This document shows, one piece after another, positions 1 to 64,000 of a stretch of DNA of 64,000 bases. The notes below the pieces were generated by a model. The model was not told where the DNA came from, did no database searches, and saw nothing but the letters and a program-made list of their open reading frames with translations. Position numbers and translations under genes: made by a program. Within the stretch, counting starts at the first letter, position 1. Every line of letters starts with the position of its first letter. Source of the stretch: Ruminiclostridium hungatei (lineage in GTDB: Bacteria > Bacillota > Clostridia > Acetivibrionales > DSM-1351); NCBI RefSeq assembly GCF_002051585.1, contig NZ_MZGX01000013.1, positions 70,614 through 134,613 of the forward strand, in the 5' to 3' direction.

Positions 1-327
1 AAAAGCCCAATAAAAATTTCTTCTCATCTTCACTTAACTTCACATATTTTCTATTTCCATCTCCAAGTAAATAGAAAATACACTTAGAAAACCTTGCATA
101 CTTACATGCAAAGTCTATAAAAATTCTTTCTTCTAAAATTGAATCTGTGAAAACATAACCGGGAAACATTGGCCTTAGCTCTTTGCGAATAGATTGTGAA
201 TTCCTGATCACTATCTCAACTTGGGGAACAAATGCCACTGACTCTTCTTTATCAAACAACTTATTTAAAAATTCACAGGCTTTATGTTCTTCTCCTGTTT
301 GCACATGAAATACAAACCAATTGCTCA
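1..327 (-). CDS. NusG/LoaP-family transcription antiterminator, N-terminal (NGN) portion; gene continues beyond window start
   Basis: Reverse strand from ATG at 327 reads MSNWFVFHVQTGEEHKACEFL...FVPQVEIVIRNSQSIRKELRPMFPGYVF, the NusG NGN signature. AAGGAG RBS about 10 nt upstream. Not in the ORF track because it is truncated by the window edge. Confidence 0.5.
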
Positions 328-1101
328 TCTCAAAAAATTCTCCTTCTTAAGATACAGCTTCGCCCTTTCATTTATTTCATACAATAAACTACAAAGCCTT
401 TACTGTATTATCCTTAACGCCAGCTAACGAGCACCGCTACGATTATTGTACGATAAGTGCTTTTAAGAAGCTTAATCCATTACCCATAACGATACATCTG
501 TTTGGTAATTATTTCTTTTTATAGAGTAGCAGAAAATGTTGTATAATGCAACAGTTGCTTGGATATTTTTATCTTTTTTTTAAATGTCTGTAACCCTTAT
601 GCGGCATAATTTTCAAGTACTTTTATTTTTGTTTTAGCATTTATTCATTCATTTTGTAATTATATGGCTTTATATGGAATAATATGGAAAACCCCGTCAA
701 ATATAGATTGTTACAAAGTATGCACACCCTTTCCATATAGCCCCAGTCTCGTGCTTAGGGTTTATCTTCAGACAACCCAGGACAAGATTGTCTCCCGTAT
801 AGAGATACTTGCCCTTGATGTCCTTGAAATTGACAAACTCATTAGCTTTCTGCCTGCCTTCCTACAGCAGCAGCCTCCTTTGTCTTTTGATTTGAAAATC
901 GGATAAAAAGAAATGCGCCGCCTCCAGGGGCAGCGCAGATAATAAGCATGATAACAGATAAAATCAAGTGTCTCTTACCTCCTCCGACTTTTTCCGGATT
1001 TCATCAATCTCCTTAATAATAAAATCAATCCGATAACAACCGCTCCAATTGCCAGCGTTGGAACTACTATATAAACGAACAAAATAAAAAATCCGGTCTC
1101 T

Positions 1102-1565
1102 CTATTCCATTCCAAACTTCTTCACTCTCCCGTCTGAATTTTCATGGATTAATGCGGAAACATCTGCAGGAATTTCTCTATACCTATCTGCTGCATTTGC
1201 AACAGCACTTATACCAATTCCCTTATGAATTCACGCTGACTGCGTCCATTACCTTTACGAAAAGGATGTAATGCATTTATTTCCGAAAAGTAGTACGCCA
1301 GCTTCTTGGAAAACTTTCCTGCTTCAAGATTTCTTAAATAATTATCTTTCTTCAATTTTGCAAATATATCTTCTGCCTGTTCTGCAATAAATTGAACTTT
1401 GCAAAACATATTTTCTTTTGCAATATCAACGGTGCGAATTTTTCCCGCTCAATCGTAAATATCTTGAAATATATACTTATAAATGCTCTGTAAATGCATC
1501 AAATCAAACATTCCTTTTATTGGCTTATCTATCAAGTCTGATATGCGCAGCATAGTCAGCTATAC
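1102..1565 (-). pseudogene. Fic/Doc (Fido) family protein, disrupted
   Basis: The 66-aa ORF 1209..1409 carries the Fic motif HPFRKGNGRSQREF. Upstream the frame reads ...IFQDIYD*AGKIRTVDIAKEN (TGA in place of the conserved Trp). Downstream a +1 frame continues ...IGISAVANAADRYREIPADVSALIHE... So there is a nonsense mutation plus a frameshift. Confidence 0.55.
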
Positions 1566-1596
1566 TTATAGCAATACATAATTCTTAAAAAATTCA

Positions 1597-1965
1597 TCAC
1601 TTATCCAAATCCCAAGTTATTCCGTTCTTGTCAATTACTACTGCATGCAATGTCCCCCAAAAGGATTCACCCAGTTCTATTTCCACATCACCATCATTCT
1701 TCAAGGCATCATATATTTTCTGTATCTCATCTTCCGTTGCAAGCTTCAAAAATATATGGATATTCGGATTGGGTGGTGCTTCTTCCAATTTATCACCAAA
1801 ATACAATACACAATTTTCATTGATACGCAGTTCGGCATGCATTATCTTTTCTGCTTCATCGAACCTCGGAACTATGTTTTTTATCTCACCGCCGAAAATC
1901 TTTCTATAGTATTCAAGATTCTCTTTGCAGTTGTCAATAAATAGGTTTGGTATAATAGTTTTCAT
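1597..1965 (-). CDS. VOC/glyoxalase-bleomycin resistance family protein (PhnB-like)
   Basis: 122 aa from MKTIIPNLFIDNC with AAGGGAG RBS. VOC-like beta-alpha-beta-beta-beta composition. The longer 149-aa ORF start is less likely. Confidence 0.6.
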   Translation of the reverse strand: MKTIIPNLFIDNCKENLEYYRKIFGGEIKNIVPRFDEAEKIMHAELRINENCVLYFGDKLEEAPPNPNIHIFLKLATEDEIQKIYDALKNDGDVEIELGESFWGTLHAVVIDKNGITWDLDK

Positions 1966-2231
1966 ACTTTTCTCCCTTCTGTGACACAGCCGGATTGGAA
2001 TTGACTCAATCATACAACCTGTCCAATCTGGTTTTATGTCAGGCACTCAGCAGCAAAGCTGCCTCCAAAACTTTAATATACTGAATTTCCGCAGTTTATA
2101 TCAAAAGGCATAATCAACAACCTCTGTATCTCTTTTTCATAAACCCGGAAAAACCATTCTATAGCTTTTCCATAATTCTCTTTATTATCAAATTCCCCAT
2201 AAGAAAAGTATTGTATATTTTGCCCTTTATG

Positions 2232-2636
2232 CTATCCATCCTGCGCCTTACTCCTGTCCGGAACTTCAAAGACAGAGCCCGCCCGCTGGTATCCCTGTTT
2301 CTTATAGTACTCATCCACATCAGACATAACATATACGATCTGCTCCGGATAATCGGCATATATGCACTCCATTAATTTCCTCCCTATGTCCCTGCCTCTA
2401 TATTCGGGCCTGACCAGCAAATCACAGACATATACATAAAAACCGGAATCCTCCAAGGAACGCGAATACCCGCACATGACACCGTTCTCATATGCAACGT
2501 AGGTAATGGAGTTTTCCAGAGCCCTCCTGTATCTTTCGGACATATGAGCCTCCGAATAGGTCCAGCCTTCCTCATTTTCTATCATTTCCATTAATTCAGC
2601 TTCATCTTCGGCTTTATTATACAACCTTATTTCCAT
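2232..2636 (-). CDS. GNAT family N-acetyltransferase
   Basis: 134 aa. Acetyl-CoA binding motif region RPEYRGRDIGRKLM (R/Q-x-x-G-x-G/A). Confidence 0.75.
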   Translation of the reverse strand: MEIRLYNKAEDEAELMEMIENEEGWTYSEAHMSERYRRALENSITYVAYENGVMCGYSRSLEDSGFYVYVCDLLVRPEYRGRDIGRKLMECIYADYPEQIVYVMSDVDEYYKKQGYQRAGSVFEVPDRSKAQDG

Positions 2637-2940
2637 CAGGCCACCTCCGTACGAATAATTCTATATGCCGGAATGCCTGCGTGTCAAGCTCCCATGAAAC
2701 ACCGGCCATTACGGCTTTCAAAGATTTTCCTGCTTAAGTATGCCTCAAGCTTTTCTATACTTGAAGCAGATTTGATGATAAAATATTTACTGTTATTGAC
2801 AGCCTTAAGTAAGGTTTCGCAAGTCAGAACCTGCCCAAGGTTCACATTGGCCATTGGCTTGCCTGGGTCTGCCTGTGCAGAAACAGTACGCACAATGTAA
2901 AGCAATATGCGCTTCAATCTTATAATATTTATTACAGGAG

Positions 2941-3867
2941 ATGTTAATTATGAACAGCAGCAAGGCTTTTGACGATGTAATACTTTATCTGGAAAAAATC
3001 ATATCAGACGGCAGTGAAATTGATTATGGCGAAATATCCAAAATTACCATGAGCCCGTCAGCCTTGTTTCAACGCATTTTCATTTTTGTATCGGGAATAA
3101 GCATTTACGATTATGTGAGAAAACGCAGGCTCACCTTAGCAGGACATGAGCTTAAAAACAACGGTATTTCTGTTATAGACGCAGCCGTTAAATTCGGATT
3201 CCAGTCCCATTCTGCGTTTACGCGGGCCTTTAAGGAACAGCATGGAATTACTCCGTCAGAAGCAAAACTTGAAGCTGCAAGACTAAATGACTATCTCCCT
3301 ATCAACTTCTCGGAAATGAGATTTATAGGAGGGAAACGTATAATGGCAGAAATGAAAAGGATTATTTACAAAAAAGCGGACGAACGCTTAATGGTGGGCA
3401 TGCACCGTGAGACCTCTTTTTCAGAGGCAGGCGGTGTGTGGCGGGATTTTTTTCAAAGCGGTGTAATTGAAAAACTCAACCTGCTGTCAAATGTCAAATG
3501 CTGCGGTGACATTGATGAAAATGATGGTATCGGCTTTATGCACAATTTTGTTGATAATCAGAACTTCCACATAATCATAGGCGATTTCGTACAGCCCGGC
3601 ACGGAAATACCTGAAGGGCTGTTTGCCCGGCATGTCCCCCAGGGCTTGACAGCACAGGTTCAGATTGAAGGAAATAATGTTGCGGATATACTTGCATCGG
3701 CATATTTACTGATTACCGAAGCTGTTGAAAAAACCGGAGGAGAGATTGACTATGAAAATTTCTATTGGTGCGAAGTGTATACCCATGAACGTTTTAGCGA
3801 GCCGCTAAACAGAGGCGAAAAGGTAACCATCGATTATGTAATGCCTGTTAAGGCCAGGAATGAGTGA
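2941..3867 (+). CDS. AraC-family transcriptional regulator with C-terminal GyrI-like effector domain
   Basis: N-terminal HTH_AraC: ...YDYVRKRRLTLAGHEL...[28 protein letters not shown]. The C-terminal ~150 aa is GyrI-like. Confidence 0.8.
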   Translation: MLIMNSSKAFDDVILYLEKIISDGSEIDYGEISKITMSPSALFQRIFIFVSGISIYDYVRKRRLTLAGHELKNNGISVIDAAVKFGFQSHSAFTRAFKEQHGITPSEAKLEAARLNDYLPINFSEMRFIGGKRIMAEMKRIIYKKADERLMVGMHRETSFSEAGGVWRDFFQSGVIEKLNLLSNVKCCGDIDENDGIGFMHNFVDNQNFHIIIGDFVQPGTEIPEGLFARHVPQGLTAQVQIEGNNVADILASAYLLITEAVEKTGGEIDYENFYWCEVYTHERFSEPLNRGEKVTIDYVMPVKARNE

Positions 3868-4032
3868 GACAAATACCTCAAGGTCTAAGCATATCCTATG
3901 TGCACATTGAATTTTAAACAAAACATCAAGTGAAAAGGCGGGAGGAACTTTTTAATTCCTCCCGCCATACTATTTCTTCTTTACGGGTTCCAGCAGATGT
4001 CATCTATGAAATGCCCCGCCCCTATAACTTGA

Positions 4033-5127
4033 TTATAAGGTGTCCTCCCAGACTCCGATTTCCTTGAGCCTGCTGATTATGGGAAGGTGCTGGGTGCATT
4101 TCCCTTCGCAAATGCCGCACTCTATGCATTCCTTTACTCCACTTGGAGGTATGCCCCAGTGCCCATTAAGGTTATTGAGCACCTCCTGCTCATTTTTAAG
4201 TATCTTGTTATTATAGGACAGCATATATTTTGATACGGGTATCTTCTTAGGACAGTGCTCGCAATAACGGCAGCCGGTGCACAGCTTATCCATTGAATTG
4301 AACAGCATTCCTTCAATTTCCTTAAGCTTCTTCTCTTCAAGCTTTTTGAGATTGTCGCCTATTTTGCAGTTCTGAACCACCTCTTCAACGCTGCTCATGC
4401 CCGCCAGGACAGTGGTTATCTCATCATGGGAGGCGTTAAATCTCAGGGCGGCGTCCACAACTGTCCTGTCACCGCTGCTTCTGATGAAATCAAAGTAATC
4501 GGCCTTTTGAGGTATCAGACCGCCTCCCAGAGGATTCATCGTGGCAACTCCCAGCCCCTTTTTGTATGCGGCCTGCAAGCCCTTCTGCCTGAATGGAAAG
4601 TTCAGGATATTATAGCCCACTGTCATACCTTCAAAGTCAGCTTCGTTTACTATGGTTTCAATCTCATCTCCATTGCAGTGGGTGGAAAAGACTATATGCT
4701 CTATAAGACCTTCTTCCTTTGCCCTGAGCGCAGTCTCATATGCGCCGCCCTTCACCATTCTGCTTCTGTAGTCATCCATGCTCAGGATACACCATATATG
4801 AAAAAAATTGACCTTTTCAAGATTCATTCTCTTAAGTGATAGTTCAAGCTGTGCTCTGAGCTTCGAGCCGTCCTTCTGGCTGCTCTTGGTTGAGACATAA
4901 AAACCCTTTTCCATGCTTTTAAAGGCATGTCCCATTATCAATTCACTGTTGTCCTCGCAATAATTGGGTGCAGTGTCAAAGTAATTGACTCCAAGCTGTC
5001 TGGCTTTGATAACTATCTCGGCACACTTGTCATAATCATAGCCGTCACCCTGCTTGGAAAACCTCATCCCGCCAAACCCGATAACCGATATGTCCTTACC
5101 GGTTTTACCATACTTTTTGTATTGCAT
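4033..5127 (-). CDS. aldo/keto reductase with C-terminal 4Fe-4S ferredoxin-type cluster domain
   Basis: AKR core (GFGGMRF..., YFDTAPNY). C-terminal Cys clusters CTGCRYCEHCP and CIECGICEGKC. Start moved to MQYKKYG (5127) where GGAGG sits 7 nt upstream. Confidence 0.8.
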   Translation of the reverse strand: MQYKKYGKTGKDISVIGFGGMRFSKQGDGYDYDKCAEIVIKARQLGVNYFDTAPNYCEDNSELIMGHAFKSMEKGFYVSTKSSQKDGSKLRAQLELSLKRMNLEKVNFFHIWCILSMDDYRSRMVKGGAYETALRAKEEGLIEHIVFSTHCNGDEIETIVNEADFEGMTVGYNILNFPFRQKGLQAAYKKGLGVATMNPLGGGLIPQKADYFDFIRSSGDRTVVDAALRFNASHDEITTVLAGMSSVEEVVQNCKIGDNLKKLEEKKLKEIEGMLFNSMDKLCTGCRYCEHCPKKIPVSKYMLSYNNKILKNEQEVLNNLNGHWGIPPSGVKECIECGICEGKCTQHLPIISRLKEIGVWEDTL

Positions 5128-5311
5128 GTTGACCTCCACAAATACTTTAATAATACAATAACTATTGAACAGTAAGCTGCAACAAATACGAAGTTCTCTA
5201 TATGCAATCTAAAGTATACTGCTTATTCTGTTTTATAACAATGTACATTTTTATCTATTTTTATGACTATTTTAACCACTTTTACAAATCAAGCACCAGC
5301 AATCGGAAAAA

Positions 5312-6019
5312 CTACTCCAGTGAAAGTGTATGTCCATTTTCCCTGAGCCATTTCCGCAGGTTTTTATAATTGGGACACAGCTTTTGCACCTGGGCCCAGA
5401 AGTCCGCCGAATGGTTTAATTCCTTCATATGGCAAAGCTCATGAATCACCACATAATCCAGTATTTCAAGGGGTGCCATAATAAGCTTCCAGTTAAAATT
5501 AAGGTTTCCCCTTGAACTGCAGCTTCCCCAGCGGGTTTTCTGCTCACGGACGGTTATCCTTCCGGGCGACACTCCTGCCTGCGGTGCATATAGCCCGATT
5601 CTTTGCTGAAGGACTGTACAAAACTGTTCCACATACCACTTTTTCAAAGCCGCCCGCAAATCCCGCGGGCCGGCGGAGGTGGAGGAATAAACCTCAAGAC
5701 AGCCTTCTCCCAGCCTTACTGCAGGCTTCGTCAGATGTGGGTCCCCAATCCTTCTCATGCTGTAATTCCTGCCCAGATAAGGGAAGCTCTCTCCTTCCGC
5801 ATACAGCCGGGGACTATGCAAGGCTGTATTTGCCGCTTTGAGCTTTTCCAATCTGTCCAGTATCCAGGAGCCTTTTTTCAGGAGCACTTCCTCTATATAT
5901 GCCTCAGATGTCCGCTGTGGCGCAGCCACAGTTATATTTCCTGCCTTGTCCACAGATATTCCGATACTTTTTCTGCCGCTCCGCTTAAGTACATAGCTTA
6001 ATTCGGTGCCTCCCAGCAT
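5312..6019 (-). CDS. YgjP-like metal-dependent hydrolase (DUF45 / M48-like, WLM zincin)
   Basis: HExxH in VIHELCHMKELNHSADFW. Typical DUF45 N-terminus LKRSGRKSIGISVDKAGNITV. Start most likely at MLGG (6019) rather than ORF-track 6163. Confidence 0.7.
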   Translation of the reverse strand: MLGGTELSYVLKRSGRKSIGISVDKAGNITVAAPQRTSEAYIEEVLLKKGSWILDRLEKLKAANTALHSPRLYAEGESFPYLGRNYSMRRIGDPHLTKPAVRLGEGCLEVYSSTSAGPRDLRAALKKWYVEQFCTVLQQRIGLYAPQAGVSPGRITVREQKTRWGSCSSRGNLNFNWKLIMAPLEILDYVVIHELCHMKELNHSADFWAQVQKLCPNYKNLRKWLRENGHTLSLE

Positions 6020-6285
6020 GATGCTGCGTGTTTTGCAATTCTGACCGCCTTGTGTTTTCACTGATTCACCCTCATGATAAATAACCCTTAAACTCCAGGT
6101 CCGGCTGTCCATGTGCTGCCAGACCAATATTTTGATATTAGCAGAGCAAAAAAACAAAGTCAACCTCCGGCAGTGTCAAGCCTGGGAGTATGGCACTCCG
6201 ACAGTCAGGCTGAAAATTTTTTAGCATTTTGAATAAATTCTGAATATAAATATAAAAGGTAGTATTTCCGGGGGTAATTTGATAA

Positions 6286-6906
6286 ATGAATCGGGTTGCA
6301 AAGCTTAAAAGCCAATTGTCAAATAAATTATTGCCTGTTGAAAAACTTGTTAACCTGTTTATATGCTTCCTGGCCTATTCCTTTTCAGGCTGGCTGGCTG
6401 AAACCATATATATGTCCGTTTATCACGGCCATATTGTAAAAAGGGGCTTCCTGATAGGTCCGGTCTGCGCGGTATATGGCATAGGCTCACTTCTGGTTGT
6501 CTTGATACTGGGGCACTTTAAAACCCACCCTTTTTTGCTGTTTTTATGCGCTGCTCTGTTAACCTCAATGGTGGAATTATTGGCAGGAATATTTTTAAGC
6601 AGGTTTGATATCCGTCTTTGGGATTACAGCGGGGATTTTGGAAATATCATGGGTTTCGTCTGTTTCAGGAACACCATCCTATGGGGTATAATGTCCCTCT
6701 TTTTGATATACATGATCCATCCCGTCTTAGGGAGAGTCATCTCCGCAATGCCTGCAAGGCTGAAGGAGGTAGTCTGTTATTCCGCAATGGCCTGCCTGGC
6801 CCTGGATATTTGTGTTTCCGTATATTCCAGCCTTCACGGTGTGAACAATCTGGTGCTCCTGTCACAGGTCCTTGCCAGGGGAATTTCTTTTCGCTGGATG
6901 CCTTAG
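6286..6906 (+). CDS. polytopic membrane protein, 'putative ABC-transporter type IV' (DUF1113/CmpB-like) family
   Basis: About 5-6 TM segments. Family-typical motif AYSFSGWLAETIY. Confidence 0.55.
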   Translation: MNRVAKLKSQLSNKLLPVEKLVNLFICFLAYSFSGWLAETIYMSVYHGHIVKRGFLIGPVCAVYGIGSLLVVLILGHFKTHPFLLFLCAALLTSMVELLAGIFLSRFDIRLWDYSGDFGNIMGFVCFRNTILWGIMSLFLIYMIHPVLGRVISAMPARLKEVVCYSAMACLALDICVSVYSSLHGVNNLVLLSQVLARGISFRWMP

Positions 6907-7512
6907 TACTGTTCTGAGCTTATCAGGTGCTGTCCTTCTGGGATCTGACAGATATATCTCATGATGCTTCCTTACCAGGCCGGTTTCATCACTTAAGCCG
7001 TTCTGCTCCAGGAACCTTTTCATTTCCGCTACAGTCTGAGGCTCAGTGGCATAAGGCCCTTTATGAAGCATCTGAACACAAAGCCCCTCTGTGAAGGTCA
7101 TCAGCTTTGCCCTGGAAGTATCCAGCTCAGGCTTTTTCTTTTTTAAGGCGGACACCGCCCTTTCAAAAACCTCCGGACTGACAAAATCCGGCTGCCTTAT
7201 CATGGAGGTCCACAGCCAGTTTTCCCGCCTGTAAAAATCAAACTCTCCGTCTTCATACCACCAAAGCCCTTCCAGAGGAGGCACCACATAATCAAAATAC
7301 CCCTCCGGCATTTCACCTGTCATTTTGGACATCTTGATGGTAAACGACACCCCGTACAGTATTCCCACCGCCTTCTCATAATCGGGACCGTCGGGGTCAC
7401 CTGTGCCATTGACACATACAAAATTCATGGAAGGCACCTCCAGAAGCCGGGGAGTCTCCTTTGGCATGTAAAGGTCCTTGTACTCCTTCTTGAAATCAAA
7501 TTTTTCAGCCAT
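6862..7512 (-). CDS. GyrI-like small-molecule-binding domain protein
   Basis: 216 aa. Composition and length fit GyrI-like/SOUL-type effector binding proteins. Overlaps the preceding + gene 3' end by about 45 nt. Confidence 0.5.
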   Translation of the reverse strand: MAEKFDFKKEYKDLYMPKETPRLLEVPSMNFVCVNGTGDPDGPDYEKAVGILYGVSFTIKMSKMTGEMPEGYFDYVVPPLEGLWWYEDGEFDFYRRENWLWTSMIRQPDFVSPEVFERAVSALKKKKPELDTSRAKLMTFTEGLCVQMLHKGPYATEPQTVAEMKRFLEQNGLSDETGLVRKHHEIYLSDPRRTAPDKLRTVLRHPAKRNSPGKDL

Positions 7513-7638
7513 ATAATATCATCTCCTTGTCAGACTTTAAACCGGAATTTCATAAAACTGTTTATGCTAATATTATATAGAGCTAAATATGACACATATC
7601 TGTCATATTTTAAACAAATTTTCATCCGCAGGAGTTTG

Positions 7639-7974
7639 CTATTCCCAGTCCTTCCAAATATCCGGCTGGTAACCTACCGTCGCCTTTTTTCCATTTCTCA
7701 CTATGGGTGCACTGAACAGTCCGGGGTTTTTAAAGAGCACTTCCTCAGCAGCCTTGCCCACCCCCAGATTTTTCATATTCAGCCGCTGGTATTCCTTGCT
7801 TTTCTCGTTTATCATGGCTCTTAAGCCCACTGAATTCTTTACGCTTTCAAACTCACCCTTGCTCAGCCCGTATTTATGCAAGTCAACGTACTGGTAGCTG
7901 ATTTTGCGTTCCTTGAAATACCGTTCCGCCTTTTGAGTATCAAAGCCTTTTACGCCAAAAATCTGAATATTCAT
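7639..7974 (-). CDS. ArsC/Spx/MgsR-family thioredoxin-fold protein (YffB-like)
   Basis: MNIQIFGVKGFDTQKAERYFKERKISYQYVDL... is the ArsC-family N-terminus. 4-bp overlap with the upstream GNAT gene. Confidence 0.7.
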   Translation of the reverse strand: MNIQIFGVKGFDTQKAERYFKERKISYQYVDLHKYGLSKGEFESVKNSVGLRAMINEKSKEYQRLNMKNLGVGKAAEEVLFKNPGLFSAPIVRNGKKATVGYQPDIWKDWE

Positions 7975-8522
7975 CTGAACTTCTCTCCCAAGGCTTTCAA
8001 ATTATTTCCCGTAACCCTGTAAACCGTCCACTCGTCCATTGGAACAGCCCCCATGCTTTTGTAAAAATTGATTGACGGCTCATTCCAATCCAGAACCCAC
8101 CATTCCAGCCGTCCGCAGTTTCTTTCCAAGGCCAGCCTTGCCAGGAATGACAGCATGAGTTTTCCCATACCCCTGCCCCTCATCTCGGGTTTTACAAACA
8201 AGTCCTCAAGGTAGATTCCGGCCTGCCCCAGAAAGGTTGAAAAATTATGGAAGAATAAAGCAAAACCCACCGGTTCACCATTGTATTCACCAATAATTAC
8301 TTCCGCCGCCTTCTTTTCGAAAAGAGAATCCTTCAGCAGCTCTTCGGTGGCAACCACCATATCCAGCATTTTCTCATATCTGGCCAGTTCCTTGATAAAT
8401 TCCAGTATGAGAGCAGTATCACCCTCCTGGGCAAAACGAAGTTTAAACCCATCCAGTTCCGTATCAATAAGCCCGTTCATTTTAAGCTCCATTTCTGCTT
8501 CGTGCAAAATGAATTTGCCCAA
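7971..8522 (-). CDS. GNAT family N-acetyltransferase
   Basis: GNAT motif A: VKPEMRGRGMGKLML. Start codon uncertain (8522/8492/8480). Confidence 0.75.
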   Translation of the reverse strand: MGKFILHEAEMELKMNGLIDTELDGFKLRFAQEGDTALILEFIKELARYEKMLDMVVATEELLKDSLFEKKAAEVIIGEYNGEPVGFALFFHNFSTFLGQAGIYLEDLFVKPEMRGRGMGKLMLSFLARLALERNCGRLEWWVLDWNEPSINFYKSMGAVPMDEWTVYRVTGNNLKALGEKFR

Positions 8523-8744
8523 AACAGAAACAAAAATTTCAATGAAATCTTTTATGGGCTTAAATTCAATTTATCGCACGTGCCATTTATTTTTTAGTGC
8601 CTAAAAAATAGGCACTTGTGCATTAGTTTTCCAGAAACCTTCAGTTTCTTTCAAACTAATCACCCTTTCCCGCCTGCGGTTGCTGTGCCCGCCGTAATAA
8701 AAAAATATAGCCTGAAAGACTATATTTATATTTTATAACAATAT

Positions 8745-9386
8745 TTAAAATTTGTAATTGGCATTTAACAAATGCCTGTAAATCAATTCCTTCTCCGACT
8801 GCACCCAGCCGGCCAGTTGGGCCTCTGTGGAGTACATGGCATTTTTGTCCCTATGCACGATTTGTATTCCGTACTCATTTCTTCCAAAGTTTTTTGATTT
8901 TCTCATTACGGTGCCATCATATTTTGAAACATTATTGGCCAGGAAAACACTTATTTCAACTGCGTCATTCACTTCAAAATCTCCGGTGGAATATATGCAC
9001 ATTCCGGAATAGCTAAAGTCCTTTATGCACGCAGGTTCCCTCCTGCTGGAGTCTGCAAGCTTGATCTCCCCCAGAAGGGAAGTGGGGTATCTTTCATATT
9101 GCCTCTTTTCCAGTTCTCTTGCTATATTAACCACATTGTTAGAGCATATTATGTACTTGTCCTCTTTCGGGTTGGCACCTACAACACTTCCTCCGTTTAC
9201 CAGAAGTATTTCACTTTCATCAAGCATTCCGATGAGCACAGGATCTCCCTTAAGCATTTCTGCAACACCATTCTCATTTTCATTGAGCTTCACCGTAAAA
9301 ATTTTGCTGGTGTCTCCGCTTATGTAAGTACAATTAATCGGCTTGAACTTGTTGTAATGCCGTAATACAAGATGTGTCTTATGCAT
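8745..9386 (-). CDS. PilZ-domain protein (YcgR/MotI-like c-di-GMP receptor), tentative
   Basis: 214 aa from MHKTHLV. RR...DFSYSG resembles the PilZ RxxxR / DxSxxG pair but with atypically short spacing. The longer ORF-track start lies in AT-rich low-complexity sequence. Confidence 0.4.
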   Translation of the reverse strand: MHKTHLVLRHYNKFKPINCTYISGDTSKIFTVKLNENENGVAEMLKGDPVLIGMLDESEILLVNGGSVVGANPKEDKYIICSNNVVNIARELEKRQYERYPTSLLGEIKLADSSRREPACIKDFSYSGMCIYSTGDFEVNDAVEISVFLANNVSKYDGTVMRKSKNFGRNEYGIQIVHRDKNAMYSTEAQLAGWVQSEKELIYRHLLNANYKF

Positions 9387-9679
9387 GTTACCACCTGAAT
9401 CGTTTATTTTAAATAACGTATCTTGTAAAGCAAAATTTAAAAAGAAAATTTTAAGTAAAGCAGGAAAAAGTATTACCTGAATATAGGTATAAATATAAAA
9501 TAGTCCTACAATAAAGAATAACATAATATATATGGTGCAACAACCCTGAATAGCATAATTTTGCATGGAAATTTAGTATATTATGCATTTTATGTAAAGA
9601 TTCTTAAACTTATGTAATGTTGAAAGCAAGATAACATTCATGTAAAATTAACATTAATTCATACTCGATGGGGGCAGCA

Positions 9680-10414
9680 ATGAATATACATAATTTTGAA
9701 AAAGCCTGTGAAAAGGTGATGAACTCCCAGCACCGCCGGGAGGGTATCGGAACACTGGGGGAGAAAACCCTCCACGCTGTTTTAAAACATTATTTCGAAC
9801 CGGATGAGACCTGTCATGAAAAAAGGGTGGGCTCTTTTTATGCGGATATTCTCAACAGTAACGGAATTACAGAAATACAAACCCGGCAGTGGAACAAGCT
9901 GCGCCAAAAGCTTAAAGCCTTTCTTCCAGACAATGAAGTAACACTGGTATACCCGGTGGCATATACCAAATATCTGCTGTGGATCAGTGAAGAAACCGGC
10001 GAAATCAGCAAAAGAAGGCTGTCTCCCAAAAAAGGCTCTGCCTATGATATTTTCCCCGAATTATACCGGATAAAAAATTTTCTGGAGGATGAAAACCTCC
10101 ATTTGTGTATAGTTTATGTGGACATTGAAGAATACCGGCTTCTCAACGGCTGGAGCACCGACAAGAAAAAAGGGTCCTGGAGGCACGACAGGATACCGAA
10201 GGGCTTGCAAAACATTATTTATATCCGCAATAAAAAAGACTACTCCCTGCTGATACCCGGAACACTTCCCGCACAGTTTACAAGCAGGGATTATTCCAAG
10301 GCTGCAGGGCTTAGTCTGTCAAATGCCCAAACTGCTCTGAATGTTCTGAATTACGTGAATGCCGTGGGCCGTGTGGGAAAAAAAGGCAAGCTGTTTATCT
10401 ATGAAAGAACATAG
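9680..10414 (+). CDS. hypothetical protein, possible PD-(D/E)xK-fold nuclease
   Basis: Start at MNIHNF with GGGGG RBS. Segment FYADIL...GITEIQTRQWNK has a D...E-x-Q/K arrangement. No firm family match. Confidence 0.5.
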   Translation: MNIHNFEKACEKVMNSQHRREGIGTLGEKTLHAVLKHYFEPDETCHEKRVGSFYADILNSNGITEIQTRQWNKLRQKLKAFLPDNEVTLVYPVAYTKYLLWISEETGEISKRRLSPKKGSAYDIFPELYRIKNFLEDENLHLCIVYVDIEEYRLLNGWSTDKKKGSWRHDRIPKGLQNIIYIRNKKDYSLLIPGTLPAQFTSRDYSKAAGLSLSNAQTALNVLNYVNAVGRVGKKGKLFIYERT

Positions 10415-10441
10415 GAACAGGCGTATCCGCAGCTTTGCTAT

Positions 10442-10903
10442 TTAAATGTGAATATTCTGGGCGCCCAGTTTTTCCAGACTGTCCCTGACAAACGCCTTGT
10501 CCCGGGAGTCACATTCAACCATTACTACCGAGCTGCCGGCTTCAACCACCGACTTTATTTCCTGTTCAATGCCTCTGGGTACTCCCCAGTTTATCATAAT
10601 TGACTTGAAATCATCCCCGATTCCTCCGTTAACAAGGCTGACTATGGGTCTGGCCGGCACCAGAGGACCGGTTCCTGCCATCATATAGCCGTTGATGCCG
10701 GAAGAAATACCCATATTTCCTCCTGTAAAACCATAATACGGCACATCCAGGTTTTCCTCAAATTCACTTACCACCTGTCTGTCCCGGAAATCCTCCTGAT
10801 TCGAGTGTCCCAGCACCTCTATGGCAAAGCCGTGTCTGCCCAGATATCTTGCTGCCTCAATGGCAGGTGCCCTGCTGATAAAATACCCTGTGGCTATTTC
10901 CAT
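10442..10903 (-). CDS. hypothetical Gly-rich protein
   Basis: 153 aa from MEIATGYF with AGAGGAG RBS about 10 nt upstream. Glycine-zipper-like core GGNMGISSGINGYMMAGTG. Confidence 0.45.
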   Translation of the reverse strand: MEIATGYFISRAPAIEAARYLGRHGFAIEVLGHSNQEDFRDRQVVSEFEENLDVPYYGFTGGNMGISSGINGYMMAGTGPLVPARPIVSLVNGGIGDDFKSIMINWGVPRGIEQEIKSVVEAGSSVVMVECDSRDKAFVRDSLEKLGAQNIHI

Positions 10904-11004
10904 CTTTATCACTCCTCTTGAAATTGCAGTATGCGCTTTGGAAATAGTATTGGTTTAATGTCTTTTGTATATTCAGCTTTTTAAAAATTCTTACTTGGCG
11001 GCGG

Positions 11005-11799
11005 TTATACCTTTAGATCCCTCTTCCCGTAAAACCTGTAGGTCACCCCTGCCATGACGGCGATGACAGCCAGTGACAAAGCCACTGATAAAGGCTTCAG
11101 GCCTCCTTCATATGTCTGACGGACGTCAAAATACTTAAAGGGAGTGATATATTTAAGGAATGCCAGCTTATTGTTCATATCAACCATTACAGAAATTATA
11201 TAAGTCAAAAGGAGTATGGCAGTGGCAATGGAAGCCGAGCTCCTGGGATTTTTGCCCATAGCTGCTATTCCGCTCCCCGTGAAGAGGAATAAAAGCTGCA
11301 CAATGAACATTGCCGCCATGAGAACAGCTATGTCTCCATTGATCTGCTCTCCCTTTGCATATTGATTTACTATGGCTATGGACAAGACCAGTGTCACTCC
11401 ATTGAGAACCAGTACATTTACAAGCGCTGCAGCCAATTTTGCAGTGACAACCGAAAATCTGGATACAGGCTTTACCATGAGAAATTCCGCTGTCCTGTCA
11501 CGCTCCTCCTTTGCAAGGATATTTGCTCCAAGCATTGCAGCATGTATTGCAGCCATAATGAGCAGATATACAAAAAGCAATCCGTAAAAACCGGTGGCTG
11601 TTGTGACATCCAGGTCTCCGAAGCCCAAAACCGCCTTCAAGGACTTGGGCATCTTTCCCAGGATATCATTCATGGACTGCTCCGAGCCCGTATAGGATGT
11701 AAACTTGCCCATGCCCGATGCAATCATGAATAGCATGCCCATGCTCCACAGGATAATCGACTTTGCATGGGCCCTCATTTCCCTTTTAAAAATGTTCAT
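11005..11799 (-). CDS. ABC-2 family transporter permease
   Basis: Six predicted TM helices. Start MNIFKREM just after the upstream permease stop. Paralogous to the next gene. Confidence 0.75.
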   Translation of the reverse strand: MNIFKREMRAHAKSIILWSMGMLFMIASGMGKFTSYTGSEQSMNDILGKMPKSLKAVLGFGDLDVTTATGFYGLLFVYLLIMAAIHAAMLGANILAKEERDRTAEFLMVKPVSRFSVVTAKLAAALVNVLVLNGVTLVLSIAIVNQYAKGEQINGDIAVLMAAMFIVQLLFLFTGSGIAAMGKNPRSSASIATAILLLTYIISVMVDMNNKLAFLKYITPFKYFDVRQTYEGGLKPLSVALSLAVIAVMAGVTYRFYGKRDLKV

Positions 11800-11821
11800 A
11801 ATAAACCTCCTCAAAATATAG

Positions 11822-12616
11822 CTACACTGCATGTATGTCCTTTTTGACATAGACAAGGTAGCTGACCGCCACGGCCAGAACTACAAAACCTGCTCCCACT
11901 GCAAGATAGGGCGCCTCATAGGCACTGTTTCTTATAATGTACCCGTAATCAAAAAACTTAAAGGGCGTAATATATCTTATAGCCTTTTCTCCTATTACCG
12001 AGCCGAACATGTTCAAAATAAAAAACCCGAAAACCGTACCCAGTGAAACAGCTATGACCGATCTGAGCTTGCCTGCCATAGCCGCCACCACAACCCCCAA
12101 CACCATAAAAATCGCCTGGATGAGCAGCAGTGTCAAGGATATCATAAAAATTGCCTTCATGCTGAATTGCCCTTTTACAGAAAGTGCTGCCGTAAAGGTC
12201 ACACACATATATATGATGTTGGTAATAACAATTGCCGCAAAGGCTGCAGCCAACTTCCAGGTCAGTATGGTCCTCCGGCTGACAGGCTTGGTCAGCAGAA
12301 AGTCGGCGGTCTTTTCCCGCAGCTCCTTTGAAATTATGGACAGACCGAGATTCATAGCCTGAATAGCCCCGCACAACACAACATACACAAATACAAAGGA
12401 GTAAAAACCCTCAAGTGTGGAAAGGCTTTCCGCATATACACTGAGAAGCTTTTTTGCCATCTCCGGCAGGCTGTTCATCAAATCCTGAAATTCTGCAATA
12501 TCACTGCCCAGACCTGTAAAGATGAAAATATACATGACAGCAAGGGCGGCCATGGACAAGGACCATATGATTATGGACTTTGCGGAGGACTTCAATTCGT
12601 GCAGAAAAATATTCAT
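11822..12616 (-). CDS. ABC-2 family transporter permease
   Basis: Paralog of 11005..11799, with the same MNIFxxExK N-terminus. 4-bp overlap with the upstream ATPase. Confidence 0.75.
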   Translation of the reverse strand: MNIFLHELKSSAKSIIIWSLSMAALAVMYIFIFTGLGSDIAEFQDLMNSLPEMAKKLLSVYAESLSTLEGFYSFVFVYVVLCGAIQAMNLGLSIISKELREKTADFLLTKPVSRRTILTWKLAAAFAAIVITNIIYMCVTFTAALSVKGQFSMKAIFMISLTLLLIQAIFMVLGVVVAAMAGKLRSVIAVSLGTVFGFFILNMFGSVIGEKAIRYITPFKFFDYGYIIRNSAYEAPYLAVGAGFVVLAVAVSYLVYVKKDIHAV

Positions 12617-12620
12617 ATGC

Positions 12621-13505
12621 TCAGGCCTCCTTTTCATAATAGTGCATGAATATTTCTTCAAGGCTTGGTTCTTCAATCCATATATTCTTCAATTCCGCCT
12701 GGCTTATTTTTCTGAGTATGGTATTTACATTCCCCTTGAACAGGAAGCTTATGAACTTCTCCTTCAATTCAAGATTACTTACACCGTTTATTTGGAAATG
12801 CTCCTTTTGGATATCAGAATCAAACTCCAGCCGGAATTTCTTATAATTGTTTTCAGTGAGATTGCTCATGGTTTCAAGCTTTATTATCCGACCCTCCTTG
12901 ATTATTGCCACTCTGGTGCACATTCTCTGAACCTCGCTGAGCACATGTGAAGACATGAAAATAGTGGCACCCTTCTTGTTTTCCTCTTCCAGCAGGTCAA
13001 AAAACTTTTGCTGCATAAGAGGGTCCAGGCCGCTGGTGGGTTCATCCAGTATTATGAGCCTGGGCTGGTGCAGCAGAGTCTGAACAATGCCTACCTTTTT
13101 TTTATTTCCAAAGGACAGGTCATCGACCCTTTTTTTCAAGTCCAGATCCATTATTCCGGCCAGCTCTTTTATTCTTTTGCTGCAGTCCTTTTTGTAAAAG
13201 CTTGCAGAGTAATTAAGCACGTCTATTACCTTCATCTTGTCATAATAGAAGACTTCCGACGGAAGATATCCTATTTCCCTCGCTATCTCAGGAGCGTTTT
13301 TTATGCAGTCCATTCCAAATATTTCCGCACTCCCGGCCGTAGGATATATCAACGATAACAAAGTCCGTATGGTAGTGGATTTCCCGGCGCCGTTGGGACC
13401 GATAAAGCCGAAGACTTCCCCCTCTTCCACATTAAAGCTCACATCGCATATGCCTCTTGCCTTTCCATAGGTTTTTGTCAGATTATTTATTTCAATAACA
13501 TTCAT
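12621..13505 (-). CDS. ABC transporter ATP-binding protein
   Basis: Walker A GPNGAGKST. ABC signature LSFGNKKKV. Walker B LIILDEPTSGLD. H-loop SSHVL. Confidence 0.9.
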   Translation of the reverse strand: MNVIEINNLTKTYGKARGICDVSFNVEEGEVFGFIGPNGAGKSTTIRTLLSLIYPTAGSAEIFGMDCIKNAPEIAREIGYLPSEVFYYDKMKVIDVLNYSASFYKKDCSKRIKELAGIMDLDLKKRVDDLSFGNKKKVGIVQTLLHQPRLIILDEPTSGLDPLMQQKFFDLLEEENKKGATIFMSSHVLSEVQRMCTRVAIIKEGRIIKLETMSNLTENNYKKFRLEFDSDIQKEHFQINGVSNLELKEKFISFLFKGNVNTILRKISQAELKNIWIEEPSLEEIFMHYYEKEA

Positions 13506-13506
13506 T

Positions 13507-14172
13507 TCACTGTCCCCCATCCTTATAAAACGCAGTTTTTAAAAGCTTCATATAATTGTCCAGTTCCGCCAGCATTTCATCATAGTCCCATTTGTCCATG
13601 GGCACATGCCTTAACTGCCAGGTAAGCTTTTTAGTAAGACCCTCGTCCGCCCAGTTTATTATCTCCAGTATCCTGCCTGCTTCCAGTCCGTCCTTGAACC
13701 TTGACGTATCAATTCCCTCATACATTATGCTCTTGCCCAACTCCATCAGTTTTTCATTTTTTCCCTGGATATCATTTTTTATCTCAGGGGATTCATCTAT
13801 AAACGCAGTTGCCACAAACTCGTAAATCGGGGGGTGTAGCTTGGAAATTTCTATCTTCTGCAGTATGGCCTGCCTTCTTCTCTTGAAGACATCCTTTTCT
13901 TCAAAATCTATCTTGTGCAGTATCTCTTCCTTCAGAACGCCCAGCGCATAGTCATACAGAAAAAGAAACAGGCTCTTTTTATTCTTAAAATAGTGAAAAA
14001 GCGCACCTTTGGATATGGCTGCCTCCTTTACCATATTGTCTGTGGAAGCATTTTTGTAACCCTGAAGTGCAAACTCCTTCATTGCCCCATTAAGAATCCT
14101 TTGTTTTTTTTCCTCTTCCAGCTTTAAAAATTTTGAATATATTATACTTCCCTCCTTTGAATCAGCTTTCAC
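13507..14172 (-). CDS. TetR/AcrR-family transcriptional regulator (first gene of TetR-ABC operon)
   Basis: N-terminal HTH: ILNGAMKEFALQGYKNASTDNMVKEAAISKGALFHYFKNK. Confidence 0.85.
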   Translation of the reverse strand: MKADSKEGSIIYSKFLKLEEEKKQRILNGAMKEFALQGYKNASTDNMVKEAAISKGALFHYFKNKKSLFLFLYDYALGVLKEEILHKIDFEEKDVFKRRRQAILQKIEISKLHPPIYEFVATAFIDESPEIKNDIQGKNEKLMELGKSIMYEGIDTSRFKDGLEAGRILEIINWADEGLTKKLTWQLRHVPMDKWDYDEMLAELDNYMKLLKTAFYKDGGQ

Positions 14173-14800
14173 ACTTATTGACCAGCTCGGTCAATAAACA
14201 TATTATATTCCCATTGACTCATGTGGTCAATACATCTTTGTTCCAGAGCACAATTTGTTGCTGTGTTGTTCCTTGGGGGAATATCATATGATACAATGGT
14301 TTAAACTATCAAAAAATGTAAACAGAGGTGATTGTCATAGCTGGAATAGATGTGAAGGTAAGACTTAAGGAAAATGTAACTCCGGAAGAATTCTGGAGAG
14401 CCACCTACAACAGTGATACTAATCTTGGTTTAAGACTCATACCTAACTTTGAGAACATGAAAAAAGTCCAACTCAATGCAAAGCTGTATAAATTGGGCTC
14501 TTTAGAGGTAGCAATACCTGTAGCCTATTTTAACAGTGAAAAAGAGACAGTGGATGACGATATCATTGAATACAGTTATATAAAGGATAGCAAGGAAATC
14601 TGGGCCATTGTGGAGTAAGTCAATCACTGCCGGCTGAAAAGCATGACTCAGAGCCCACTTGTTGGCTTTTGAAAGGCGAAGGCTTGAACCCGCTAATTGG
14701 CTTCGGTAAGCGGGCAAAAAATACGGATTTTTCAATAAAAAAGGGCGCCAGGACAAATACATGTAAATCAGTATTATATCTGCTGCGCCCACTTGTTTTT

Positions 14801-15103
14801 CTATTTGTCCTTCCTGCCGGAGGATTTTCTCCTGAACAGTGACAAACCTCCAAAACCTCCGATTATGGAAATATAGAAACCAAAATCATACCACCAGCCG
14901 GCATTCGCCACCTCGTATACCCTTATATTCCTGTCGAACAGTCCTATTACAAGGGACACGGGTGAAATCCAGCCATGCCATATTCCCCAGAAAAAGCCGG
15001 CAGGCTTTGCAGCGGTATACGTGCCGTCCCCGGGAACACAGCCTGTTAACGCAGCCAGCATCAACGCTGCAATTGCTGTTAAAATCAATAATTTTTTTCT
15101 CAC
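14801..15103 (-). CDS. small lipoprotein/membrane protein
   Basis: Signal peptide with lipobox LTGC. Trp/Gly-rich hydrophobic remainder. Confidence 0.5.
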   Translation of the reverse strand: MRKKLLILTAIAALMLAALTGCVPGDGTYTAAKPAGFFWGIWHGWISPVSLVIGLFDRNIRVYEVANAGWWYDFGFYISIIGGFGGLSLFRRKSSGRKDK

Positions 15104-15173
15104 AAAAGACCTCCAATATACACATGCTTAACATGTGCAGCATCCTATTCTAATTTATGACCGGGCTTTGATT

Positions 15174-15563
15174 TTATTTCTTCCTTTTTGGTATGTTTTT
15201 TGACTTCACCTCATTTTCTTCAGCCCTGAACCTGACTATTTCACTTATCAGGTCAAAGGGCATGGGCTTATGAATGGGAAACTGTACGGAGCCCTTGGCC
15301 CACTTGTATTCGGACAGCCTGTCCTTAAAAGCCTCAATTCCGCTGGGTGCCGGATAAAAGCCTATATGTCCGGAATACGCTGCAAAGTGTACCAGATTTC
15401 CATTGAGAACAAAAGTAGGCATCTGATAGCTGATTTTCTCCTCTGCTCCGGGTGCTGCCTCCCTTATGCATTGCCTTATATCCTGCAGCAGCTTTTGAGT
15501 ATTTTCGTCAAAGCGGGAAATATATTCATCTATGGTTGTTACAGTTTTTGAGCTTAAATCCAT
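15174..15563 (-). CDS. DUF1801 (YdhG-like) domain protein
   Basis: TIDEYISRFDENTQKLLQDIRQCIREAAPGAEEKISYQMPTF... is typical of the DUF1801 family. Confidence 0.65.
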   Translation of the reverse strand: MDLSSKTVTTIDEYISRFDENTQKLLQDIRQCIREAAPGAEEKISYQMPTFVLNGNLVHFAAYSGHIGFYPAPSGIEAFKDRLSEYKWAKGSVQFPIHKPMPFDLISEIVRFRAEENEVKSKNIPKRKK

Positions 15564-15842
15564 TAATGTTCCACCTTTCTCATATCTGCCTGAAATTTTT
15601 CATGGTTCTCTGATTTCCCGTGGAAAAATATATTATAGCCCAATTATAACATTTTTATGGAATACCTCAAACTTTTAGAAAATAGCTGCCCCAAACATTC
15701 ATTAAAACGAAAACGGCTCATCAAAGGGTAATTTACCACAGCCGTCAATCGGCATTCCTGCCACTGCCGCGCCAAAGCCTGCTTTATAGCCGGTTTTATG
15801 ATAAATTATCTCTGATGAGCCATTAGTTGTAAGTTCTAGAAG

Positions 15843-15868
15843 TGACAGACCACTAGTGGTCTGTCACC
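15843..15868. repeat. 26-bp perfect palindrome GTGACAGACCACTAGTGGTCTGTCAC, 27 bp downstream of the S8 peptidase stop
   Basis: Read directly. Forms an 11-bp stem with a 4-nt loop and no clear U-run. Could be a terminator variant or a protein-binding site. Confidence 0.5.
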
Positions 15869-15894
15869 TGCAAACAGCACCCAGGGCAATTAAA

Positions 15895-18800
15895 TCACTT
15901 TATCAAAGGCCCCACAAACCTGCTGTCCAAAGGATTCACCAGGTAGGAAACATCCATGAGCTTTTCATAGGAGAAGCCCAGGGCAGTTACTTTAGCCAGG
16001 TACATCTTGTCGTTTGTAAAAGGAATGAGATGGCGTACTATCTGACCACTGGAATTCACATACAGATTTTCGGTATATTTTCCGCCTTCCCTGTGTGGAT
16101 CAAGTGATATGACCACATCGTAAAGCGTTAAAATATCTCCCTCTTCCCCAGTCACATATTCATACAGCTTTTCGGCATTATTAGTAAAGAAATAAGTTGT
16201 TCCGCCGGCAGCCTTAATCAACTGGTACAGGGATATATCCTTTCCGGTACCCATGCTCTCAACTTTATCTTTATAGGTTGAACTGCCTACTCTTATACTC
16301 GCTCCGTAGTCGGTGCCATCAGTGGCTTCCGAAATAATTATGGAATAGTATGAGGTCTCAAGACTGTCGGCCAACTGGCGAAGCACATCAGTAAAGAGGA
16401 CAAAGCCTCCCGATACATAGGCACCTGCCTCATGGAAATCATTATAGTCGTCGGTGAGTGAGAAGCCTCCGATAAACGAAGTCCAACTGAAATGGGTCTT
16501 GTCCTTGTTTATCTCGGCAATCACTGTCCTTGCCTTATCTATGGTAGGTATTCCGGTGAAAGCCTGATCAACACTTATGGGATACCTTACCCCGTTAAAG
16601 TTCACATAGCCGTATGGGGACTGTGAGTCGGCAGGCAGCAGGTCATAGGTGTAGTTCTGTTCAGAAACCTTGTTGACCAGTCTGGTATGGACCTTCTGAC
16701 ACACTTTGCACTTTCCGGTCTCAATTCCGTTACGGGTTGCCGTTGGTGCAACCGTCAGTACATACACATAGTCATGTCCCTTTTCTGCCGTACTTCCCGA
16801 GGGTATAACTTCTGTTGAAAGAACCTTTTCGCAGATTGCACACCGTGCCTCCTGCACGCCTGTTTCCGTACAGGTGGCATCCTTTGTAACAATATAGTTC
16901 CCGTTGAAGGTGTGGTCAGCCTCAGGCAATATTTTTGACTCGGGTACCAGACAGCCCTCCCGGGTACATCTTCTTTCCTGGATGCCCAGCGTCATACAGG
17001 TTGCCGCCCTGGTGGTCTCCCATGGCCCGAAAAAGTGTCCCAGCTTGTCAAGAGTAACGGTTGATACTGTTTCTCCGCATCTGGTGCACTTGCCCACCTT
17101 CGTTCCCGTCTGCGTGCAGGTTGGCTCCTTGGTGGTAATATATGAGCCATTAAAGGTATGAGCCGTGGCAAGGGGAGCAATACTGACGGTGGACACCACG
17201 GCGTTACAGGTGGTGCATCTGCCCACTTTTGTCCCCTCCTCGGTGCAGGTTGGCTCCTTTGTCGTAGTATAAGAACCATTGAAGGTATGCCCTGTTGCAG
17301 CTATGCTGCCGGTTTCGGTCGAAGTACAGCCGCTTCTGGTACAGCTTCTCTTTTGTGAGCCCTCAGTTGTGCAGGCGGCTGCCCTGGTTGTGGTCCATGG
17401 GCCATAGGCATGTCCCAGCACCGGAATGGTTACGGTTGATACGGTTGTTCCGCAATTTATACATTTACCCACCTTGGTGCCTGTGGTGGTACAGGTGGCT
17501 TCCCTGGTGGTGGTGTAGGAGCCGTTAAAGCTGTGGGCCGTGGCCAGGGGAGGAATACTCACAGTGGACACCACAGCGTTACAGGTGGTGCATCTGCCCA
17601 CCTTCGTACCCGCCTCGGCGCAGGTTGGTTCCTTTATTGTGGTATAAGAGCCGTTGAAGGTATGTCCTGTTGCTGAAACACTTGTTGATTCACTGGAATA
17701 GCAGCCGCTTCTGGTGCAGCTTCTCCTTTGAGTCCCCGCACTGGTACAGGTGGGTGAAACAGTGGTTGACCAGGAGCCATAGGAATGTCCCAATGCATCC
17801 AGTGTTACTGTGGAAACAGTGCCGCCGCATTTGGTGCATTTGCCTGCCTTCGTACCGGTTGCCGTACAGGTGGGCTCCTTTGTTGTGGTGTACGACCCGT
17901 TGAAGGTATGTCCTGTTGCAGCTATTGATTTAGATTCACTGACAGTACAGCCGCTTCTGGTGCAGGTTCTCTTCTGGGTTCCGTCTGTGGTGCAGGTGGC
18001 GGCAACCGTTGTAGTCCACGAACCTAGCGAATGTCCCAATGCATCCAGTGTTACTGTGGAAACAGTGCCGCCGCATTTGCTGCATTTGCCTGCCTTCGTA
18101 CCGGTTGCTGTACAGGTTGGCTCCTTTGTTGTGGTGTAGGAACCGTTAAAGGTATGTCCTGTTGCCGCTATTGATTTAGATTCACTGGCAGTACAGCCGC
18201 TTCTGGAACAGGTTCTCTTCTGGGTTCCATTTGTGGTGCAAGTGGCGGCAACCGTTGTAGTCCATGAACCGAAGGAATGTCCCAATGCATCCAGTGTTAC
18301 TGTGGAAACAGTGCCTCCGCATTTGGTGCATTTGCCGACCTTCGTGCCGGTTGCTGTACAGGTGGGTTCCTTGGTGGTGGTGTAGGAACCGCTGAAGGTG
18401 TGTCCTGTTGCTGAAATAGTCTGTGTTTCAGTTCCGGAACATCTGGAGCAGGTTCTCTTTTTACTTCCGTCACTGGTACAGGTGGCCGACTTGGTTGTGG
18501 TCCATGACCCGTAGGAATGCCCTAATGCCGGAATGCTGACTGTGGAGACAGTTGCTCCACACTTTGTGCATTTACCTACCTTTGTTCCTGCTGCTGTGCA
18601 GGTAGCATCTTTTGTAGTTGTATATGAGCCATTAAAGGTGTGCGCGCAGGTGGCTGCAGCATGCAATATGCCATTTCCGGCACGGTCCGAGACAATGCTC
18701 TTTTTTTCTTTTCCGTCAGTCATTAAGCTTCTAAGTTCCCTGGAGGATATGAAAGGATTTATTTCCAGGTATTTGGCTGCAGCCGCCGTCACTTGTCCGG

Positions 18801-19620
18801 TGGAATATGAAGTTCCTTCCTGTGAGGCAAATGCATAGATATCTACCAACTCTCCATAATTTGAATAATCGGCTATTTCGGATTTCTCATCCAGAGCACC
18901 TACCGAAATAACGGTGGGATAAGCGGCAGGAAACGCCGGTTCATTACTTGCTCCGTTGCCTGCGGCTGCAATCACCAGGATATTGTTTTCTTCCGCTTTT
19001 TTCAAGGCAGCTTCCAGGATAGCTGAGGCCTCAAAGCCAACACAGCTAAGTGAGATAATGTCTATATTCTCTTTTACCGCCCAGTCCACACCCTGTGCAA
19101 AACTGCTGTATGTACCCTCATTGTTGTTGTTGAGTATTCTTACATCATACAGTTTGGCAGCAGGTACGATTTCCTTTATAACTGCAGCAACAGTGTTTCC
19201 GTGACTGCTTGTGATTTCCCTGTCTTGTGCGAAGGACACACCTCCTGATGTATCCACATCACTGATGCCGGAGTCGAAAATGGCGATTTTCACTCCATGT
19301 CCGGAAGTACTTTCAACTTCACATTCAGTACCGAGATTGTGTTCATGTTCATACTCACGTTCATGTTCGCGCGGAAGGCCAGGTTCATGGGCACAATCAG
19401 GCAGGTGTCCATTTGTGCACTCATTCTCCTGCCGGTGCATCTCCTCACCTTCGTGCGGTTGTGTGCACACTCCTTCATGTTCCGGGTGTGAAGTTGCTGT
19501 TACTGCCCTTGACTGCCCGGTGGGATTCTGAGCACCTGCAATGCTTTGTGCTCCCGGGGAAAATCCCAACACCATTGAACCAACTAAAATGGCCGCAATA
19601 ATGCTTCTGATTTTTCTCAT
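15895..19620 (-). CDS. secreted S8 subtilisin-family peptidase with His-rich N-terminal segment, ~7 tandem Cys-rich repeats and a C-terminal domain of unknown function
   Basis: Signal peptide MRKIRSIIAAILVGSMVLG. His/Glu-rich acidic stretch (HPEHEG...EHEHN). S8 catalytic motifs: Asp IAIFDSGI, His SSHGNTVAAV, Ser GTSYSTGQVTAAAA. Then repeated units GHTFNGSYTTTKEPTCTATGTKVGKCTKCGGTVSTVTLDALGHS.GSWTTT..ATCT..G..KRTC.RSGC. Confidence 0.85.
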   Translation of the reverse strand: MRKIRSIIAAILVGSMVLGFSPGAQSIAGAQNPTGQSRAVTATSHPEHEGVCTQPHEGEEMHRQENECTNGHLPDCAHEPGLPREHEREYEHEHNLGTECEVESTSGHGVKIAIFDSGISDVDTSGGVSFAQDREITSSHGNTVAAVIKEIVPAAKLYDVRILNNNNEGTYSSFAQGVDWAVKENIDIISLSCVGFEASAILEAALKKAEENNILVIAAAGNGASNEPAFPAAYPTVISVGALDEKSEIADYSNYGELVDIYAFASQEGTSYSTGQVTAAAAKYLEINPFISSRELRSLMTDGKEKKSIVSDRAGNGILHAAATCAHTFNGSYTTTKDATCTAAGTKVGKCTKCGATVSTVSIPALGHSYGSWTTTKSATCTSDGSKKRTCSRCSGTETQTISATGHTFSGSYTTTKEPTCTATGTKVGKCTKCGGTVSTVTLDALGHSFGSWTTTVAATCTTNGTQKRTCSRSGCTASESKSIAATGHTFNGSYTTTKEPTCTATGTKAGKCSKCGGTVSTVTLDALGHSLGSWTTTVAATCTTDGTQKRTCTRSGCTVSESKSIAATGHTFNGSYTTTKEPTCTATGTKAGKCTKCGGTVSTVTLDALGHSYGSWSTTVSPTCTSAGTQRRSCTRSGCYSSESTSVSATGHTFNGSYTTIKEPTCAEAGTKVGRCTTCNAVVSTVSIPPLATAHSFNGSYTTTREATCTTTGTKVGKCINCGTTVSTVTIPVLGHAYGPWTTTRAAACTTEGSQKRSCTRSGCTSTETGSIAATGHTFNGSYTTTKEPTCTEEGTKVGRCTTCNAVVSTVSIAPLATAHTFNGSYITTKEPTCTQTGTKVGKCTRCGETVSTVTLDKLGHFFGPWETTRAATCMTLGIQERRCTREGCLVPESKILPEADHTFNGNYIVTKDATCTETGVQEARCAICEKVLSTEVIPSGSTAEKGHDYVYVLTVAPTATRNGIETGKCKVCQKVHTRLVNKVSEQNYTYDLLPADSQSPYGYVNFNGVRYPISVDQAFTGIPTIDKARTVIAEINKDKTHFSWTSFIGGFSLTDDYNDFHEAGAYVSGGFVLFTDVLRQLADSLETSYYSIIISEATDGTDYGASIRVGSSTYKDKVESMGTGKDISLYQLIKAAGGTTYFFTNNAEKLYEYVTGEEGDILTLYDVVISLDPHREGGKYTENLYVNSSGQIVRHLIPFTNDKMYLAKVTALGFSYEKLMDVSYLVNPLDSRFVGPLIK
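16740..18630. repeat. in-frame tandem coding repeats (~86-aa unit with 6 Cys, ~7 copies) inside the S8 peptidase gene
   Basis: Near-identical nucleotide copies. Opposite-strand ORFs give identical peptides, e.g. ETVPPHLVHLPAFVPVAVQVGSFVVVY twice. Confidence 0.7.
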
Positions 19621-19834
19621 TAAAAAATCCTCCTGTGAAATTATTTACAGGAGATATTATACAGTATATTGTAAATATTGGCAAATTAACCTTAATATTT
19701 TATTTTTTCGATTTTTTTCTACATTATTTTACAAGTAGAACTGTTTAATTCAATAAAACCAGCTCTTGAGTTTCATTAATCAGTATTAACTCCATATTAT
19801 CCATATTATCAGATGGGCTACGCATTTAATCATT

Positions 19835-20290
19835 TTACGGCAATCCTGCACCAAGCTTTTCAAATGCATTTTGCACCGCTTCCCCGATTTGCAGGCTGCC
19901 GGCATTGATTTCAAGGCTCATCCTGGGATATTTTTCGCTGTTGGGGCGGTAGGACCCGTCGGGATACCGCTGCAAAGGCATAATATTATAGCCTTTTTCG
20001 GTATCCAGGAATATCATGGCCGATAATCTGTTCTTTGAAAACTGTGAAAAGCTCTTTATACCGGTTACAATTTCATAGACCTTGACAAAATCCTTGGAAG
20101 CTTGAAAAGGCTCACTGGCACAAACCTCAAAGCACTCCTTGATTTTCTGGCCGATTTCCAAGGCTCCATAGGGTTGATTTAAAATCACAGGCTTATTGAT
20201 CTGGACCGAAACACCAGTCTCATCCTTTGCATTTGGAAGGATCAGCATCTGACCCCGGCTGTCCTTATATAATGTAACTCCATAGATCAT
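19835..20290 (-). CDS. hypothetical protein, candidate immunity protein for the upstream DUF4157 toxin
   Basis: 151 aa with no signal peptide. Starts 12 bp after the toxin gene stop, which is classic toxin-immunity gene order. Confidence 0.45.
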   Translation of the reverse strand: MIYGVTLYKDSRGQMLILPNAKDETGVSVQINKPVILNQPYGALEIGQKIKECFEVCASEPFQASKDFVKVYEIVTGIKSFSQFSKNRLSAMIFLDTEKGYNIMPLQRYPDGSYRPNSEKYPRMSLEINAGSLQIGEAVQNAFEKLGAGLP

Positions 20291-20302
20291 CTTAACACTC
20301 TC

Positions 20303-22342
20303 CTATTGTCCTATGATAATTTTAAAACCTATTTCCAGTGAATTGGCATATTCCTTTGCCTTTATTATAGCCTGAATTTGTTCCATGGACAATTGCACAT
20401 CGGGAATAACCAGTTCAAGTGCCTTTGAACTGAAATCTACCCCCTGGAAGGCACTTTTTCCCCCATAAGTGGCGCCATCGAATCTGCTGAGCTGGTATAC
20501 AAAGCTATTCAGCTTGCTCAGAAGTGCAGAGCTATTCTGATAGGTTGCTGCAGCAGTATCCAGGCTTTTTATACTGACCGCCACTTTGTTTTCCAGTTTG
20601 TCTATGACAGGAAAGTTATGCCCCAAACCGTTGCCTCTGAGCTTATCAATAATATTCCCCCGTTCCAGCCAGCCTTTAAGCCAGGTGTCCTTCGGCAGTG
20701 TCACAACCTCGTCGGCCATCTGGGCCGCGTTGGTCATACTGCTCTGCTGGGCGAGCGTTCTTGCCAATGTCCCTGAGGCAAACATTCTAAGGGTGTTCCC
20801 AAGTCCGAAATATGCAATGCCCTGGGCCACAAGTCCAATTTCATAAAGTCCAATAAATACAAGTCCCGTCAGCACCATAGGCAGTACGAAGCTAATCAGG
20901 TCATGGGGCATACCGTCATTCCGGGTAAGCAGTACACGGGCGTCGGATATTACCTCCGAGAATATGTCCTTCCAGGTTCCGGGCCTGCGGTCTGTCACCT
21001 TCCAACCGGTTACTGTTTTTGCATAGTATACCGGTTCCTTTCCTGTCAGTCTTTTATATACGTCATTTATCAAAGCCTCACTCTTGCCGTACAGGTAGTC
21101 CTTAACCCCCTCCGGATCAAAAAGGAACAGCAGTTGCAGCTTGTCGGCGGACAATTTCAGCTTCCTGTTATGCTGTAACTTTTCAAGGAAGGGCCTATGT
21201 GCGCTTTCAATGACTTCCGCGGCCTCCCTGCTCCTCATTGCAGAGGCAGTGGTCTGCATGCTTTTCAACATCTTCATTACATCCGTACCGATATAATACC
21301 ACTTTATCTCATCATCCTTGAAGGTAATACTGTCGCTTTGTTTTCCAACACCCAGGTTCATTCTTCCAGTTCTCACTGTTTTGTCGAAATCTTCCCTGGA
21401 ATTGTTCATTTGACTATTCGGCCTGCGCTGGATGGTGTTTCCGGGTGACTGTCCCAAGCTCTGCCCGGCACCTGCCTGTATGCCTACGCCCAAAGTGCTC
21501 TGTGTCTCACTCCGGCTTACCGGCCCGTTTCCCGGACTGATGCTTTTAACACCTTCCTGCAACGCCCTGCTGCCCATTATGTCGGCTTCTCTTTCCAGGC
21601 CGGCATCCTCATTTACAGAGACACCGGTTTTCATCTGAAGAGTGGGCTTAACCCGTCCCTGCTTTTGCTGTACCGCGTGCCAGCCCTCATGCGGAAGGTG
21701 CTGCTCCTGTCCCGGTTCAACATAAATGTCACTGCCCTGAGTATATGCAAGAGCACCTACCTGCTGTGGCTTGTGGGAATCCCTGTGTACGGTGACATCT
21801 GACAGATCGGTTCCCGAAAGCCTTTCAAGTCCCGCTCTCAAGTGGTCAGGCATATCTGTTTCCGACTGTCCGTTTGCGGGAGCGCTGCTTTCGCCCTGCT
21901 TCATCTGTATGGCCTTTTGATCATTTTGCCCACTTTGTACACTTTGCTCATTTTGCTGCTTTTTCCCCGGTATCGCCCCCCGCCTGAGTTCTCCGTATGT
22001 CCCGGGCTTTGCTTCAGTTCGGCTTTGACCATATCTGCCTCCGGTCAGGGTGCCTGGAGTATTTTCAGGCAGTGCACCCTTTTTCATTCTTTTACGCTGC
22101 CTCATATCTTCCATTAAAGCCAAAGCCTCACGGTAGCCTATGGCTTTTTGCAGTATAATGAAGTCCTCATATGTAATCGCATCGGGATTAATGAGCAGCA
22201 TTTGCATTATTTCCCGGTAATCCCTGGCCTTTGCGGCAGGGTTTTTGGGCTCGGAAGTTATGGCAGAAGACTTGTTTTCTCCCTGCTTTACCCCTTCACC
22301 TACAGACCTGTCGGTTTTCTTTTGCAACACCTTTGTCTGCAT
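20303..22342 (-). CDS. DUF4157 (zincin-like HExxH) domain protein, polymorphic-toxin-like, with hydrophobic segment and uncharacterised C-terminal domain
   Basis: Central DUF4157 signature LRAGLERLSGTDLSDVTVHRDSHKPQQVGALAYTQGSDIYVEPG...HEGWHAVQQ. Hydrophobic stretch LISFVLPMVLTGLVFIGLYEIGLVAQGIAYFGLG. C-terminal ~200 aa unassigned. Confidence 0.7.
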   Translation of the reverse strand: MQTKVLQKKTDRSVGEGVKQGENKSSAITSEPKNPAAKARDYREIMQMLLINPDAITYEDFIILQKAIGYREALALMEDMRQRKRMKKGALPENTPGTLTGGRYGQSRTEAKPGTYGELRRGAIPGKKQQNEQSVQSGQNDQKAIQMKQGESSAPANGQSETDMPDHLRAGLERLSGTDLSDVTVHRDSHKPQQVGALAYTQGSDIYVEPGQEQHLPHEGWHAVQQKQGRVKPTLQMKTGVSVNEDAGLEREADIMGSRALQEGVKSISPGNGPVSRSETQSTLGVGIQAGAGQSLGQSPGNTIQRRPNSQMNNSREDFDKTVRTGRMNLGVGKQSDSITFKDDEIKWYYIGTDVMKMLKSMQTTASAMRSREAAEVIESAHRPFLEKLQHNRKLKLSADKLQLLFLFDPEGVKDYLYGKSEALINDVYKRLTGKEPVYYAKTVTGWKVTDRRPGTWKDIFSEVISDARVLLTRNDGMPHDLISFVLPMVLTGLVFIGLYEIGLVAQGIAYFGLGNTLRMFASGTLARTLAQQSSMTNAAQMADEVVTLPKDTWLKGWLERGNIIDKLRGNGLGHNFPVIDKLENKVAVSIKSLDTAAATYQNSSALLSKLNSFVYQLSRFDGATYGGKSAFQGVDFSSKALELVIPDVQLSMEQIQAIIKAKEYANSLEIGFKIIIGQ

Positions 22343-22427
22343 ATCTCCACTCCCTTAAAAATTTGCTCATAAATAAAGTAAATTTAAAAGGACTTTTAAC
22401 ATCCGGATTTATAATTTTATCGAAAGT

Positions 22428-24548
22428 CTAGAGAAATATTTTCTTTTGGCTGTATTCTTTAATCACATCATTTCTTATAAAGATATTTTCAGGACAACCG
22501 GTGAACTGGTAAAATACCGACTCGGGAAAATAGCCTCCGGACTTCATAACCGAATCAAAATATTCACCCATTCCGTCTCTGTCAGCCAGCTCCCTCAGTA
22601 TTTTTTCGCTGTCCTCATATATATGTGCGGCTCTTAATCCGCCCGCGGAAACTTTTTGCTTGAACTCTGCAAGGGGAAAACTTCCGCTTGCATTTTTGGT
22701 GTTGGCCCAGATTTCCAGCCGGGAGGGACGTGTCGATTGGGAAGCTGTTATTTCATGGACTGCATTTGTGGACACCACATGGCTCCATATGTCATCCAAG
22801 GTGCGCATATTGCTCCACCCCTTTCTCACCTCTATTATTTCCGCAAACAGTCTTGCAATAAGCACGGCATTCCTTCTTACATCCACGGGTACAAAGGTTC
22901 CAAGTACGGCCCTTGCCCCCGCCCGGATGAACAAATCCCCGGCAGAGACCACACCCCTTCCCCTTGGCGTCACATGGCATGCACTTAAAAGCACCACCGG
23001 AGGAACCCGGATATCATCCTCCACCATCCATCTTTCGCCGCCAATATTCAGTCCCGCCATATTGCTTCCAATATCGTAAAAGCCATGGGAGGAAACCAGC
23101 AAAATGTCGGCATCCGGGTGCATAGCCAGCATTTCCTTGAAGCCCTTCACTGAAGATATCTCCATAAAATGCAGCTCCATATCCCCGGCTTTGCCTATCA
23201 TGTCTCTCAGTGCCGCTGTCAGCCCGTCACAGTACGGCCTGATACCGTCTGTACTCTCCACGCACTCTGCAACCAGCACCTTGCACCTGCTCCCCAGATA
23301 TATCTGGCTGTCCTTGTGCATTTCATACTGAAAAGCTTTTGTAAGAGGGGTAAGTGGCCTTAAAGTAATTGGCTTCACGCAGCACAAGGGGGCGGAACAG
23401 CCCGGCAGAACAGCCACTCCAATAGGAAAATCCGAGAATACCGTTATCTGCGAAACATGATTTAAGATATTTATGTCAAAGGGTTTCAGGCTATTGTTGA
23501 GAAGCTTTCCCAGCCTGCGAAGAGTACGCCATATAAACCTGTTATCTATCCTTCTGATATTCTGGTGCTCCGCAGCATGCTTGCAGTGTTCCTCCAGCTT
23601 GGCCAGTTCCAGGTACATTTCCCGGGGAAAAAAATCCAGATGTATGTACATTGCATTTTTGGCAAGAGCCCTGTGATACCCCAGTATTTTTACAACTTCC
23701 TCCTCATTCTCAGGAAGTTCCCTGCTTCTGCCCATAACCTTTATCTGATGGGACATAGTGCCCGGCATGGTTATAACCAGGGGCATACCATAAAAATTGC
23801 TGTTTTCTCTTATGAGCTTTTCAAGCAGCCTGCCATACTCCTCTTCTTTATTCCCTATAGCTTTGGCCAGGTCAAGAATACGCTTATGCATGAATATGCT
23901 GAAGTTATTGCATTTTTTAGCATCCTGAAATTCCTGTATTTTGCCGAATACCCTCTCGAGAAATCCAAATTGGTTGGCCAGGGGAATAAGCGGCAGGATT
24001 CCCCGCTCCACCCTTTCGGTGAGACGGATTTCCTTTTCGGCGGAGCAGGGTTCAAACTCCTTTACATATGTGGTAATGTGTTTGCATATCCTGTTCCAAT
24101 GTTCTTTTAAAAGTTCACTTGTAAGCTGGGATACTTTTACAAGGCCCAAAAGGCTTTCCGGGATGCCCGGGTCCTTTTTCAAAGTATCATACAGCCTGTC
24201 CTCACATATAATCAGGGTGGCATCCTGGATAAGTCCGTTATATATGCTTTGCTTTTCCCCTGCGTTTCTGCAATAGGGGAAGGGGATTATATTATGGGGC
24301 TCGTCGTGGCCGCTCAATACAAGGTCAATATCCATGGAAACAACATCAAAACCCATCCTGGGCAGGTGGAGTATGTACCAAAGGGCAGGTATTATGCCGT
24401 TCAGCTCAGTGTCCCACAGATGCGCGGTGTCAGAGTTGAGCCTGCTTTCCGCCTGCACTATGGGCCGGTAGTCCTCTTGGAATTCTTCCGCCTCGAATAT
24501 GACATAGTAGTTAAGTATAATAAGTCTGTACTGTTCCTCATAATCCAT
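22428..24548 (-). CDS. CHAT-domain (caspase-like) protease with ~450-aa N-terminal region of unknown function
   Basis: C-terminal CHAT His/Cys dyad context: ADILLVSSHGFYD ... PPVVLLSACHV. No Walker A in the N-terminal part. Confidence 0.65.
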   Translation of the reverse strand: MDYEEQYRLIILNYYVIFEAEEFQEDYRPIVQAESRLNSDTAHLWDTELNGIIPALWYILHLPRMGFDVVSMDIDLVLSGHDEPHNIIPFPYCRNAGEKQSIYNGLIQDATLIICEDRLYDTLKKDPGIPESLLGLVKVSQLTSELLKEHWNRICKHITTYVKEFEPCSAEKEIRLTERVERGILPLIPLANQFGFLERVFGKIQEFQDAKKCNNFSIFMHKRILDLAKAIGNKEEEYGRLLEKLIRENSNFYGMPLVITMPGTMSHQIKVMGRSRELPENEEEVVKILGYHRALAKNAMYIHLDFFPREMYLELAKLEEHCKHAAEHQNIRRIDNRFIWRTLRRLGKLLNNSLKPFDINILNHVSQITVFSDFPIGVAVLPGCSAPLCCVKPITLRPLTPLTKAFQYEMHKDSQIYLGSRCKVLVAECVESTDGIRPYCDGLTAALRDMIGKAGDMELHFMEISSVKGFKEMLAMHPDADILLVSSHGFYDIGSNMAGLNIGGERWMVEDDIRVPPVVLLSACHVTPRGRGVVSAGDLFIRAGARAVLGTFVPVDVRRNAVLIARLFAEIIEVRKGWSNMRTLDDIWSHVVSTNAVHEITASQSTRPSRLEIWANTKNASGSFPLAEFKQKVSAGGLRAAHIYEDSEKILRELADRDGMGEYFDSVMKSGGYFPESVFYQFTGCPENIFIRNDVIKEYSQKKIFL

Positions 24549-24976
24549 ATGCAGCCTCTTTCCGGAGCCTTCAGTCTCCCTGTTTTACACATTTATCCAA
24601 TCATATTGATTTTATCATAAAAAATAAATCTTCAATTAAACTATTTTATTGTAAATTTATAGTTGTTTTAGTATAATCTATAAAAACAAGACAGTTATGT
24701 ATACTTGCTACAGTTAGTTACCAGGAGGGTCCTTAACAGATTAATCACATAAATTAAAGCTAAAAGAGAACAGGTTATGGGCTATGAGCATCTTAAATAA
24801 CCAAGGTGTTCACAGCCCATAATACGTATTAATTTCATCATTTAAATTGCCAGCATTGGTAATGACAGTGTAAAAGGATTGACTTACCTCCCGGGGTGCC
24901 GTTGTCCTTTTCCACCTCCGCCCTCTTCCTTCATTTGGAGACTTCTCTGTTCTTCCGATGTTACTTTTTTTGTTCT

Positions 24977-26803
24977 TTATTCCAGGTGCTGCTCAGCAAT
25001 ATACTGCCCTGCCTGTACACGCCACATCCCGGCATATTTACCGTCCAGCTTCAGCAGTTCCTCATGGCTTCCGGACTCTATAATCCTTCCGTCCTCCAGC
25101 ATGAATATCTTATCTGCCAGACGGGTGGTGGACAGCCTGTGGGAGATGAAAACCACTGTTTTATTTGCAGCCGCCTCCAGCATGGACTGATTCAACTGGT
25201 ATTCAGCTATGGGATCAAGGGCTGAGGAGGGCTCATCCAGGATAATAAGGCTTGAATTTTTGTAGAAGGCTCTTGAAATTGCAAGCTTCTGGGCCTCTCC
25301 GCCGGACAGGTTTACCCCGTTCTCCTCAAATTCTGCTGTCAGAGGAGTGGCCAGTCCGTATTTAAGTTCACTGAGTCTCTGAACAAAGCCGCTCTGTTCA
25401 AGTGCCTCCATTACCGGTTCCTCCGGCACGGCCTCCCCTATGTCCAGCAGCACGTTTTCCTTTACTGTGGCGGCATACAGCATGTAGTCCTGGAAAACCG
25501 TCCCCACATGCTCACGGTACTGGGCCACATCATAGTCCCTGATGTCAACACCATTTAGGGATATGGTTCCCTCCTTCACATCATAGAGCCTCATGAGCAG
25601 CTTTATCAGTGTGGTTTTTCCCGCCCCGTTGTAGCCCACAAGCGCAACCTTTTCATAGGGCTTGATTGTCATATTTATGTTATTTATAACACTTTTGGCC
25701 CCCTCATTATACGCAAAGGCTATATTGTCCAGCTTGAATATTCCCGGCTTTCCCGGCACCGCCAGCCGCTTTTTGCTGTCAATCCTGGGCTCGTAATCCA
25801 GAAAGCTGCGTATCTTGTCCACATACAGGCTGGTTTCACTTGCATATGGGTATATCTCGGTTATAGTCCTCAGACTCCTCTTAAACCTGCCGAAAGAATT
25901 GAACAGAATCACAACACTGCTGTAGGATATGAGACTGAGCACCGTAGCCTTATACACCAGATAAATGATATACAGCACATCGCTTATAAAGTCGTTGAAA
26001 ACATAATCCCGCAGAAAGCTTAAAATAAACTTCCTTTTTGCATTCTCCCTGTCAATCTCATATATCTTTTTATTTGCAGCCTTGAACTTGTCCAGGAGTT
26101 TATGGGGTATATCCGGATTAAGTCTGAGCTCCTTGGCATAGTCATTCAGGTAGAATACCCTGTTGACATAGGCCCTTTTCCTCTCCTGGGGGTTTTTTTG
26201 AAGCCTTATTTTATAATTCAGCCTGTTAAATACCTGCATGAGCAGAGAGGACAGTAGGAAGGAGACTGCTACAAAGCACACCGAAAACCAATCCTTAATC
26301 AGAAAGTAGGTTCCTGTGGTAATGAAAACCGTCAGCCCGGTAAAGAGCTTGTTCAGAAATTCCAGCAGCCTTTCCACCTGCTTGTCCGCCTCTGAAACCG
26401 CAAGCACAAATTCATTATAATATTCCGGATTGTCATAGCATTCCAAATCCAGCTTACGGGCTTTTTCATACAGCATGAACTTCAGCTTCTGCTTCATTTT
26501 TGGCAGGGCCTTAAGGGATATGAGCTGGTTTACAAAGGCTCCGTATATCATTCCAAGGCCTATGAGGATAAAAAGGGCAATTATAAATACCGCCACATTC
26601 TGGAAAGGCCGCCCGTATTCAACGGACTCCAGTACATAACCTATTCCGTAAGTATGCTCAAAAAATATGAGCAGTTGGTTTCTCAGAATATCCAGTATAA
26701 ATGCAAGGATGTACAGAGGGGACGCTGAAAAGCAGATTTTCAGGATAAACATATTATTGTCCAACACCTGTCTGAAGGGCTGCTTTGGCTGCTTGGGCTT
26801 CAT
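24977..26803 (-). CDS. ABC transporter ATP-binding/permease protein (type I exporter, half-transporter)
   Basis: Six TM helices, then NBD: Walker A GYNGAGKTT, signature LSGGEAQKLA, Walker B LIILDEPSSALD. Confidence 0.9.
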   Translation of the reverse strand: MKPKQPKQPFRQVLDNNMFILKICFSASPLYILAFILDILRNQLLIFFEHTYGIGYVLESVEYGRPFQNVAVFIIALFILIGLGMIYGAFVNQLISLKALPKMKQKLKFMLYEKARKLDLECYDNPEYYNEFVLAVSEADKQVERLLEFLNKLFTGLTVFITTGTYFLIKDWFSVCFVAVSFLLSSLLMQVFNRLNYKIRLQKNPQERKRAYVNRVFYLNDYAKELRLNPDIPHKLLDKFKAANKKIYEIDRENAKRKFILSFLRDYVFNDFISDVLYIIYLVYKATVLSLISYSSVVILFNSFGRFKRSLRTITEIYPYASETSLYVDKIRSFLDYEPRIDSKKRLAVPGKPGIFKLDNIAFAYNEGAKSVINNINMTIKPYEKVALVGYNGAGKTTLIKLLMRLYDVKEGTISLNGVDIRDYDVAQYREHVGTVFQDYMLYAATVKENVLLDIGEAVPEEPVMEALEQSGFVQRLSELKYGLATPLTAEFEENGVNLSGGEAQKLAISRAFYKNSSLIILDEPSSALDPIAEYQLNQSMLEAAANKTVVFISHRLSTTRLADKIFMLEDGRIIESGSHEELLKLDGKYAGMWRVQAGQYIAEQHLE

Positions 26804-28635
26804 AGCACCACCCCCTCTTCAATATTTTTCACCGCAAGATAATTCATGGCCTGCTTGGTATACATATCTGCATAGGGGCCCTTCAGCTTCATCAATTCCT
26901 GGTGGGTTCCCTGTTCCACAAGCTCACCCTTCTCAAACATGAATACCTTGTGGGCATTGCGTACCGAAGAAAGGCGGTGGGAGATAAATATCATGGTTTT
27001 ATCCCGGCTTTCCTTCATAATGCTTTTATACAGCTCGTATTCCGCAATGGGGTCAAGGGCTGAGGAAGGCTCGTCAAACACTTTGACGGGGGTATTCTGC
27101 ACAAAAGCCCTTGAGACCACTATTTTCTGATACTGCCCTCCTGAGAGCACCGCGCCCGCTTCATCAAACTCCCTTGTAAGAATTGTATTTATTCCATTTT
27201 CCAGAGTCTGTACCTTTTCGTACACTCCTGCCTTCTTAAGAGCCTCCGCCACCGCCTCATCCTCATTTTCAATATTACGTCCCATCAGCACATTATCCTT
27301 TACGGAAAGTGCAAGAACCCTGTAATCCTGAAAGGCTGCCGCAAATAGCCTGCGGTATTCCCTAAGATTATATTCCTTTATATTCCTTCCGTTCAGGAGG
27401 ATTTCGCCTTCCGTAGGGTCGTACAAGCGGAACAGCAGCTTGATGATTGTGGACTTTCCCGCCCCGTTGTGGCCTACCATGGCCACGACACTGTTACCCG
27501 GTATGGTGAAGCTGAGATTTTTTACGGCATATTTGCCGTCTTTATAGGAAAAGCTTACATTGCGGAATTCAATGGAGGAAATCTCCCTGTCCGGCGTGCT
27601 GCCGTCCCAGTCCTCCGGAATCGCTTCCTTGTACTCCATGAAGGTACGCAGGTTGTTTACAAACATACCGTTTTTTATGGTCTCCATTATATTGTTGAAA
27701 AGGCCTATGAGAATCCAGGTTGCGGAAACCATGGTGCTTGACAGCACGGCCAGTTCCGCCAGGGATATACTTTTTACCACCATGGCCTTGTATGCTCCGT
27801 ACAGCAGCACTCCCTCAAAGATTACGGAAAAGGTAAATACAACCTTCAGCACTTCTACAGGAATTATTTTGGGAGCATATTTGCCTGCAATGGCAACAGT
27901 TCTCTTTATTGCCTCGTCATATTTCTCCCTTATGAGGCGGTAGACATTTGAAAGCCTCATTTCCTTTGCGTATTCCGCCAGATACATTACCCTGTTTACG
28001 TACTGGAATACCCTTTCATTGGGAATGCCCTCCTTGTACCTCTTCAAGGACAGTTTATTCATAATGCCGCCAAAGACGAAGTTTCCTATAATGGGGAAAA
28101 CAACGAACAATACCGCCACCCTGTCAATGTCATACATTGAAAAGAATACTGCCACTGTGGCAACAGAGCCGGTCAGTATTCCCCACACGTTGGTCACCAC
28201 GCTTGTGATCCTGTCGCCTGCACCGTCTATGGCCATGGTATATCTATTGTAAAACTCCGAATCCTCAAAGCAGCCCAGTTCCACATTCCTGGCCTTATTA
28301 TACAGCTTCAGCGACAGCCCCTCATAGGTTCTGGTATCGTTCAGCGGGAAGCAGACATTATTCACATAGCTCCTGTACAGCCCAACCAGTGCAAATGTTG
28401 CACCGCACAGCAAAATAAAAACCAGAATACTTTGAAAACTCATTTTCCTTTCAAAGGCATTTATTATGTACCTCATAAAAATAGTGCTGTAGAACACCCA
28501 TTCAAAATATTCCAGAATGGATAAGGCAAGCCTGTGGGCCACATTGCTCCTGCTGATACCCCAGGCCAGCTTCATTGCAAAGATGTTGTTTTTAATTGAA
28601 GTTATATTTGATATTTCTTTTTGTTTTTTATCCAT
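26800..28635 (-). CDS. ABC transporter ATP-binding/permease protein (partner half-transporter)
   Basis: Walker A GHNGAGKST, signature LSGGQYQKIV, Walker B VFDEPSSALD. Start set at MDKKQ with AGGAGG RBS. 4-bp overlap with the downstream partner. Confidence 0.9.
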   Translation of the reverse strand: MDKKQKEISNITSIKNNIFAMKLAWGISRSNVAHRLALSILEYFEWVFYSTIFMRYIINAFERKMSFQSILVFILLCGATFALVGLYRSYVNNVCFPLNDTRTYEGLSLKLYNKARNVELGCFEDSEFYNRYTMAIDGAGDRITSVVTNVWGILTGSVATVAVFFSMYDIDRVAVLFVVFPIIGNFVFGGIMNKLSLKRYKEGIPNERVFQYVNRVMYLAEYAKEMRLSNVYRLIREKYDEAIKRTVAIAGKYAPKIIPVEVLKVVFTFSVIFEGVLLYGAYKAMVVKSISLAELAVLSSTMVSATWILIGLFNNIMETIKNGMFVNNLRTFMEYKEAIPEDWDGSTPDREISSIEFRNVSFSYKDGKYAVKNLSFTIPGNSVVAMVGHNGAGKSTIIKLLFRLYDPTEGEILLNGRNIKEYNLREYRRLFAAAFQDYRVLALSVKDNVLMGRNIENEDEAVAEALKKAGVYEKVQTLENGINTILTREFDEAGAVLSGGQYQKIVVSRAFVQNTPVKVFDEPSSALDPIAEYELYKSIMKESRDKTMIFISHRLSSVRNAHKVFMFEKGELVEQGTHQELMKLKGPYADMYTKQAMNYLAVKNIEEGVVL

Positions 28636-28822
28636 GAAAGCCTCCTGACATTCATATGATTCACACCCATCCATATCCAGCTTTTCATATTTTAACATAT
28701 TTTATCGAATTATGTAACATAAGTGCCGGAATCAAAAATATATTGAAAAAAATATGCAATTACTGTAATATTATGAATTAAGTGGCATGTGCCAGAAAAT
28801 TGAAAAGAAGGTGTGATACTTT

Positions 28823-29671
28823 ATGCAAAGTGTTGTTAAGCCGCCTGTGAAACGGAAAAGGTTGATTATCATTATTGTGATTGTATTGGCTGCCCTGGCC
28901 ATTCTGGCTGCAGCCCTGGTCATTACGAAAACCACGGGCAAGGCCTCCGACTATGTTCTGGGCCAGGATGCGCTCAAGGTAAACGGGCAGCTTGTTTCTG
29001 CCGATTTGTTCCGGGATGAACAGAATGTTTTATTCCTGAGATACAGGGGAGACGCTTCCATGCAGCAGAAGACGGAAGAGGAATTGAATGATATGGTGCT
29101 GGAGGCAGTTCTTGAAAAAGTCCTGACCGACGACTTTTTTTACAGTTCCGGGCAAAAGGCTACCCAAAAGGAAATTGACGATTATTACGACAAGTATGTA
29201 AAACCAAGCCGTGATGCACGTGCTGCTGAGGAATCCGACTTAAACGACGGACTTGACTATAAGACGGAAGCAGATACGAAAAAGGACATTGAAGTATACC
29301 TGCTGAAGCTCAAAAGTATACCCACACTGGCGCAATCTTACGGTATCACTCTTACGGATGAGGAATTTGATGAAAGCTATAAGGAATATACCCGCCAGTA
29401 TAGTGATACTCCTCAATTTATCCATCCCAGGGACGAATATAAAAACATGCTGCTGCTTCAGAAGTTCTCCCAGTCGGATAAATTGGACCCATGGCTTGAT
29501 AAGCTGAAGGGCAGTGCAAAAATAGAGATTTTGGACCCTGCCATGAATGCGTACACGCTTTACAAAAACGGAGAATACGCAAAAGCCGCACAGGAATATA
29601 AAAATGCTTATAAAAAATATAAAGTGAGTTTCTATCGTGACAGGCAGAAGGAATGTGAATCGTTAAATTAA
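28823..29671 (+). CDS. membrane-anchored SurA-N-terminal-like chaperone domain protein (no PPIase domain seen)
   Basis: N-terminal TM anchor, then SurA_N-like region (VNGQLVSADLFRDE...). Confidence 0.45.
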   Translation: MQSVVKPPVKRKRLIIIIVIVLAALAILAAALVITKTTGKASDYVLGQDALKVNGQLVSADLFRDEQNVLFLRYRGDASMQQKTEEELNDMVLEAVLEKVLTDDFFYSSGQKATQKEIDDYYDKYVKPSRDARAAEESDLNDGLDYKTEADTKKDIEVYLLKLKSIPTLAQSYGITLTDEEFDESYKEYTRQYSDTPQFIHPRDEYKNMLLLQKFSQSDKLDPWLDKLKGSAKIEILDPAMNAYTLYKNGEYAKAAQEYKNAYKKYKVSFYRDRQKECESLN

Positions 29672-29782
29672 ACCGGGAAATACAGTCGGAAAATAAAGTC
29701 GGGAAATGATAATGATTAAGTCTGAGGCCGGGGAGCTTCCCGGCCTCTTTTATGCTTTTAAAACCCTTGATTTCCTGCTTGC

Positions 29783-31645
29783 TCAACGGACCGGGTGCAA
29801 TTGCCGTTTCCACGCGCCGCCCCCGCTGGTGCCGGCATAAATGCTTTCACCATATATTCCGAAGGCATATACATCCATATTTTCAAGTCCGTAACCAGCC
29901 TCTTTCCAGCTTTCCCCACTGTCCCGGGATAAAAATATCCCTCCCCCGTCAGTTGCCGCAAAAATGGTTTCAGCTCTCACAGCCAGAGCATTGATATTTT
30001 TATTTGTGAGACCGGAATTCACAGTCTGCCAGCTTTTGCCGCCCCCTGACAGGACAAAGACTCCGTCGCCGGGAGTTGCCGCAAATATATGGTTTCCGCT
30101 GACGGCAAGGGAAAATATCTGGGTATTTGTCAGTCCGGAGTTAACCGACCTCCAGCTTTCTCCTCCGTTCTCCGAAAGAAAGACTCCTCCTCCGAAGGTT
30201 CCCGCATATATGTTTTTGCCCAGCACTGCAAGAGAACCCGCATTTAAGTTTGTCATGCCTGAATTGACAGGGCTCCAGCTTGTGCCACCGTCTCTTGATA
30301 CAAATACGCCTCCCCCCAGGGTTCCTGCGTAAATATCCGAACCGCTGACCGCAAGAGAATATACATATTTGTTTGTGAGCCCTGTACTGGCTTCTTTCCA
30401 GCTAATACCGCCGTTCTCCGAAATAAAAACTCCGCTTCCGCTGGTACCGGCGAAAACCCGGGTGTCGCTCACGGCAATGGAAAAAACATACGGATTATCC
30501 AGGCCGGAGTTGACTGCCTTCCAGCTTTCTCCTCCATTCCCTGAAAAGAAAATACCTGCGCCGTTGGTGCCGGCATAAATACCTTCGGTCCCCAGGCCGG
30601 CAAAAGCACCCACGTGAGTATTTGCCAGGCCGGAATTTGCCGTCCGCCAGCTCTTTCCGTCATTGTCCGAGATATATACACCGCCTCCATTGGTACCTGC
30701 GAAAACATTTGTGCCGTTCACCTCCAGAGAATATACAAATCTGCTTGTCAGACCGGAATTAACCGCCTCCCAGCTTTCTCCCCCATTTGAAGAAATATAG
30801 ATACCCTCTTCGGTTCCCGCAAAAATATTTTTGCCGCCTTCACAAAGGGCATGCACATTTTTGCTTGCAAGGCCGGTATTTGCCGCCTTCCAGCTTTCTC
30901 CACCGTTTGTGGAAATAAAAATACCCTCTCCGTAGGTCCCGGCATATATGGTTGTTCCGCTTGCCTCCAGTGAAATCACCTGGGTGCTTTTAATGCCTGA
31001 ATTAGCCGTCTTCCAGCTCCTGCCGTCATCTGCCGACACAAGTACCCCGCTGTCCTCAGTCCCCGCAAGGATTTTATTTCCGCTGCATACTATGTCGTTC
31101 ACGCTGACAGCCGTAAGTCCGGTAGGAGCCGCACTCCAAGCCTGGCCATGGCCGGACAGGAGAAAAACTCCGTAGCTGGTTCCCGCAAAAATATTATCCC
31201 CCGCCGCTGCAAGGGAGTACACAAAAATATTTGAAAGTGCCGTATCAAGCAATTTCCAGCTTTCACCGCCATCACCGGATATAAATACTCCGCTGGCTGT
31301 TCCGGCAAGAATTTTTGAACCGCTGACCGCAAGAGAATATACATTTTTTACTGTAAGTCCGGAATTGACTTCACTCCAGCTTTCACCGCCGTCTTCTGAA
31401 CGAAAAATGCCCCTGCCTTCGGTTCCTGCAAAAATATTTTTTCCGTCAGCAGCAAAGCAATGTATGTAACCGCCATAGGGCCCGCTTGTCTGAACCCACT
31501 GTGCGGATTGAGACATATGGGGTAATATTAAAAAAACAAAAACAAGCAGCAGAATAAGCACAAATGACAGGATTGCTCCCGGCACAAGCGGCCCTTTAAG
31601 CTTCCTTGTGTTCTTCTCCAGGCTTTTCTCCATGATCTCCTCCAC
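29783..31645 (-). CDS. membrane-anchored BNR/Asp-box repeat beta-propeller protein (Ycf48/sortilin-like)
   Basis: N-terminal TM segment, then about 14 copies of a ~44-aa unit containing S-x-DGG-x-SW (the Asp-box). Confidence 0.7.
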   Translation of the reverse strand: MEEIMEKSLEKNTRKLKGPLVPGAILSFVLILLLVFVFLILPHMSQSAQWVQTSGPYGGYIHCFAADGKNIFAGTEGRGIFRSEDGGESWSEVNSGLTVKNVYSLAVSGSKILAGTASGVFISGDGGESWKLLDTALSNIFVYSLAAAGDNIFAGTSYGVFLLSGHGQAWSAAPTGLTAVSVNDIVCSGNKILAGTEDSGVLVSADDGRSWKTANSGIKSTQVISLEASGTTIYAGTYGEGIFISTNGGESWKAANTGLASKNVHALCEGGKNIFAGTEEGIYISSNGGESWEAVNSGLTSRFVYSLEVNGTNVFAGTNGGGVYISDNDGKSWRTANSGLANTHVGAFAGLGTEGIYAGTNGAGIFFSGNGGESWKAVNSGLDNPYVFSIAVSDTRVFAGTSGSGVFISENGGISWKEASTGLTNKYVYSLAVSGSDIYAGTLGGGVFVSRDGGTSWSPVNSGMTNLNAGSLAVLGKNIYAGTFGGGVFLSENGGESWRSVNSGLTNTQIFSLAVSGNHIFAATPGDGVFVLSGGGKSWQTVNSGLTNKNINALAVRAETIFAATDGGGIFLSRDSGESWKEAGYGLENMDVYAFGIYGESIYAGTSGGGAWKRQLHPVR

Positions 31646-31769
31646 GTATAAATCATCCTTGTATTTCTATCATTACATATATCATATTTAACCATAATTC
31701 ACTGAAAATCAGACCTGCTTCAATCGAAAAAGCCGCCCGTTTAAACAGGCGGCTGTAATTTTTTTGATA

Positions 31770-32414
31770 TTAATACTGCGCGAAACCAAGACCGCGGTTC
31801 TTAAGATTTTTGATGACTGTAGGTAAAGCTGAAATTGTGTTTGCAGGCCAATCATGGAACAATGGGTTGCCTCCGGCCTGAAGGTTGTTTACGTTTGTTA
31901 TGATCTGCTGTGCGGTTGCTCCGTTCCAGTCATTTGAGTAAACGGTAGGAGTGACGATTGAAAGTCCTAACGCAGAACATGCAGACTGGATTGTGGAATT
32001 ACTCTCCAGATATGGAAGCCTTATCTTGGTTGGCTTGGCTTTACCTGCGCTCTGAATGGTCTGATTGCACTTGTTCAGATCATTGTATACCTGCTGGTAG
32101 CTCCAACTGGTCATGTGCTGGTGAGTGTAGCTGTGGTTCTGGATGCTGAAGCCTGATGACTTGTAAGCATTCCAGCCTGTTTGGTTGCTGGCGATATTCT
32201 GTCCTATTACAAAGAAGGTAGCCTGATATACTCCATTGTTTTTCAGAGTATTTACCATGTTCTGGGAGGTGCCGTTATTCGGTCCATCGTCAAACGTAAG
32301 GTAGACACTGCCCGCTGCCTGTACGCCTACTGTGGACAGGAAAAACGTAAACACCATAAAAACTGACAAAAATACCGCAATTCTTTTTTGTTTCATTTGA
32401 AAAAACCTCCTCAA
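31770..32414 (-). CDS. secreted polysaccharide deacetylase (NodB homology domain)
   Basis: Signal peptide. NodB motif 1 YLTFDDGP. His motif in ...HSYTHQH. Confidence 0.8.
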   Translation of the reverse strand: MRRFFQMKQKRIAVFLSVFMVFTFFLSTVGVQAAGSVYLTFDDGPNNGTSQNMVNTLKNNGVYQATFFVIGQNIASNQTGWNAYKSSGFSIQNHSYTHQHMTSWSYQQVYNDLNKCNQTIQSAGKAKPTKIRLPYLESNSTIQSACSALGLSIVTPTVYSNDWNGATAQQIITNVNNLQAGGNPLFHDWPANTISALPTVIKNLKNRGLGFAQY

Positions 32415-32601
32415 ATTTTTTCTGCTGAAATTTGAAAGTAGTACCGAAGTTATACTTTCATAGTAATATTTTACTATTTAGTATATTTTATGTCAATTGA
32501 TTTTCCACATTTCGGCAGTGCCTCTTAGCAGGGTATTTTCAGACATTTTATGATATTTTGCGACAATTTCCCACTCTTTATATTGACTCTCAAATACAAG
32601 G

Positions 32602-33474
32602 TTAGCTTTTTATAACCGGTATCCATAGCTCACTTCGAAATACCGGCGATGTAACCTCCTTATGCTCATTCCACAGTATCTCCGGCCCTTCTGCCTGCTC
32701 ATAGCCCGAGGACGGAAACCATTCGGAATATATGCGTCCCCACACCTTCTGCAAGGTGTCCGGGAACGGCCCCACCGCTTCAAAAACAGCCCACTTTGAG
32801 GCGGACACCTCAAGCATTTCCATGCCGGACGGACATTTCTCCGTTGTGGCTGCGCCGATGTAATGGTCAAGCTCTCCCTTCTCTTCCATTCTGCCTTCCG
32901 AAAAGTTTGCAGATGCACTTATGAGTCCACGGGGCTCAACATTCGACAGCTCTTTCAGCACTGCTATCCTCTCCCCTGTCAGGCTCGCCCACATGGCTGC
33001 GATGTCCGGATTAACCCCATTGAAAACTATTGGAACCCTTTTCTTGATGCCTATAATGCTAAATGCTTCTTTCTCCACTATACGGTAATTCATATTATTT
33101 CCCCCTTTTATTGATAATTGGAAGGTCATGGGAGGATAGGCCTTCAGGGACTGACCATTTTTCCGGGCTTCGGACGGCGTTATCCCATGTAGCCCCTGAA
33201 AGGCTCTTGTAAAAGAATCAGGTGAACCGTATCCGTATTTTACCGCCAGATCAATTATTCTGACACTGCTGTCATTCAGTTCAAGAGCTGCAAGGGTGAG
33301 CCGCCTGCGGCGGATGTACTCAGACAGCGTGATGCCTGACAGAAAGGAAAACATCCTCTGAAAATGGTATTCAGAGCAGGCAGCCAGTCTTGCAACTGCC
33401 TTCATATCGATTTCATTTTCAAGGTTTTCTTCTATATAGCGCAATGCATGGTTCAGTCTTTCCAGTGAATCCAT
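32602..33474 (-). CDS. AraC-family transcriptional regulator with GyrI-like effector domain
   Basis: HTH_AraC: [15 protein letters not shown]...[28 protein letters not shown]. Start set at MDSLERL with GGAGG RBS. Confidence 0.8.
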
Positions 33475-33794
33475 ATTCCAACCTCCCTTCATCAATATAG
33501 TAGCAGGATATGCTTGCGTCCTTCCGACATTTCCTGTACGGGATTTGCAGGAGCAGGCGGCGGGATGGATATTGCAGAAAAAGCCGCCGTATGTAAATGG
33601 TGGTTATAGCTCAATACAGGAATTATCTCCAGCCCGGACGGATTAAATCTTCTCGTTCCCCCCAGGTAGGGTGAAGTATGGAAGACTGACTTGATTTCAG
33701 AATCGTCACAATAATTACTGGGTGTTCAAATCATAATCAACACTTAATGTCATAGGTTCAATGGCATATATTTTTTACGTTCCACTCAGCCAAA

Positions 33795-35009
33795 CTAATC
33801 AAAATATTTTATGTACCGAATTTCGCTATTCAAACGGTCTTCCTGAAAAATATGTTTAAATAAATCCAGAAAATAATCATCCGTCATACTGGCAATAAAA
33901 TCCGTTACAATATCATGCTCGTCAGCGATAATTTTTCTACTGTCATCCTCACGGTAACAGCTTCCCTGTATAGGATGATTTAAATAATGCTTGAAAATAA
34001 TTGAATTGAAATCTCGTTTTAAAATGTCATCTATAAACTTTTTATATATTTTCTCCATCATTGGCTTAACTATATTATCATAAGGTTCAACCACCTTTGG
34101 ACTATTATATATTTTACTTGTATTATCATCGTATATGGTTTTAATATCAAGAAATACTTCCTGATCCATTGAAATAAACGGTTTGCCCAAACTATTCTTT
34201 ACAATGTCAGTTATCACATCATTAATAATACCTGCATTTTTACCATCAAGATATTTGCCTGGTTTGAAATCTTTTACTTCAAAACTTGCCTTTTTTGCAT
34301 CTTGCCGGTCTTTTCCTACATATGCGAGCATATCACTTATTCTGACAACACAGCCTTCCAGTGTTGCAGGATGCAATTTTTTAATATATTCGCTATCTTT
34401 ATAGCAGTTCTCCAATATATCAATATATTCTTCAAAAGTTTTAAGTCCACTTGGGTGATATTCTTTAAACGCTTTTTCTCCATTGTGACATAGGATACCA
34501 TCCAATGTTTGTAACGTCAGATTTGTTCTCAAGATTGTCCTGAAAACCCTCACACTGTGGACATTATGATTAAACAGCCTGCCTGTATTTTGAAAGTATA
34601 GGTTGTTTAAATAAGCTTCTCCCCTGTGACCAAAAGGCGTATGGCCCATATCATGTCCTAATGCTATTGCCTCAATAAGGTCAAGGTTTAGCTTTAATGC
34701 ATGGCCTATAGTCCGTCCGATACGTGAAACCAGTTGGACATGCAGGGCACGCCTGGTGATATCATCATTTTTGTAAAATGAAAAAACTTGTGTTTTATCT
34801 GTATATCTATTATACTGCAAACTGTTGATAATTTTGTCACAGTCGACTGCGTAAGGCGATCTTATGGAATCATTATCAGTCTTTGAGGAAAACTCACGAA
34901 CACTTTGTGCAGACCTGCACGCATATGGCGATAGAAAATCATCATAACTATCCATTATGTCTTTTAGCTGTTTCTTTTGCTCTATGTTGAATTCGAAATA
35001 ATCATCCAT
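33795..35009 (-). CDS. dGTP triphosphohydrolase-like HD-domain phosphohydrolase (Dgt family)
   Basis: RSPYAVDCDKIINS...(R)TRALHVQLVSRIGRTIG...IEAIALGHDMGHTPFGHRGE matches the Dgt family HD core. Confidence 0.8.
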   Translation of the reverse strand: MDDYFEFNIEQKKQLKDIMDSYDDFLSPYACRSAQSVREFSSKTDNDSIRSPYAVDCDKIINSLQYNRYTDKTQVFSFYKNDDITRRALHVQLVSRIGRTIGHALKLNLDLIEAIALGHDMGHTPFGHRGEAYLNNLYFQNTGRLFNHNVHSVRVFRTILRTNLTLQTLDGILCHNGEKAFKEYHPSGLKTFEEYIDILENCYKDSEYIKKLHPATLEGCVVRISDMLAYVGKDRQDAKKASFEVKDFKPGKYLDGKNAGIINDVITDIVKNSLGKPFISMDQEVFLDIKTIYDDNTSKIYNSPKVVEPYDNIVKPMMEKIYKKFIDDILKRDFNSIIFKHYLNHPIQGSCYREDDSRKIIADEHDIVTDFIASMTDDYFLDLFKHIFQEDRLNSEIRYIKYFD

Positions 35010-35366
35010 AGTATGTTTTTACCTCCGCATATAACCCCTGTGCCTCTTAGAAATTCTTATTCAAATTGAAAAAAGCATTATATAACAGGCAATATTCTTC
35101 AAATAAAGTGAATTACCGGCCTTTTGACCTTTCAGCAGCAACAGGATTATTTTTTATACAGACATTCTATTTGAAAATTCAGGTTAAATCAATCATAAAT
35201 TACCATTATATAGAATTTATTTGAGCAAATTTACATTATACATAACTAGATACCTTTAAAACTGTCCTCTCATAAAAATAGCACTCCTCCATAATTTTTG
35301 TGATTATGAAGGAATGCTATATGATATTATATGAAGCTTTCAAGCATTATAGGCAAAGTAGTTATT

Positions 35367-35897
35367 TCAACCAATGCTGTCACTATACTCTTTGGAAAAA
35401 GCCATATTGGCATGGTAGGAGAGATTACTTTTTGTTTCATTGACATGACAATACACATCCTCAATATTTTGCAGTCCAAACGCATTTTGTAATTCATTTA
35501 CTGCCGCCTCAACCCTTTTATTATAATCCCAGTCATCAAGTTGCTGCTTCCTAATCTCATCAATGAATTCTTCAAATTTGTCTTTGGGCGCATAGCTTAT
35601 ATATTCTAAAGCAGATGCATCTTTACAGGAAATAACAAGACTCAAAAAGTCTATCAGATTCCTTCCAACCAACTCCACATAATGTCCAGGCATCATAGGA
35701 CTTACCACATAAACCGGTGAGTTTTCAAGCTCCTTTTCACCTTTGATAATGCAATAATGAATTCCGTCGGTGCCAAGCTGAGCAAAGATAACCGCATTTA
35801 GCGGGGTACAAAAGTAATGCGGAAAATCCTTTGCAAGCAAAAGTCCTAAAGCATTTAATTCTTTTTCTGCCTGGTATAATCTATCTAAAGTCTCCAT
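35367..35897 (-). CDS. hypothetical protein
   Basis: 176-aa ORF with no recognised motifs. Immediately downstream of repeat copy A. Confidence 0.45.
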   Translation of the reverse strand: METLDRLYQAEKELNALGLLLAKDFPHYFCTPLNAVIFAQLGTDGIHYCIIKGEKELENSPVYVVSPMMPGHYVELVGRNLIDFLSLVISCKDASALEYISYAPKDKFEEFIDEIRKQQLDDWDYNKRVEAAVNELQNAFGLQNIEDVYCHVNETKSNLSYHANMAFSKEYSDSIG

Positions 35898-35923
35898 ATC
35901 ACAACCTCTTTCAAGCTTTAGTC

Positions 35924-35979
35924 AGCGTCCACCCATAAGCGGTATTTACCACAATTCAGGCATCTGAATAAATACCCTT
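35924..35979 (+). repeat. 56-bp direct repeat, copy A (52/56 identical to 62052..62107)
   Basis: Aligned by eye with 4 mismatches. On the minus strand it encodes the remnant ...GYLFRCLNCGKYRLWVDAD*. Confidence 0.6.
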
Positions 35980-36134
35980 ACTTCTTTCTCTAGCTCTTCT
36001 TGGCATATCATTATCCTCTTTGACCCTTTTGGCTTATTGTACCATAGTCAAAGAAACAAGGGAACCGTCCCCTTGTTTCTCTCAGAAAAAACAAAAAGCA
36101 TCAACAATGTTGATGCTTTGACCTGTTAAAAACT

Positions 36135-36485
36135 CTAAAATAGCAGTTTGCTATAAATATGCAATAATATAACGACTAAAGTTAAAATGCTTACTACTAT
36201 ATGTATATTTCTTTTTGTCAGACTGGATTTTGAATATTTCGTTAATATACCAAAGACAGTTATTATAAGTAGTAATAGTAATGACAAATATCCAAATGTA
36301 AATTTAATACTTAAGCTTGATAATAGTGAATGAAATATACCAATTGCAACGGCAAAAAAACCAATAAAGCAATGTGATTTTTTGGCAATACGCTTTATGC
36401 TATATAGTTTCGACGCTTTCAGTATACTAAAAGTTATACCTGCCATAAAAAAAAGCAATGAGAGAAATCCCGTAATTAATGACAT
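36135..36485 (-). CDS. small membrane protein (3-4 TM)
   Basis: 116 aa, strongly hydrophobic. Sits downstream of ApbE in the same orientation. Confidence 0.45.
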   Translation of the reverse strand: MSLITGFLSLLFFMAGITFSILKASKLYSIKRIAKKSHCFIGFFAVAIGIFHSLLSSLSIKFTFGYLSLLLLLIITVFGILTKYSKSSLTKRNIHIVVSILTLVVILLHIYSKLLF

Positions 36486-36503
36486 TCTGCCTCCAGAAAG
36501 TAT

Positions 36504-37469
36504 TCAATCTGCAGCATAACAACTAAAACCCCAATTCTGTTCGGTTAAGTAAAAGGATGGTTGTATGCCTTTTGTCAAATATATTTCGTTATCTTTTGTT
36601 ACCAATATTGCTTCAGCAGCACTGGATTTTTTAATCAATTGAATCCCATCCTCCAAGCCCATTACAAAGGCGGCCGTCGATAATGCATCTGCTTGCATGG
36701 AGTTCTCACAAATCACAGTAGCACTTACCATATCAGATTGTGATGGCCACCCTGTTCTATTATCCAATATATGATGATATCTCTTACTGTCAACTTCAAA
36801 ATACCTTTCGTAGGGGCCGGAGGTAACTACAGACTTATCTGAAGCTAAAACTACTCCGAAATGAACACCTCTTTGCTTATAGGGGTGTTGGATACCTATA
36901 GCCCAGTCATCCCCCTCGGGCTTCTTTCCCAATGTTTTAACATTACCTCCAAAGTTTATAAAGGCTGACTCTACACCCATTAACTTGTATAGTTCAACAC
37001 ATATATCAGCCGCAAAGCCTTTACCTATGCCTCCAAGATCAACCGCAGAGCCTTGCTTCTCAAGATAAGCCGTATTAGTTGCATTATCAATGTGCATGCT
37101 TTTGTAGCCGACATGTTCCATTAGCTCTTTTATTTCACTTTCACAAGGCACCCGGTCAAGCCTCCCACAATGTCTCCAGTAATCAATTACCGGTGCTAAT
37201 GTTATATCAAAAGCTCCGTTTGAGAGCTCAGAAAATTTATATGCCTCACTTAGAACATGAATAACCTCTGAGCTCAGATTTACCTTTTCTTTTCCAGCCA
37301 CTTCGTTTAATTTAGAAATATCACTGTCTTCTTTGAAAAAACTCATCAAATTTTCTAAACGGTTTATTTCATTAACTACCTTTTTGTATACATCAATGGG
37401 ATTTTTACAGTATATTTTCTGTTCCACAATTGTATTCATAAAATAGTCTTGAGTTTCAAAGCAATCCAT
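36504..37469 (-). CDS. apbE: FAD:protein FMN transferase (ApbE family)
   Basis: ApbE-family length and motifs (…FDITLAPVIDYW…, …SVVTSGPYERY…, …ALSTAAFV…). Confidence 0.75.
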   Translation of the reverse strand: MDCFETQDYFMNTIVEQKIYCKNPIDVYKKVVNEINRLENLMSFFKEDSDISKLNEVAGKEKVNLSSEVIHVLSEAYKFSELSNGAFDITLAPVIDYWRHCGRLDRVPCESEIKELMEHVGYKSMHIDNATNTAYLEKQGSAVDLGGIGKGFAADICVELYKLMGVESAFINFGGNVKTLGKKPEGDDWAIGIQHPYKQRGVHFGVVLASDKSVVTSGPYERYFEVDSKRYHHILDNRTGWPSQSDMVSATVICENSMQADALSTAAFVMGLEDGIQLIKKSSAAEAILVTKDNEIYLTKGIQPSFYLTEQNWGFSCYAAD

Positions 37470-37584
37470 GTTTTATTTAACCTTCCTTTTATTAATTCAC
37501 TTAAAAATAAACTGCTCTGAAAATCATTCAGCTTTATGTAGGTTCAGTTATAAAGCAACGGTTGAACTTATCCATCTGATAAGT

Positions 37585-38028
37585 TTATTTAGCGTCTGAT
37601 TGTTTCACAGTTTCGTCCGACTGGCTTACATTATCAGTTGCTTCGCTTAAAGCATTGTCAATGGCCTTAAGTATCACCTTGCTGCTATTTGTAGCTCCTG
37701 AGATAGTATCAACCTTAAGTGATTGTGCAGCAATAACCTTATCAGTAATAGCTTCGCCTTTCAGACCCCTTTCATTTTTATGCTTGTCAAGCTTGATTTC
37801 CTTAATCTTATTTCCTTCTACTGTTACACTTACGTCAGCAGCGACCAATATTGCATCATAGGAACCTTTATAAATACCATCCGGAAGCTTAGAAATATTT
37901 GGGCTTGAAATGACTATCTCCGAGATAAGCTTTTTATACTTCCAAGTTTGATATAAGTACCTTCCACCTAAAATTCCGACTGAAATCACTGCAATGCAGA
38001 CTACTCCAAGGATAACTTTCTTATACAT
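37585..38028 (-). CDS. membrane-anchored FMN-binding domain protein (flavinylation target)
   Basis: N-terminal TM helix. FMN_bind motif with flavinylated-Thr context DTISGATNSS. Confidence 0.65.
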   Translation of the reverse strand: MYKKVILGVVCIAVISVGILGGRYLYQTWKYKKLISEIVISSPNISKLPDGIYKGSYDAILVAADVSVTVEGNKIKEIKLDKHKNERGLKGEAITDKVIAAQSLKVDTISGATNSSKVILKAIDNALSEATDNVSQSDETVKQSDAK

Positions 38029-38199
38029 TTTACTCCTCTTTTCCTAAATATATTTTAATAGAATTAGTAAATCCATACTTAACTTATTCGATTATATGAA
38101 AAATTAATACATTTTGTCCATTATTTTCATATATAATTTCTAATTACAAGTGTGAGAATTTCAAATTTATTTTTACACTTGTAATTTAACCAACCTGCT

Positions 38200-41100
38200 C
38201 TATATTTTGCTTAAATCTCTCCTTAAACCTTCAATGCTGCACGCCTTTGCCTCCCCACTTATAGCCTCCTGAGTATTTAACTTTTTCAGAGCCAGTCTTG
38301 CAGAAGCTTCTTTAAAATCAACCAATTCATTTGTGCTGGCAAAATTGTTTGTTTTTTCCTCTGAGTACTCATTATTATCAGCTTCTAGTGATTCATCTTT
38401 AAAAGATACCTTGTATTCTGAATTCTCAAAAGGATATGTGGGTAATGGTACCCTTCTGGCTTTATGCCAGCTCAGCTTCGAGGGATTATAACTCACACCT
38501 GTTGTGTAAAGCTTGGCCATAACCGCCAGTATTGCTGCTGCACAATTTTGACTCATACTCATTTCAATCCATTGCAAGTTATTAAATTTCATTTTTTCAA
38601 ACTCATTACCTTTAGTCTTGCTACTTCCAAGGTAAACAATCGCTTCATCTTTATTTATGATTTCCTTGCATGAATCTAAGGACAATTTTCCTCTTGCCTC
38701 TCCTCTTATACTGGATACCAGATCAAATATATTAGTCTTGTCAGCAATACCAAGAGGGGTCACAACCGGACAATTTAATTCATAACCGGTACTTTCATCC
38801 AACTCATTATTTTTATAACCAGCCTTGTTTATAAGGAATCTTGCTGCCTGCTTAATAGTAATAATTCCTGCTAAAGCACCTCCTGCTAAAATTGCATTAT
38901 CTTCACAAATAATACTTTTCAGCTTAATTCCAAAATCACATAGCAACGCGCCAAACGCATATTGCAATGCGAAGCTTTCAACAGTTTTTGCCAGCTGGCT
39001 GTCTGGACCGCCTGAGCCTTCTTTTTCAAATATTTGCATACATTTATTATAGGCTTCGGCAAACCCTGAAAAACGTTTAGCTATTTTATCACAATCTTTT
39101 TTATCCAGTTCAAAGCTGCAATCCATTACAAGACTTACCGGTGTTACTCTATTTGGATTGGAACGCCCTTTTATCAACTCTGAGCTTTCCTCACCCTTTT
39201 CAAGCTTAAGAAGCATATCCAGCAGGTGCTCTTTTGAATCAGTAACAATCGCAGTTTTAAACGTTAATTCCTTCTGGGAATTATTCATGGTAAAACAAAT
39301 AGAAGATAAATCAAGCTCAGGCTTCTTTTTCATGTGTGCTATGAGGTTTCCGGCAATTGCTTGAACTATCTTTTCATTCCTGCCCGTCAAGAAAATCACA
39401 TTGTGCTGCCTTTCCTCTTCAGACTCAGTGCCAGTATTTGTTATCAGTGGCGCCTCTTCAAGTATTACATGGGCATTTGTTCCACCAAATCCAAAGGCAT
39501 TTACTCCTGCTCTCAGCGGCGAACCCTCTGCTTTCCATTCTCGCGGCTCCTTGCCAACTACATAAAACGGTGAATTGCTAAAGTCAATATTGGTATTTGG
39601 CTCTTCAAAGTTTATTGTATGCGGGATGGTCTTATTATTTAATGCCAAAACAACTTTTATAAGGCTTATAAGACCTGCCGCCGACAACATATGACCAAGT
39701 GAGGATTTTACTGATCCTACCCCGCAGAAATTCTTTTTTGATGTAAATGAACGCATTGCTTGCGTCATACCTTCAATTTCTATGGGGTCCCCCAAAGGTG
39801 TACCTGTACCATGCGTCTCAATATATGATACTGTTTCCGGATTTATACCTGATGTGATATATGCATTTCTTATTGCCTCAGCCTGCCCCTGTGGCCTGGG
39901 TGCTGTTATTCCCTGAGAGTGTCCGTCATTGTTTATGGCTGATCCCTTTATAACTGCAAAAATATTATCATTGTCCTCTAATGCATACTTTAATGGTTTC
40001 AGAAGTACTGCACTTGCCCCTTCAGACAAAACCATACCATCAGCCCTTTTATCAAAGGGATAACAATTTCCGCTAGGAGACAGGGCAGTAACTCTGCTGA
40101 GGCTCACAAAAGGAGTTGCACTCATATTTAAGTTTACTCCCCCTGCTAAAGCCATTTCTGCCTGCCCTGTTCTCAAACTTTCGCATGCCATATGAAGAGC
40201 TACAAGTGAAGAAGAACACGCCGAGTTAACAATGAGGCTTGGACCTGAAAGGTTAAGGCAATGGCTTACCCGTGCAGCGATTTCGTTTAAACCGCTTCCG
40301 GCCACTGCATCAGCTACCAGCTGTCCAGGATTCAGAACCTGTAAAATGTTTGTCATTAGCTCCCTGCGTTCTTTTGGCTTCATGCCTTTATAAGCTTCAC
40401 TTTGTTCAAGCTTGTTTTTGAGCAGCATATATGTACGGTAGCCTGTAAAGTGCTCCATATATGAGTTTTGTTCACATCCAACAAACACTCCTATTTTATT
40501 TGACTTGTATTTTCCTCCGTATCCCGCCTGTTGAAGAGCTTCCCACGCAATTTGAAGAAATATCCTCTGTTGAGGGTCTGTGGCTTCTGCTTCATTTGGA
40601 GACATTCCGAATAACAGCGGATCAAAATCATAGGGTTTATCTATAAATCCTCCCTTATTGGTGTACGTGGTATGTAACAGTTTTTTGTCGTCGCTGTAGT
40701 TTTCCTCTGCTGACCATCTGTCTTTTGGAACCTCTTTTATAATGCATTTTCCATTTTTTAATATATCCCAGTATTCCTCCAGTGTGTCAGCGCCAGGTAT
40801 TCTTAGCCCTATACCAATGATTGCAATGTCCTGAATATCCTCCTTATTTTTATCAGCAGCATACAAAAGGTTTTCTTCAGCCACCGCCGCTATTTCTCCT
40901 TCAGAAACAGCATATGTTTTTTCAATATAATTTGTAAAAGCTTCCGGTGTCTGGTATTCAAATATTAAAGTGGGGTACAATTCGGCACCAAGTGCTTTAC
41001 TGATTCTGGCTACAATCTTTGTTACATCCAAGGAACTCAAGCCCATTTCAAGGAAATTCATGCCTTCATCAATATTATCAGCATCTGCATTAAGTTCTTC

Positions 41101-44100
41101 GGCAATAGTTCCATATACAATACTTCTTATTTCGTTTGCTGTTTTACCGGATACTTTCATTCTGCTTTCTTCATAAGCCGCCTTTGTTTCTTTTCTTAAC
41201 GGCTTGATTTCTTCCTTCGCTTCCATTAAGTCCATTATATGTATAACATTCTGATTCTTATAATTGAGAGCCTGCATGAAGGCTTCTACCGCTCCCTCGG
41301 CAGGTAAAGGTCTTAACCCTTGAGCTTTTACAGCCAGTTCAGATGCCTCCCCCGATATAATGCCTTTCCCTTTGGCCTCCCATAATGAATAATTGATGGC
41401 AAGGGATTTACCGGGCGAGTTACTTTTTGACCTGTAGCTGCTGTAACAGTCCAGAAAATAGTTTGCAGCTGCATAATCAGTAATTCCGGCACTCCACTTT
41501 TTCTTGGAAGCAGATACCGAAGACATTAATACAAAGAATTTTAAGGGCTCCTTATTTGTCACGCAATCGGTCACTATAGTTCCGTTAACCTTCGCAGCAA
41601 GTACATTTTTAAAGGTTTCCAGATCTTTATCCAGAAGCTTGTATGCCGAGCTATCCATTATTCCTGCAGCATGTACCACCCCATGAATCGGACCAAATTC
41701 TTCATTTACCTGCTTAACCATTTCAGACATCTGTGTACTGTCTGATACATCCACTGCGAAATACGCAACTTTTGCACCTTTACTCTCCAGAGATCGAATC
41801 AAAGAAATCTTTGCTGCTGCAGCTTCTGCTGAATTCTCATTCCATTCTTCTCCAGGCGGTAATTCTCCTCTTCCCGTCAGTACTAGATTCACCTGGGCAC
41901 GCTTAGCGAAGGCCTCGGCAATAGAGCCTCCTATCAGCCCTGTTCCTCCGGTTATCAGGTAGGTTTCATTGTCGTTTAAATAAATCTTATCTTCTATTAG
42001 CTTTGATATTGGAGCCTTTTCAAGTTCACGAACAAAGCGTTCCTTTTTTCGCACAGCAACAATAGCTTCTGCATTTGGTTTTTTCCCAAGCTCATCAACA
42101 ATAGTAGCTGCTGCTTCAGTTCCCGAAATATAATCTTCATTATCTATGTCCAGTACACTTGTAAATAACCCCTTAACCTCTGTATCTAACGCTTGCCCAA
42201 GTACAATTGCTATAGACTGATGAGGATTTTGTATTTCATATTCTCCGGATATGCAGAATGCTTTATTGGTAACTAAAAGCAAGCGAAGATTTTCAAGCTT
42301 ACGGTTTGAAAGGGCTTTTGCCAGCAGCAAGATACTATAGGCACTCTTATATAAAACCTCCTCCTGTTCTACTAGCCTGGACGCTTCAAGACTTTTCTCA
42401 AAGTAATTCCACATATGGATTATTGAAGATATTTCTCCCTGTATGCTATCAAGCAATGAAAAATAATCTTCCTGCCTTAAAGGATTAATCAAAAAGCTCT
42501 GTTTTCCGTCATAGCTGAATGACTTGCCATATGTAACATGATAAAGCTTATTCTTATCAGATTCTAAACTCAGCTCAAAATCCTTTATTGTATTTTCGTC
42601 CTCGGCAAACAAAATAACGGCACCATCATTTAATTTGCTAATCTGCACCAGTTTTTCAGATTTCCAGCTCCATTCATGAAACCAGTTATCAAATCTTCTT
42701 GAAAGATTTCCCGAAGCCCCGCTTCCGAAATCCGGCATATAGGTTTTTCTTTCAAATGGGTATGACGGAAGCAGTACTTTTTTATGTGAGAAATCTTTTT
42801 CGAAATCCTCCCAGTGTATTTTTACTCCAAGTGTAAATAACTTTCCAAGAGTATTCAAAAGAATATCCCAGTTGTCTTTTTTTCGATCCATAGACGCCAG
42901 AATCTGATTGCTTTCACTTGCCAGACTGCTTGCCATACCTGTCAGAATTTTGTCAGGACCGGCCTCTACAAGAATATTTATTCCCTTATCAAACATATAT
43001 TTGACACTCTGCTCAAATCTCACAGCTCCGAGTATGTGATCAAGCCAATATTGTGGTGTATACAGCTTCGTATAAATCTCGGCGGTTATGTTTGATACTA
43101 TGGGAATCTTAGGCGTATTAAAGGTAGTAACTTCAAGCTCCTTCTTAAAGGCTTCCAACATGGGTTTCATCAACGGAGTGTGGAAGGCCTGTGAAACATT
43201 AAGTCTTTTTGAACCCACACCCTTCTTTTGAAGCTCCTTCAGAAACTCATCCATAGTATCAGCTTTCCCGGATACTACCTGGTGGGTAACATTGTATCCG
43301 GCTGCCCACAAGGAGCCTTCATATGGTTTCAGAAGAGCTTCTATGCCGGAAGCCGAAGTGAATACTGCCGCCATCGCTCCTTCAACCTTAAGCTGACTCA
43401 TCAATCTTCCTCTGGCAGCCACAAGTCTTGCAGCATCCTCAAGATTTACCGCACCGGCAATACACGCTGCAGCCCATTCACCTACACTATGTCCCAACAC
43501 ATATAAAGGCTTTACCCCAAGTTCAAGCAGCAAGCTGCCTATGGAGTAATCCATGGTAAATACCACCGGCTGTGTTATATTGGTCTGAGCGAGGAATTTT
43601 TCATCAGCATTTCCACCATAAAGCAAGTCGGTTATTTTAACATCTAAATATGGATAGAAAGCATCAGAACACATATCCACATATTTTCTGAAAGCGGGAA
43701 GCTTCTCATATAATGCCCTCCCCATTCCTACGTATTGTGAACCCTGACCTGTAAACATTAAAGCTACCTTTGGAAGAGCTATTGATTTATTAATATCCAA
43801 GCTTGCTTTTTTAAGCTTTTCAACAAGGTCTGCAGTACTGTCTGCTATAGCACAGTAACGATTTTTAAAGGTAGTTCGCAGAACATTTTCAGTGAAGCAG
43901 ACATCAGCAATTGAATAGTCTTTTCTCTCTTCAAGGAAATTGGAAAGATTGTTTATTTTTTGTTCTAAAGCTGCTTCTGTATTTGCAGATAAGCACAATA
44001 TATGCCTTGGCTTTTCGTCGCATACTTCTGATAACAAATCAGCCTCAACCGGATTTTCTTCAAGGACAATATGGCAGTTTGTACCTCCGAAGCCAAAGGA

Positions 44101-47100
44101 ATTAATGGCAGCACGCCTTGCTACACCTTCTTCCACCTTCCAGTTTTTTTCTTCCTTCAAAATATAAAAGGGTGTCTCCGGGAATTTTATCATAGGGTTT
44201 GGAGTTGCAACATTTGGCTGAGGTGGCATCTTTTTATCTCTAAGCGCCATTACCACCTTCATAAAGCTTGCTATTCCTGCTGCGCTTAGCAGATGTCCGA
44301 TATTTGCCTTAACTGATCCGACTGCAATCATGTTTTTGCCTAAATTCCAATTTCTATAAGCATTATCAAGAGCCCTTATCTCACTTGGGTCACCAATTTT
44401 AGTTCCTGTCCCATGTGTTTCAACATATTGAATACCGGCCGGACTGAAATCGTTTTGGCAGTAGAGTGATTCTATAACGTCTCTCTGTCCGTCAGGGTTA
44501 GGGGCCATAACTCCAATTGAATGCCCGTCGTTATTCATTGAGCTCGCTTTTATTACAGCAAGAATATCATTCCTATCTTCGATAGCCTTTTTAAGAGGCT
44601 TGAGCATAATCAGACCGGCTCCCTCACCAGGAACAAAGCCATCTGCATCCGCATCAAAGATTTTTGATGAACTGCTCACCGATAGGGCACCTGCATTGCT
44701 GAAATATATGTAAGGTGTAGGTGTAAGTAAAAGATTGATTCCACCTGCTATGGCCATTTCACATTCACCTCTCTTTAGCGCCTCACACGCCAGATGAATA
44801 GTAACAAGAGAGGATGAGCAGGCTGTGTCCAGCACTAACGACGGTCCTTTAAAATTGAACTCCTGAGATGCCCTTGCAGCAATCATATTCAAGATATTAT
44901 CCACAAGGATGTTGGTGTGCGCTTCGGTCACTCCCAATCTGTTTTTCCATTCCTCCATAATTGAATCCTGCTGCTCTTTTGAAAGTAATGCAAAGCTCTC
45001 GAAATTCTGCAAATCCATTTTATTCAGTGTTCTCAAATGGTACTCATTATATAAATTTGTACCTGCGCCTATATATAACGCAACCTTTCTGCCCTCAACC
45101 TTTTGGCGGGAATAGCCTGCTCTTTCCAGCAGTTCGAAAACCAATTCAAGAATTATCCGTTGCTGAGGGTCCATTATCTCAGCCTCTTTATCTGGTATAT
45201 TAAAAAGCCCCGCATCAAAGTCATATACATCCTTTATAAACGCTCCCGAGCGGCAGTATGTTTTACCGAATTCGGGTGAGGAACTGTAATAATCATCAAT
45301 ATTCCACCGTTCTTTTGGAATGTCGCCTATACTGCATTTGCCCTTTAATATATTATTCCAGAATTCTTCGGGATTTGAAGCGTCAGGGAAACGGCAGGCC
45401 ATTGAGATGACAGCTATATCATCATTCTCATCTGAATTTCTATTACCTGCTGTCTTATCCAAAAACGAGTTTTTATCCTTTAATTCTTCATTGTTATGGA
45501 TATTCAGAATATATTGTTCCATATCATTGATGGTACTGCACTTAATTAATAAATCATGTGTAAGCTTTAAAGCAAGTTCATCTTCAATAAGGCCTAATAC
45601 CTGAATAGCTTTTACTGAGGTGCCTCCCATAGAAAGAAAAGGTTGGTCATAAGCAATGGTGCTGGCAGGTCTTTCCAAAACCCTGGACCAGATTCCGCAT
45701 ATGGTTTCAGCAAGTCCCGGCCTATTTACCACTATCTCGGACGTTTCCTCCATGGTTTCATGCTTCAGTTCGGCAGCGGTAATTACCTTTCCCGCATATT
45801 CGTTATTTCTGAAGGCTTCCACCATTGCGAAACGTTGTATTTTCCCGCTTGTGGTTTTTGGTATCAAAGGTATTGACACCACATAATCAATAGGTATTCC
45901 AAATATTTCATTGACATGCTTTAGAATTTTTGAGTAAAAGGGTTTAGCCCGCTCATCCTTAATGTGAAGAGTGGAAAACAAAGCCACTTTTTCTCTCCCT
46001 TCTGTTTCATCGTGCCATCCGCAAGCTACAACCTTTCCCGGTTCGACGCCTTCCAGCTCTTCAATTACATCCTCTATATCATGTGCATAAAAATTTTGTC
46101 CGTTAACAAATATTATGTCCTTTATGCGCCCAACCACTGTGAGGCGGCCATCCAGCATAAACCCGGTATCACCTGTTTTTAACCAACCCTCCTGAAAGGA
46201 TGCTCTGTTGGCCTCAGGATTATTTATATAGCCGGAGGTAACGTTATCTCCTCTGATCTGTATTTCACCCACTGTACCCTCAGGTACTACAGAACCCTTT
46301 TGATCCACTATTCGGACCTCGGTGCCATTTACAGGATAACCCTCGTCAGCTAAAAGCAATGCATTTTTGAGTTTTCTATCTACATATTTCACTTTTGCCT
46401 TCGACACAAGTACCTGTCTGTCTACGCTGTGCACCAGAGGCTCTTCAAATGGTATGGGAAAGCTCACAGCCAGGCAGGCCTCAGCCATCCCGTAAACTGT
46501 ATACATGGCACTTTTCTTCAGTCGGCAAACTGATAACTTTTCCATAAACTCTTCCGCCAAAGATACAGATATTGGTTCAGCACCATTACATATATATTTC
46601 AAGCATGACAAATCCAATTTTTCAAGCAGTTCGGGCTTAATTCTGCTCAATACCAGCTTGCACCCAAAATTCGGTGTACCTGTGATTGTAATACGATATT
46701 TGGAAATAAGCTCCAACCATTGATTAGGCCGCTTTATGAATTTATACGGTGTCATATTGAATTGAGCCATTCCAAGAGCTGTAATGCTAAGGTGGAAACC
46801 TATCAGCCCCATATCATGATGGTACGGCATCCACCCAAGACACCTGTCCTCACTGGTAAAATTGGCACTTGCTATAATTGCCTCTACATTTGTTAATAGG
46901 TTGCCATGAGTTAAGATAACACCTTTAGGAGTATTGGTGCTTCCCGAACTAAACTGAATGTATGCTGTTGAACCTTTTTCCGCAAGGTCAGCTTCTCCAC
47001 CTTCACTGCTTATATCGAAAGTTAAAACATCTTCAAATTCCATTCCGCTGATTCCTATAATTCTATTGAGCTCATCGCTGCTTTCCTTCAGATAACTATC

Positions 47101-47526
47101 AGACAAAATCAGCGGTTTTTCCAGTACATTCCATACTGCCTCCAGCTTCTTCAAGGATGCATTTAATGCTCTGGTAGAGGTAGGATAAATAAGAGGAGCC
47201 GGGATAATCCCCCCCAATATGCATGCCCAGAAGGTAATGATAAAATCTAAATTATTGTTTAGTACCAATAAAACATACTGCCCTTTTTTTATTCCTGCCT
47301 TTTGCATTCCTCCTAAACGCAGCAGAGCTTTTTGAAGTATTTCTTCGTACAGAAGGAATTGCTCCGAATCATCATTTTGTATGAAAGTTATTCCTTTATC
47401 TTTTTGATTTTGTGCAGAATCAATCAGCAAATATGCAAGATTTGCCTTGCTACTGTATATTCCCGTCACATCGGCTCCTTTTGCCTGTGACAACCTTATT
47501 CCCTTATTTGTTTTTATATTTTTCAT
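38200..47526 (-). CDS. type I polyketide synthase with N-terminal fatty-acyl-AMP ligase loading domain: FAAL-ACP-KS-AT-KR-ACP-KS-(degenerate AT-like C-terminus)
   Basis: FAAL/AMP-binding motifs (FSSGSTNTPKGV, GYPVNGTEV, YRTGD-like WLKTGD). ACP FLSMGGTSVKAI. KS1 DTACSSSLVTIHLA. AT GHSVGEWAAAC. KR Rossmann GGTGLIGGSIA. ACP2 LEMGLSSLDVTK. KS2 NSACSSSLVALHMA. The last ~450 aa lack a GHSxG. Confidence 0.95.
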   Translation of the reverse strand: MKNIKTNKGIRLSQAKGADVTGIYSSKANLAYLLIDSAQNQKDKGITFIQNDDSEQFLLYEEILQKALLRLGGMQKAGIKKGQYVLLVLNNNLDFIITFWACILGGIIPAPLIYPTSTRALNASLKKLEAVWNVLEKPLILSDSYLKESSDELNRIIGISGMEFEDVLTFDISSEGGEADLAEKGSTAYIQFSSGSTNTPKGVILTHGNLLTNVEAIIASANFTSEDRCLGWMPYHHDMGLIGFHLSITALGMAQFNMTPYKFIKRPNQWLELISKYRITITGTPNFGCKLVLSRIKPELLEKLDLSCLKYICNGAEPISVSLAEEFMEKLSVCRLKKSAMYTVYGMAEACLAVSFPIPFEEPLVHSVDRQVLVSKAKVKYVDRKLKNALLLADEGYPVNGTEVRIVDQKGSVVPEGTVGEIQIRGDNVTSGYINNPEANRASFQEGWLKTGDTGFMLDGRLTVVGRIKDIIFVNGQNFYAHDIEDVIEELEGVEPGKVVACGWHDETEGREKVALFSTLHIKDERAKPFYSKILKHVNEIFGIPIDYVVSIPLIPKTTSGKIQRFAMVEAFRNNEYAGKVITAAELKHETMEETSEIVVNRPGLAETICGIWSRVLERPASTIAYDQPFLSMGGTSVKAIQVLGLIEDELALKLTHDLLIKCSTINDMEQYILNIHNNEELKDKNSFLDKTAGNRNSDENDDIAVISMACRFPDASNPEEFWNNILKGKCSIGDIPKERWNIDDYYSSSPEFGKTYCRSGAFIKDVYDFDAGLFNIPDKEAEIMDPQQRIILELVFELLERAGYSRQKVEGRKVALYIGAGTNLYNEYHLRTLNKMDLQNFESFALLSKEQQDSIMEEWKNRLGVTEAHTNILVDNILNMIAARASQEFNFKGPSLVLDTACSSSLVTIHLACEALKRGECEMAIAGGINLLLTPTPYIYFSNAGALSVSSSSKIFDADADGFVPGEGAGLIMLKPLKKAIEDRNDILAVIKASSMNNDGHSIGVMAPNPDGQRDVIESLYCQNDFSPAGIQYVETHGTGTKIGDPSEIRALDNAYRNWNLGKNMIAVGSVKANIGHLLSAAGIASFMKVVMALRDKKMPPQPNVATPNPMIKFPETPFYILKEEKNWKVEEGVARRAAINSFGFGGTNCHIVLEENPVEADLLSEVCDEKPRHILCLSANTEAALEQKINNLSNFLEERKDYSIADVCFTENVLRTTFKNRYCAIADSTADLVEKLKKASLDINKSIALPKVALMFTGQGSQYVGMGRALYEKLPAFRKYVDMCSDAFYPYLDVKITDLLYGGNADEKFLAQTNITQPVVFTMDYSIGSLLLELGVKPLYVLGHSVGEWAAACIAGAVNLEDAARLVAARGRLMSQLKVEGAMAAVFTSASGIEALLKPYEGSLWAAGYNVTHQVVSGKADTMDEFLKELQKKGVGSKRLNVSQAFHTPLMKPMLEAFKKELEVTTFNTPKIPIVSNITAEIYTKLYTPQYWLDHILGAVRFEQSVKYMFDKGINILVEAGPDKILTGMASSLASESNQILASMDRKKDNWDILLNTLGKLFTLGVKIHWEDFEKDFSHKKVLLPSYPFERKTYMPDFGSGASGNLSRRFDNWFHEWSWKSEKLVQISKLNDGAVILFAEDENTIKDFELSLESDKNKLYHVTYGKSFSYDGKQSFLINPLRQEDYFSLLDSIQGEISSIIHMWNYFEKSLEASRLVEQEEVLYKSAYSILLLAKALSNRKLENLRLLLVTNKAFCISGEYEIQNPHQSIAIVLGQALDTEVKGLFTSVLDIDNEDYISGTEAAATIVDELGKKPNAEAIVAVRKKERFVRELEKAPISKLIEDKIYLNDNETYLITGGTGLIGGSIAEAFAKRAQVNLVLTGRGELPPGEEWNENSAEAAAAKISLIRSLESKGAKVAYFAVDVSDSTQMSEMVKQVNEEFGPIHGVVHAAGIMDSSAYKLLDKDLETFKNVLAAKVNGTIVTDCVTNKEPLKFFVLMSSVSASKKKWSAGITDYAAANYFLDCYSSYRSKSNSPGKSLAINYSLWEAKGKGIISGEASELAVKAQGLRPLPAEGAVEAFMQALNYKNQNVIHIMDLMEAKEEIKPLRKETKAAYEESRMKVSGKTANEIRSIVYGTIAEELNADADNIDEGMNFLEMGLSSLDVTKIVARISKALGAELYPTLIFEYQTPEAFTNYIEKTYAVSEGEIAAVAEENLLYAADKNKEDIQDIAIIGIGLRIPGADTLEEYWDILKNGKCIIKEVPKDRWSAEENYSDDKKLLHTTYTNKGGFIDKPYDFDPLLFGMSPNEAEATDPQQRIFLQIAWEALQQAGYGGKYKSNKIGVFVGCEQNSYMEHFTGYRTYMLLKNKLEQSEAYKGMKPKERRELMTNILQVLNPGQLVADAVAGSGLNEIAARVSHCLNLSGPSLIVNSACSSSLVALHMACESLRTGQAEMALAGGVNLNMSATPFVSLSRVTALSPSGNCYPFDKRADGMVLSEGASAVLLKPLKYALEDNDNIFAVIKGSAINNDGHSQGITAPRPQGQAEAIRNAYITSGINPETVSYIETHGTGTPLGDPIEIEGMTQAMRSFTSKKNFCGVGSVKSSLGHMLSAAGLISLIKVVLALNNKTIPHTINFEEPNTNIDFSNSPFYVVGKEPREWKAEGSPLRAGVNAFGFGGTNAHVILEEAPLITNTGTESEEERQHNVIFLTGRNEKIVQAIAGNLIAHMKKKPELDLSSICFTMNNSQKELTFKTAIVTDSKEHLLDMLLKLEKGEESSELIKGRSNPNRVTPVSLVMDCSFELDKKDCDKIAKRFSGFAEAYNKCMQIFEKEGSGGPDSQLAKTVESFALQYAFGALLCDFGIKLKSIICEDNAILAGGALAGIITIKQAARFLINKAGYKNNELDESTGYELNCPVVTPLGIADKTNIFDLVSSIRGEARGKLSLDSCKEIINKDEAIVYLGSSKTKGNEFEKMKFNNLQWIEMSMSQNCAAAILAVMAKLYTTGVSYNPSKLSWHKARRVPLPTYPFENSEYKVSFKDESLEADNNEYSEEKTNNFASTNELVDFKEASARLALKKLNTQEAISGEAKACSIEGLRRDLSKI

Positions 47527-47573
47527 TTAAATCCCTCCAAATAATAAGCTAAAACACTTCCATCAATATCACT

Positions 47574-48740
47574 TTAAGCGTCTCTTTTAAAAAGGTTGCT
47601 CTTGGAATACTTACTAGTAATGGCTATGTATAGTATTAAAATCATAAAAATTATAAAGCTTATGCTGAATATATAATTATTTCCTAGATATCGCATTGCT
47701 CCAGATGATAAAAACGGACCGGCTGCTGAACCGATTCCGTAAGCAAAAGTAAATAAAGCTACCCCCGGCATTAATTCTTCCTGTATGAGATCCTGTACAG
47801 ACAGAGATAGAGATAGTGGATATATGGGCCCGATTGTAAAACCAGCAATAAATGAGAAGATTAATTTGCTGCCGAAGCTGTTAAAATACATGACACCTAT
47901 AATAGCAAACAATGAAAAGAATATAGTTAACCCAAGACATTTTTTACGTCCAAATTTATCTGCCAAATAAGTTACAGGTATGGTTCCAATTATGCTCCCG
48001 ATTACAAATATCCCTAATGCGTATCCTACCTGTGAGAGCCCGAAATTAAGCCGGAGCATAAAGAGAGGATAGAGAGCTACCAGAGTTGTCTCTGAAAAAC
48101 CATATGCAAAGGCTCCAAATAAAGCCAGAGTAATTTTAGAAAAGATCTTTCCCTCACTATAGGTTGGTATTGTCAGCAAATTTTTTAATTTGAAATTAAT
48201 AAAAACAGCAGCACTGCAAAGACTGACGGAGCCCATTAAAAAAGCTATCCAGGCAGCGCATTCATAGAGCATTGGGCCAACTAAAGAACTAATAACAAAC
48301 CCTACAGCAAAACAAAATGAATATATGCCGCTTACCAACGCTTTGTTGCCGCTGTCAGTGGCGTTTTGCATGGCTGTTTGAATACCCACCAAATTAAGGC
48401 TGACACCTGCCCCCATAAGACCCATAAGTAAAAACCATAAGGCCCTGTTCTCTGATAAGGGAAAGCCTATTGAACAAATAGCTGCTAAAATGAGCCCTAA
48501 TATTAGTATTTTTCTAATATCTTTTCCTCTTTGCTTTTTATAAATAAATATTGAACCAAGCGCCATAAAGAGAAAATATGAGGAAGAAATTGCACCAACC
48601 CATACCTCTGAAACATTATTTCTTGTCATATGCGTAGTTGCAAGAGGGTTTATCACCCCCATTGCAAGTCCTACCATTAATGCTATACAATACATAGCCC
48701 ATTTATTGTTTCCAATCAGTTTATCAAATTGTTCTCTCAA
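47574..48740 (-). CDS. MFS transporter (likely product exporter)
   Basis: 12 TM helices. MFS motif A-like GRKKCLG. Confidence 0.85.
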   Translation of the reverse strand: MREQFDKLIGNNKWAMYCIALMVGLAMGVINPLATTHMTRNNVSEVWVGAISSSYFLFMALGSIFIYKKQRGKDIRKILILGLILAAICSIGFPLSENRALWFLLMGLMGAGVSLNLVGIQTAMQNATDSGNKALVSGIYSFCFAVGFVISSLVGPMLYECAAWIAFLMGSVSLCSAAVFINFKLKNLLTIPTYSEGKIFSKITLALFGAFAYGFSETTLVALYPLFMLRLNFGLSQVGYALGIFVIGSIIGTIPVTYLADKFGRKKCLGLTIFFSLFAIIGVMYFNSFGSKLIFSFIAGFTIGPIYPLSLSLSVQDLIQEELMPGVALFTFAYGIGSAAGPFLSSGAMRYLGNNYIFSISFIIFMILILYIAITSKYSKSNLFKRDA

Positions 48741-48795
48741 GCTGCTACCCTTTCATAAATCAAGTTATCAAAGACAATTACGGTTCATGTGGCCT

Positions 48796-51700
48796 TTAAC
48801 CGGTGGTAATTGAACTTTTCTTACTTTGTAATAAAGTTTTAAACATTGCTGTCTGTTGAGATCCGAACCAATACATATCTTGTTTGCCATAGACCTTTAT
48901 GGCTTCACCGGTAATATAATCTGACATAGCTGATGCAAGGAATACAGCAGTATCTGAGATTTTTTCAGGAGGAATAGCCCTGTTTTTTAACGCTTTGGGC
49001 GCCATATCAGTGTCTACCAGTGCAGGACATATGGCGTTTACCTGAATGTTGTGGGGCTTTAGCTCCTCAGCTAACGATTTGGTCAGACCGAGCACTGCAT
49101 GTTTTGATGCGGCATATGCACTCATAAGCGGATAACCGATAAAGGAGGAATCTGACCCCATATTAATAATCTTTCCTTGATTGTTCTTTATGAAATGTGG
49201 TATTACAGCTCTGCAGAAATTATATGTCCCAAAGAGATTTACATCTATTATTTTTTTCCACTCCTCCGGTTCAATATCATTTATAGCTGAAAACTTTGTA
49301 ATGCCTGCGTTGTTTACCAACACATCAATTTTTCCATACTCTCTCAAAACCAGGTCCATAGCCTTATCTACATCTGCCTGCCTGCTTATATCCGCAGGAA
49401 TAATCATTGATCTCACACCAAGCTGCTGCATTTCCTGCGCCGTTTGTTCCAATTGCTCCCTGGTCCTTGAAACAATTACAATCTCGGCCCCCTCTTTCGC
49501 CATTGTAAGAGCAATACTTCTGCCGATGCCTCTTCCCCCGCCAGTTATAATTACTACTTTGTCCGAAAGCAAGCCCTCCCCGTTTTTCCTGTTCTGGAAT
49601 GGTTTGTTCCTGTAAGTTTGTGAGGTCTCTTCCTCTACAAAGCTGATAAGTTTTGTAATACTCTCTATGTACTTTTCACCCAACTGCTTAATTGTTTCAA
49701 TCTTAAATAAATTTTTTGAGTACTCAATTTCAAGATTTAACTTTCCATCCACCACTGAGAAGAAAAACTCAATAACGGATATCCTTTTTTGTTCAGGAAC
49801 AGAATATCTTCTATCCATTCCGGCTTTGGAGAACTCGAAATTATCAAATTTCGGAACGTCCCTGTTGCCGAGGTAATTTGCTCTAACAGGAGTCATTTTG
49901 GTATCAGGATACATATACACCGGTAAATAATCCGAAACCATGTCATAGCTTATTCCATTCATAGGAATAGTTTCTAATGTATTCTTTACTTTCTCAACCA
50001 AGCTTCCCCAGGCCTCATCCTGTATAAAATCAATACCCATTGGAAAATTAACTGCGAAATTTCCTGCAGTCTGAAAGAAAGTATTATTAGCATCAATCTC
50101 CCTGCCATGGACCCTGTGGCTTATTATAACTTTTGATTGCTTGTATCGCTCTCCCAGCAGCTTATAAAGAGGAGCAAGCAAAATAGGATAAACATTACTT
50201 CCAAAGAACCTCTTTGCTTTACTTAAGATTATCGAAGTCTTATGGCTGTCCAGCACAAATTCAACTGTGGCTGCAGACCCTTCGTCATTAGCTCCCAGAT
50301 TGAAATCTGCTGGAATTCTGAATACATCTTCTTTAAGTGGGAACATTTCCTTCCAATATGCTACATAATCTTGTAATTTCTTATCCTTCTCATGCTCTAC
50401 ATGTTCTACAAATTCTCTGTAAGACCTTGAAGCCTGAAGTTTTATATCTTGCTCAGATAAAATATTATAGTAAATCTGCCATATCTCTTTAAACAACAAA
50501 TTATTTGTTACTACATCTGAAATAAGATGATGACCCACAAAAGCCATATCGTACATACTGTTTGAGATCTTAACCGCTATAACCTTCCATAGAGGCCATT
50601 TATCGACATCAAAACTTCGTATGGCATCATTTATCAGTTCATCCACAGCCTGATCTATTTGCTCTTTATCCATGTGAGCGGCATCAAAATACTCCACGTT
50701 TAAATAGTTGCCCTGTGGTAATATTTTTTGCACCCATTGGGAATCCTTCTGACACAATATACTTCTTAGGGCATCATGTCTGTTTGCAAGCATATTTACC
50801 GCTTTGTTAAAAGTAAGGTAATCCAGAGGCTGCTTAAATAAAAATCTCGTAAACCCGGTCCAATTGTATGGGAAATCAAAGAAATTCATTAACCAGCGCT
50901 GTGCCGGTGCCAGTGGAATAATTGCTTCCTGCTCTTGATTATAAACGTCTTGAAGCTTCTCTTCCTTGACCTGATTGATTACAGCCATCTCATTTGTTTT
51001 TACTGCTCCATATTTGTTTCTATATACCTCCTGCATTGCCCGCCTGTCAAGCTTTCCGTTTGGATTCTTCGGAAGGCTTTGCAGCCATTCTATTCTGTGT
51101 GGAATCATGTAATGGGGCAGCTTATTACCAATATGGTCCTTTATTTCAGAATCCGAAGTATTTCTGCCTGACAAATAAGCCACAAGCTGACTTTGTCCCT
51201 CATTGCCGTCAACTACAATGACTGCCGCCTCATTTATATTACTATGGCTGTTGAGTACCGTCTCTATTTCACCCAGTTCAATCCTGAAGCCTCGTATTTT
51301 CACTTGATTGTCAATGCGACCATGATACTCAAAGCTTCCATCTTCTCTTTTTCTTGTCAAATCCCCAGTGCGATACAAGAAGTCTCCCGGTATTTCACTG
51401 AAAGGATTGGGTCTGAAGGACTCGGCAGACTTTTCAGGATTTTTCAGATAACCCTTTGCAAGCTGTATGCCGCCTATCCATAGTTCACCGATTTCTCCTA
51501 CTTCCTTGATTCTCATATTTTCATCAAGATTTAAGATGTAAACATTGTCTACAGGCTTTCCGATTGGAATTTGATTTTCTCCCTCAGCACCCGGTCTCTT
51601 TTCAATGATATGGTATGTAACATCGATAGAAGCTTCTGTGGGACCGTACAAGTTTGCCAGCTGAGTGGCCATTCCGTGCTTGTCTATCCATTCCTGGACA

Positions 51701-54700
51701 TAGTACATAGGCAGAGCCTCTCCGCTAAAAATCAGCCAGCGCAAATCCTTAAAGCTGAAAGCCTCCTGTTCCAAAGCATGCACGAATTCACCAAAAAGTG
51801 AAGGTACAAAATGCATTATATTTATTTTTGTATCAACAAGCCACTGAGCAAGAGCCCAGGGGTTTTTGACTATCTCCTTACGAACAGGGCATACCGTACC
51901 ACCGTACATTAATGGCCAGAAGAGTTCCCATACAGATATATCAAAGCAGCAGGAAGTTTTTTGTGCTACCCTTTCTCCCAGCTTTAAATTGAATATCTTT
52001 TGATGCCATACTAAGCGGTTCATATAACCAAGATGATTGAGCATTACTCCTTTTGGATTTCCGGTAGAGCCTGAAGTATACAGTACTACCATTAAATCCT
52101 CCGGTCTGCTTTTGTATTCCGGCTCAACTGCCGGATACTCCATCCAGGCGACTGTGTCAATCAACGTTGAGGCTTTGAATTCTTTGCTGTTAGTTACATT
52201 GTCAAGGGAAATAACCTTTTCGATACCGTTGCAGGCTTCTATCAAAGCGTTTAACTGCCCCAGCAAGGAATCTTCTGTAATTAGTATTTTAATCTCAGAA
52301 TGGTTAATAATATATTGAATCCTTCCGGCTGGATATGATGGATCTACAGGTACGTAAGCAGCCCCTGCTTTGAGAATTCCAAGCATACCTAAAAGCATCG
52401 ATGAACCCGGCAAAGTCATAATACCAACCAGCGACCCACTTCCAAGCCCCTGACTGTTCAGGTAATTTGCAAGCCTGTTGGTAATGCGTTCCAGTTCTGA
52501 ATAAGTTATGCTCTGATTCTCAAAAAGTATCGCTTGTGCATTTGGAGTTAATTTACATTGTTGAACAATTTTCAAGTAAGGAATTTGTATATCCGGGATT
52601 TCTCTATTTTCATTAATAGCAATACTGCTATCATCCAGCAGGTATGACATCTCTCTTAGCGTCCCGCAGGTAAACATACTGTTTCTGTCCAGCTCTTTAT
52701 TTGTTTTACTTAGCCTTGTAACCAGTCGGATGCGTTCAAGAGAATCTATGCCAAGCTCTGAATCAATATCCTTGTCCAAATCCCGGGCTGTAAACTCTCT
52801 TTGGCATATCTCCCCGGCTATCCGGCAGAGCTCTGCTTCAACCGCTTTGCTGAAAATTGCTGACGTTCTCGGAACTTGCTTACTCTGCTCAACTGCTGCA
52901 CTAATCTTTGCAAGCTCATAAATGTTAGATATAAATCTATTCATGTGTATATCAATATAAGCTTCATCAAAAAAAGAACTGTCGTAGTTTGAAGTGAGCA
53001 ATATTCTGCCCTGAAACAATTCCACAAGGATATCAATAGTTCCGGGATTTGTGCAGGTATATGCCTCATAATCCTCTACTTCCAAATTACTGCCATACCC
53101 GGCTTTTATATTTGTATTTCCAATAAAAGAAAGATAAAGGTTGGATTTTACAGAAGAACGGATGATATCAGCAACAGTTTCAGGCATTTTGCCATCTATT
53201 AACATCTCATTCTCTTTTGTTGCAAAGGCAGCTTGAAAGGTTTGTGCCCTGTCAAGCCCTGACGATAATTTACTCTTTATCTCTGCTTTGACTTTTTTTA
53301 TCAAGTCTTCCCAGCTTTCATCAGTATTTTTCATATCAAAGCTTAAAGCCATGTTCTGAGCAAATGAACTTAAAACCCCTGTGGCATCTGCATTGGGATA
53401 TACCTTTCCGCCTGTGGGCAGGTTAATAATTATTTTGTTTTCACTTTCTTTTAACTGTTTGATGGTTTTTAAATATGCGCTGACAAAAAGTACAAATAAT
53501 GAAACCTTCCATATCTTCGTATTTGAGAAAAGCTTTTCTGTATTGTTTTCATCAATCCAAAATTTCTTGATTTTTGTTTTTATAGGCTTAAATGGCTCCG
53601 GCAATTCAAGCTTTTTATCTTTTCCATATGGATTAAAAAAATATTTTTCCTTACCCTGCTGTACTAAATAGCTCTTTAGTGCAGCATCCTCTTGTGTACT
53701 TTTCCAAGAATTCAACTCATTAACTAAATTGTTATACTCATATACCGAAATCTCAGGAGGCAAGCTAGCCTTTGTACCATTAAGCTTTGCAGAATAAATT
53801 TCCAAAAGCTCTCTTAATAACTGTTGATTGCCAAGCCCATCTGTAATAAGATGAATAATTGACAAGACTATATAAAAGCTTCTGTCACCTGTTTGTAGTA
53901 CAGAAATGTTATGTAAAGGCCAATTGAAAATATCAAATTTACTATTTAGATGTTCCTCATAACTCTCTTTTAAATACTTATCCTGCATACTACTATTTAA
54001 ATAACGTATATCTTCCACTTTTATATCAGGTAAAGTGATATGGTTCAATACCTTTTGCATGTAGCCCTTAAAGCTCTTTGCCTTTGGTGCCACCTCAAAT
54101 ACTATCCGCAATGCCGGATGGCGGTAAATCAGTTCTTTCCATGCAGCCTGAAGACATAATATATTTAATTCACCCTTTACCATTACTCCTGAGCAAATTG
54201 TAAGTGTAGATATTGCCTGGTAGCATGTCAGAAAGGCATATTGTGAATTCAGAACTTCCAGATATTCTTGCTGTCCTTCTATGTCATATTCGGGTTGCTC
54301 CATTGAAGCTTTTTCACCTGTCTGATCTTGTGAGTTTGTTTCCTGCCAGTTTTCAAATATTTCAGCAATCTCTCCTACCGTTTGCAGTGTCATCATTGAA
54401 GCTACGGAATTTTCAGCTGTAAATTTCTCCATTTGTCCGGCCGGAATTAAATTTATCATCTCATTCATCACTGTTATCATCTTGATTGAATCAAGCCCCA
54501 GATCTGCCTCGAGATACATGTCATTGTCTATCGAATCAAGTGAATGCCCTGTAACCTTGGATATGAGTTCATAAATCGTTTGTCTGATATTTGCTTCAGC
54601 CGTAACTTCTTTGTTACTGTCTGCTCTTGCCGTAACTTCTTCGTTCCTGCTGCTCTGAAACTTGTCGGAATTATTTTCGTTTTGATTCATTTGTTCATCA

Positions 54701-54978
54701 ATTTTATGTAGATACCAATTTTCAAATACTTCTACAATATCTCCCACCGCTTGCATTGCCATCATTGATGCTACAGGATTTTCAGCTGTAAATTCTTCCA
54801 TCTGGTCAGCCGGAACCAGCCCCATCATCTCATTCATCACTGTTATCATTTTAATTGAATCAAGCCCCAAATCTGCCTCAAGATACATATCATTATCTAT
54901 ATCCTCAGGCGCATGTCCAGTGACCTTTGATATGATCTCGTACACAGATTTTTTGATATTATCCCTGTATAATTCCAA
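48796..54978 (-). CDS. non-ribosomal peptide synthetase with atypical domain order: ACP-ACP-C-(carrier)-A-C-SDR
   Basis: Two near-identical N-terminal carrier domains (YLEADLGLDSIKMITVMNEM x2). C1 with variant IHLITDG. Carrier-like ELGIDSLERIRL before the A domain. A-domain core LYTSGSTGNPKGV / YRTGDL / NGKLDRR. C2 with HHLISD. C-terminal classical SDR (TGGGRGIGRS...YAASK). Confidence 0.95.
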   Translation of the reverse strand: MELYRDNIKKSVYEIISKVTGHAPEDIDNDMYLEADLGLDSIKMITVMNEMMGLVPADQMEEFTAENPVASMMAMQAVGDIVEVFENWYLHKIDEQMNQNENNSDKFQSSRNEEVTARADSNKEVTAEANIRQTIYELISKVTGHSLDSIDNDMYLEADLGLDSIKMITVMNEMINLIPAGQMEKFTAENSVASMMTLQTVGEIAEIFENWQETNSQDQTGEKASMEQPEYDIEGQQEYLEVLNSQYAFLTCYQAISTLTICSGVMVKGELNILCLQAAWKELIYRHPALRIVFEVAPKAKSFKGYMQKVLNHITLPDIKVEDIRYLNSSMQDKYLKESYEEHLNSKFDIFNWPLHNISVLQTGDRSFYIVLSIIHLITDGLGNQQLLRELLEIYSAKLNGTKASLPPEISVYEYNNLVNELNSWKSTQEDAALKSYLVQQGKEKYFFNPYGKDKKLELPEPFKPIKTKIKKFWIDENNTEKLFSNTKIWKVSLFVLFVSAYLKTIKQLKESENKIIINLPTGGKVYPNADATGVLSSFAQNMALSFDMKNTDESWEDLIKKVKAEIKSKLSSGLDRAQTFQAAFATKENEMLIDGKMPETVADIIRSSVKSNLYLSFIGNTNIKAGYGSNLEVEDYEAYTCTNPGTIDILVELFQGRILLTSNYDSSFFDEAYIDIHMNRFISNIYELAKISAAVEQSKQVPRTSAIFSKAVEAELCRIAGEICQREFTARDLDKDIDSELGIDSLERIRLVTRLSKTNKELDRNSMFTCGTLREMSYLLDDSSIAINENREIPDIQIPYLKIVQQCKLTPNAQAILFENQSITYSELERITNRLANYLNSQGLGSGSLVGIMTLPGSSMLLGMLGILKAGAAYVPVDPSYPAGRIQYIINHSEIKILITEDSLLGQLNALIEACNGIEKVISLDNVTNSKEFKASTLIDTVAWMEYPAVEPEYKSRPEDLMVVLYTSGSTGNPKGVMLNHLGYMNRLVWHQKIFNLKLGERVAQKTSCCFDISVWELFWPLMYGGTVCPVRKEIVKNPWALAQWLVDTKINIMHFVPSLFGEFVHALEQEAFSFKDLRWLIFSGEALPMYYVQEWIDKHGMATQLANLYGPTEASIDVTYHIIEKRPGAEGENQIPIGKPVDNVYILNLDENMRIKEVGEIGELWIGGIQLAKGYLKNPEKSAESFRPNPFSEIPGDFLYRTGDLTRKREDGSFEYHGRIDNQVKIRGFRIELGEIETVLNSHSNINEAAVIVVDGNEGQSQLVAYLSGRNTSDSEIKDHIGNKLPHYMIPHRIEWLQSLPKNPNGKLDRRAMQEVYRNKYGAVKTNEMAVINQVKEEKLQDVYNQEQEAIIPLAPAQRWLMNFFDFPYNWTGFTRFLFKQPLDYLTFNKAVNMLANRHDALRSILCQKDSQWVQKILPQGNYLNVEYFDAAHMDKEQIDQAVDELINDAIRSFDVDKWPLWKVIAVKISNSMYDMAFVGHHLISDVVTNNLLFKEIWQIYYNILSEQDIKLQASRSYREFVEHVEHEKDKKLQDYVAYWKEMFPLKEDVFRIPADFNLGANDEGSAATVEFVLDSHKTSIILSKAKRFFGSNVYPILLAPLYKLLGERYKQSKVIISHRVHGREIDANNTFFQTAGNFAVNFPMGIDFIQDEAWGSLVEKVKNTLETIPMNGISYDMVSDYLPVYMYPDTKMTPVRANYLGNRDVPKFDNFEFSKAGMDRRYSVPEQKRISVIEFFFSVVDGKLNLEIEYSKNLFKIETIKQLGEKYIESITKLISFVEEETSQTYRNKPFQNRKNGEGLLSDKVVIITGGGRGIGRSIALTMAKEGAEIVIVSRTREQLEQTAQEMQQLGVRSMIIPADISRQADVDKAMDLVLREYGKIDVLVNNAGITKFSAINDIEPEEWKKIIDVNLFGTYNFCRAVIPHFIKNNQGKIINMGSDSSFIGYPLMSAYAASKHAVLGLTKSLAEELKPHNIQVNAICPALVDTDMAPKALKNRAIPPEKISDTAVFLASAMSDYITGEAIKVYGKQDMYWFGSQQTAMFKTLLQSKKSSITTG

Positions 54979-55059
54979 AATTCTACCTCCCTATTTTTTT
55001 ATTTTTCTATATATCCCAATATTTGTAATTTATAGTATAACATACCATTAATTTCAAAT

Positions 55060-55306
55060 CATTACTTTATTGTTAATTGTTAATAAAAATTTGTTATATT
55101 ATCGTTAAATTTGATTTTATAAGACTAATTTGGACTAAAAATCCGCTTGAAGAAACAAAATTGTCGTTTCCCAGACAAGAAATCATTTATTAACAAGGGG
55201 ACGACGTTAACTACGTTAAAGTTTATGAGTGGGTTGGAAAGTCAATCAACTAGAGTGGTACCACGGGATTTGTCCGTCTCTTATTTTATATAAGAGGCGG
55301 TTTTTT
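55060..55306 (+). promoter_or_regulatory. T-box riboswitch leader with intrinsic terminator
   Basis: T-box sequence AACTAGAGTGGTACCACGG (55247..55266; consensus AAnnAGGGTGGnACCGCGG). Terminator hairpin CCGTCTCTTATTTTATATAAGAGGCGG plus TTTTTT (55274..55306). GGGAGGAG RBS and ATG follow. Confidence 0.45.
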
Positions 55307-55334
55307 ATTATGCACTTTGCCTGGGAGGAGTATT

Positions 55335-55469
55335 ATGGAAAAAATAACTGAACTGATTACAGAGGTTTTTAAGAACGCATTTGAAAAATGCAACTATTCG
55401 GCTGAATATGGGATGGTCACACTATCCAACCACCTGACTTATGGCAATTTCAATGTAATGGTGCCCTAG
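55335..55469 (+). pseudogene. argS: truncated arginine--tRNA ligase N-terminal fragment (44 codons, then stop/frameshift)
   Basis: MEKITELITEVFKNAFEKC...SNHLTYGNFNVMVP resembles the ArgS N-terminus (…HGDYSTNMAMQLA…). A +1 frame continues AASKEYKKLLL. No downstream ORF before rtcB. Confidence 0.35.
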
Positions 55470-55623
55470 CAGCTTCCAAAGAGTATAAAAAACTCCTATT
55501 GCTATCGGATTTTAGTTTTCCCAAACCGTTTTATTGGTTGTACCAATATTTGATACATTAACCTTTTATCATAAAACTCTGCCATAAACCCTCCTCATTT
55601 CTTGCCATAATCCTTTATATCAG

Positions 55624-56808
55624 TTAATCCTCTGAAGCCTTGAAGTTATATATCGGTTTGATAATTCGGTTGATTTCAACAGTATCCTGAATGTTGTCAA
55701 TTATCTCTTCGATGGGCTTGTATGCTGACGGAGCTTCATCCAGTGTAACCGCCGACACTGAGGTTGTATATATCCCATCCATAGATTTTTTAAACTCTTC
55801 CAGGGACAATTTAAGTCTTGCCTGTTTTCGGCTCATTAACCGGCCTGCGCCATGAGGGGCTGATTGGTTCCAATCAGCATTTCCCTTGCCAGTAGCGATA
55901 ATACTTCCATCCCTCATATTCACAGGGATTATTACCCTTTCGCCTTCCTTGGCAGATATGGCGCCTTTTCTCAAAATCATTTCATCCATATCTATATAAT
56001 TATGAATTGTAGTAAAGCTATCTATAACATTGAAATTCATCTTGCGAATAATAACCTCCGCAATAGCCTTCCTGTTGAATTCTGCAAATACCTGAGCAAT
56101 GCGCATATCATGAATATAGTCTTCAAAAGCCTGACCCTGGACATAGGCTAAAGAGCTGTTGATTTTAACCCTTTCTTTTTCTATTTCAGACTGAATACAC
56201 TGCTCTCTTCCTTGAGATTTTAATACTGCAATAATCTCATCATTGCTCTTTTTGACTATTTCTTTGGTTGCTCTGCTTTGATAGTACTCAGCTATTTGCT
56301 TTCCCAAGTGACGACTGCCGGAATGTACAACCAAGTATACATTTCCACCATCATCAACATTCATTTCTATGAAGTGATTTCCGCCTCCAAGTGTGCCAAT
56401 ACTCAGTGATGCCCTTTTTAAATCAACCTGCTCTTTACACCTTAAGGCATGGATATCCACAAATGCATTATATTCATGAGGATTAACACGTACGTCAAAC
56501 CCACTTGGAACGCAGCTTCGTATTACTTCATCAAGCCTCTTAAAATTCATCGCTGTTTTTCCCAATATGCTGACAAACATTCCACAGCCGATGTCAACTC
56601 CCACCAGGTTCGGAACTATTTTATCCCTTATGGTCATTGTCGTTCCAATAGTACAGCCTGCTCCCGCATGAGTATCAGGCATTATTCTGATTATGCTTTG
56701 TTTAACAAACTCCTGATTACAAAGCTCCAGTATTTGCCCTGCTGCCTTATCTTCCAAATTATCTGTAAATACTTTAGCTATATTGTATTTCCCTTTGATT
56801 TTAATCAT
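55624..56808 (-). CDS. rtcB: RtcB-family RNA 3'-phosphate/2',3'-cyclic phosphate ligase
   Basis: RtcB metal/GTP site motifs IRIMPDTHAGAGCTIG, DIGCGM, GGNHF, HSGSRHLG, and C-terminal NQSAPHGAGR. Confidence 0.85.
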   Translation of the reverse strand: MIKIKGKYNIAKVFTDNLEDKAAGQILELCNQEFVKQSIIRIMPDTHAGAGCTIGTTMTIRDKIVPNLVGVDIGCGMFVSILGKTAMNFKRLDEVIRSCVPSGFDVRVNPHEYNAFVDIHALRCKEQVDLKRASLSIGTLGGGNHFIEMNVDDGGNVYLVVHSGSRHLGKQIAEYYQSRATKEIVKKSNDEIIAVLKSQGREQCIQSEIEKERVKINSSLAYVQGQAFEDYIHDMRIAQVFAEFNRKAIAEVIIRKMNFNVIDSFTTIHNYIDMDEMILRKGAISAKEGERVIIPVNMRDGSIIATGKGNADWNQSAPHGAGRLMSRKQARLKLSLEEFKKSMDGIYTTSVSAVTLDEAPSAYKPIEEIIDNIQDTVEINRIIKPIYNFKASED

Positions 56809-56893
56809 TATATCCCCTCATTTCTGTAAATATAAAAAGTCTCCCAAGCTTATATATTTTTAGCAAGAGAGACTCAATAAAAACCTGTTTGCA

Positions 56894-58015
56894 TTATACC
56901 TTACACTGCTTATCTACAGCTTTGTTTGAAAGTAAGGTATTCAATTGTTCCAGTAAACTACCGCCGCCTGTCAGTGAGACATTTCCTATCTTCTCACAGA
57001 TTTTCTCCAGGAATTCAAGCTCCTTTAATCTGTATAGAGTTTGATTTTCCTCCATAAGCTTAGCGGTATTTAAAAGGCTTCTGGTTGAGGCAACTTCTTC
57101 TCTTCTTGTTATAACATTGGCCTGCGCCTTTTTCTCAGCAATCAGCACAGTGTTTAGTATGTCTTTTATTTCGCCAGGTAAAACAACATCCTTTACACCG
57201 GCAAACAGGAACTCAACACCATAGCTGTTGCTTTTCTCTTTAAGTTTCTCAAGAACATAGTTTCCAATCTCCTGTTTCTTCGCAAGCAGATCGTCAAGTT
57301 TCATTCCGCCAACATACTCTCTCAATATCAATTGCAAGACTATGTATAGCTGCTCCTCGAAGGATTTTATTTCAATAACCTTTAATGGCTCCGTAATTTT
57401 GTAATGACACACAAAGTTTAACCTTAAGGTTATTTTATCCTCAGTCATGATTTCCTGACCGGTCATATCCAACTGTTGTTGTCTAAGGTCGATTTTCTTA
57501 ACAGCCGTATGTACAGGACTTTTCCAGAAGAAGTATCTGCCCGGTTCCAGTGTTTTCTGTACTGTATTATCATAGTATAGAATCCCCTTTTCATGACTCT
57601 CAACTTCAAAGTAGCCAACAACCCCTGAAAGTTTTGGGCTTTTGTATATTGAAGCATCAATATCCCTGACTTCAGGATTTCTGGTATCAATTGTCGAGAA
57701 CTCATGCTTTTTAAGTACCTTCCAGAAAGCATATTTACCGGATTTCAGAACCTCTGAAAGCTTACCATCTTCAAAGTGTATGGCAAGCTCATAATCCTGA
57801 ACATCTACAATTGAAAGCTCCTTTAAAAGCTCCTGATCCTCCAAATAAATATTCAGGTTCTTACCTGCCGTTTCAAATACCTTATTTACATCTGCTATGG
57901 CAACTGTATACTTAACAAATGGATTAAGGCTGTATTTCCCAGGCTTTAAGCATTTAACGTAGTTTCCGTCCTTAAATAACAAGCCTCTTTCATCATTTTT
58001 AATTGTTACTTTCAT
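56894..58015 (-). CDS. SPFH/band-7 (slipin-like) domain protein, first gene of an operon with rtcB
   Basis: SPFH core DKITLRLNFVCHYKITEP, then coiled-coil VLPGEIKDILNTVLIAEKKAQANVITRREEVAST. No TM anchor visible. Confidence 0.7.
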   Translation of the reverse strand: MKVTIKNDERGLLFKDGNYVKCLKPGKYSLNPFVKYTVAIADVNKVFETAGKNLNIYLEDQELLKELSIVDVQDYELAIHFEDGKLSEVLKSGKYAFWKVLKKHEFSTIDTRNPEVRDIDASIYKSPKLSGVVGYFEVESHEKGILYYDNTVQKTLEPGRYFFWKSPVHTAVKKIDLRQQQLDMTGQEIMTEDKITLRLNFVCHYKITEPLKVIEIKSFEEQLYIVLQLILREYVGGMKLDDLLAKKQEIGNYVLEKLKEKSNSYGVEFLFAGVKDVVLPGEIKDILNTVLIAEKKAQANVITRREEVASTRSLLNTAKLMEENQTLYRLKELEFLEKICEKIGNVSLTGGGSLLEQLNTLLSNKAVDKQCKV

Positions 58016-58344
58016 GATTGTTCATCCTTTCTTTAATACATTTTTTAAATCTCTTTCAAGAATCCTCCCGGAATATGGGCGGAGTGCTGCTTAAGGATAT
58101 TGCAACTGAATCACTTCCCATTGGAAGCAATTAATTACCGATGTTAAAACACTTCATATCTGATACTTCAGGCGGACCTGAATTATTCTCATATATCCAT
58201 GTATAAGTTTCGGCTTGCCACATCCGGTATCCACACACTTCAAGGCTTAATTCCGGTCTTAAGGTAAACAAGCTGCCAAAAGCTGAGGATTCTTTCAAAA
58301 GATCCTGGTGATTTTTCGAGTGACAGTCGAGTGCAACCTGCGTC

Positions 58345-58465
58345 AGATCCAAAGTCTGATGGGGAATCGAACCCCGTTTCCATAGCCTTATGCTCTGCCT
58401 CTGAGCTAATTACTTAATAGTAATAGAGGAATCGAACCTCCGACACTAAGGTAAATTGAGTTCTT
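58345..58465 (-). ncRNA. tRNA-like element(s) lacking an anticodon arm; candidate Y-RNA-like (YrlA-type) tRNA mimic or tRNA gene remnants, in the leader of the slipin-rtcB operon
   Basis: Minus strand reads ...GTCGGAGGTTCGATTCCTC TATTACT ATTA AGTAATT A GCTCAGAGGCAGAGC ATAAGGCTATGGAAAC GGGGTTCGATTCCCC ATCAGAC... That is two canonical T-arms (GGTTCGATTCC) and a D-arm (TAGCTCAGAGGCAGAGCA) but no anticodon stem. Not a foldable standard tRNA. Confidence 0.4.
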
Positions 58466-58581
58466 GCTTCCCGGTATACCTCAAACGATATAAAGTATGA
58501 AGCACCGCCAGACCATTCAGAAATCTTTGCCTTGGGAATTAAGAACAATTTTAGTATACAAGGATAATTTTCTATTTAACA

Positions 58582-58615
58582 GACAAAAAGTTTGCAACAT
58601 TAAGCTTGCAAACTT
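58582..58615. promoter_or_regulatory. operator-like inverted repeat AAGTTTGCAA-n8-TTGCAAACTT, with a 17-nt motif GACAAAAAGTTTGCAAC shared with 61013..61029
   Basis: Perfect 10-bp inverted repeat at 58588..58597 / 58606..58615. An identical 17-mer at 61013..61029 lies upstream of the WYL gene pair. No U-run, so it is not a terminator. Confidence 0.4.
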
Positions 58616-58658
58616 CGTCTACTGACAAAATATAAATTCATAACAGACAATTCCCAGG

Positions 58659-61071
<2,413 letters not shown>

Positions 61072-61455
61072 CTAGAAAATAAATCATTGAAGGTAAAGGT
61101 ATAAACACTTATAGAGAAAAAGAAAGAGCTTTTTTTCTTGATATTCGTAGTGGTAAATATAGTTATCGAGAGATTTTTGAAATAGTCGATGAGTATGAGC
61201 AGCACTTTAAAGCTGCTGCAAATACTTCTCTTCCGGAGGAACCAGATTATAAAGGCATTGAAGACTTAATGATAGAGATTTACAGTAAAGTATTTCTAAT
61301 GGGATAACTTTTGCTAAAAGCGGCGTAGTACAGGATTTCATTATAGTGTTAACGATGCTATGGGTAACAATCTAATATACCATTGGGAAACATTAGGAAT
61401 CATCAGTGGTGTACAAGCTGTTGCAGCAGCAAAAATAAAATATGGAGTTTAATTT

Positions 61456-62037
61456 ATGAAAAAAATTATTTTGGTCATTTGTGGAGTAGCATTAATAGCT
61501 CTTCTGTCAACCTTATATGTGTTCAACTCCGGTTTAAATAGTAAAGTCAGCGATGAAAACATATCCTTTAGTGAAGTAAATGAAGAAACTTCTTCAATAC
61601 ACCTTAGTGAAATAAGAATAAGCCAGGATGAATTAATAAATGAATCTGATTTAATTGTCAGGTGTAAATTCAGCGGAAATAAAAATAAAGTAAAGGTAAC
61701 TGCCGAAACATCAGAAGGATATGCAACTATATATAAAATGAAATCTGTGGAGGATTTAAAGGGTTCATCCAATAAAAATTTTGAACTTGGTATGTTTGGC
61801 GACGGAGATAAGAAACTAGAAAAGGGCGATGAATTTTTACTGTTTTTATGCAAAAATCCAAATGGTGTTTATAGACTGGTAAGCTATAGCCAAGGCTTTA
61901 ATAAAATCAGACAAAAAAATACCGGTTCAGTGAATCTCTCTGATTCTGAGGATACCTCTGAGATCCAGTCTTTCGAAACAGATGAAGTTATGAATTTAAA
62001 AGAGCTAAAAAATAGAATTAAAGAATTAGAGAAGTGA
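61456..62037 (+). CDS. secreted/membrane-anchored hypothetical protein
   Basis: Signal/anchor MKKIILVICGVALIALLSTLYVF. Low-complexity acidic C-terminus. Confidence 0.55.
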   Translation: MKKIILVICGVALIALLSTLYVFNSGLNSKVSDENISFSEVNEETSSIHLSEIRISQDELINESDLIVRCKFSGNKNKVKVTAETSEGYATIYKMKSVEDLKGSSNKNFELGMFGDGDKKLEKGDEFLLFLCKNPNGVYRLVSYSQGFNKIRQKNTGSVNLSDSEDTSEIQSFETDEVMNLKELKNRIKELEK

Positions 62038-62051
62038 TAGGCATCGTACAA

Positions 62052-62107
62052 AGCGTCCATCCATAAGCGGTATTTTCCGCAATGCAGGCATCTGAATAAA
62101 TACCCTT
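62052..62107 (+). repeat. 56-bp direct repeat, copy B (see 35924..35979)
   Basis: Same orientation as copy A. On the minus strand lies in ORF 61884..62189 (...GYLFRCLHCGKYRLWMDALYDA...). Confidence 0.6.
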
Positions 62108-62407
62108 TAATTATTCCGTTACCCAAATATTCCATACAGTCCTCATAATAATCCTCAGGTTTATCTGCCTCTAGTACTATTTTGTACAATTAATGTTACA
62201 ATAAGTTTGCTTAGAATATATCGAAATTTATTGTAAATATTTGTATAATTTATATAATTATTTACAAATTTTGTAATATGTATTGAAAAGCTGAATTAAA
62301 ATACTTATACTTAAATCTGTAAAATCATGATTTTATTTCCTGCTAAGCAATCTATATCCGTAATACGATTTAAAGCAACATATATCAATTTATTGGGAGG
62401 CTGTCAA

Positions 62408-62824
62408 ATGTATCAGGTAATACCAAAAGATGATTCGTATAAGGATTTATTATCATCAGTGGTTTCTATTTATAAAATTATTCACCATAGAGGAATGTTA
62501 CGCAGTTTTTTCTCTGAGGAAAACTTTAAAACAAGGTTCGGCAGTTCCAAAAAGCTATTGGAAGCAGCAGTTAATCTTTACTGTGAGGGTTATGTTGATT
62601 CTATCTTTTATTTCATTATTGATCTGGAATTTAACAAGGCTGTCAATCAGAATACCCCTTTGTCCGAGGAAGAACTATGCGAACTGACACTGGCTAAAAC
62701 ATTGGTACAATATATAAGAGAAAAAAACCCTGATGCCATATATGACTTGATTGGTTATACCTGTAGCGGTTCTACACGCTTTGAGCTTGTACCAGGCACA
62801 GATTGGGCTGATAAGCCGATATAA
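62408..62824 (+). CDS. hypothetical protein
   Basis: Start at MYQVIPK with GGGAGG RBS 7 nt upstream. 138 aa. Confidence 0.45.
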   Translation: MYQVIPKDDSYKDLLSSVVSIYKIIHHRGMLRSFFSEENFKTRFGSSKKLLEAAVNLYCEGYVDSIFYFIIDLEFNKAVNQNTPLSEEELCELTLAKTLVQYIREKNPDAIYDLIGYTCSGSTRFELVPGTDWADKPI

Positions 62825-62858
62825 AATCTATTAATTATAAAAAGAAAAGAGGAAGTTT

Positions 62859-63458
62859 ATGCAAAATAAAATCACTAAATTGTTCAGCATTTTTCTTGTT
62901 ATTTCATTGTTAATCCTGTCCAATATTTCTGTATTTGCTGATAGTACTGCTATCGACACCGGCAATGACGTAAAAGTAATAAATGTTGATATTACACAAT
63001 TTCCGGAATTTGATATCAACAACCAGGATGAATACAAGCCAATACTTGAGAAATACGGTATATCTGAGAATGATGTAATCGCAATCTTACCAGTTTCTCA
63101 AGGCAGCAGCTTACAAGACAAAGCCGGTAATACAAGCACTGCAAGTAGCACCGCAAGCGTGCCTGCAGGCGTACTGGTTTTAACCGGTACATTTGTTTCT
63201 GATTATCAATGGAATCTTACTATATTAAATGTGGGTATACTGAATGTCTCAAATATTGAAGCAGATGTTATACTTATTAATAATTCTTACGGACCGGTAG
63301 TAAATTCCCAAAGATATCTGGGAGGATTATCAAAATTTGGTTCCATCACTGAAAGATACTCCGCAGGTGGTTACGCAATTCATGTGGCAATAGTAACTGT
63401 TACTGGAATAACAGAAGCTGGTGAGTATTTTACCATGGGTGGAACTCAATATAGATAG
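62859..63458 (+). CDS. secreted hypothetical protein
   Basis: Signal peptide MQNKITKLFSIFLVISLLILSNISVFA. Ser/Thr-rich linker. Confidence 0.55.
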   Translation: MQNKITKLFSIFLVISLLILSNISVFADSTAIDTGNDVKVINVDITQFPEFDINNQDEYKPILEKYGISENDVIAILPVSQGSSLQDKAGNTSTASSTASVPAGVLVLTGTFVSDYQWNLTILNVGILNVSNIEADVILINNSYGPVVNSQRYLGGLSKFGSITERYSAGGYAIHVAIVTVTGITEAGEYFTMGGTQYR

Positions 63459-64000
63459 TAACAAAGAGGAATAAAATACTATACTGCCTGTATTGCCAAG
63501 TGATAAGGTTTATTTTTAACCATACATAGATAGCTTATTGACAGGAAGCAAAGTTGTATTTTGAGATAGTTCCCAGACTTTATGTAAATCTATAAGGCAA
63601 TAGTGCTTTTAAATGGGGCTGAAGCAAAACAACCCCCAAAAACAGAGCCGCAGTGACTGCGAAAGCAGGCACAACGGCTCTGTTTTTGGGTATAATTGAG
63701 TTGATGAAAAACAAAATATACCGTGCTAATTATGACACAGGAAAACGGAATGTGCAACTGAAAATTGACGAGATATTTGCCGAAAACGAACTGGCAGACA
63801 GTTGTTTGAAAAACTGGCAGCTTAACGACGGCAAAAGAAGAATACTTCTTAACAGAAAGGTGGTTTTCCAGGCGGCTCTGTGAGATTTTTTCTGTAAATC
63901 GCTCTCTGTGACGATAGCAAAATTGGTTTTTGGAGCCAGAGGTGCAGAAACCAGCCACCGCGAAGCGGCGTGGCCTTGATTACGCTCTTGGCAGATGCTA

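Follow-up and report, generated by a model that had tools for sequence, protein, structure and literature searches.

A ligase-primed polyketide synthase of Ruminiclostridium hungatei with an acyltransferase-like tail and a probable split module shared with a neighbouring NRPS

The locus

The window, that is, the whole stretch of Ruminiclostridium hungatei DNA that was analysed, spans 64,000 nucleotides. On its minus strand, a single ORF occupies exactly positions 38200-47526, starts with ATG and encodes a PKS of 3108 aa that is 100% identical to a Ruminiclostridium hungatei protein. In databases, the gene carries the name "erythronolide synthase, modules 5 and 6", which is a mis-annotation. 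The protein can be divided by Pfam into a FAAL-like ligase followed by ACP-KS-AT-KR-ACP-KS and a tail of 415 residues, and the domain order originally predicted (FAAL-ACP-KS-AT-KR-ACP-KS with an AT-like C-terminus) thus stands, the ligase being FAAL-like. The Pfam spans are AMP-binding, aa 50-433; PP-binding, aa 607-673; KS1, aa 702-981 plus its C-terminal half; the KS-AT linker, aa 1109-1240; Acyl_transf_1, aa 1257-1568; psiKR, aa 1635-1752; KR, aa 1855-2045; and the second ACP, aa 2128-2204. The last Pfam stretch of the second KS is at aa 2641-2693. The features of the PKS are as follows:

45802..47379, minus strand: FAAL-like acyl-AMP ligase loading domain, aa 50-575 (Pfam AMP-binding, 7e-53)
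45508..45708, minus strand: ACP1, the loading carrier, aa 607-673 (Pfam PP-binding; motif FLSMGGTSVK)
44203..45423, minus strand: KS1, aa 702-1108 (Pfam ketoacyl-synt and Ketoacyl-synt_C)
43807..44202, minus strand: KS1-AT1 linker, aa 1109-1240 (Pfam KAsynt_C_assoc, CurL-like_PKS_C and RhiE-like_linker)
42823..43758, minus strand: AT1, predicted malonyl-type, aa 1257-1568 (Pfam Acyl_transf_1, 2.9e-50)
41392..42624, minus strand: psiKR and KR, aa 1635-2045 (Pfam Beta-ketacyl_N and KR; motifs TGGTGLIGG and YAAAN in the translation)
40915..41145, minus strand: ACP2, aa 2128-2204 (Pfam PP-binding and ACP_SdgA_C; motif GMNFLEMGLSSLD)
39448..40830, minus strand: KS2, the terminal ketosynthase, aa 2233-2693 (second stretch of Pfam KS families)
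39157..39447, minus strand: KS2-AT linker subdomain of the tail, aa 2694-2790 (Pfam CurL-like_PKS_C, 2.2e-09)
38473..39156, minus strand: AT0, truncated and predicted dead acyltransferase core, aa 2791-3018 (hhalign to the family AT1; Foldseek)
38398..38472, minus strand: post-AT linker, LPTYPFE, aa 3019-3043 (aligns with LPSYPFE after AT1)
38203..38397, minus strand: C-terminal extension, candidate docking element, aa 3044-3108 (low conservation, many gaps)

The neighbouring genes include an NRPS and a transporter:

48796-54978, minus strand: NRPS (Pfam)
54343..54960, minus strand: tandem ACPs opening the NRPS, aa 7-88 and 131-212, which are proposed to act as carriers for the split module (two stretches of Pfam PP-binding)
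48892..54186, minus strand: rest of the NRPS, with C at aa 265-690, T at 716-778, A at 806-1309, an E-clade domain at 1351-1787 and a FabG-like SDR at 1807-2029 (Pfam)
47574..48740, minus strand: MFS transporter, between or after the two synthases (Pfam MFS_1; in all nine comparison loci)
36135..38028, minus strand: membrane-anchored FMN_bind protein, ApbE flavin transferase and a 116-aa protein with 4 TM segments (Pfam, NCBIfam)

The FMN_bind, ApbE and 4-TM genes lie downstream of the PKS gene, possibly in the same operon, and a terminator-like hairpin is located at 36119-36095. In addition, an FMN_bind gene follows the PKS gene in three other Clostridia. No TE, discrete AT or PPTase was present among the non-overlapping window ORFs that were scanned (2941 to 62824), and for this set the earlier statement that the window holds no TE, trans-AT or PPTase is correct.

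The loading domain and the first module

The top NCBIfam matches of the loading ligase are fatty acyl-AMP ligase subfamilies, with scores below their cut-offs, and an ACP is fused directly downstream (Pfam). The best solved relative in the PDB is the A domain of McyG at 336 bits; the true FAALs are lower at 238 bits, with 3kxw/3pbk, FadD32, FadD23 and FadD28 ranking after McyG. The FAAL start of the original prediction is therefore kept as a clade assignment: because the McyG loading domain outranks the true FAALs, a fatty-acid starter is no more than likely. McyG loads an aryl acid and, by analogy, the starter of the PKS may not be a fatty acid.

The first module follows. KS1 carries its Cys in DTACSSS together with HGTGT and KANIGH, and these are conserved across 52 relatives. 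AT1 has the motifs FTGQGSQY, LGHSVGEW and SQAFHT, where GQGSQ, GHSxGE and (Q/H/E)AFH are kept in 52/52 relatives, and it is predicted from these to be active and malonyl-type. The KR is found by Pfam at 5e-40 and an ACP with a PP-binding match and a phosphopantetheine serine lies downstream, the motifs being recognisable in the translation, so that KS1-AT1-KR-ACP2 is read as a complete cis-AT module. MicC of the micacocidin pathway acts iteratively; module 1 could, by analogy, do the same, which would change the chain length.

The terminal ketosynthase and the tail

KS2 ends at the motif GFGGTNAHVILEEAP, aa 2693, leaving a C-terminus of 415 residues. This region had been given as ~450 aa and described as either a KS-AT linker or an inactive AT; it is shorter, and linker and dead AT are both present. 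In KS2 itself, the Cys of NSACSSS is found in 52/52 relatives and both HGTGT and KSS(I/V/L)GH are conserved. It is the most conserved domain of the PKS (0.71 identity to the query) and, with Cys, His and His kept, is predicted to be catalytically intact.

The tail is made up of a KS-AT linker, a truncated AT core, a post-AT linker and ~65 poorly conserved residues. Pfam detects only the CurL-like/RhiE-like KS-AT linker in it, and nothing else. Support for the AT core came from comparison of profiles and models. When the family tail was aligned to the family linker plus AT1 by profile-profile comparison (hhalign), the probability was 99.9% with an E-value of 1.6e-33 over 328 columns. Pairwise BLASTP of the tail against its own AT1 gave an E-value of 3e-06 and placed ICEDNAILAGG opposite LGHSVGEWAAA. 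The AlphaFold model of the tail has a pLDDT of 75.5, with the KS2-AT linker part above 90, and Foldseek matches it to the KS-AT didomains of DEBS, CurL and Lsd14 and to the AT of ZmaA (E ~1e-14, TM 0.62-0.65). Consistent with an AT fold, the flanking KS-AT and post-AT linkers are both there and LPTYPFE is retained.

The active site, however, is gone from this AT-like fold. GHSxG is absent from this protein, as the original prediction had noted, and from each of the 52 aligned family members. The Ser of the second AT-like region is replaced: the nucleophile site is Asp here, and of the relatives, 51 carry G, D, E or R at that position and one has a gap, so that it is never Ser. GHSVG has become CEDNA and GQGSQ has become DCSFE. 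The profile alignment further shows that the small subdomain has lost ~90 aa, among them the His of AFH (the HAFH/YASH motif). Within the tail, the linker subdomain is conserved best. The AT-like core shows the lowest conservation of any folded region, its identity to the query being 0.35 compared with 0.61 for AT1, as one would expect of a structural remnant. In the post-AT linker, L, P, P and F do not vary across an alignment of 21 tails. Apart from its last helix (tail residues 398-414), the C-terminal extension is disordered in the model, and we infer that it is a candidate docking element. The tail ranges from 328-427 aa in the family and is kept in every member. Judged by its residues, it would be a dead AT that serves as a structural shell only.

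The partner NRPS

The NRPS begins with tandem ACPs, as had been claimed; the two are 74% identical over 82 aa and DLGLDSIK occurs in both. The complete order is ACP-ACP-C-T-A-E-like-SDR, which places T ahead of A and departs from the canonical C-A-T-TE/R arrangement. Only ~35 aa separate the A10 and E1 motifs, and neither a TE nor an R release domain is present in the Pfam domain map of the NRPS. Read in this way the module is non-canonical, which was overlooked in the original prediction. The terminal SDR is closest to the 3-ketoacyl-ACP reductases (NCBIfam).

The specificity code of the A domain, ten residues read by motif anchoring on PheA numbering, is DIWHISLIDK and is Ser-type in 93/95 relatives. 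Glycine was considered as the substrate, with LgrA as the top PDB match, and was ruled out because that score sums two A domains and the code is Ser-type. Likewise, the C domain was considered as a heterocyclisation domain, forming a thiazoline or oxazoline for flavoprotein oxidation, and this was rejected as it reads xHxxxDG and not DxxxxD.

The domain that follows A gives full-length matches to the solved E domains of TycA, GrsA and TycB (1e-23 to 1e-30) and weaker ones to C domains (1e-08 to 1e-13). As it groups with E domains in this PDB comparison, an ordinary terminal C domain was ruled out. Its HHxxxD motif is conserved as HHLISD. Opposite the leGHGRE of the BacC and PvdL E domains it has HRVHGRE, in which Arg replaces the first Glu of EGHGRE, a catalytic residue in E domains; the eight commonest variants in the family all read SHRx(H/N)GR(D/E/N).

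Relatives of the two synthases

The cassette of PKS, NRPS and MFS genes ranges over Clostridia, Paenibacillus, Bacillus cytotoxicus, methanotrophs, cyanobacteria and myxobacteria. Relatives in which the two synthases are fused read ...KS-linker-ACP-C-T-A-E, and also linker-AT-like-ACP-C-T-A-E, with the ACP directly after the KS-linker. In Firmicutes, the NRPS gene precedes the PKS gene. Proteobacterial and myxobacterial relatives (Methylocaldum, a Cellvibrio-like contig and Pendulispora) have PKS-NRPS-MFS instead, which indicates that the Firmicute arrangement is not the biochemical order. Together, the fused relatives and these three non-Firmicute loci support a chain that passes from PKS to NRPS, opposite to the gene order, as was first proposed.

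A discrete AT is encoded within the cluster in B. cytotoxicus and at one further locus (L007) and was found neither among the window ORFs scanned nor in seven of the nine comparison loci. Three Clostridium species have a type II TE and a PPTase in the cluster, and MMPL-family transporters adjoin the cluster in relatives.

Proposed pathway and alternatives

The PKS is very probably the polyketide half of a mixed cis-AT/trans-AT hybrid line, in which the KS2 module is split over two proteins and its carriers reside on the NRPS. A split module with the carrier supplied in trans had been proposed at the outset, and it is supported by the intact KS2, by the absence of a carrier after it on the same chain, by a tail without both catalytic residues and by the fused relatives. 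As in trans-AT modules, there is no functional integrated AT and the break falls inside the module, with KS2 and the dead AT ending the protein; a discrete in-cluster AT, a further mark of such modules, was not found among the window ORFs scanned. Subunit junctions inside a module, after the KS, are typical of trans-AT PKSs (PMC9113145).

In the proposed pathway, the FAAL-clade acyl-AMP ligase would load a carboxylic acid, probably a fatty acid, on ACP1, and module 1 would add one malonyl unit and reduce it to give a 3-hydroxyacyl chain. The carriers of module 2 would be the two N-terminal ACPs of the NRPS, encoded two genes upstream, which could receive malonyl in trans from AT1, from a discrete AT encoded elsewhere or from FabD. 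The new beta-keto group would then be reduced by the FabG-like SDR at the C-terminus of the NRPS. The C domain would form an amide between the chain and the serine bound to the T domain, which is unusually positioned ahead of its A domain, and the E-clade domain would then either epimerise the product or aid in its release. Alternatively, release may occur via a type II thioesterase encoded elsewhere. Finally, the MFS protein would export the N-acyl-serine-type lipid.

A bolder extension of this scheme, which we regard as rather unlikely, is that ACP-C-T-A-E is an undescribed, TE-free termination module. Here, T comes before A, and the E-like domain, which has lost the canonical Glu and would in every case accompany a serine-specific A domain, would be a release or beta-elimination catalyst acting on N-acyl-seryl-S-T and not an epimerase. 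Combined with the KS-AT0 split module and with a flavoprotein as partner, the module would define a new class of exported serine-derived lipids in at least 4 phyla. The flavoprotein partner would be FMN_bind/ApbE or a nitroreductase-like protein.

It is improbable that the chain instead travels back and forth between the two proteins, with C taking the 3-hydroxyacyl chain from ACP2 to Ser-S-T, KS2 elongating the N-acyl-seryl chain, with the tandem ACPs as acceptors, and the SDR reducing the result to a statine-like unit. Such a route gives a role to the odd position of T and to the terminal SDR. In addition, relatives P0072 and P0073 have a Pfam Condensation domain, with ~550 unassigned C-terminal residues after ACP2, which points to ACP2-type carriers being able to supply C domains. 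Against it, the fused relatives end in ...KS-linker-ACP-C-T-A-E with no KS after the serine module, two protein-to-protein hand-overs are needed and not one, and a release step and a trans-AT would still be required.

There is only a slim chance that KS2 is a non-elongating transfer domain, with the tandem ACPs merely receiving the product of module 1 and a single ketide being added. This would account for a module with no functional cis AT and for the lack of a discrete AT among the window ORFs scanned. In KS0 domains one His is typically lost, but KS2 keeps its Cys and both His motifs in 52/52 relatives and is the PKS domain with the highest conservation; relatives, moreover, do encode a discrete AT.

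It is very improbable that the tail has diverged but still works as an acyltransferase, or is some other enzyme of AT fold, with a nucleophile other than serine. Its retention throughout the family at 328-427 aa, its few invariant positions and a modelled fold that is confidently AT-like would fit; the variable nucleophile site (G, D, E or R in 51 relatives), the deleted His-bearing small subdomain, the lost GQGSQ oxyanion motif and the lowest conservation among the folded regions do not. Hardly credible is an assembly line that runs in gene order, with the NRPS first, as its position upstream of the PKS in Firmicutes would have it: the PKS has a loading ligase and an ACP of its own at its start, the NRPS begins with ACPs followed by a C domain and lacks any function for loading a starter, the order is reversed in three other phyla and the fused relatives are colinear as KS-ACP-C-T-A-E.

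Relation to known systems

In 2012, KS fragments were amplified from C. hungatei and their best matches were homologues of B. cytotoxicus, A. cellulolyticus and C. kluyveri (Behnken & Hertweck, PMC3250452). The CkluC family was listed there as a cryptic, putative trans-AT PKS/NRPS hybrid, with neither a domain-level analysis nor a product (PMC3250452). The PKS of Clostridium kluyveri CkluC shares 54% identity with the R. hungatei PKS along the whole protein, and architecture and gene set (NRPS-MFS-PKS-FMN_bind) are alike; the cluster differs in having an in-cluster PPTase and type II TE and a single N-terminal ACP.

The trans-AT split modules of leinamycin, bacillaene and macrolactin share the junction inside the module directly after the KS (PMC9113145). 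They also share a KS followed by a linker without a working AT, with the extender delivered in trans. In contrast to these systems, the R. hungatei polypeptide also has a complete cis-AT module, and a discrete AT gene was not found at its locus. AT remnants in trans-AT PKSs, known as "AT docking" or flanking subdomains, are usually shorter, at ~100 aa. In the R. hungatei protein, the greater part of the AT core, ~230 aa, survives together with the post-AT linker.

MicC and the cyanobacterial olefin synthase Ols are FAAL-ACP-KS-AT-KR-ACP starter units, and the domain order of the first 2200 aa is the same, with a ligase-loaded acid followed by a cis-AT module with KR. Ols continues with a sulfotransferase and TE and MicC feeds Cy-type NRPS modules, whereas the R. 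hungatei PKS goes on to a second KS and the dead AT. In the mycobacterial FAAL-PKS-NRPS-MmpL lipid pathways, for example those of the glycopeptidolipids, a ligase primes a 3-hydroxyacyl chain, to which an NRPS with E-type domains couples amino acids. The likeness here (a predicted ligase-primed 3-hydroxyacyl chain and an NRPS with an E-type domain) is one of generic domain homology only, and R. hungatei differs in its single serine module, the lack of a reductase release domain and its MFS exporter.

A literature search found no paper assigning a product to the PKS, NRPS and MFS family and, on that basis, no match to a characterised BGC, and NCBIfam gave no named equivalog above cut-off. For C. 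saccharoperbutylacetonicum, which has the homologous NRPS P0142, PMC11063209 states that Li et al. 2020 tied a product only to a different NRPS.

Significance

The PKS/NRPS line of R. hungatei is intact and uncharacterised. A dead AT and a split module are already known from other assembly lines, and their occurrence here, with the module divided over two proteins, leaves the understanding of such systems unchanged. The genes for PKS, NRPS and MFS transporter constitute a well-conserved orphan cassette, whose product is predicted to be a ligase-primed acyl chain that is twice extended and amide-linked to serine. The part likeliest to teach something new is the non-canonical serine module, in which T precedes A, the end is E-like and there is no TE.

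Domain organization of the PKS

The PKS is encoded by a single unbroken ORF among the window ORFs, at 38200-47526 (-), and its 3108 residues are 100% identical to a Ruminiclostridium hungatei database protein named 'erythronolide synthase, modules 5 and 6'. Pfam assigns the following domains:

Pfam domains of the PKS
aa 50-433, AMP-binding domain
aa 607-673, PP-binding domain, first carrier
from aa 702, first ketosynthase (KS1)
aa 1109-1240, KS-AT linker
aa 1257-1568, acyltransferase (AT1)
aa 1635-1752, psiKR
aa 1855-2045, KR
aa 2128-2204, second carrier
after the second carrier, second ketosynthase (KS2)

The end motif of KS2, GFGGTNAHVILEEAP, stops at residue 2693, leaving a tail of 415 aa. 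Together with the Pfam map, this bears out the domain order of the original prediction, and the match between the two readings is far above chance. Both KS domains have the Cys/His/His residues in 52/52 relatives, and thus KS2 is expected to elongate. The GQGSQ, GHSxGE and xAFH motifs of AT1 occur in each of the 52 aligned proteins. Judged by motifs and alignments, the evidence shows the PKS domain order, with intact catalytic residues in KS1, AT1 and KS2. A KR-less variant of about 2650-2700 aa also occurs among the relatives.

The best solved relative of the loading ligase (45802-47379 (-)) is the loading A domain of McyG (4r0m, 336 bits), which scores above the bacterial and mycobacterial FAALs (~238 bits for 3kxw and 3pbk). 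The starter acid may be other than a plain fatty acid.

The tail after KS2 retains a truncated AT

With the tail alone, the only Pfam matches are to KS-AT linker families, the CurL-like and the RhiE-like, within the first 80 residues. When a profile of the tail was compared to one of the linker plus AT1, both taken from an alignment of 52 full-length relatives, the match had a probability of 99.9% and an E of 1.6e-33 over 328 aligned columns; a previous comparison that included the KS ends gave 4.5e-72. BLASTP of the tail against the AT1 region of the same protein (E 3e-06) pairs ICEDNAILAGGALAG in the tail with LGHSVGEWAAACIAG in AT1, and a second segment pairs the post-AT linkers, LPTYPFE in the tail with LPSYPFE after AT1. 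In the profile alignment, DCSFE of the tail stands opposite GQGSQ of AT1 and an Asp occupies the position of the GHSxG serine. Among the relatives, this position never holds Ser: 51 carry G, D, E or R, and one has a gap. In addition, the tail lacks ~90 residues in the same alignment, corresponding to the small ferredoxin-like subdomain that bears the (H/Q)AFH histidine.

An AlphaFold model of the tail, computed from an alignment of 21 tail sequences, reaches a mean pLDDT of 75.5, and its disordered parts are limited to residues 1-11 and 341-394. Foldseek against the PDB matches this model to the KS-AT didomains of DEBS modules 2, 3 and 5, CurL, Lsd14 and CalA3, and to the isolated ATs of ZmaA and salinomycin AT9 (E ~1e-14, TM-score 0.62-0.65, 12-14% identity). 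In the 52-relative alignment, the mean identity of the AT-like core to the query is 0.35, versus 0.61 for AT1 and 0.71 for KS2, the lowest conservation among the folded parts of the PKS. On the profile, BLASTP, fold and conservation data, the tail is read as a KS-AT linker, a truncated and predicted catalytically dead AT, a post-AT linker and ~65 variable residues, which finish in a helix in the model.

AT remnants behind a KS are well known from AT-less modules. In trans-AT PKSs, subunits typically break right behind a KS, while cis-AT junctions are mostly ACP/KS (PMC9113145). The PKS breaks at this same position; unlike trans-AT PKSs, however, it carries a full cis-AT module on the same protein, its tail retains most of the AT core and its locus has no discrete AT.

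The partner NRPS

The NRPS (48796-54978 (-), 2060 aa) lies two genes upstream of the PKS, with an MFS transporter gene in between. Its domain order is non-canonical:

Domains of the NRPS
N-terminus, tandem ACPs, 74% identical to each other, DLGLDSIK in both
C domain (C1), motif IHLITDG
aa 716-778, carrier domain (T)
aa 806-1309, A domain
aa 1351-1787, condensation-superfamily (E-like) domain
aa 1807-2029, classical SDR

Since the A10 motif and the domain that follows are only ~35 residues apart, the sole peptidyl carrier lies in front of A. The E-like domain has full-length matches to the solved E domains of TycA, GrsA and TycB (1e-23 to 1e-30), compared to 1e-08 to 1e-13 for ordinary C domains, and when aligned to the chains of BacC and PvdL it pairs with the E part, whereas C1 pairs with the C part. 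It keeps HHLISD and has HRVHGRE where E domains carry EGHGRE, so that Arg replaces the first Glu, a catalytic residue. At this site, SHRx(H/N)GR(D/E/N) is found in 8/8 of the commonest family variants.

The A-domain code, as read by motif anchoring to PheA numbering with a PheA sequence that fits the published positions, is DIWHISLIDK. The pattern D(I/V)WH(I/V/L/A)SLIDK occurs in 93 of 95 aligned family members, three of which carry the classical serine code itself, DVWHLSLIDK. The terminal SDR is closest to 3-ketoacyl-ACP reductases, and variants without it also occur. The C-T-A-E-like serine module without a TE is kept across at least four phyla, and this T-before-A arrangement, located outside 38200-47526, is a more unusual element than the PKS feature.

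Direction of synthesis

Three lines of evidence support the proposed order, PKS before NRPS. First, the PKS has its own ligase and ACP and the NRPS begins with carriers and a C domain. Second, fused relatives are colinear: P0211, P0213 and P0226 read KS-linker-ACP-C-T-A-E and P0202 reads linker-AT-like-ACP-C-T-A-E, the C-T-A-E cassette being their end, without a TE. Third, the genes run PKS-NRPS-MFS in three loci, those of Methylocaldum marinum, Pendulispora brunnea and a Cellvibrio-like contig from soil.

Surrounding genes and related loci

36135-38028 (-), the three genes next to the PKS on its downstream side: an FMN_bind protein that is anchored in the membrane and has the flavinylation motif SGAT, a flavin transferase (ApbE), and a 116-aa protein containing several His residues and four predicted TM helices
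36119-36095, terminator-like hairpin after these genes
55624-61017 (-), genes next to the NRPS on its upstream side: an RtcB RNA ligase, an SPFH/Band 7 protein, and a pair of neighbouring ORFs that match WCX (one of them weakly), WYL in one only
15895-24548 (-), large genes in a row, with no relation to the cluster: an S8 peptidase of 1241 aa, a protein of 679 aa that combines eCIS_core with a CDI-toxin EC869-like nuclease domain at its C-terminus, and a protein of 706 aa that matches the CHAT domain weakly, under Pfam's cut-off

The 55624-61017 genes look like an RNA-repair or stress module and are not conserved beside the cluster in the relatives examined. The GC content is 0.46-0.51 at 15895-24548 versus 0.37-0.42 in the cluster, and a 151-aa ORF after the nuclease-domain protein could encode an immunity protein.

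Gene content of the window and nine other loci (ten in all)
PKS, NRPS and MFS core, 10/10 loci
Sfp-type PPTase, 5 loci: C. kluyveri, C. beijerinckii, C. pasteurianum, B. cytotoxicus, Cellvibrio-like contig
Type II thioesterase, 235 aa, 3 loci: C. kluyveri, C. beijerinckii, C. pasteurianum
Discrete AT, 2 loci: B. cytotoxicus, Cellvibrio-like contig
FMN_bind gene immediately after the PKS, 4 Clostridia, window counted
Nitroreductase-like protein, 385-396 aa, 3 loci: Paenibacillus sophorae, Methylocaldum, Cellvibrio-like contig
MMPL transporter, 3 loci: B. cytotoxicus, Methylocaldum, Cellvibrio-like contig

As originally predicted, no TE, discrete AT or PPTase gene was found among the scanned window ORFs (non-overlapping, 2941-62824). 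Judging from the relatives, these functions belong to the pathway and must come from elsewhere in R. hungatei. In three Clostridia besides R. hungatei, the gene after the PKS is also of the FMN_bind type, and other phyla have a nitroreductase-like protein in its place; this comparison suggests a conserved flavin-dependent step. In C. beijerinckii, the NRPS is annotated as two ORFs (1436 and 600 aa) overlapping inside the E-like domain, and an IS (DDE_Tnp_1) separates the FMN_bind gene from the TE/PPTase genes; this cluster may be decaying in that strain, or the NRPS split may be a sequencing frameshift.

Behnken and Hertweck amplified KS fragments from C. hungatei, and these best match cluster family members from B. 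cytotoxicus, A. cellulolyticus and C. kluyveri; the same authors list the C. kluyveri cluster, CkluC, as a cryptic trans-AT PKS/NRPS hybrid (PMC3250452). The literature searched, with incomplete coverage, yielded no product assignment for the family.

Proposed pathway

At the sequence level, the evidence shows that the tail holds an apparently dead AT, that the NRPS has tandem ACPs and a conserved Ser-type code, and that fused relatives are colinear. We consider it very probable that the KS2 module is split across the PKS and NRPS; for any specific product, confidence is much lower. The split module and PKS-to-NRPS order of the original prediction are supported, refined in that the tail is a linker plus dead AT and the NRPS is non-canonical. 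Here, the ligase would load a fatty acid and module 1 would yield a 3-hydroxyacyl chain, which KS2 would extend on the NRPS ACPs, loaded in trans with malonyl by AT1, a discrete AT or FabD. The terminal SDR would reduce the new keto group, the C domain would couple the chain to Ser-S-T, and release would be via a type II TE, the E-like domain or cyclisation, followed by export through the MFS protein.

MMPL/RND-type transporter genes border the cluster in Methylocaldum, B. cytotoxicus and the Cellvibrio-like contig, and DUF1329/TP_0789-like genes are present in both proteobacterial loci, with DUF1302 too in Methylocaldum. These transporter and DUF neighbours hint that the product is an envelope lipid and not a diffusible antibiotic.

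Follow-up and report, generated by a model that had tools for sequence, protein, structure and literature searches.

The question raised by this locus is what a set of tRNA-like arms does between two regulator genes and an operon that encodes an RNA ligase. The window, by which we mean the whole 64,000-nucleotide stretch of Ruminiclostridium hungatei DNA that was analysed, carries two copies of the T-arm sequence GGTTCGATTCC on the minus strand (58438-58428 and 58373-58363; 0.03 occurrences expected by chance) and the D-arm sequence TAGCTCAGAGGCAGAGC once on the same strand (58408-58392; chance expectation 0). The two T-arms and the D-arm on which the original prediction was built are indeed there, and they far exceed chance. 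Its account of the surroundings was equally accurate. On one side lie tandem WYL/WCX regulator genes (59647-61017 and 58659-59687, minus strand; Pfam WYL and WCX, PADLOC WYL), on the other a slipin (Band_7/SPFH) gene (56894..58015, minus strand; Pfam Band_7, E 7e-31) with an RtcB RNA ligase gene directly 3' of it (55624..56808, minus strand; Pfam RtcB, E 3e-63), and no TROVE domain was found in window ORFs of at least 320 aa. The extent first given, 58345-58465, marks a real feature but is too small: the tRNA-like array covers 58451-58315, and the conserved RNA around it ~58530-58059. The original interpretation is partly supported by the analysis, and its core stands: the element is a functional tRNA mimic within the leader of the slipin-rtcB operon, and not a tRNA gene.

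We find two circularly permuted tRNA-like modules in tandem (58451-58315, minus strand), embedded in a conserved structured RNA of ~470 nt directly upstream of the gene for a soluble SPFH/slipin protein. Each module runs from variable loop to T-arm, loop-closed acceptor stem, U8-A9, D-arm and anticodon-stem equivalent; all four tRNA arms, with T-loop, D-loop and anticodon-loop signatures, are thus present in permuted order. Both are matched by R1, a covariance model built from 32 relatives with the window left out of the seed alignment (structural alignment by E-INS-i and RNAalifold). Module 1 (58386..58451; 33 bits, E 4e-7) is of an open, YrlA-like type, in which the closing stem CCUUA/UAAGG (58451-58447 with 58390-58386; covarying, 11 combinations) encloses the variable loop GUGUC (58446-58442), the T-arm (58441-58425), a closed acceptor hairpin with a 4-nt loop (58424-58409), U8A9 (58408-58407) and the D-arm (58406-58392). 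Module 2 (58315..58381; 49.1 bits, E 2e-11 over the whole window) is of a closed type, with a T-arm (58376-58360), a closed acceptor hairpin with a 7-nt loop (58359-58343), a degenerate D-arm of 3 bp, GCA-GGU-UGC (58341-58333), and an anticodon-like arm, CUCGA-CUGUCAC-UCGAA (58331-58315). This last arm, a stem of 4-5 bp with a 7-nt loop, lies just beyond the span first flagged and aligns with the conserved anticodon-like arm of the family, contrary to the earlier statement that no anticodon stem-loop could form; in module 1 the closing stem is the anticodon-stem equivalent and covaries in relatives. The acceptor halves had also been said to pair across the two units, but AGTAAT and ATCAGA are not complementary, and each T-arm is followed 3' by a hairpin of its own (ATTACT-ATTA-AGTAAT and TCAGA-CTTTGGA-TCTGA), both of which covary across the family.

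On either side of the modules, the minus strand encodes further domains supported by covariation. The 5' domain consists of hairpins P1 (58507..58530; GC-AGAU...GUCU-GC) and P2 (58473..58506; GGUGC...GGUA-[UA bulge]-CC, the bulge motif being invariant). In the 3' domain (58059..58293) a long-range helix, P_L, formed by AGAAUCCUC (58293-58285) and GAGGAUUCU (58067-58059), surrounds an irregular stem with the conserved sequences GGAUACCGG (58232-58224) and CUUAAGC..CUCCGCC (58095-58078). Judged by eye, the GGAUACC/CUUAAG internal loop does not match the 11-nt tetraloop receptor. A small ORF at 58131-58352 (73 aa, TTG start) is treated as non-coding because it has no Pfam match and overlaps the 3' domain, where the covariation is of RNA type. 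A -10-like hexamer, TATACT (58553..58558, minus strand), precedes the first conserved helix by some 23 nt and lies within an aligned block in the family. A strict sigma-70 scan did not call it; we infer that the RNA-slipin transcript probably starts near it. Further upstream, a perfect 9-bp inverted repeat, AGTTTGCAA-N8-TTGCAAACT, followed by TTTTT (58589..58614, minus strand), makes a terminator-like site. Its arm sequences themselves, beyond their pairing, are conserved in loci L005 and L008, and locus L001 (in a filtered view) keeps only the 3' arm with one substitution; the repeat may terminate the WYL genes, be a candidate WYL operator, or serve in both roles.

The family comparison carries most of the structural evidence. 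Among 160 slipin loci, R1 gave 102 + 72 matches (~170 sites), every one of them on the strand of the slipin gene, 250-600 nt 5' of its start codon, the one exception being L074, where it matches the junctions of a true tRNA gene array. The window RNA shares its strand with the Band_7 gene and lies 300-440 nt 5' of it, likewise in ~150 of the 160 related loci; this position and strand are constant in Clostridia, Bacilli, Negativicutes and E. coli, with arrays of 1-4 modules across the family. In the R1 alignment used for covariation (A4, which was fitted to the model and of which 14 rows are the real tRNA array), 94.6% of cells are paired, against 74.9% after shuffling and 35-53% for the slid controls; 283 double-sided changes compare with 58 in shuffles, and covariation is seen at 18 of the 19 pairs. 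The acceptor hairpin, with a loop of 3-8 nt in the family, covaries too. The 5' domain behaves similarly: P1 is paired in 93% of its 76 cells (81% shuffled) with 70 double-sided changes against 18, and P2, whose closing pair switches between A-U and G-C (60 to 17), has 138 against 43 (slid controls 27-46% for both). For the 3' domain, with slid controls of 27-59%, the figures are 91% paired and 149 double-sided changes against 48 shuffled for P_L, 93% and 202 against 62 for P_mid, and 84% and 163 against 54 for P_dist. The parts also travel together: the T-arm and the 5' motif co-occur in order in 117 of 133 loci, the T-arm and the GGAUACCG motif in 119, and all four motifs are present in 82. 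Thermodynamic folding, proposed at the outset as a check, is unremarkable and uninformative. The z-scores are -0.75 (58480-58320) and -0.07 (58451-58315), and the minimum free energy (MFE) fold does not recover the comparative structure, which at -29.0 kcal/mol is ~6 kcal/mol above the MFE of -35.4 kcal/mol. The MFE fold does offer a Y-RNA-like long stem (GGGAA..GAACUC with T-arm 2), which we rejected because L007 lacks the GAAC segment, L010 is uncompensated and the T-arm hairpin covaries.

The element is conserved in relatives, one of the checks proposed at the outset, but its partner there is the slipin gene and not rtcB. Indeed, across the 160 slipin loci the invariant partner of the RNA is slipin, rather than RtcB or Ro60/rsr. 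RtcB is detectable in 23 of 79 genome loci, and some loci have the gene order rtcB-RNA-slipin; elsewhere Hen1/Pnkp is nearby, the E. coli locus has RlaP as neighbour, and other loci have no repair gene. One locus (L032) holds three copies of the RNA, each 5' of a slipin gene or slipin pseudogene. No match was returned by megablast of the locus against plasmids or by a search of the slipin protein against phages, and PADLOC has no defence-system model for slipin or RtcB. The AF2 model of slipin combines three beta repeats at the N-terminus with an SPFH domain and a long helix (pLDDT 77, pTM 0.55), Foldseek matches it to stomatin, HflK/C, prohibitin and major vault protein, and no hydrophobic stretch is seen by eye at the N-terminus. 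We take it to be a predicted soluble SPFH protein with an architecture like that of major vault protein, and its fold suggests that it may form cages. Since no terminator intervenes (a terminator-like hairpin stands between RNA and slipin gene in just 2 of 133 loci), the RNA is probably co-transcribed as the 5' leader of slipin(-rtcB); its conserved structure ends 40-70 nt 5' of the slipin start codon.

An RNA in this position has been foreseen. Burroughs and Aravind (2016) predicted b7a-tRNA, short for 'Band-7-associated tRNA', a non-coding RNA beside a Band-7/SPFH gene and RtcB in RNA-repair operons, which a 2018 source gives as unvalidated. In this literature, b7a-tRNA is proposed to be functionally equivalent to YrlA, the two are reported to exchange protein partners, which suggests a role as RNP cofactor, and a secondary source describes b7a-tRNA as closely resembling authentic tRNA. 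The window RNA adjoins a Band-7/SPFH gene and has an RNA-repair gene nearby (RtcB here; RtcB, Hen1/Pnkp or RlaP in relatives), as this description would have it. On the strength of this secondary description, rather than of published sequences, we regard the slipin-leader RNA as very probably of the b7a-tRNA class. Compared with the tRNA-like RNA described there, the window element has no ARAGORN call and a marginal Rfam tRNA score. The prediction is ten years old. The class now has an architecture supported by covariation, with open and closed permuted modules, arrays and a multi-domain leader of ~470 nt; slipin, not RtcB or Ro60, is identified as its obligate partner, and the model of this slipin ties it by structure to SPFH proteins that form cages and to major vault protein.

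As to function, the best explanation, which we hold with moderate confidence, is that the RNA is a co-transcribed partner of slipin and displays tRNA mimics to the enzymes of tRNA repair. The RNA would fold into L-shaped mimics that keep the T-loop, the GG of the D-loop and the U33/A37 signature of the anticodon loop, and with a ring- or cage-forming slipin it would assemble into an RNP. Comparable to Ro60-YrlA, such a particle might offer a surface shaped like a tRNA, which would tether repair enzymes directed at tRNA, gate them or compete for them: RtcB in the window, perhaps Pnkp/Hen1 or RlaP elsewhere. The RNA could act while attached to the mRNA, or once processed out. We put this RNP/tether mechanism forward as a tentative scheme, somewhat short of probable.

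Strict cis linkage without a terminator is no less compatible with cis-regulation than with an RNP acting in trans. A tRNA-binding protein of the system, be it slipin, RtcB or a WYL regulator, could recognise the tRNA shape in the leader of its own mRNA and repress that mRNA; damaged or excess tRNA would then draw the protein off and lift the repression, as at the thrS operator of E. coli. A cis-acting leader might also be a substrate or decoy for RtcB, as the original prediction allowed. The RNA always stands directly 5' of the slipin gene on the same strand, hardly ever with a terminator between them, and its conserved structure stops just 40-70 nt from the start codon; it also has a promoter-like element of its own (-10-like here, sigma-54-like in E. 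coli), and would therefore be a 5' UTR. Nonetheless, we find this account rather unlikely. The slipin RBS AAAGGATG (58030-58023, minus strand) lies outside P_L (58067-58059) and free of the conserved helices, none of which was found to sequester it; no terminator/antiterminator pair was found in the leader (133 loci scanned for terminator-like hairpins), nor does the leader contain a known aptamer with an expression platform as in riboswitches and T-boxes. Moreover, a multi-domain RNA of ~470 nt with 1-4 modules goes well beyond the needs of an operator mimic, and the partner exchange of YrlA and b7a-tRNA, as reported, suggests an RNP cofactor.

A more ambitious reading, speculative and to our mind improbable, is that of an undescribed large 'ornate' RNA of ~470-530 nt instead of a small tRNA-like sRNA, made up of the 5' two-hairpin domain, 1-4 permuted mimics and the long-range 3' domain. 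As leader of a vault-like SPFH cage protein it would be packaged by, or assembled with, the cage, while its anticodon-loop module would be cut by ribotoxins and resealed by RtcB in cis, setting the level of the repair response. If true, this RNA would be a bacterial counterpart both of vault/vault-RNA and of RtcB-dependent mRNA splicing.

The closed module might also be a bait or sensor for anticodon nucleases: the ribotoxins that cut cellular tRNAs would cut its loop, the cut would change the fate of the mRNA or yield a 2',3'-cyclic-phosphate fragment that activates the WYL regulators, and RtcB would reseal the break as feedback. Similar cases are RtcR, which is activated by tRNA fragments/halves, and XBP1 mRNA, which RtcB splices. 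The neighbouring genes encode enzymes that repair tRNA breaks, and in the closed modules the flanks of the anticodon loop are conserved (C32 84%, U33 84%, A37 84%, A38 88%) around positions 34-36 that take 19 different triplets and vary between close relatives as well (window GUC, L001 GUU, L083 UUU). However, such variability is equally expected if these positions are unconstrained. Open-type modules, module 1 of the window included, have no anticodon loop, some RNA-slipin units have no ligase nearby, and Salmonella YrlA is not cut by the relevant nuclease. We rate the bait or sensor as less probable still.

The reading from which the analysis started, a YrlA-type Y RNA, would now call for a Ro60 encoded elsewhere in the genome. 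YrlA is a tRNA mimic bound by Ro60, its tRNA-like domain runs from T stem-loop to acceptor-like stem-loop, D stem-loop and closing stem, and it is encoded on the strand of the Ro60/TROVE gene, at most 4 kb from it (Chen et al. 2014, PMC4201824). Module 1 (58451-58386) has exactly this topology, and YrlA (RF02553) is the best Rfam match, with its T, AS and D elements covered full-length (37.3 bits, E 2e-6 in a 1-kb search, 58464-58365, minus strand). The score is nevertheless far below the gathering threshold of 69, which no YrlA match reaches in the window or in 16 related loci, and the Ro-binding stem columns are mostly deleted. Within 4 kb there is no Ro60/TROVE gene, the ORFs being two WYL genes, slipin, RtcB, an NRPS and two small ORFs. 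The single match to the Rsr-binding motif GNCGAA(N)G, GACGAAG at 58619-58613, sits in the inverted repeat, upstream of the -10-like element, and is missing from L005 and L008 (~0.3 chance matches estimated in the 640-nt spacer). Given the 37 against 69 bits, the deleted Ro-stem columns, the lack of a Ro60 gene and the slipin partner, to which the RNA is linked in all 160 loci, the element is not a member of the YrlA family. The mimicry and the order of T-arm, closed acceptor hairpin and D-arm stand; the family membership and the Ro60 partner do not, and a Ro60-dependent Y RNA is very unlikely.

Nor is the element an intact tRNA gene: ARAGORN made no tRNA call across the window, and in 41 loci it found no tRNA immediately 5' of the slipin gene, its calls being the true tRNA genes of L074 and one inside the slipin ORF of L027. 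The Rfam tRNA model scores 18.9 bits against a gathering threshold of 29, nothing in the window matches any Rfam family at gathering, and the 16 related loci have only marginal tRNA matches at module junctions; up to E 10 the leader gave nothing beyond YrlA, tRNA and noise. A functionless remnant, whether of tandem tRNA genes that have decayed or of an old integration, has next to no chance of being right: tRNA-derived blocks are present, and R1 also matches the real tandem tRNA junctions of L074, so that a T-arm followed by a D-arm resembles a tRNA-tRNA junction, but a junction would give unrelated acceptor strands instead of a short, closed, covarying hairpin with a 3-8 nt loop, the place and strand relative to slipin are fixed from Clostridia to E. 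coli, and compensatory changes in every helix refute decay.

The RNA also occurs in E. coli, outside the Firmicutes. It is carried by 1,632 complete E. coli genomes (30%) in the yjbD-lysC island, where RefSeq leaves it unannotated. Its E. coli form has a sigma-54-like element instead of the -10-like one, and by-eye alignment of its 3' region with the Firmicute 3' domain gave no match. The RlaP preprint makes no mention of the tRNA-like RNA, and the class is absent from Rfam 15; a covariance model of the family would close this blind spot in genome annotation. The results bear on the roles of tRNA-mimicking Y-like RNAs in RNA repair and on those of soluble bacterial SPFH assemblies.

Among known systems, the element comes close to YrlA in its permuted domain of T-arm, closed acceptor-like stem and D-arm, in the stem that takes the place of the anticodon stem and in its rtcB neighbourhood. 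It differs in its slipin partner, in having no Ro60 gene and no conserved GNCGAA motif, in the second module with its closed anticodon arm, and in lying inside a far larger leader, whereas YrlA is an sRNA of ~110 nt. With T-boxes and the thrS operator it shares the 5' leader location and a tRNA-related structural logic, but the leader has no Rfam T-box match, no terminator/antiterminator and no RBS sequestration by conserved helices. A canonical tRNA is a linear cloverleaf with paired 5' and 3' acceptor strands and a free 3' end, which the element is not. Its acceptor end is closed and has no CCA end, so aminoacylation is impossible; like tmRNA, viral TLS and mascRNA, it would be an L-shaped mimic with a purpose other than decoding. 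The permuted tRNA genes of the alga Cyanidioschyzon merolae likewise encode tRNA arms in permuted order. Those genes give rise, through a circular intermediate, to ordinary tRNAs with free acceptor ends, while in our element a loop of 3-8 nt caps the acceptor and the break falls at the variable loop or anticodon stem. Finally, vault RNAs come from separate genes and are not tRNA mimics of the slipin-leader kind; we claim no homology between the RNAs, and the slipin cage is suggested by fold only. What the locus would have in common with the vault particle is the pairing of a structured non-coding RNA with a protein of N-terminal beta repeats, an SPFH 'shoulder' and a long helix.

We identified two tandem tRNA-like modules within a larger RNA on the minus strand, to which the window coordinates given here refer. 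Two copies of the T-loop block GGTTCGATTCC, at 58438-58428 and 58373-58363, compare with 0.03 expected from dinucleotide-shuffled versions of the window, and one copy of the D-arm TAGCTCAGAGGCAGAGC, at 58408-58392, with 0 expected. These counts, together with WYL, slipin and rtcB neighbours that all lie on the same strand, confirm the arms and the context named in the original prediction. In module 1, a closing stem pairs CCUUA (58451-58447) with UAAGG (58390-58386); a variable-loop-like GUGUC separates CCUUA from the T-arm GGAGG-UUCGAUU-CCUCU (58441-58425), and the acceptor-like hairpin AUUACU-AUUA-AGUAAU (58424-58409), UA, the D-arm GCUC-AGAGGCA-GAGC (58406-58392) and a single A lead into UAAGG. 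Module 1 is a tRNA with a loop-closed acceptor stem, in which the chain enters and exits via the anticodon stem, the topology of YrlA. After a gap of 9 nt, module 2 comprises a T-arm (58376-58360), an acceptor-like hairpin UCAGA-CUUUGGA-UCUGA (58359-58343), a degenerate D-arm GCA-GGU-UGC (58341-58333), an A and an anticodon-like arm CUCGA-CUGUCAC-UCGAA (58331-58315). Given this anatomy, two earlier statements fail: an anticodon stem-loop can be formed, and each T-arm has its own hairpin rather than acceptor halves pairing across the units. Two-module RNAs share a conserved GGAAC(U/C)C stretch in the linker 5' of module 1 (window 58463-58458; relatives' slipin loci L003-L011, L049 and L067); it is complementary to GGGUUC in a T-arm, and no covariation support was found for this pairing.

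The slipin protein is highly conserved in a homologue search, and we compared 79 loci from genomes and 80 from metagenomes, each turned so that the slipin gene lies on the plus strand. In most of these loci, matches to a simple pattern for the T-arm lie 300-500 nt upstream of the gene; the opposite strand hardly ever has one. Arm order is identical throughout the roughly 150 distinct modules parsed, and the T-stem and acceptor hairpin carry compensatory substitutions (AUUACU/AGUAAU, AUCGC/GCGAU, AUCACC/GGUGAU, CCGUAC/GUACGG, CUUGC/GCAAG). R1, a covariance model seeded with 32 closed-type modules (those with an anticodon-like arm), none of them from the window, found as its best two window matches module 2, with 49.1 bits and E 2e-11 (entire window, both strands), and module 1, with 33 bits and E 4e-7; the third came to 12 bits. 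At E <= 0.01 it gave 102 and 72 matches across the loci, 100% of them on the slipin strand and all 250-600 nt upstream of a slipin start, except at tRNA-tRNA junctions in L074, a known false-positive class for permuted-tRNA models; that locus has an array of 17 true tRNA genes (2477-4098) immediately upstream of its RNA-slipin unit. In the R1 alignment, which is fitted to the model, whose pairing and covariation figures are inflated by relatedness and whose covariation tests, like the others reported here, ignore phylogeny, standard pairs fill 94.6% of cells (74.9% in column shuffles, 35-53% with slid partners), 18 of the 19 pairs covary, and there are 283 double-sided changes where shuffles give 58. 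The closing stem of the open-type modules also covaries, with 11 combinations including CCUUA/UAAGG, CCGGA/UUCGG, CCGUG/CACGG and CCAAA/UUUGG.

The family varies to an extreme degree. Modules number one per RNA in most Paenibacillus, two in the window, its Clostridial relatives and Thermoactinomycetaceae, and four in L130, where the T-arm modules are consecutive (about 2387-2700). Acceptor-hairpin loops carry insertions of about 100 nt in L134 (about 244-494) and 21 nt in L083 (2563-2639). In L145 (2634-2772) both acceptor hairpins are near-identical (ACUUC/GAAGU), so that cross-module pairing mimicking a linear tRNA is possible there, and the Rfam tRNA model scores 40 bits across the module junction; such pairing is absent in the window.

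A whole-spacer alignment revealed conserved blocks both 5' and 3' of the modules. Two adjoining hairpins make up the 5' domain: P1 (58530-58507) and P2 (58506-58473), whose 2-nt bulge is invariant. A 9-bp long-range helix, P_L (58293-58285 with 58067-58059), closes the 3' domain, which holds conserved GGAUACCGG (58232-58224) and CUUAAGC...CUCCGCC (58095-58078) in an irregular stem. All five flanking-domain helices beat 500 shuffles in percentage paired and double-sided changes, and collapse when slid. Among 133 T-arm loci, the 5' motif lies upstream in 117 and a GGAUACCG-like motif downstream in 119, where our own estimate of chance is about 0.02-0.03 per locus; 82 have all four motifs in order. 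Given the -10-like block found upstream of P1 throughout the family (in the window TATACT, 58558-58553), the RNA is best taken for the slipin transcript's 5' leader; where the order is rtcB-RNA-slipin, it lies between the two genes and has a promoter-like element of its own. A terminator-like hairpin separates RNA and slipin start in just 2 of the 133 loci, and since no terminator intervenes, the RNA is presumably co-transcribed with the gene for this soluble SPFH protein. The interval from the WYL genes to the RNA contains AGTTTGCAA-N8-TTGCAAACT, a perfect inverted repeat with a T-run after it (58589-58614); its arm sequences, and not mere pairing, are conserved in L005 and L008, so it may be the WYL operator, in addition to or in place of a terminator. 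L001 keeps the 3' arm alone, with one substitution.

In the window the RNA lies between two WYL/WCX regulators (59647-61017 and 58659-59687) and the Band_7 slipin gene (56894-58015), followed by RtcB (55624-56808). Searched by tblastn, the 79 genome loci yield RtcB in only 23 cases and the pair of WYL genes in 26. Shimazuella has the RNA-slipin pair without companions, and in Paenibacillus ehimensis it adjoins Hen1 and Pnkp. One Paenibacillus locus (L032; 879-946, 1123-1380, 3064-3131, 8605-8672) has the RNA in triplicate: two copies precede slipin genes, and the other a slipin pseudogene (truncated reading frame, MFKKITIQADERGLLF...). Full-length homologues with 35-38% identity occur in Proteobacteria, and the E. 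coli island between yjbD and lysC contains a sigma-54-like promoter TGGCACGCTTCTCGCA, an R1 match of 24 bits, a slipin gene and the nucleotidyltransferase RlaP, recently demonstrated to act on damaged tRNAs. Therefore, the constant pairing is that of RNA and slipin, beside interchangeable tRNA-repair enzymes. Of 5,426 complete E. coli genomes, 1,632 carry the leader, which has no RefSeq annotation and no Rfam match, and the E. coli RNA-slipin-RlaP unit is a tractable experimental system; a divergent zeta-toxin-family gene stands beside it (L163 3678-3696; L164 5001-5321). Directly downstream of rtcB in the window come the two members of a hybrid PKS/NRPS pair, of 3108 and 2060 aa, on either side of an MFS transporter gene (38200-54978), which places the locus on the chromosome beside a secondary-metabolite cluster. 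Farther away, at 20303-24548, one ORF combines an eCIS core domain with a nuclease domain of CDI-toxin EC869-like type; its neighbours are a weak CHAT-domain ORF and a subtilase of 1241 aa, and the set looks like polymorphic-toxin or conflict genes.

No N-terminal hydrophobic segment was seen by eye in the slipin sequence. Its AlphaFold model (mean pLDDT 77, pTM 0.55, C-terminal helices of low confidence) has an N-terminal third (residues 1-176) made of three beta-strand repeats, the first of which starts with ERGLLFKDG, an SPFH-like motif; the model also contains an SPFH domain and a long helix. Foldseek against the PDB returned stomatin, HflK/C, prohibitin, erlin and flotillin assemblies, with the longest alignments (427-477 columns) to the major vault protein. 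All of these form rings or cages, and the modelled slipin, similar in fold, may do the same.

Judged from sequence, this is a conserved, covarying, multi-domain RNA with tRNA-shaped modules in tRNA-repair neighbourhoods. Our preferred, still tentative reading is a ribonucleoprotein by analogy with Ro60-YrlA: the slipin assembly would bind its own leader RNA, and the L-shaped mimics would in turn act on tRNA-directed enzymes, RtcB for example, by tethering, gating or competing for them. Rather less probable is the main rival, cis autoregulation by mimicry, which would account for the strict cis linkage of RNA to slipin gene; the size and modularity of the RNA speak against it, as does the lack of an expression platform based on a terminator or on the ribosome-binding site (58030-58023, outside the conserved helices). 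Alternatively, the modules might act as bait or sensor for anticodon nucleases, which we consider improbable. The 7-nt loop of closed-type modules keeps the anticodon-loop signature (C32, U33 and A37 84% each, A38 88%) with 19 different triplets at positions 34-36, a preserved geometry that such a role would fit.

A true Ro60-dependent Y RNA is very improbable and effectively excluded. Three features define YrlA in Chen et al. (2014, PMC4201824): the order T/AS/D, the motif GNCGAA(N)G for Rsr binding, and a same-strand rsr no more than 4 kb away; of these, the window element has the first and lacks the other two. Decayed tRNA genes, another earlier suggestion, are more remote still and likewise effectively excluded. 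ARAGORN called no tRNA in the window, and Rfam matched nothing there at gathering thresholds; a permissive scan of 57900-58900 gave YrlA at 37.3 bits over 58464-58365 (gathering 69, E 2e-6) and tRNA at 18.9 bits (gathering 29), with no family matching the flanking domains. [quoted passage not shown] The permuted and modular architecture, flanking domains, slipin-specific linkage, vault-like fold and E. coli distribution may already be covered by what was described in 2016 or may extend it. By comparison with the secondary description, the window element is taken as a further member of this known class, and b7a-tRNA and YrlA, as that 2018 description has it, occasionally swap protein partners.
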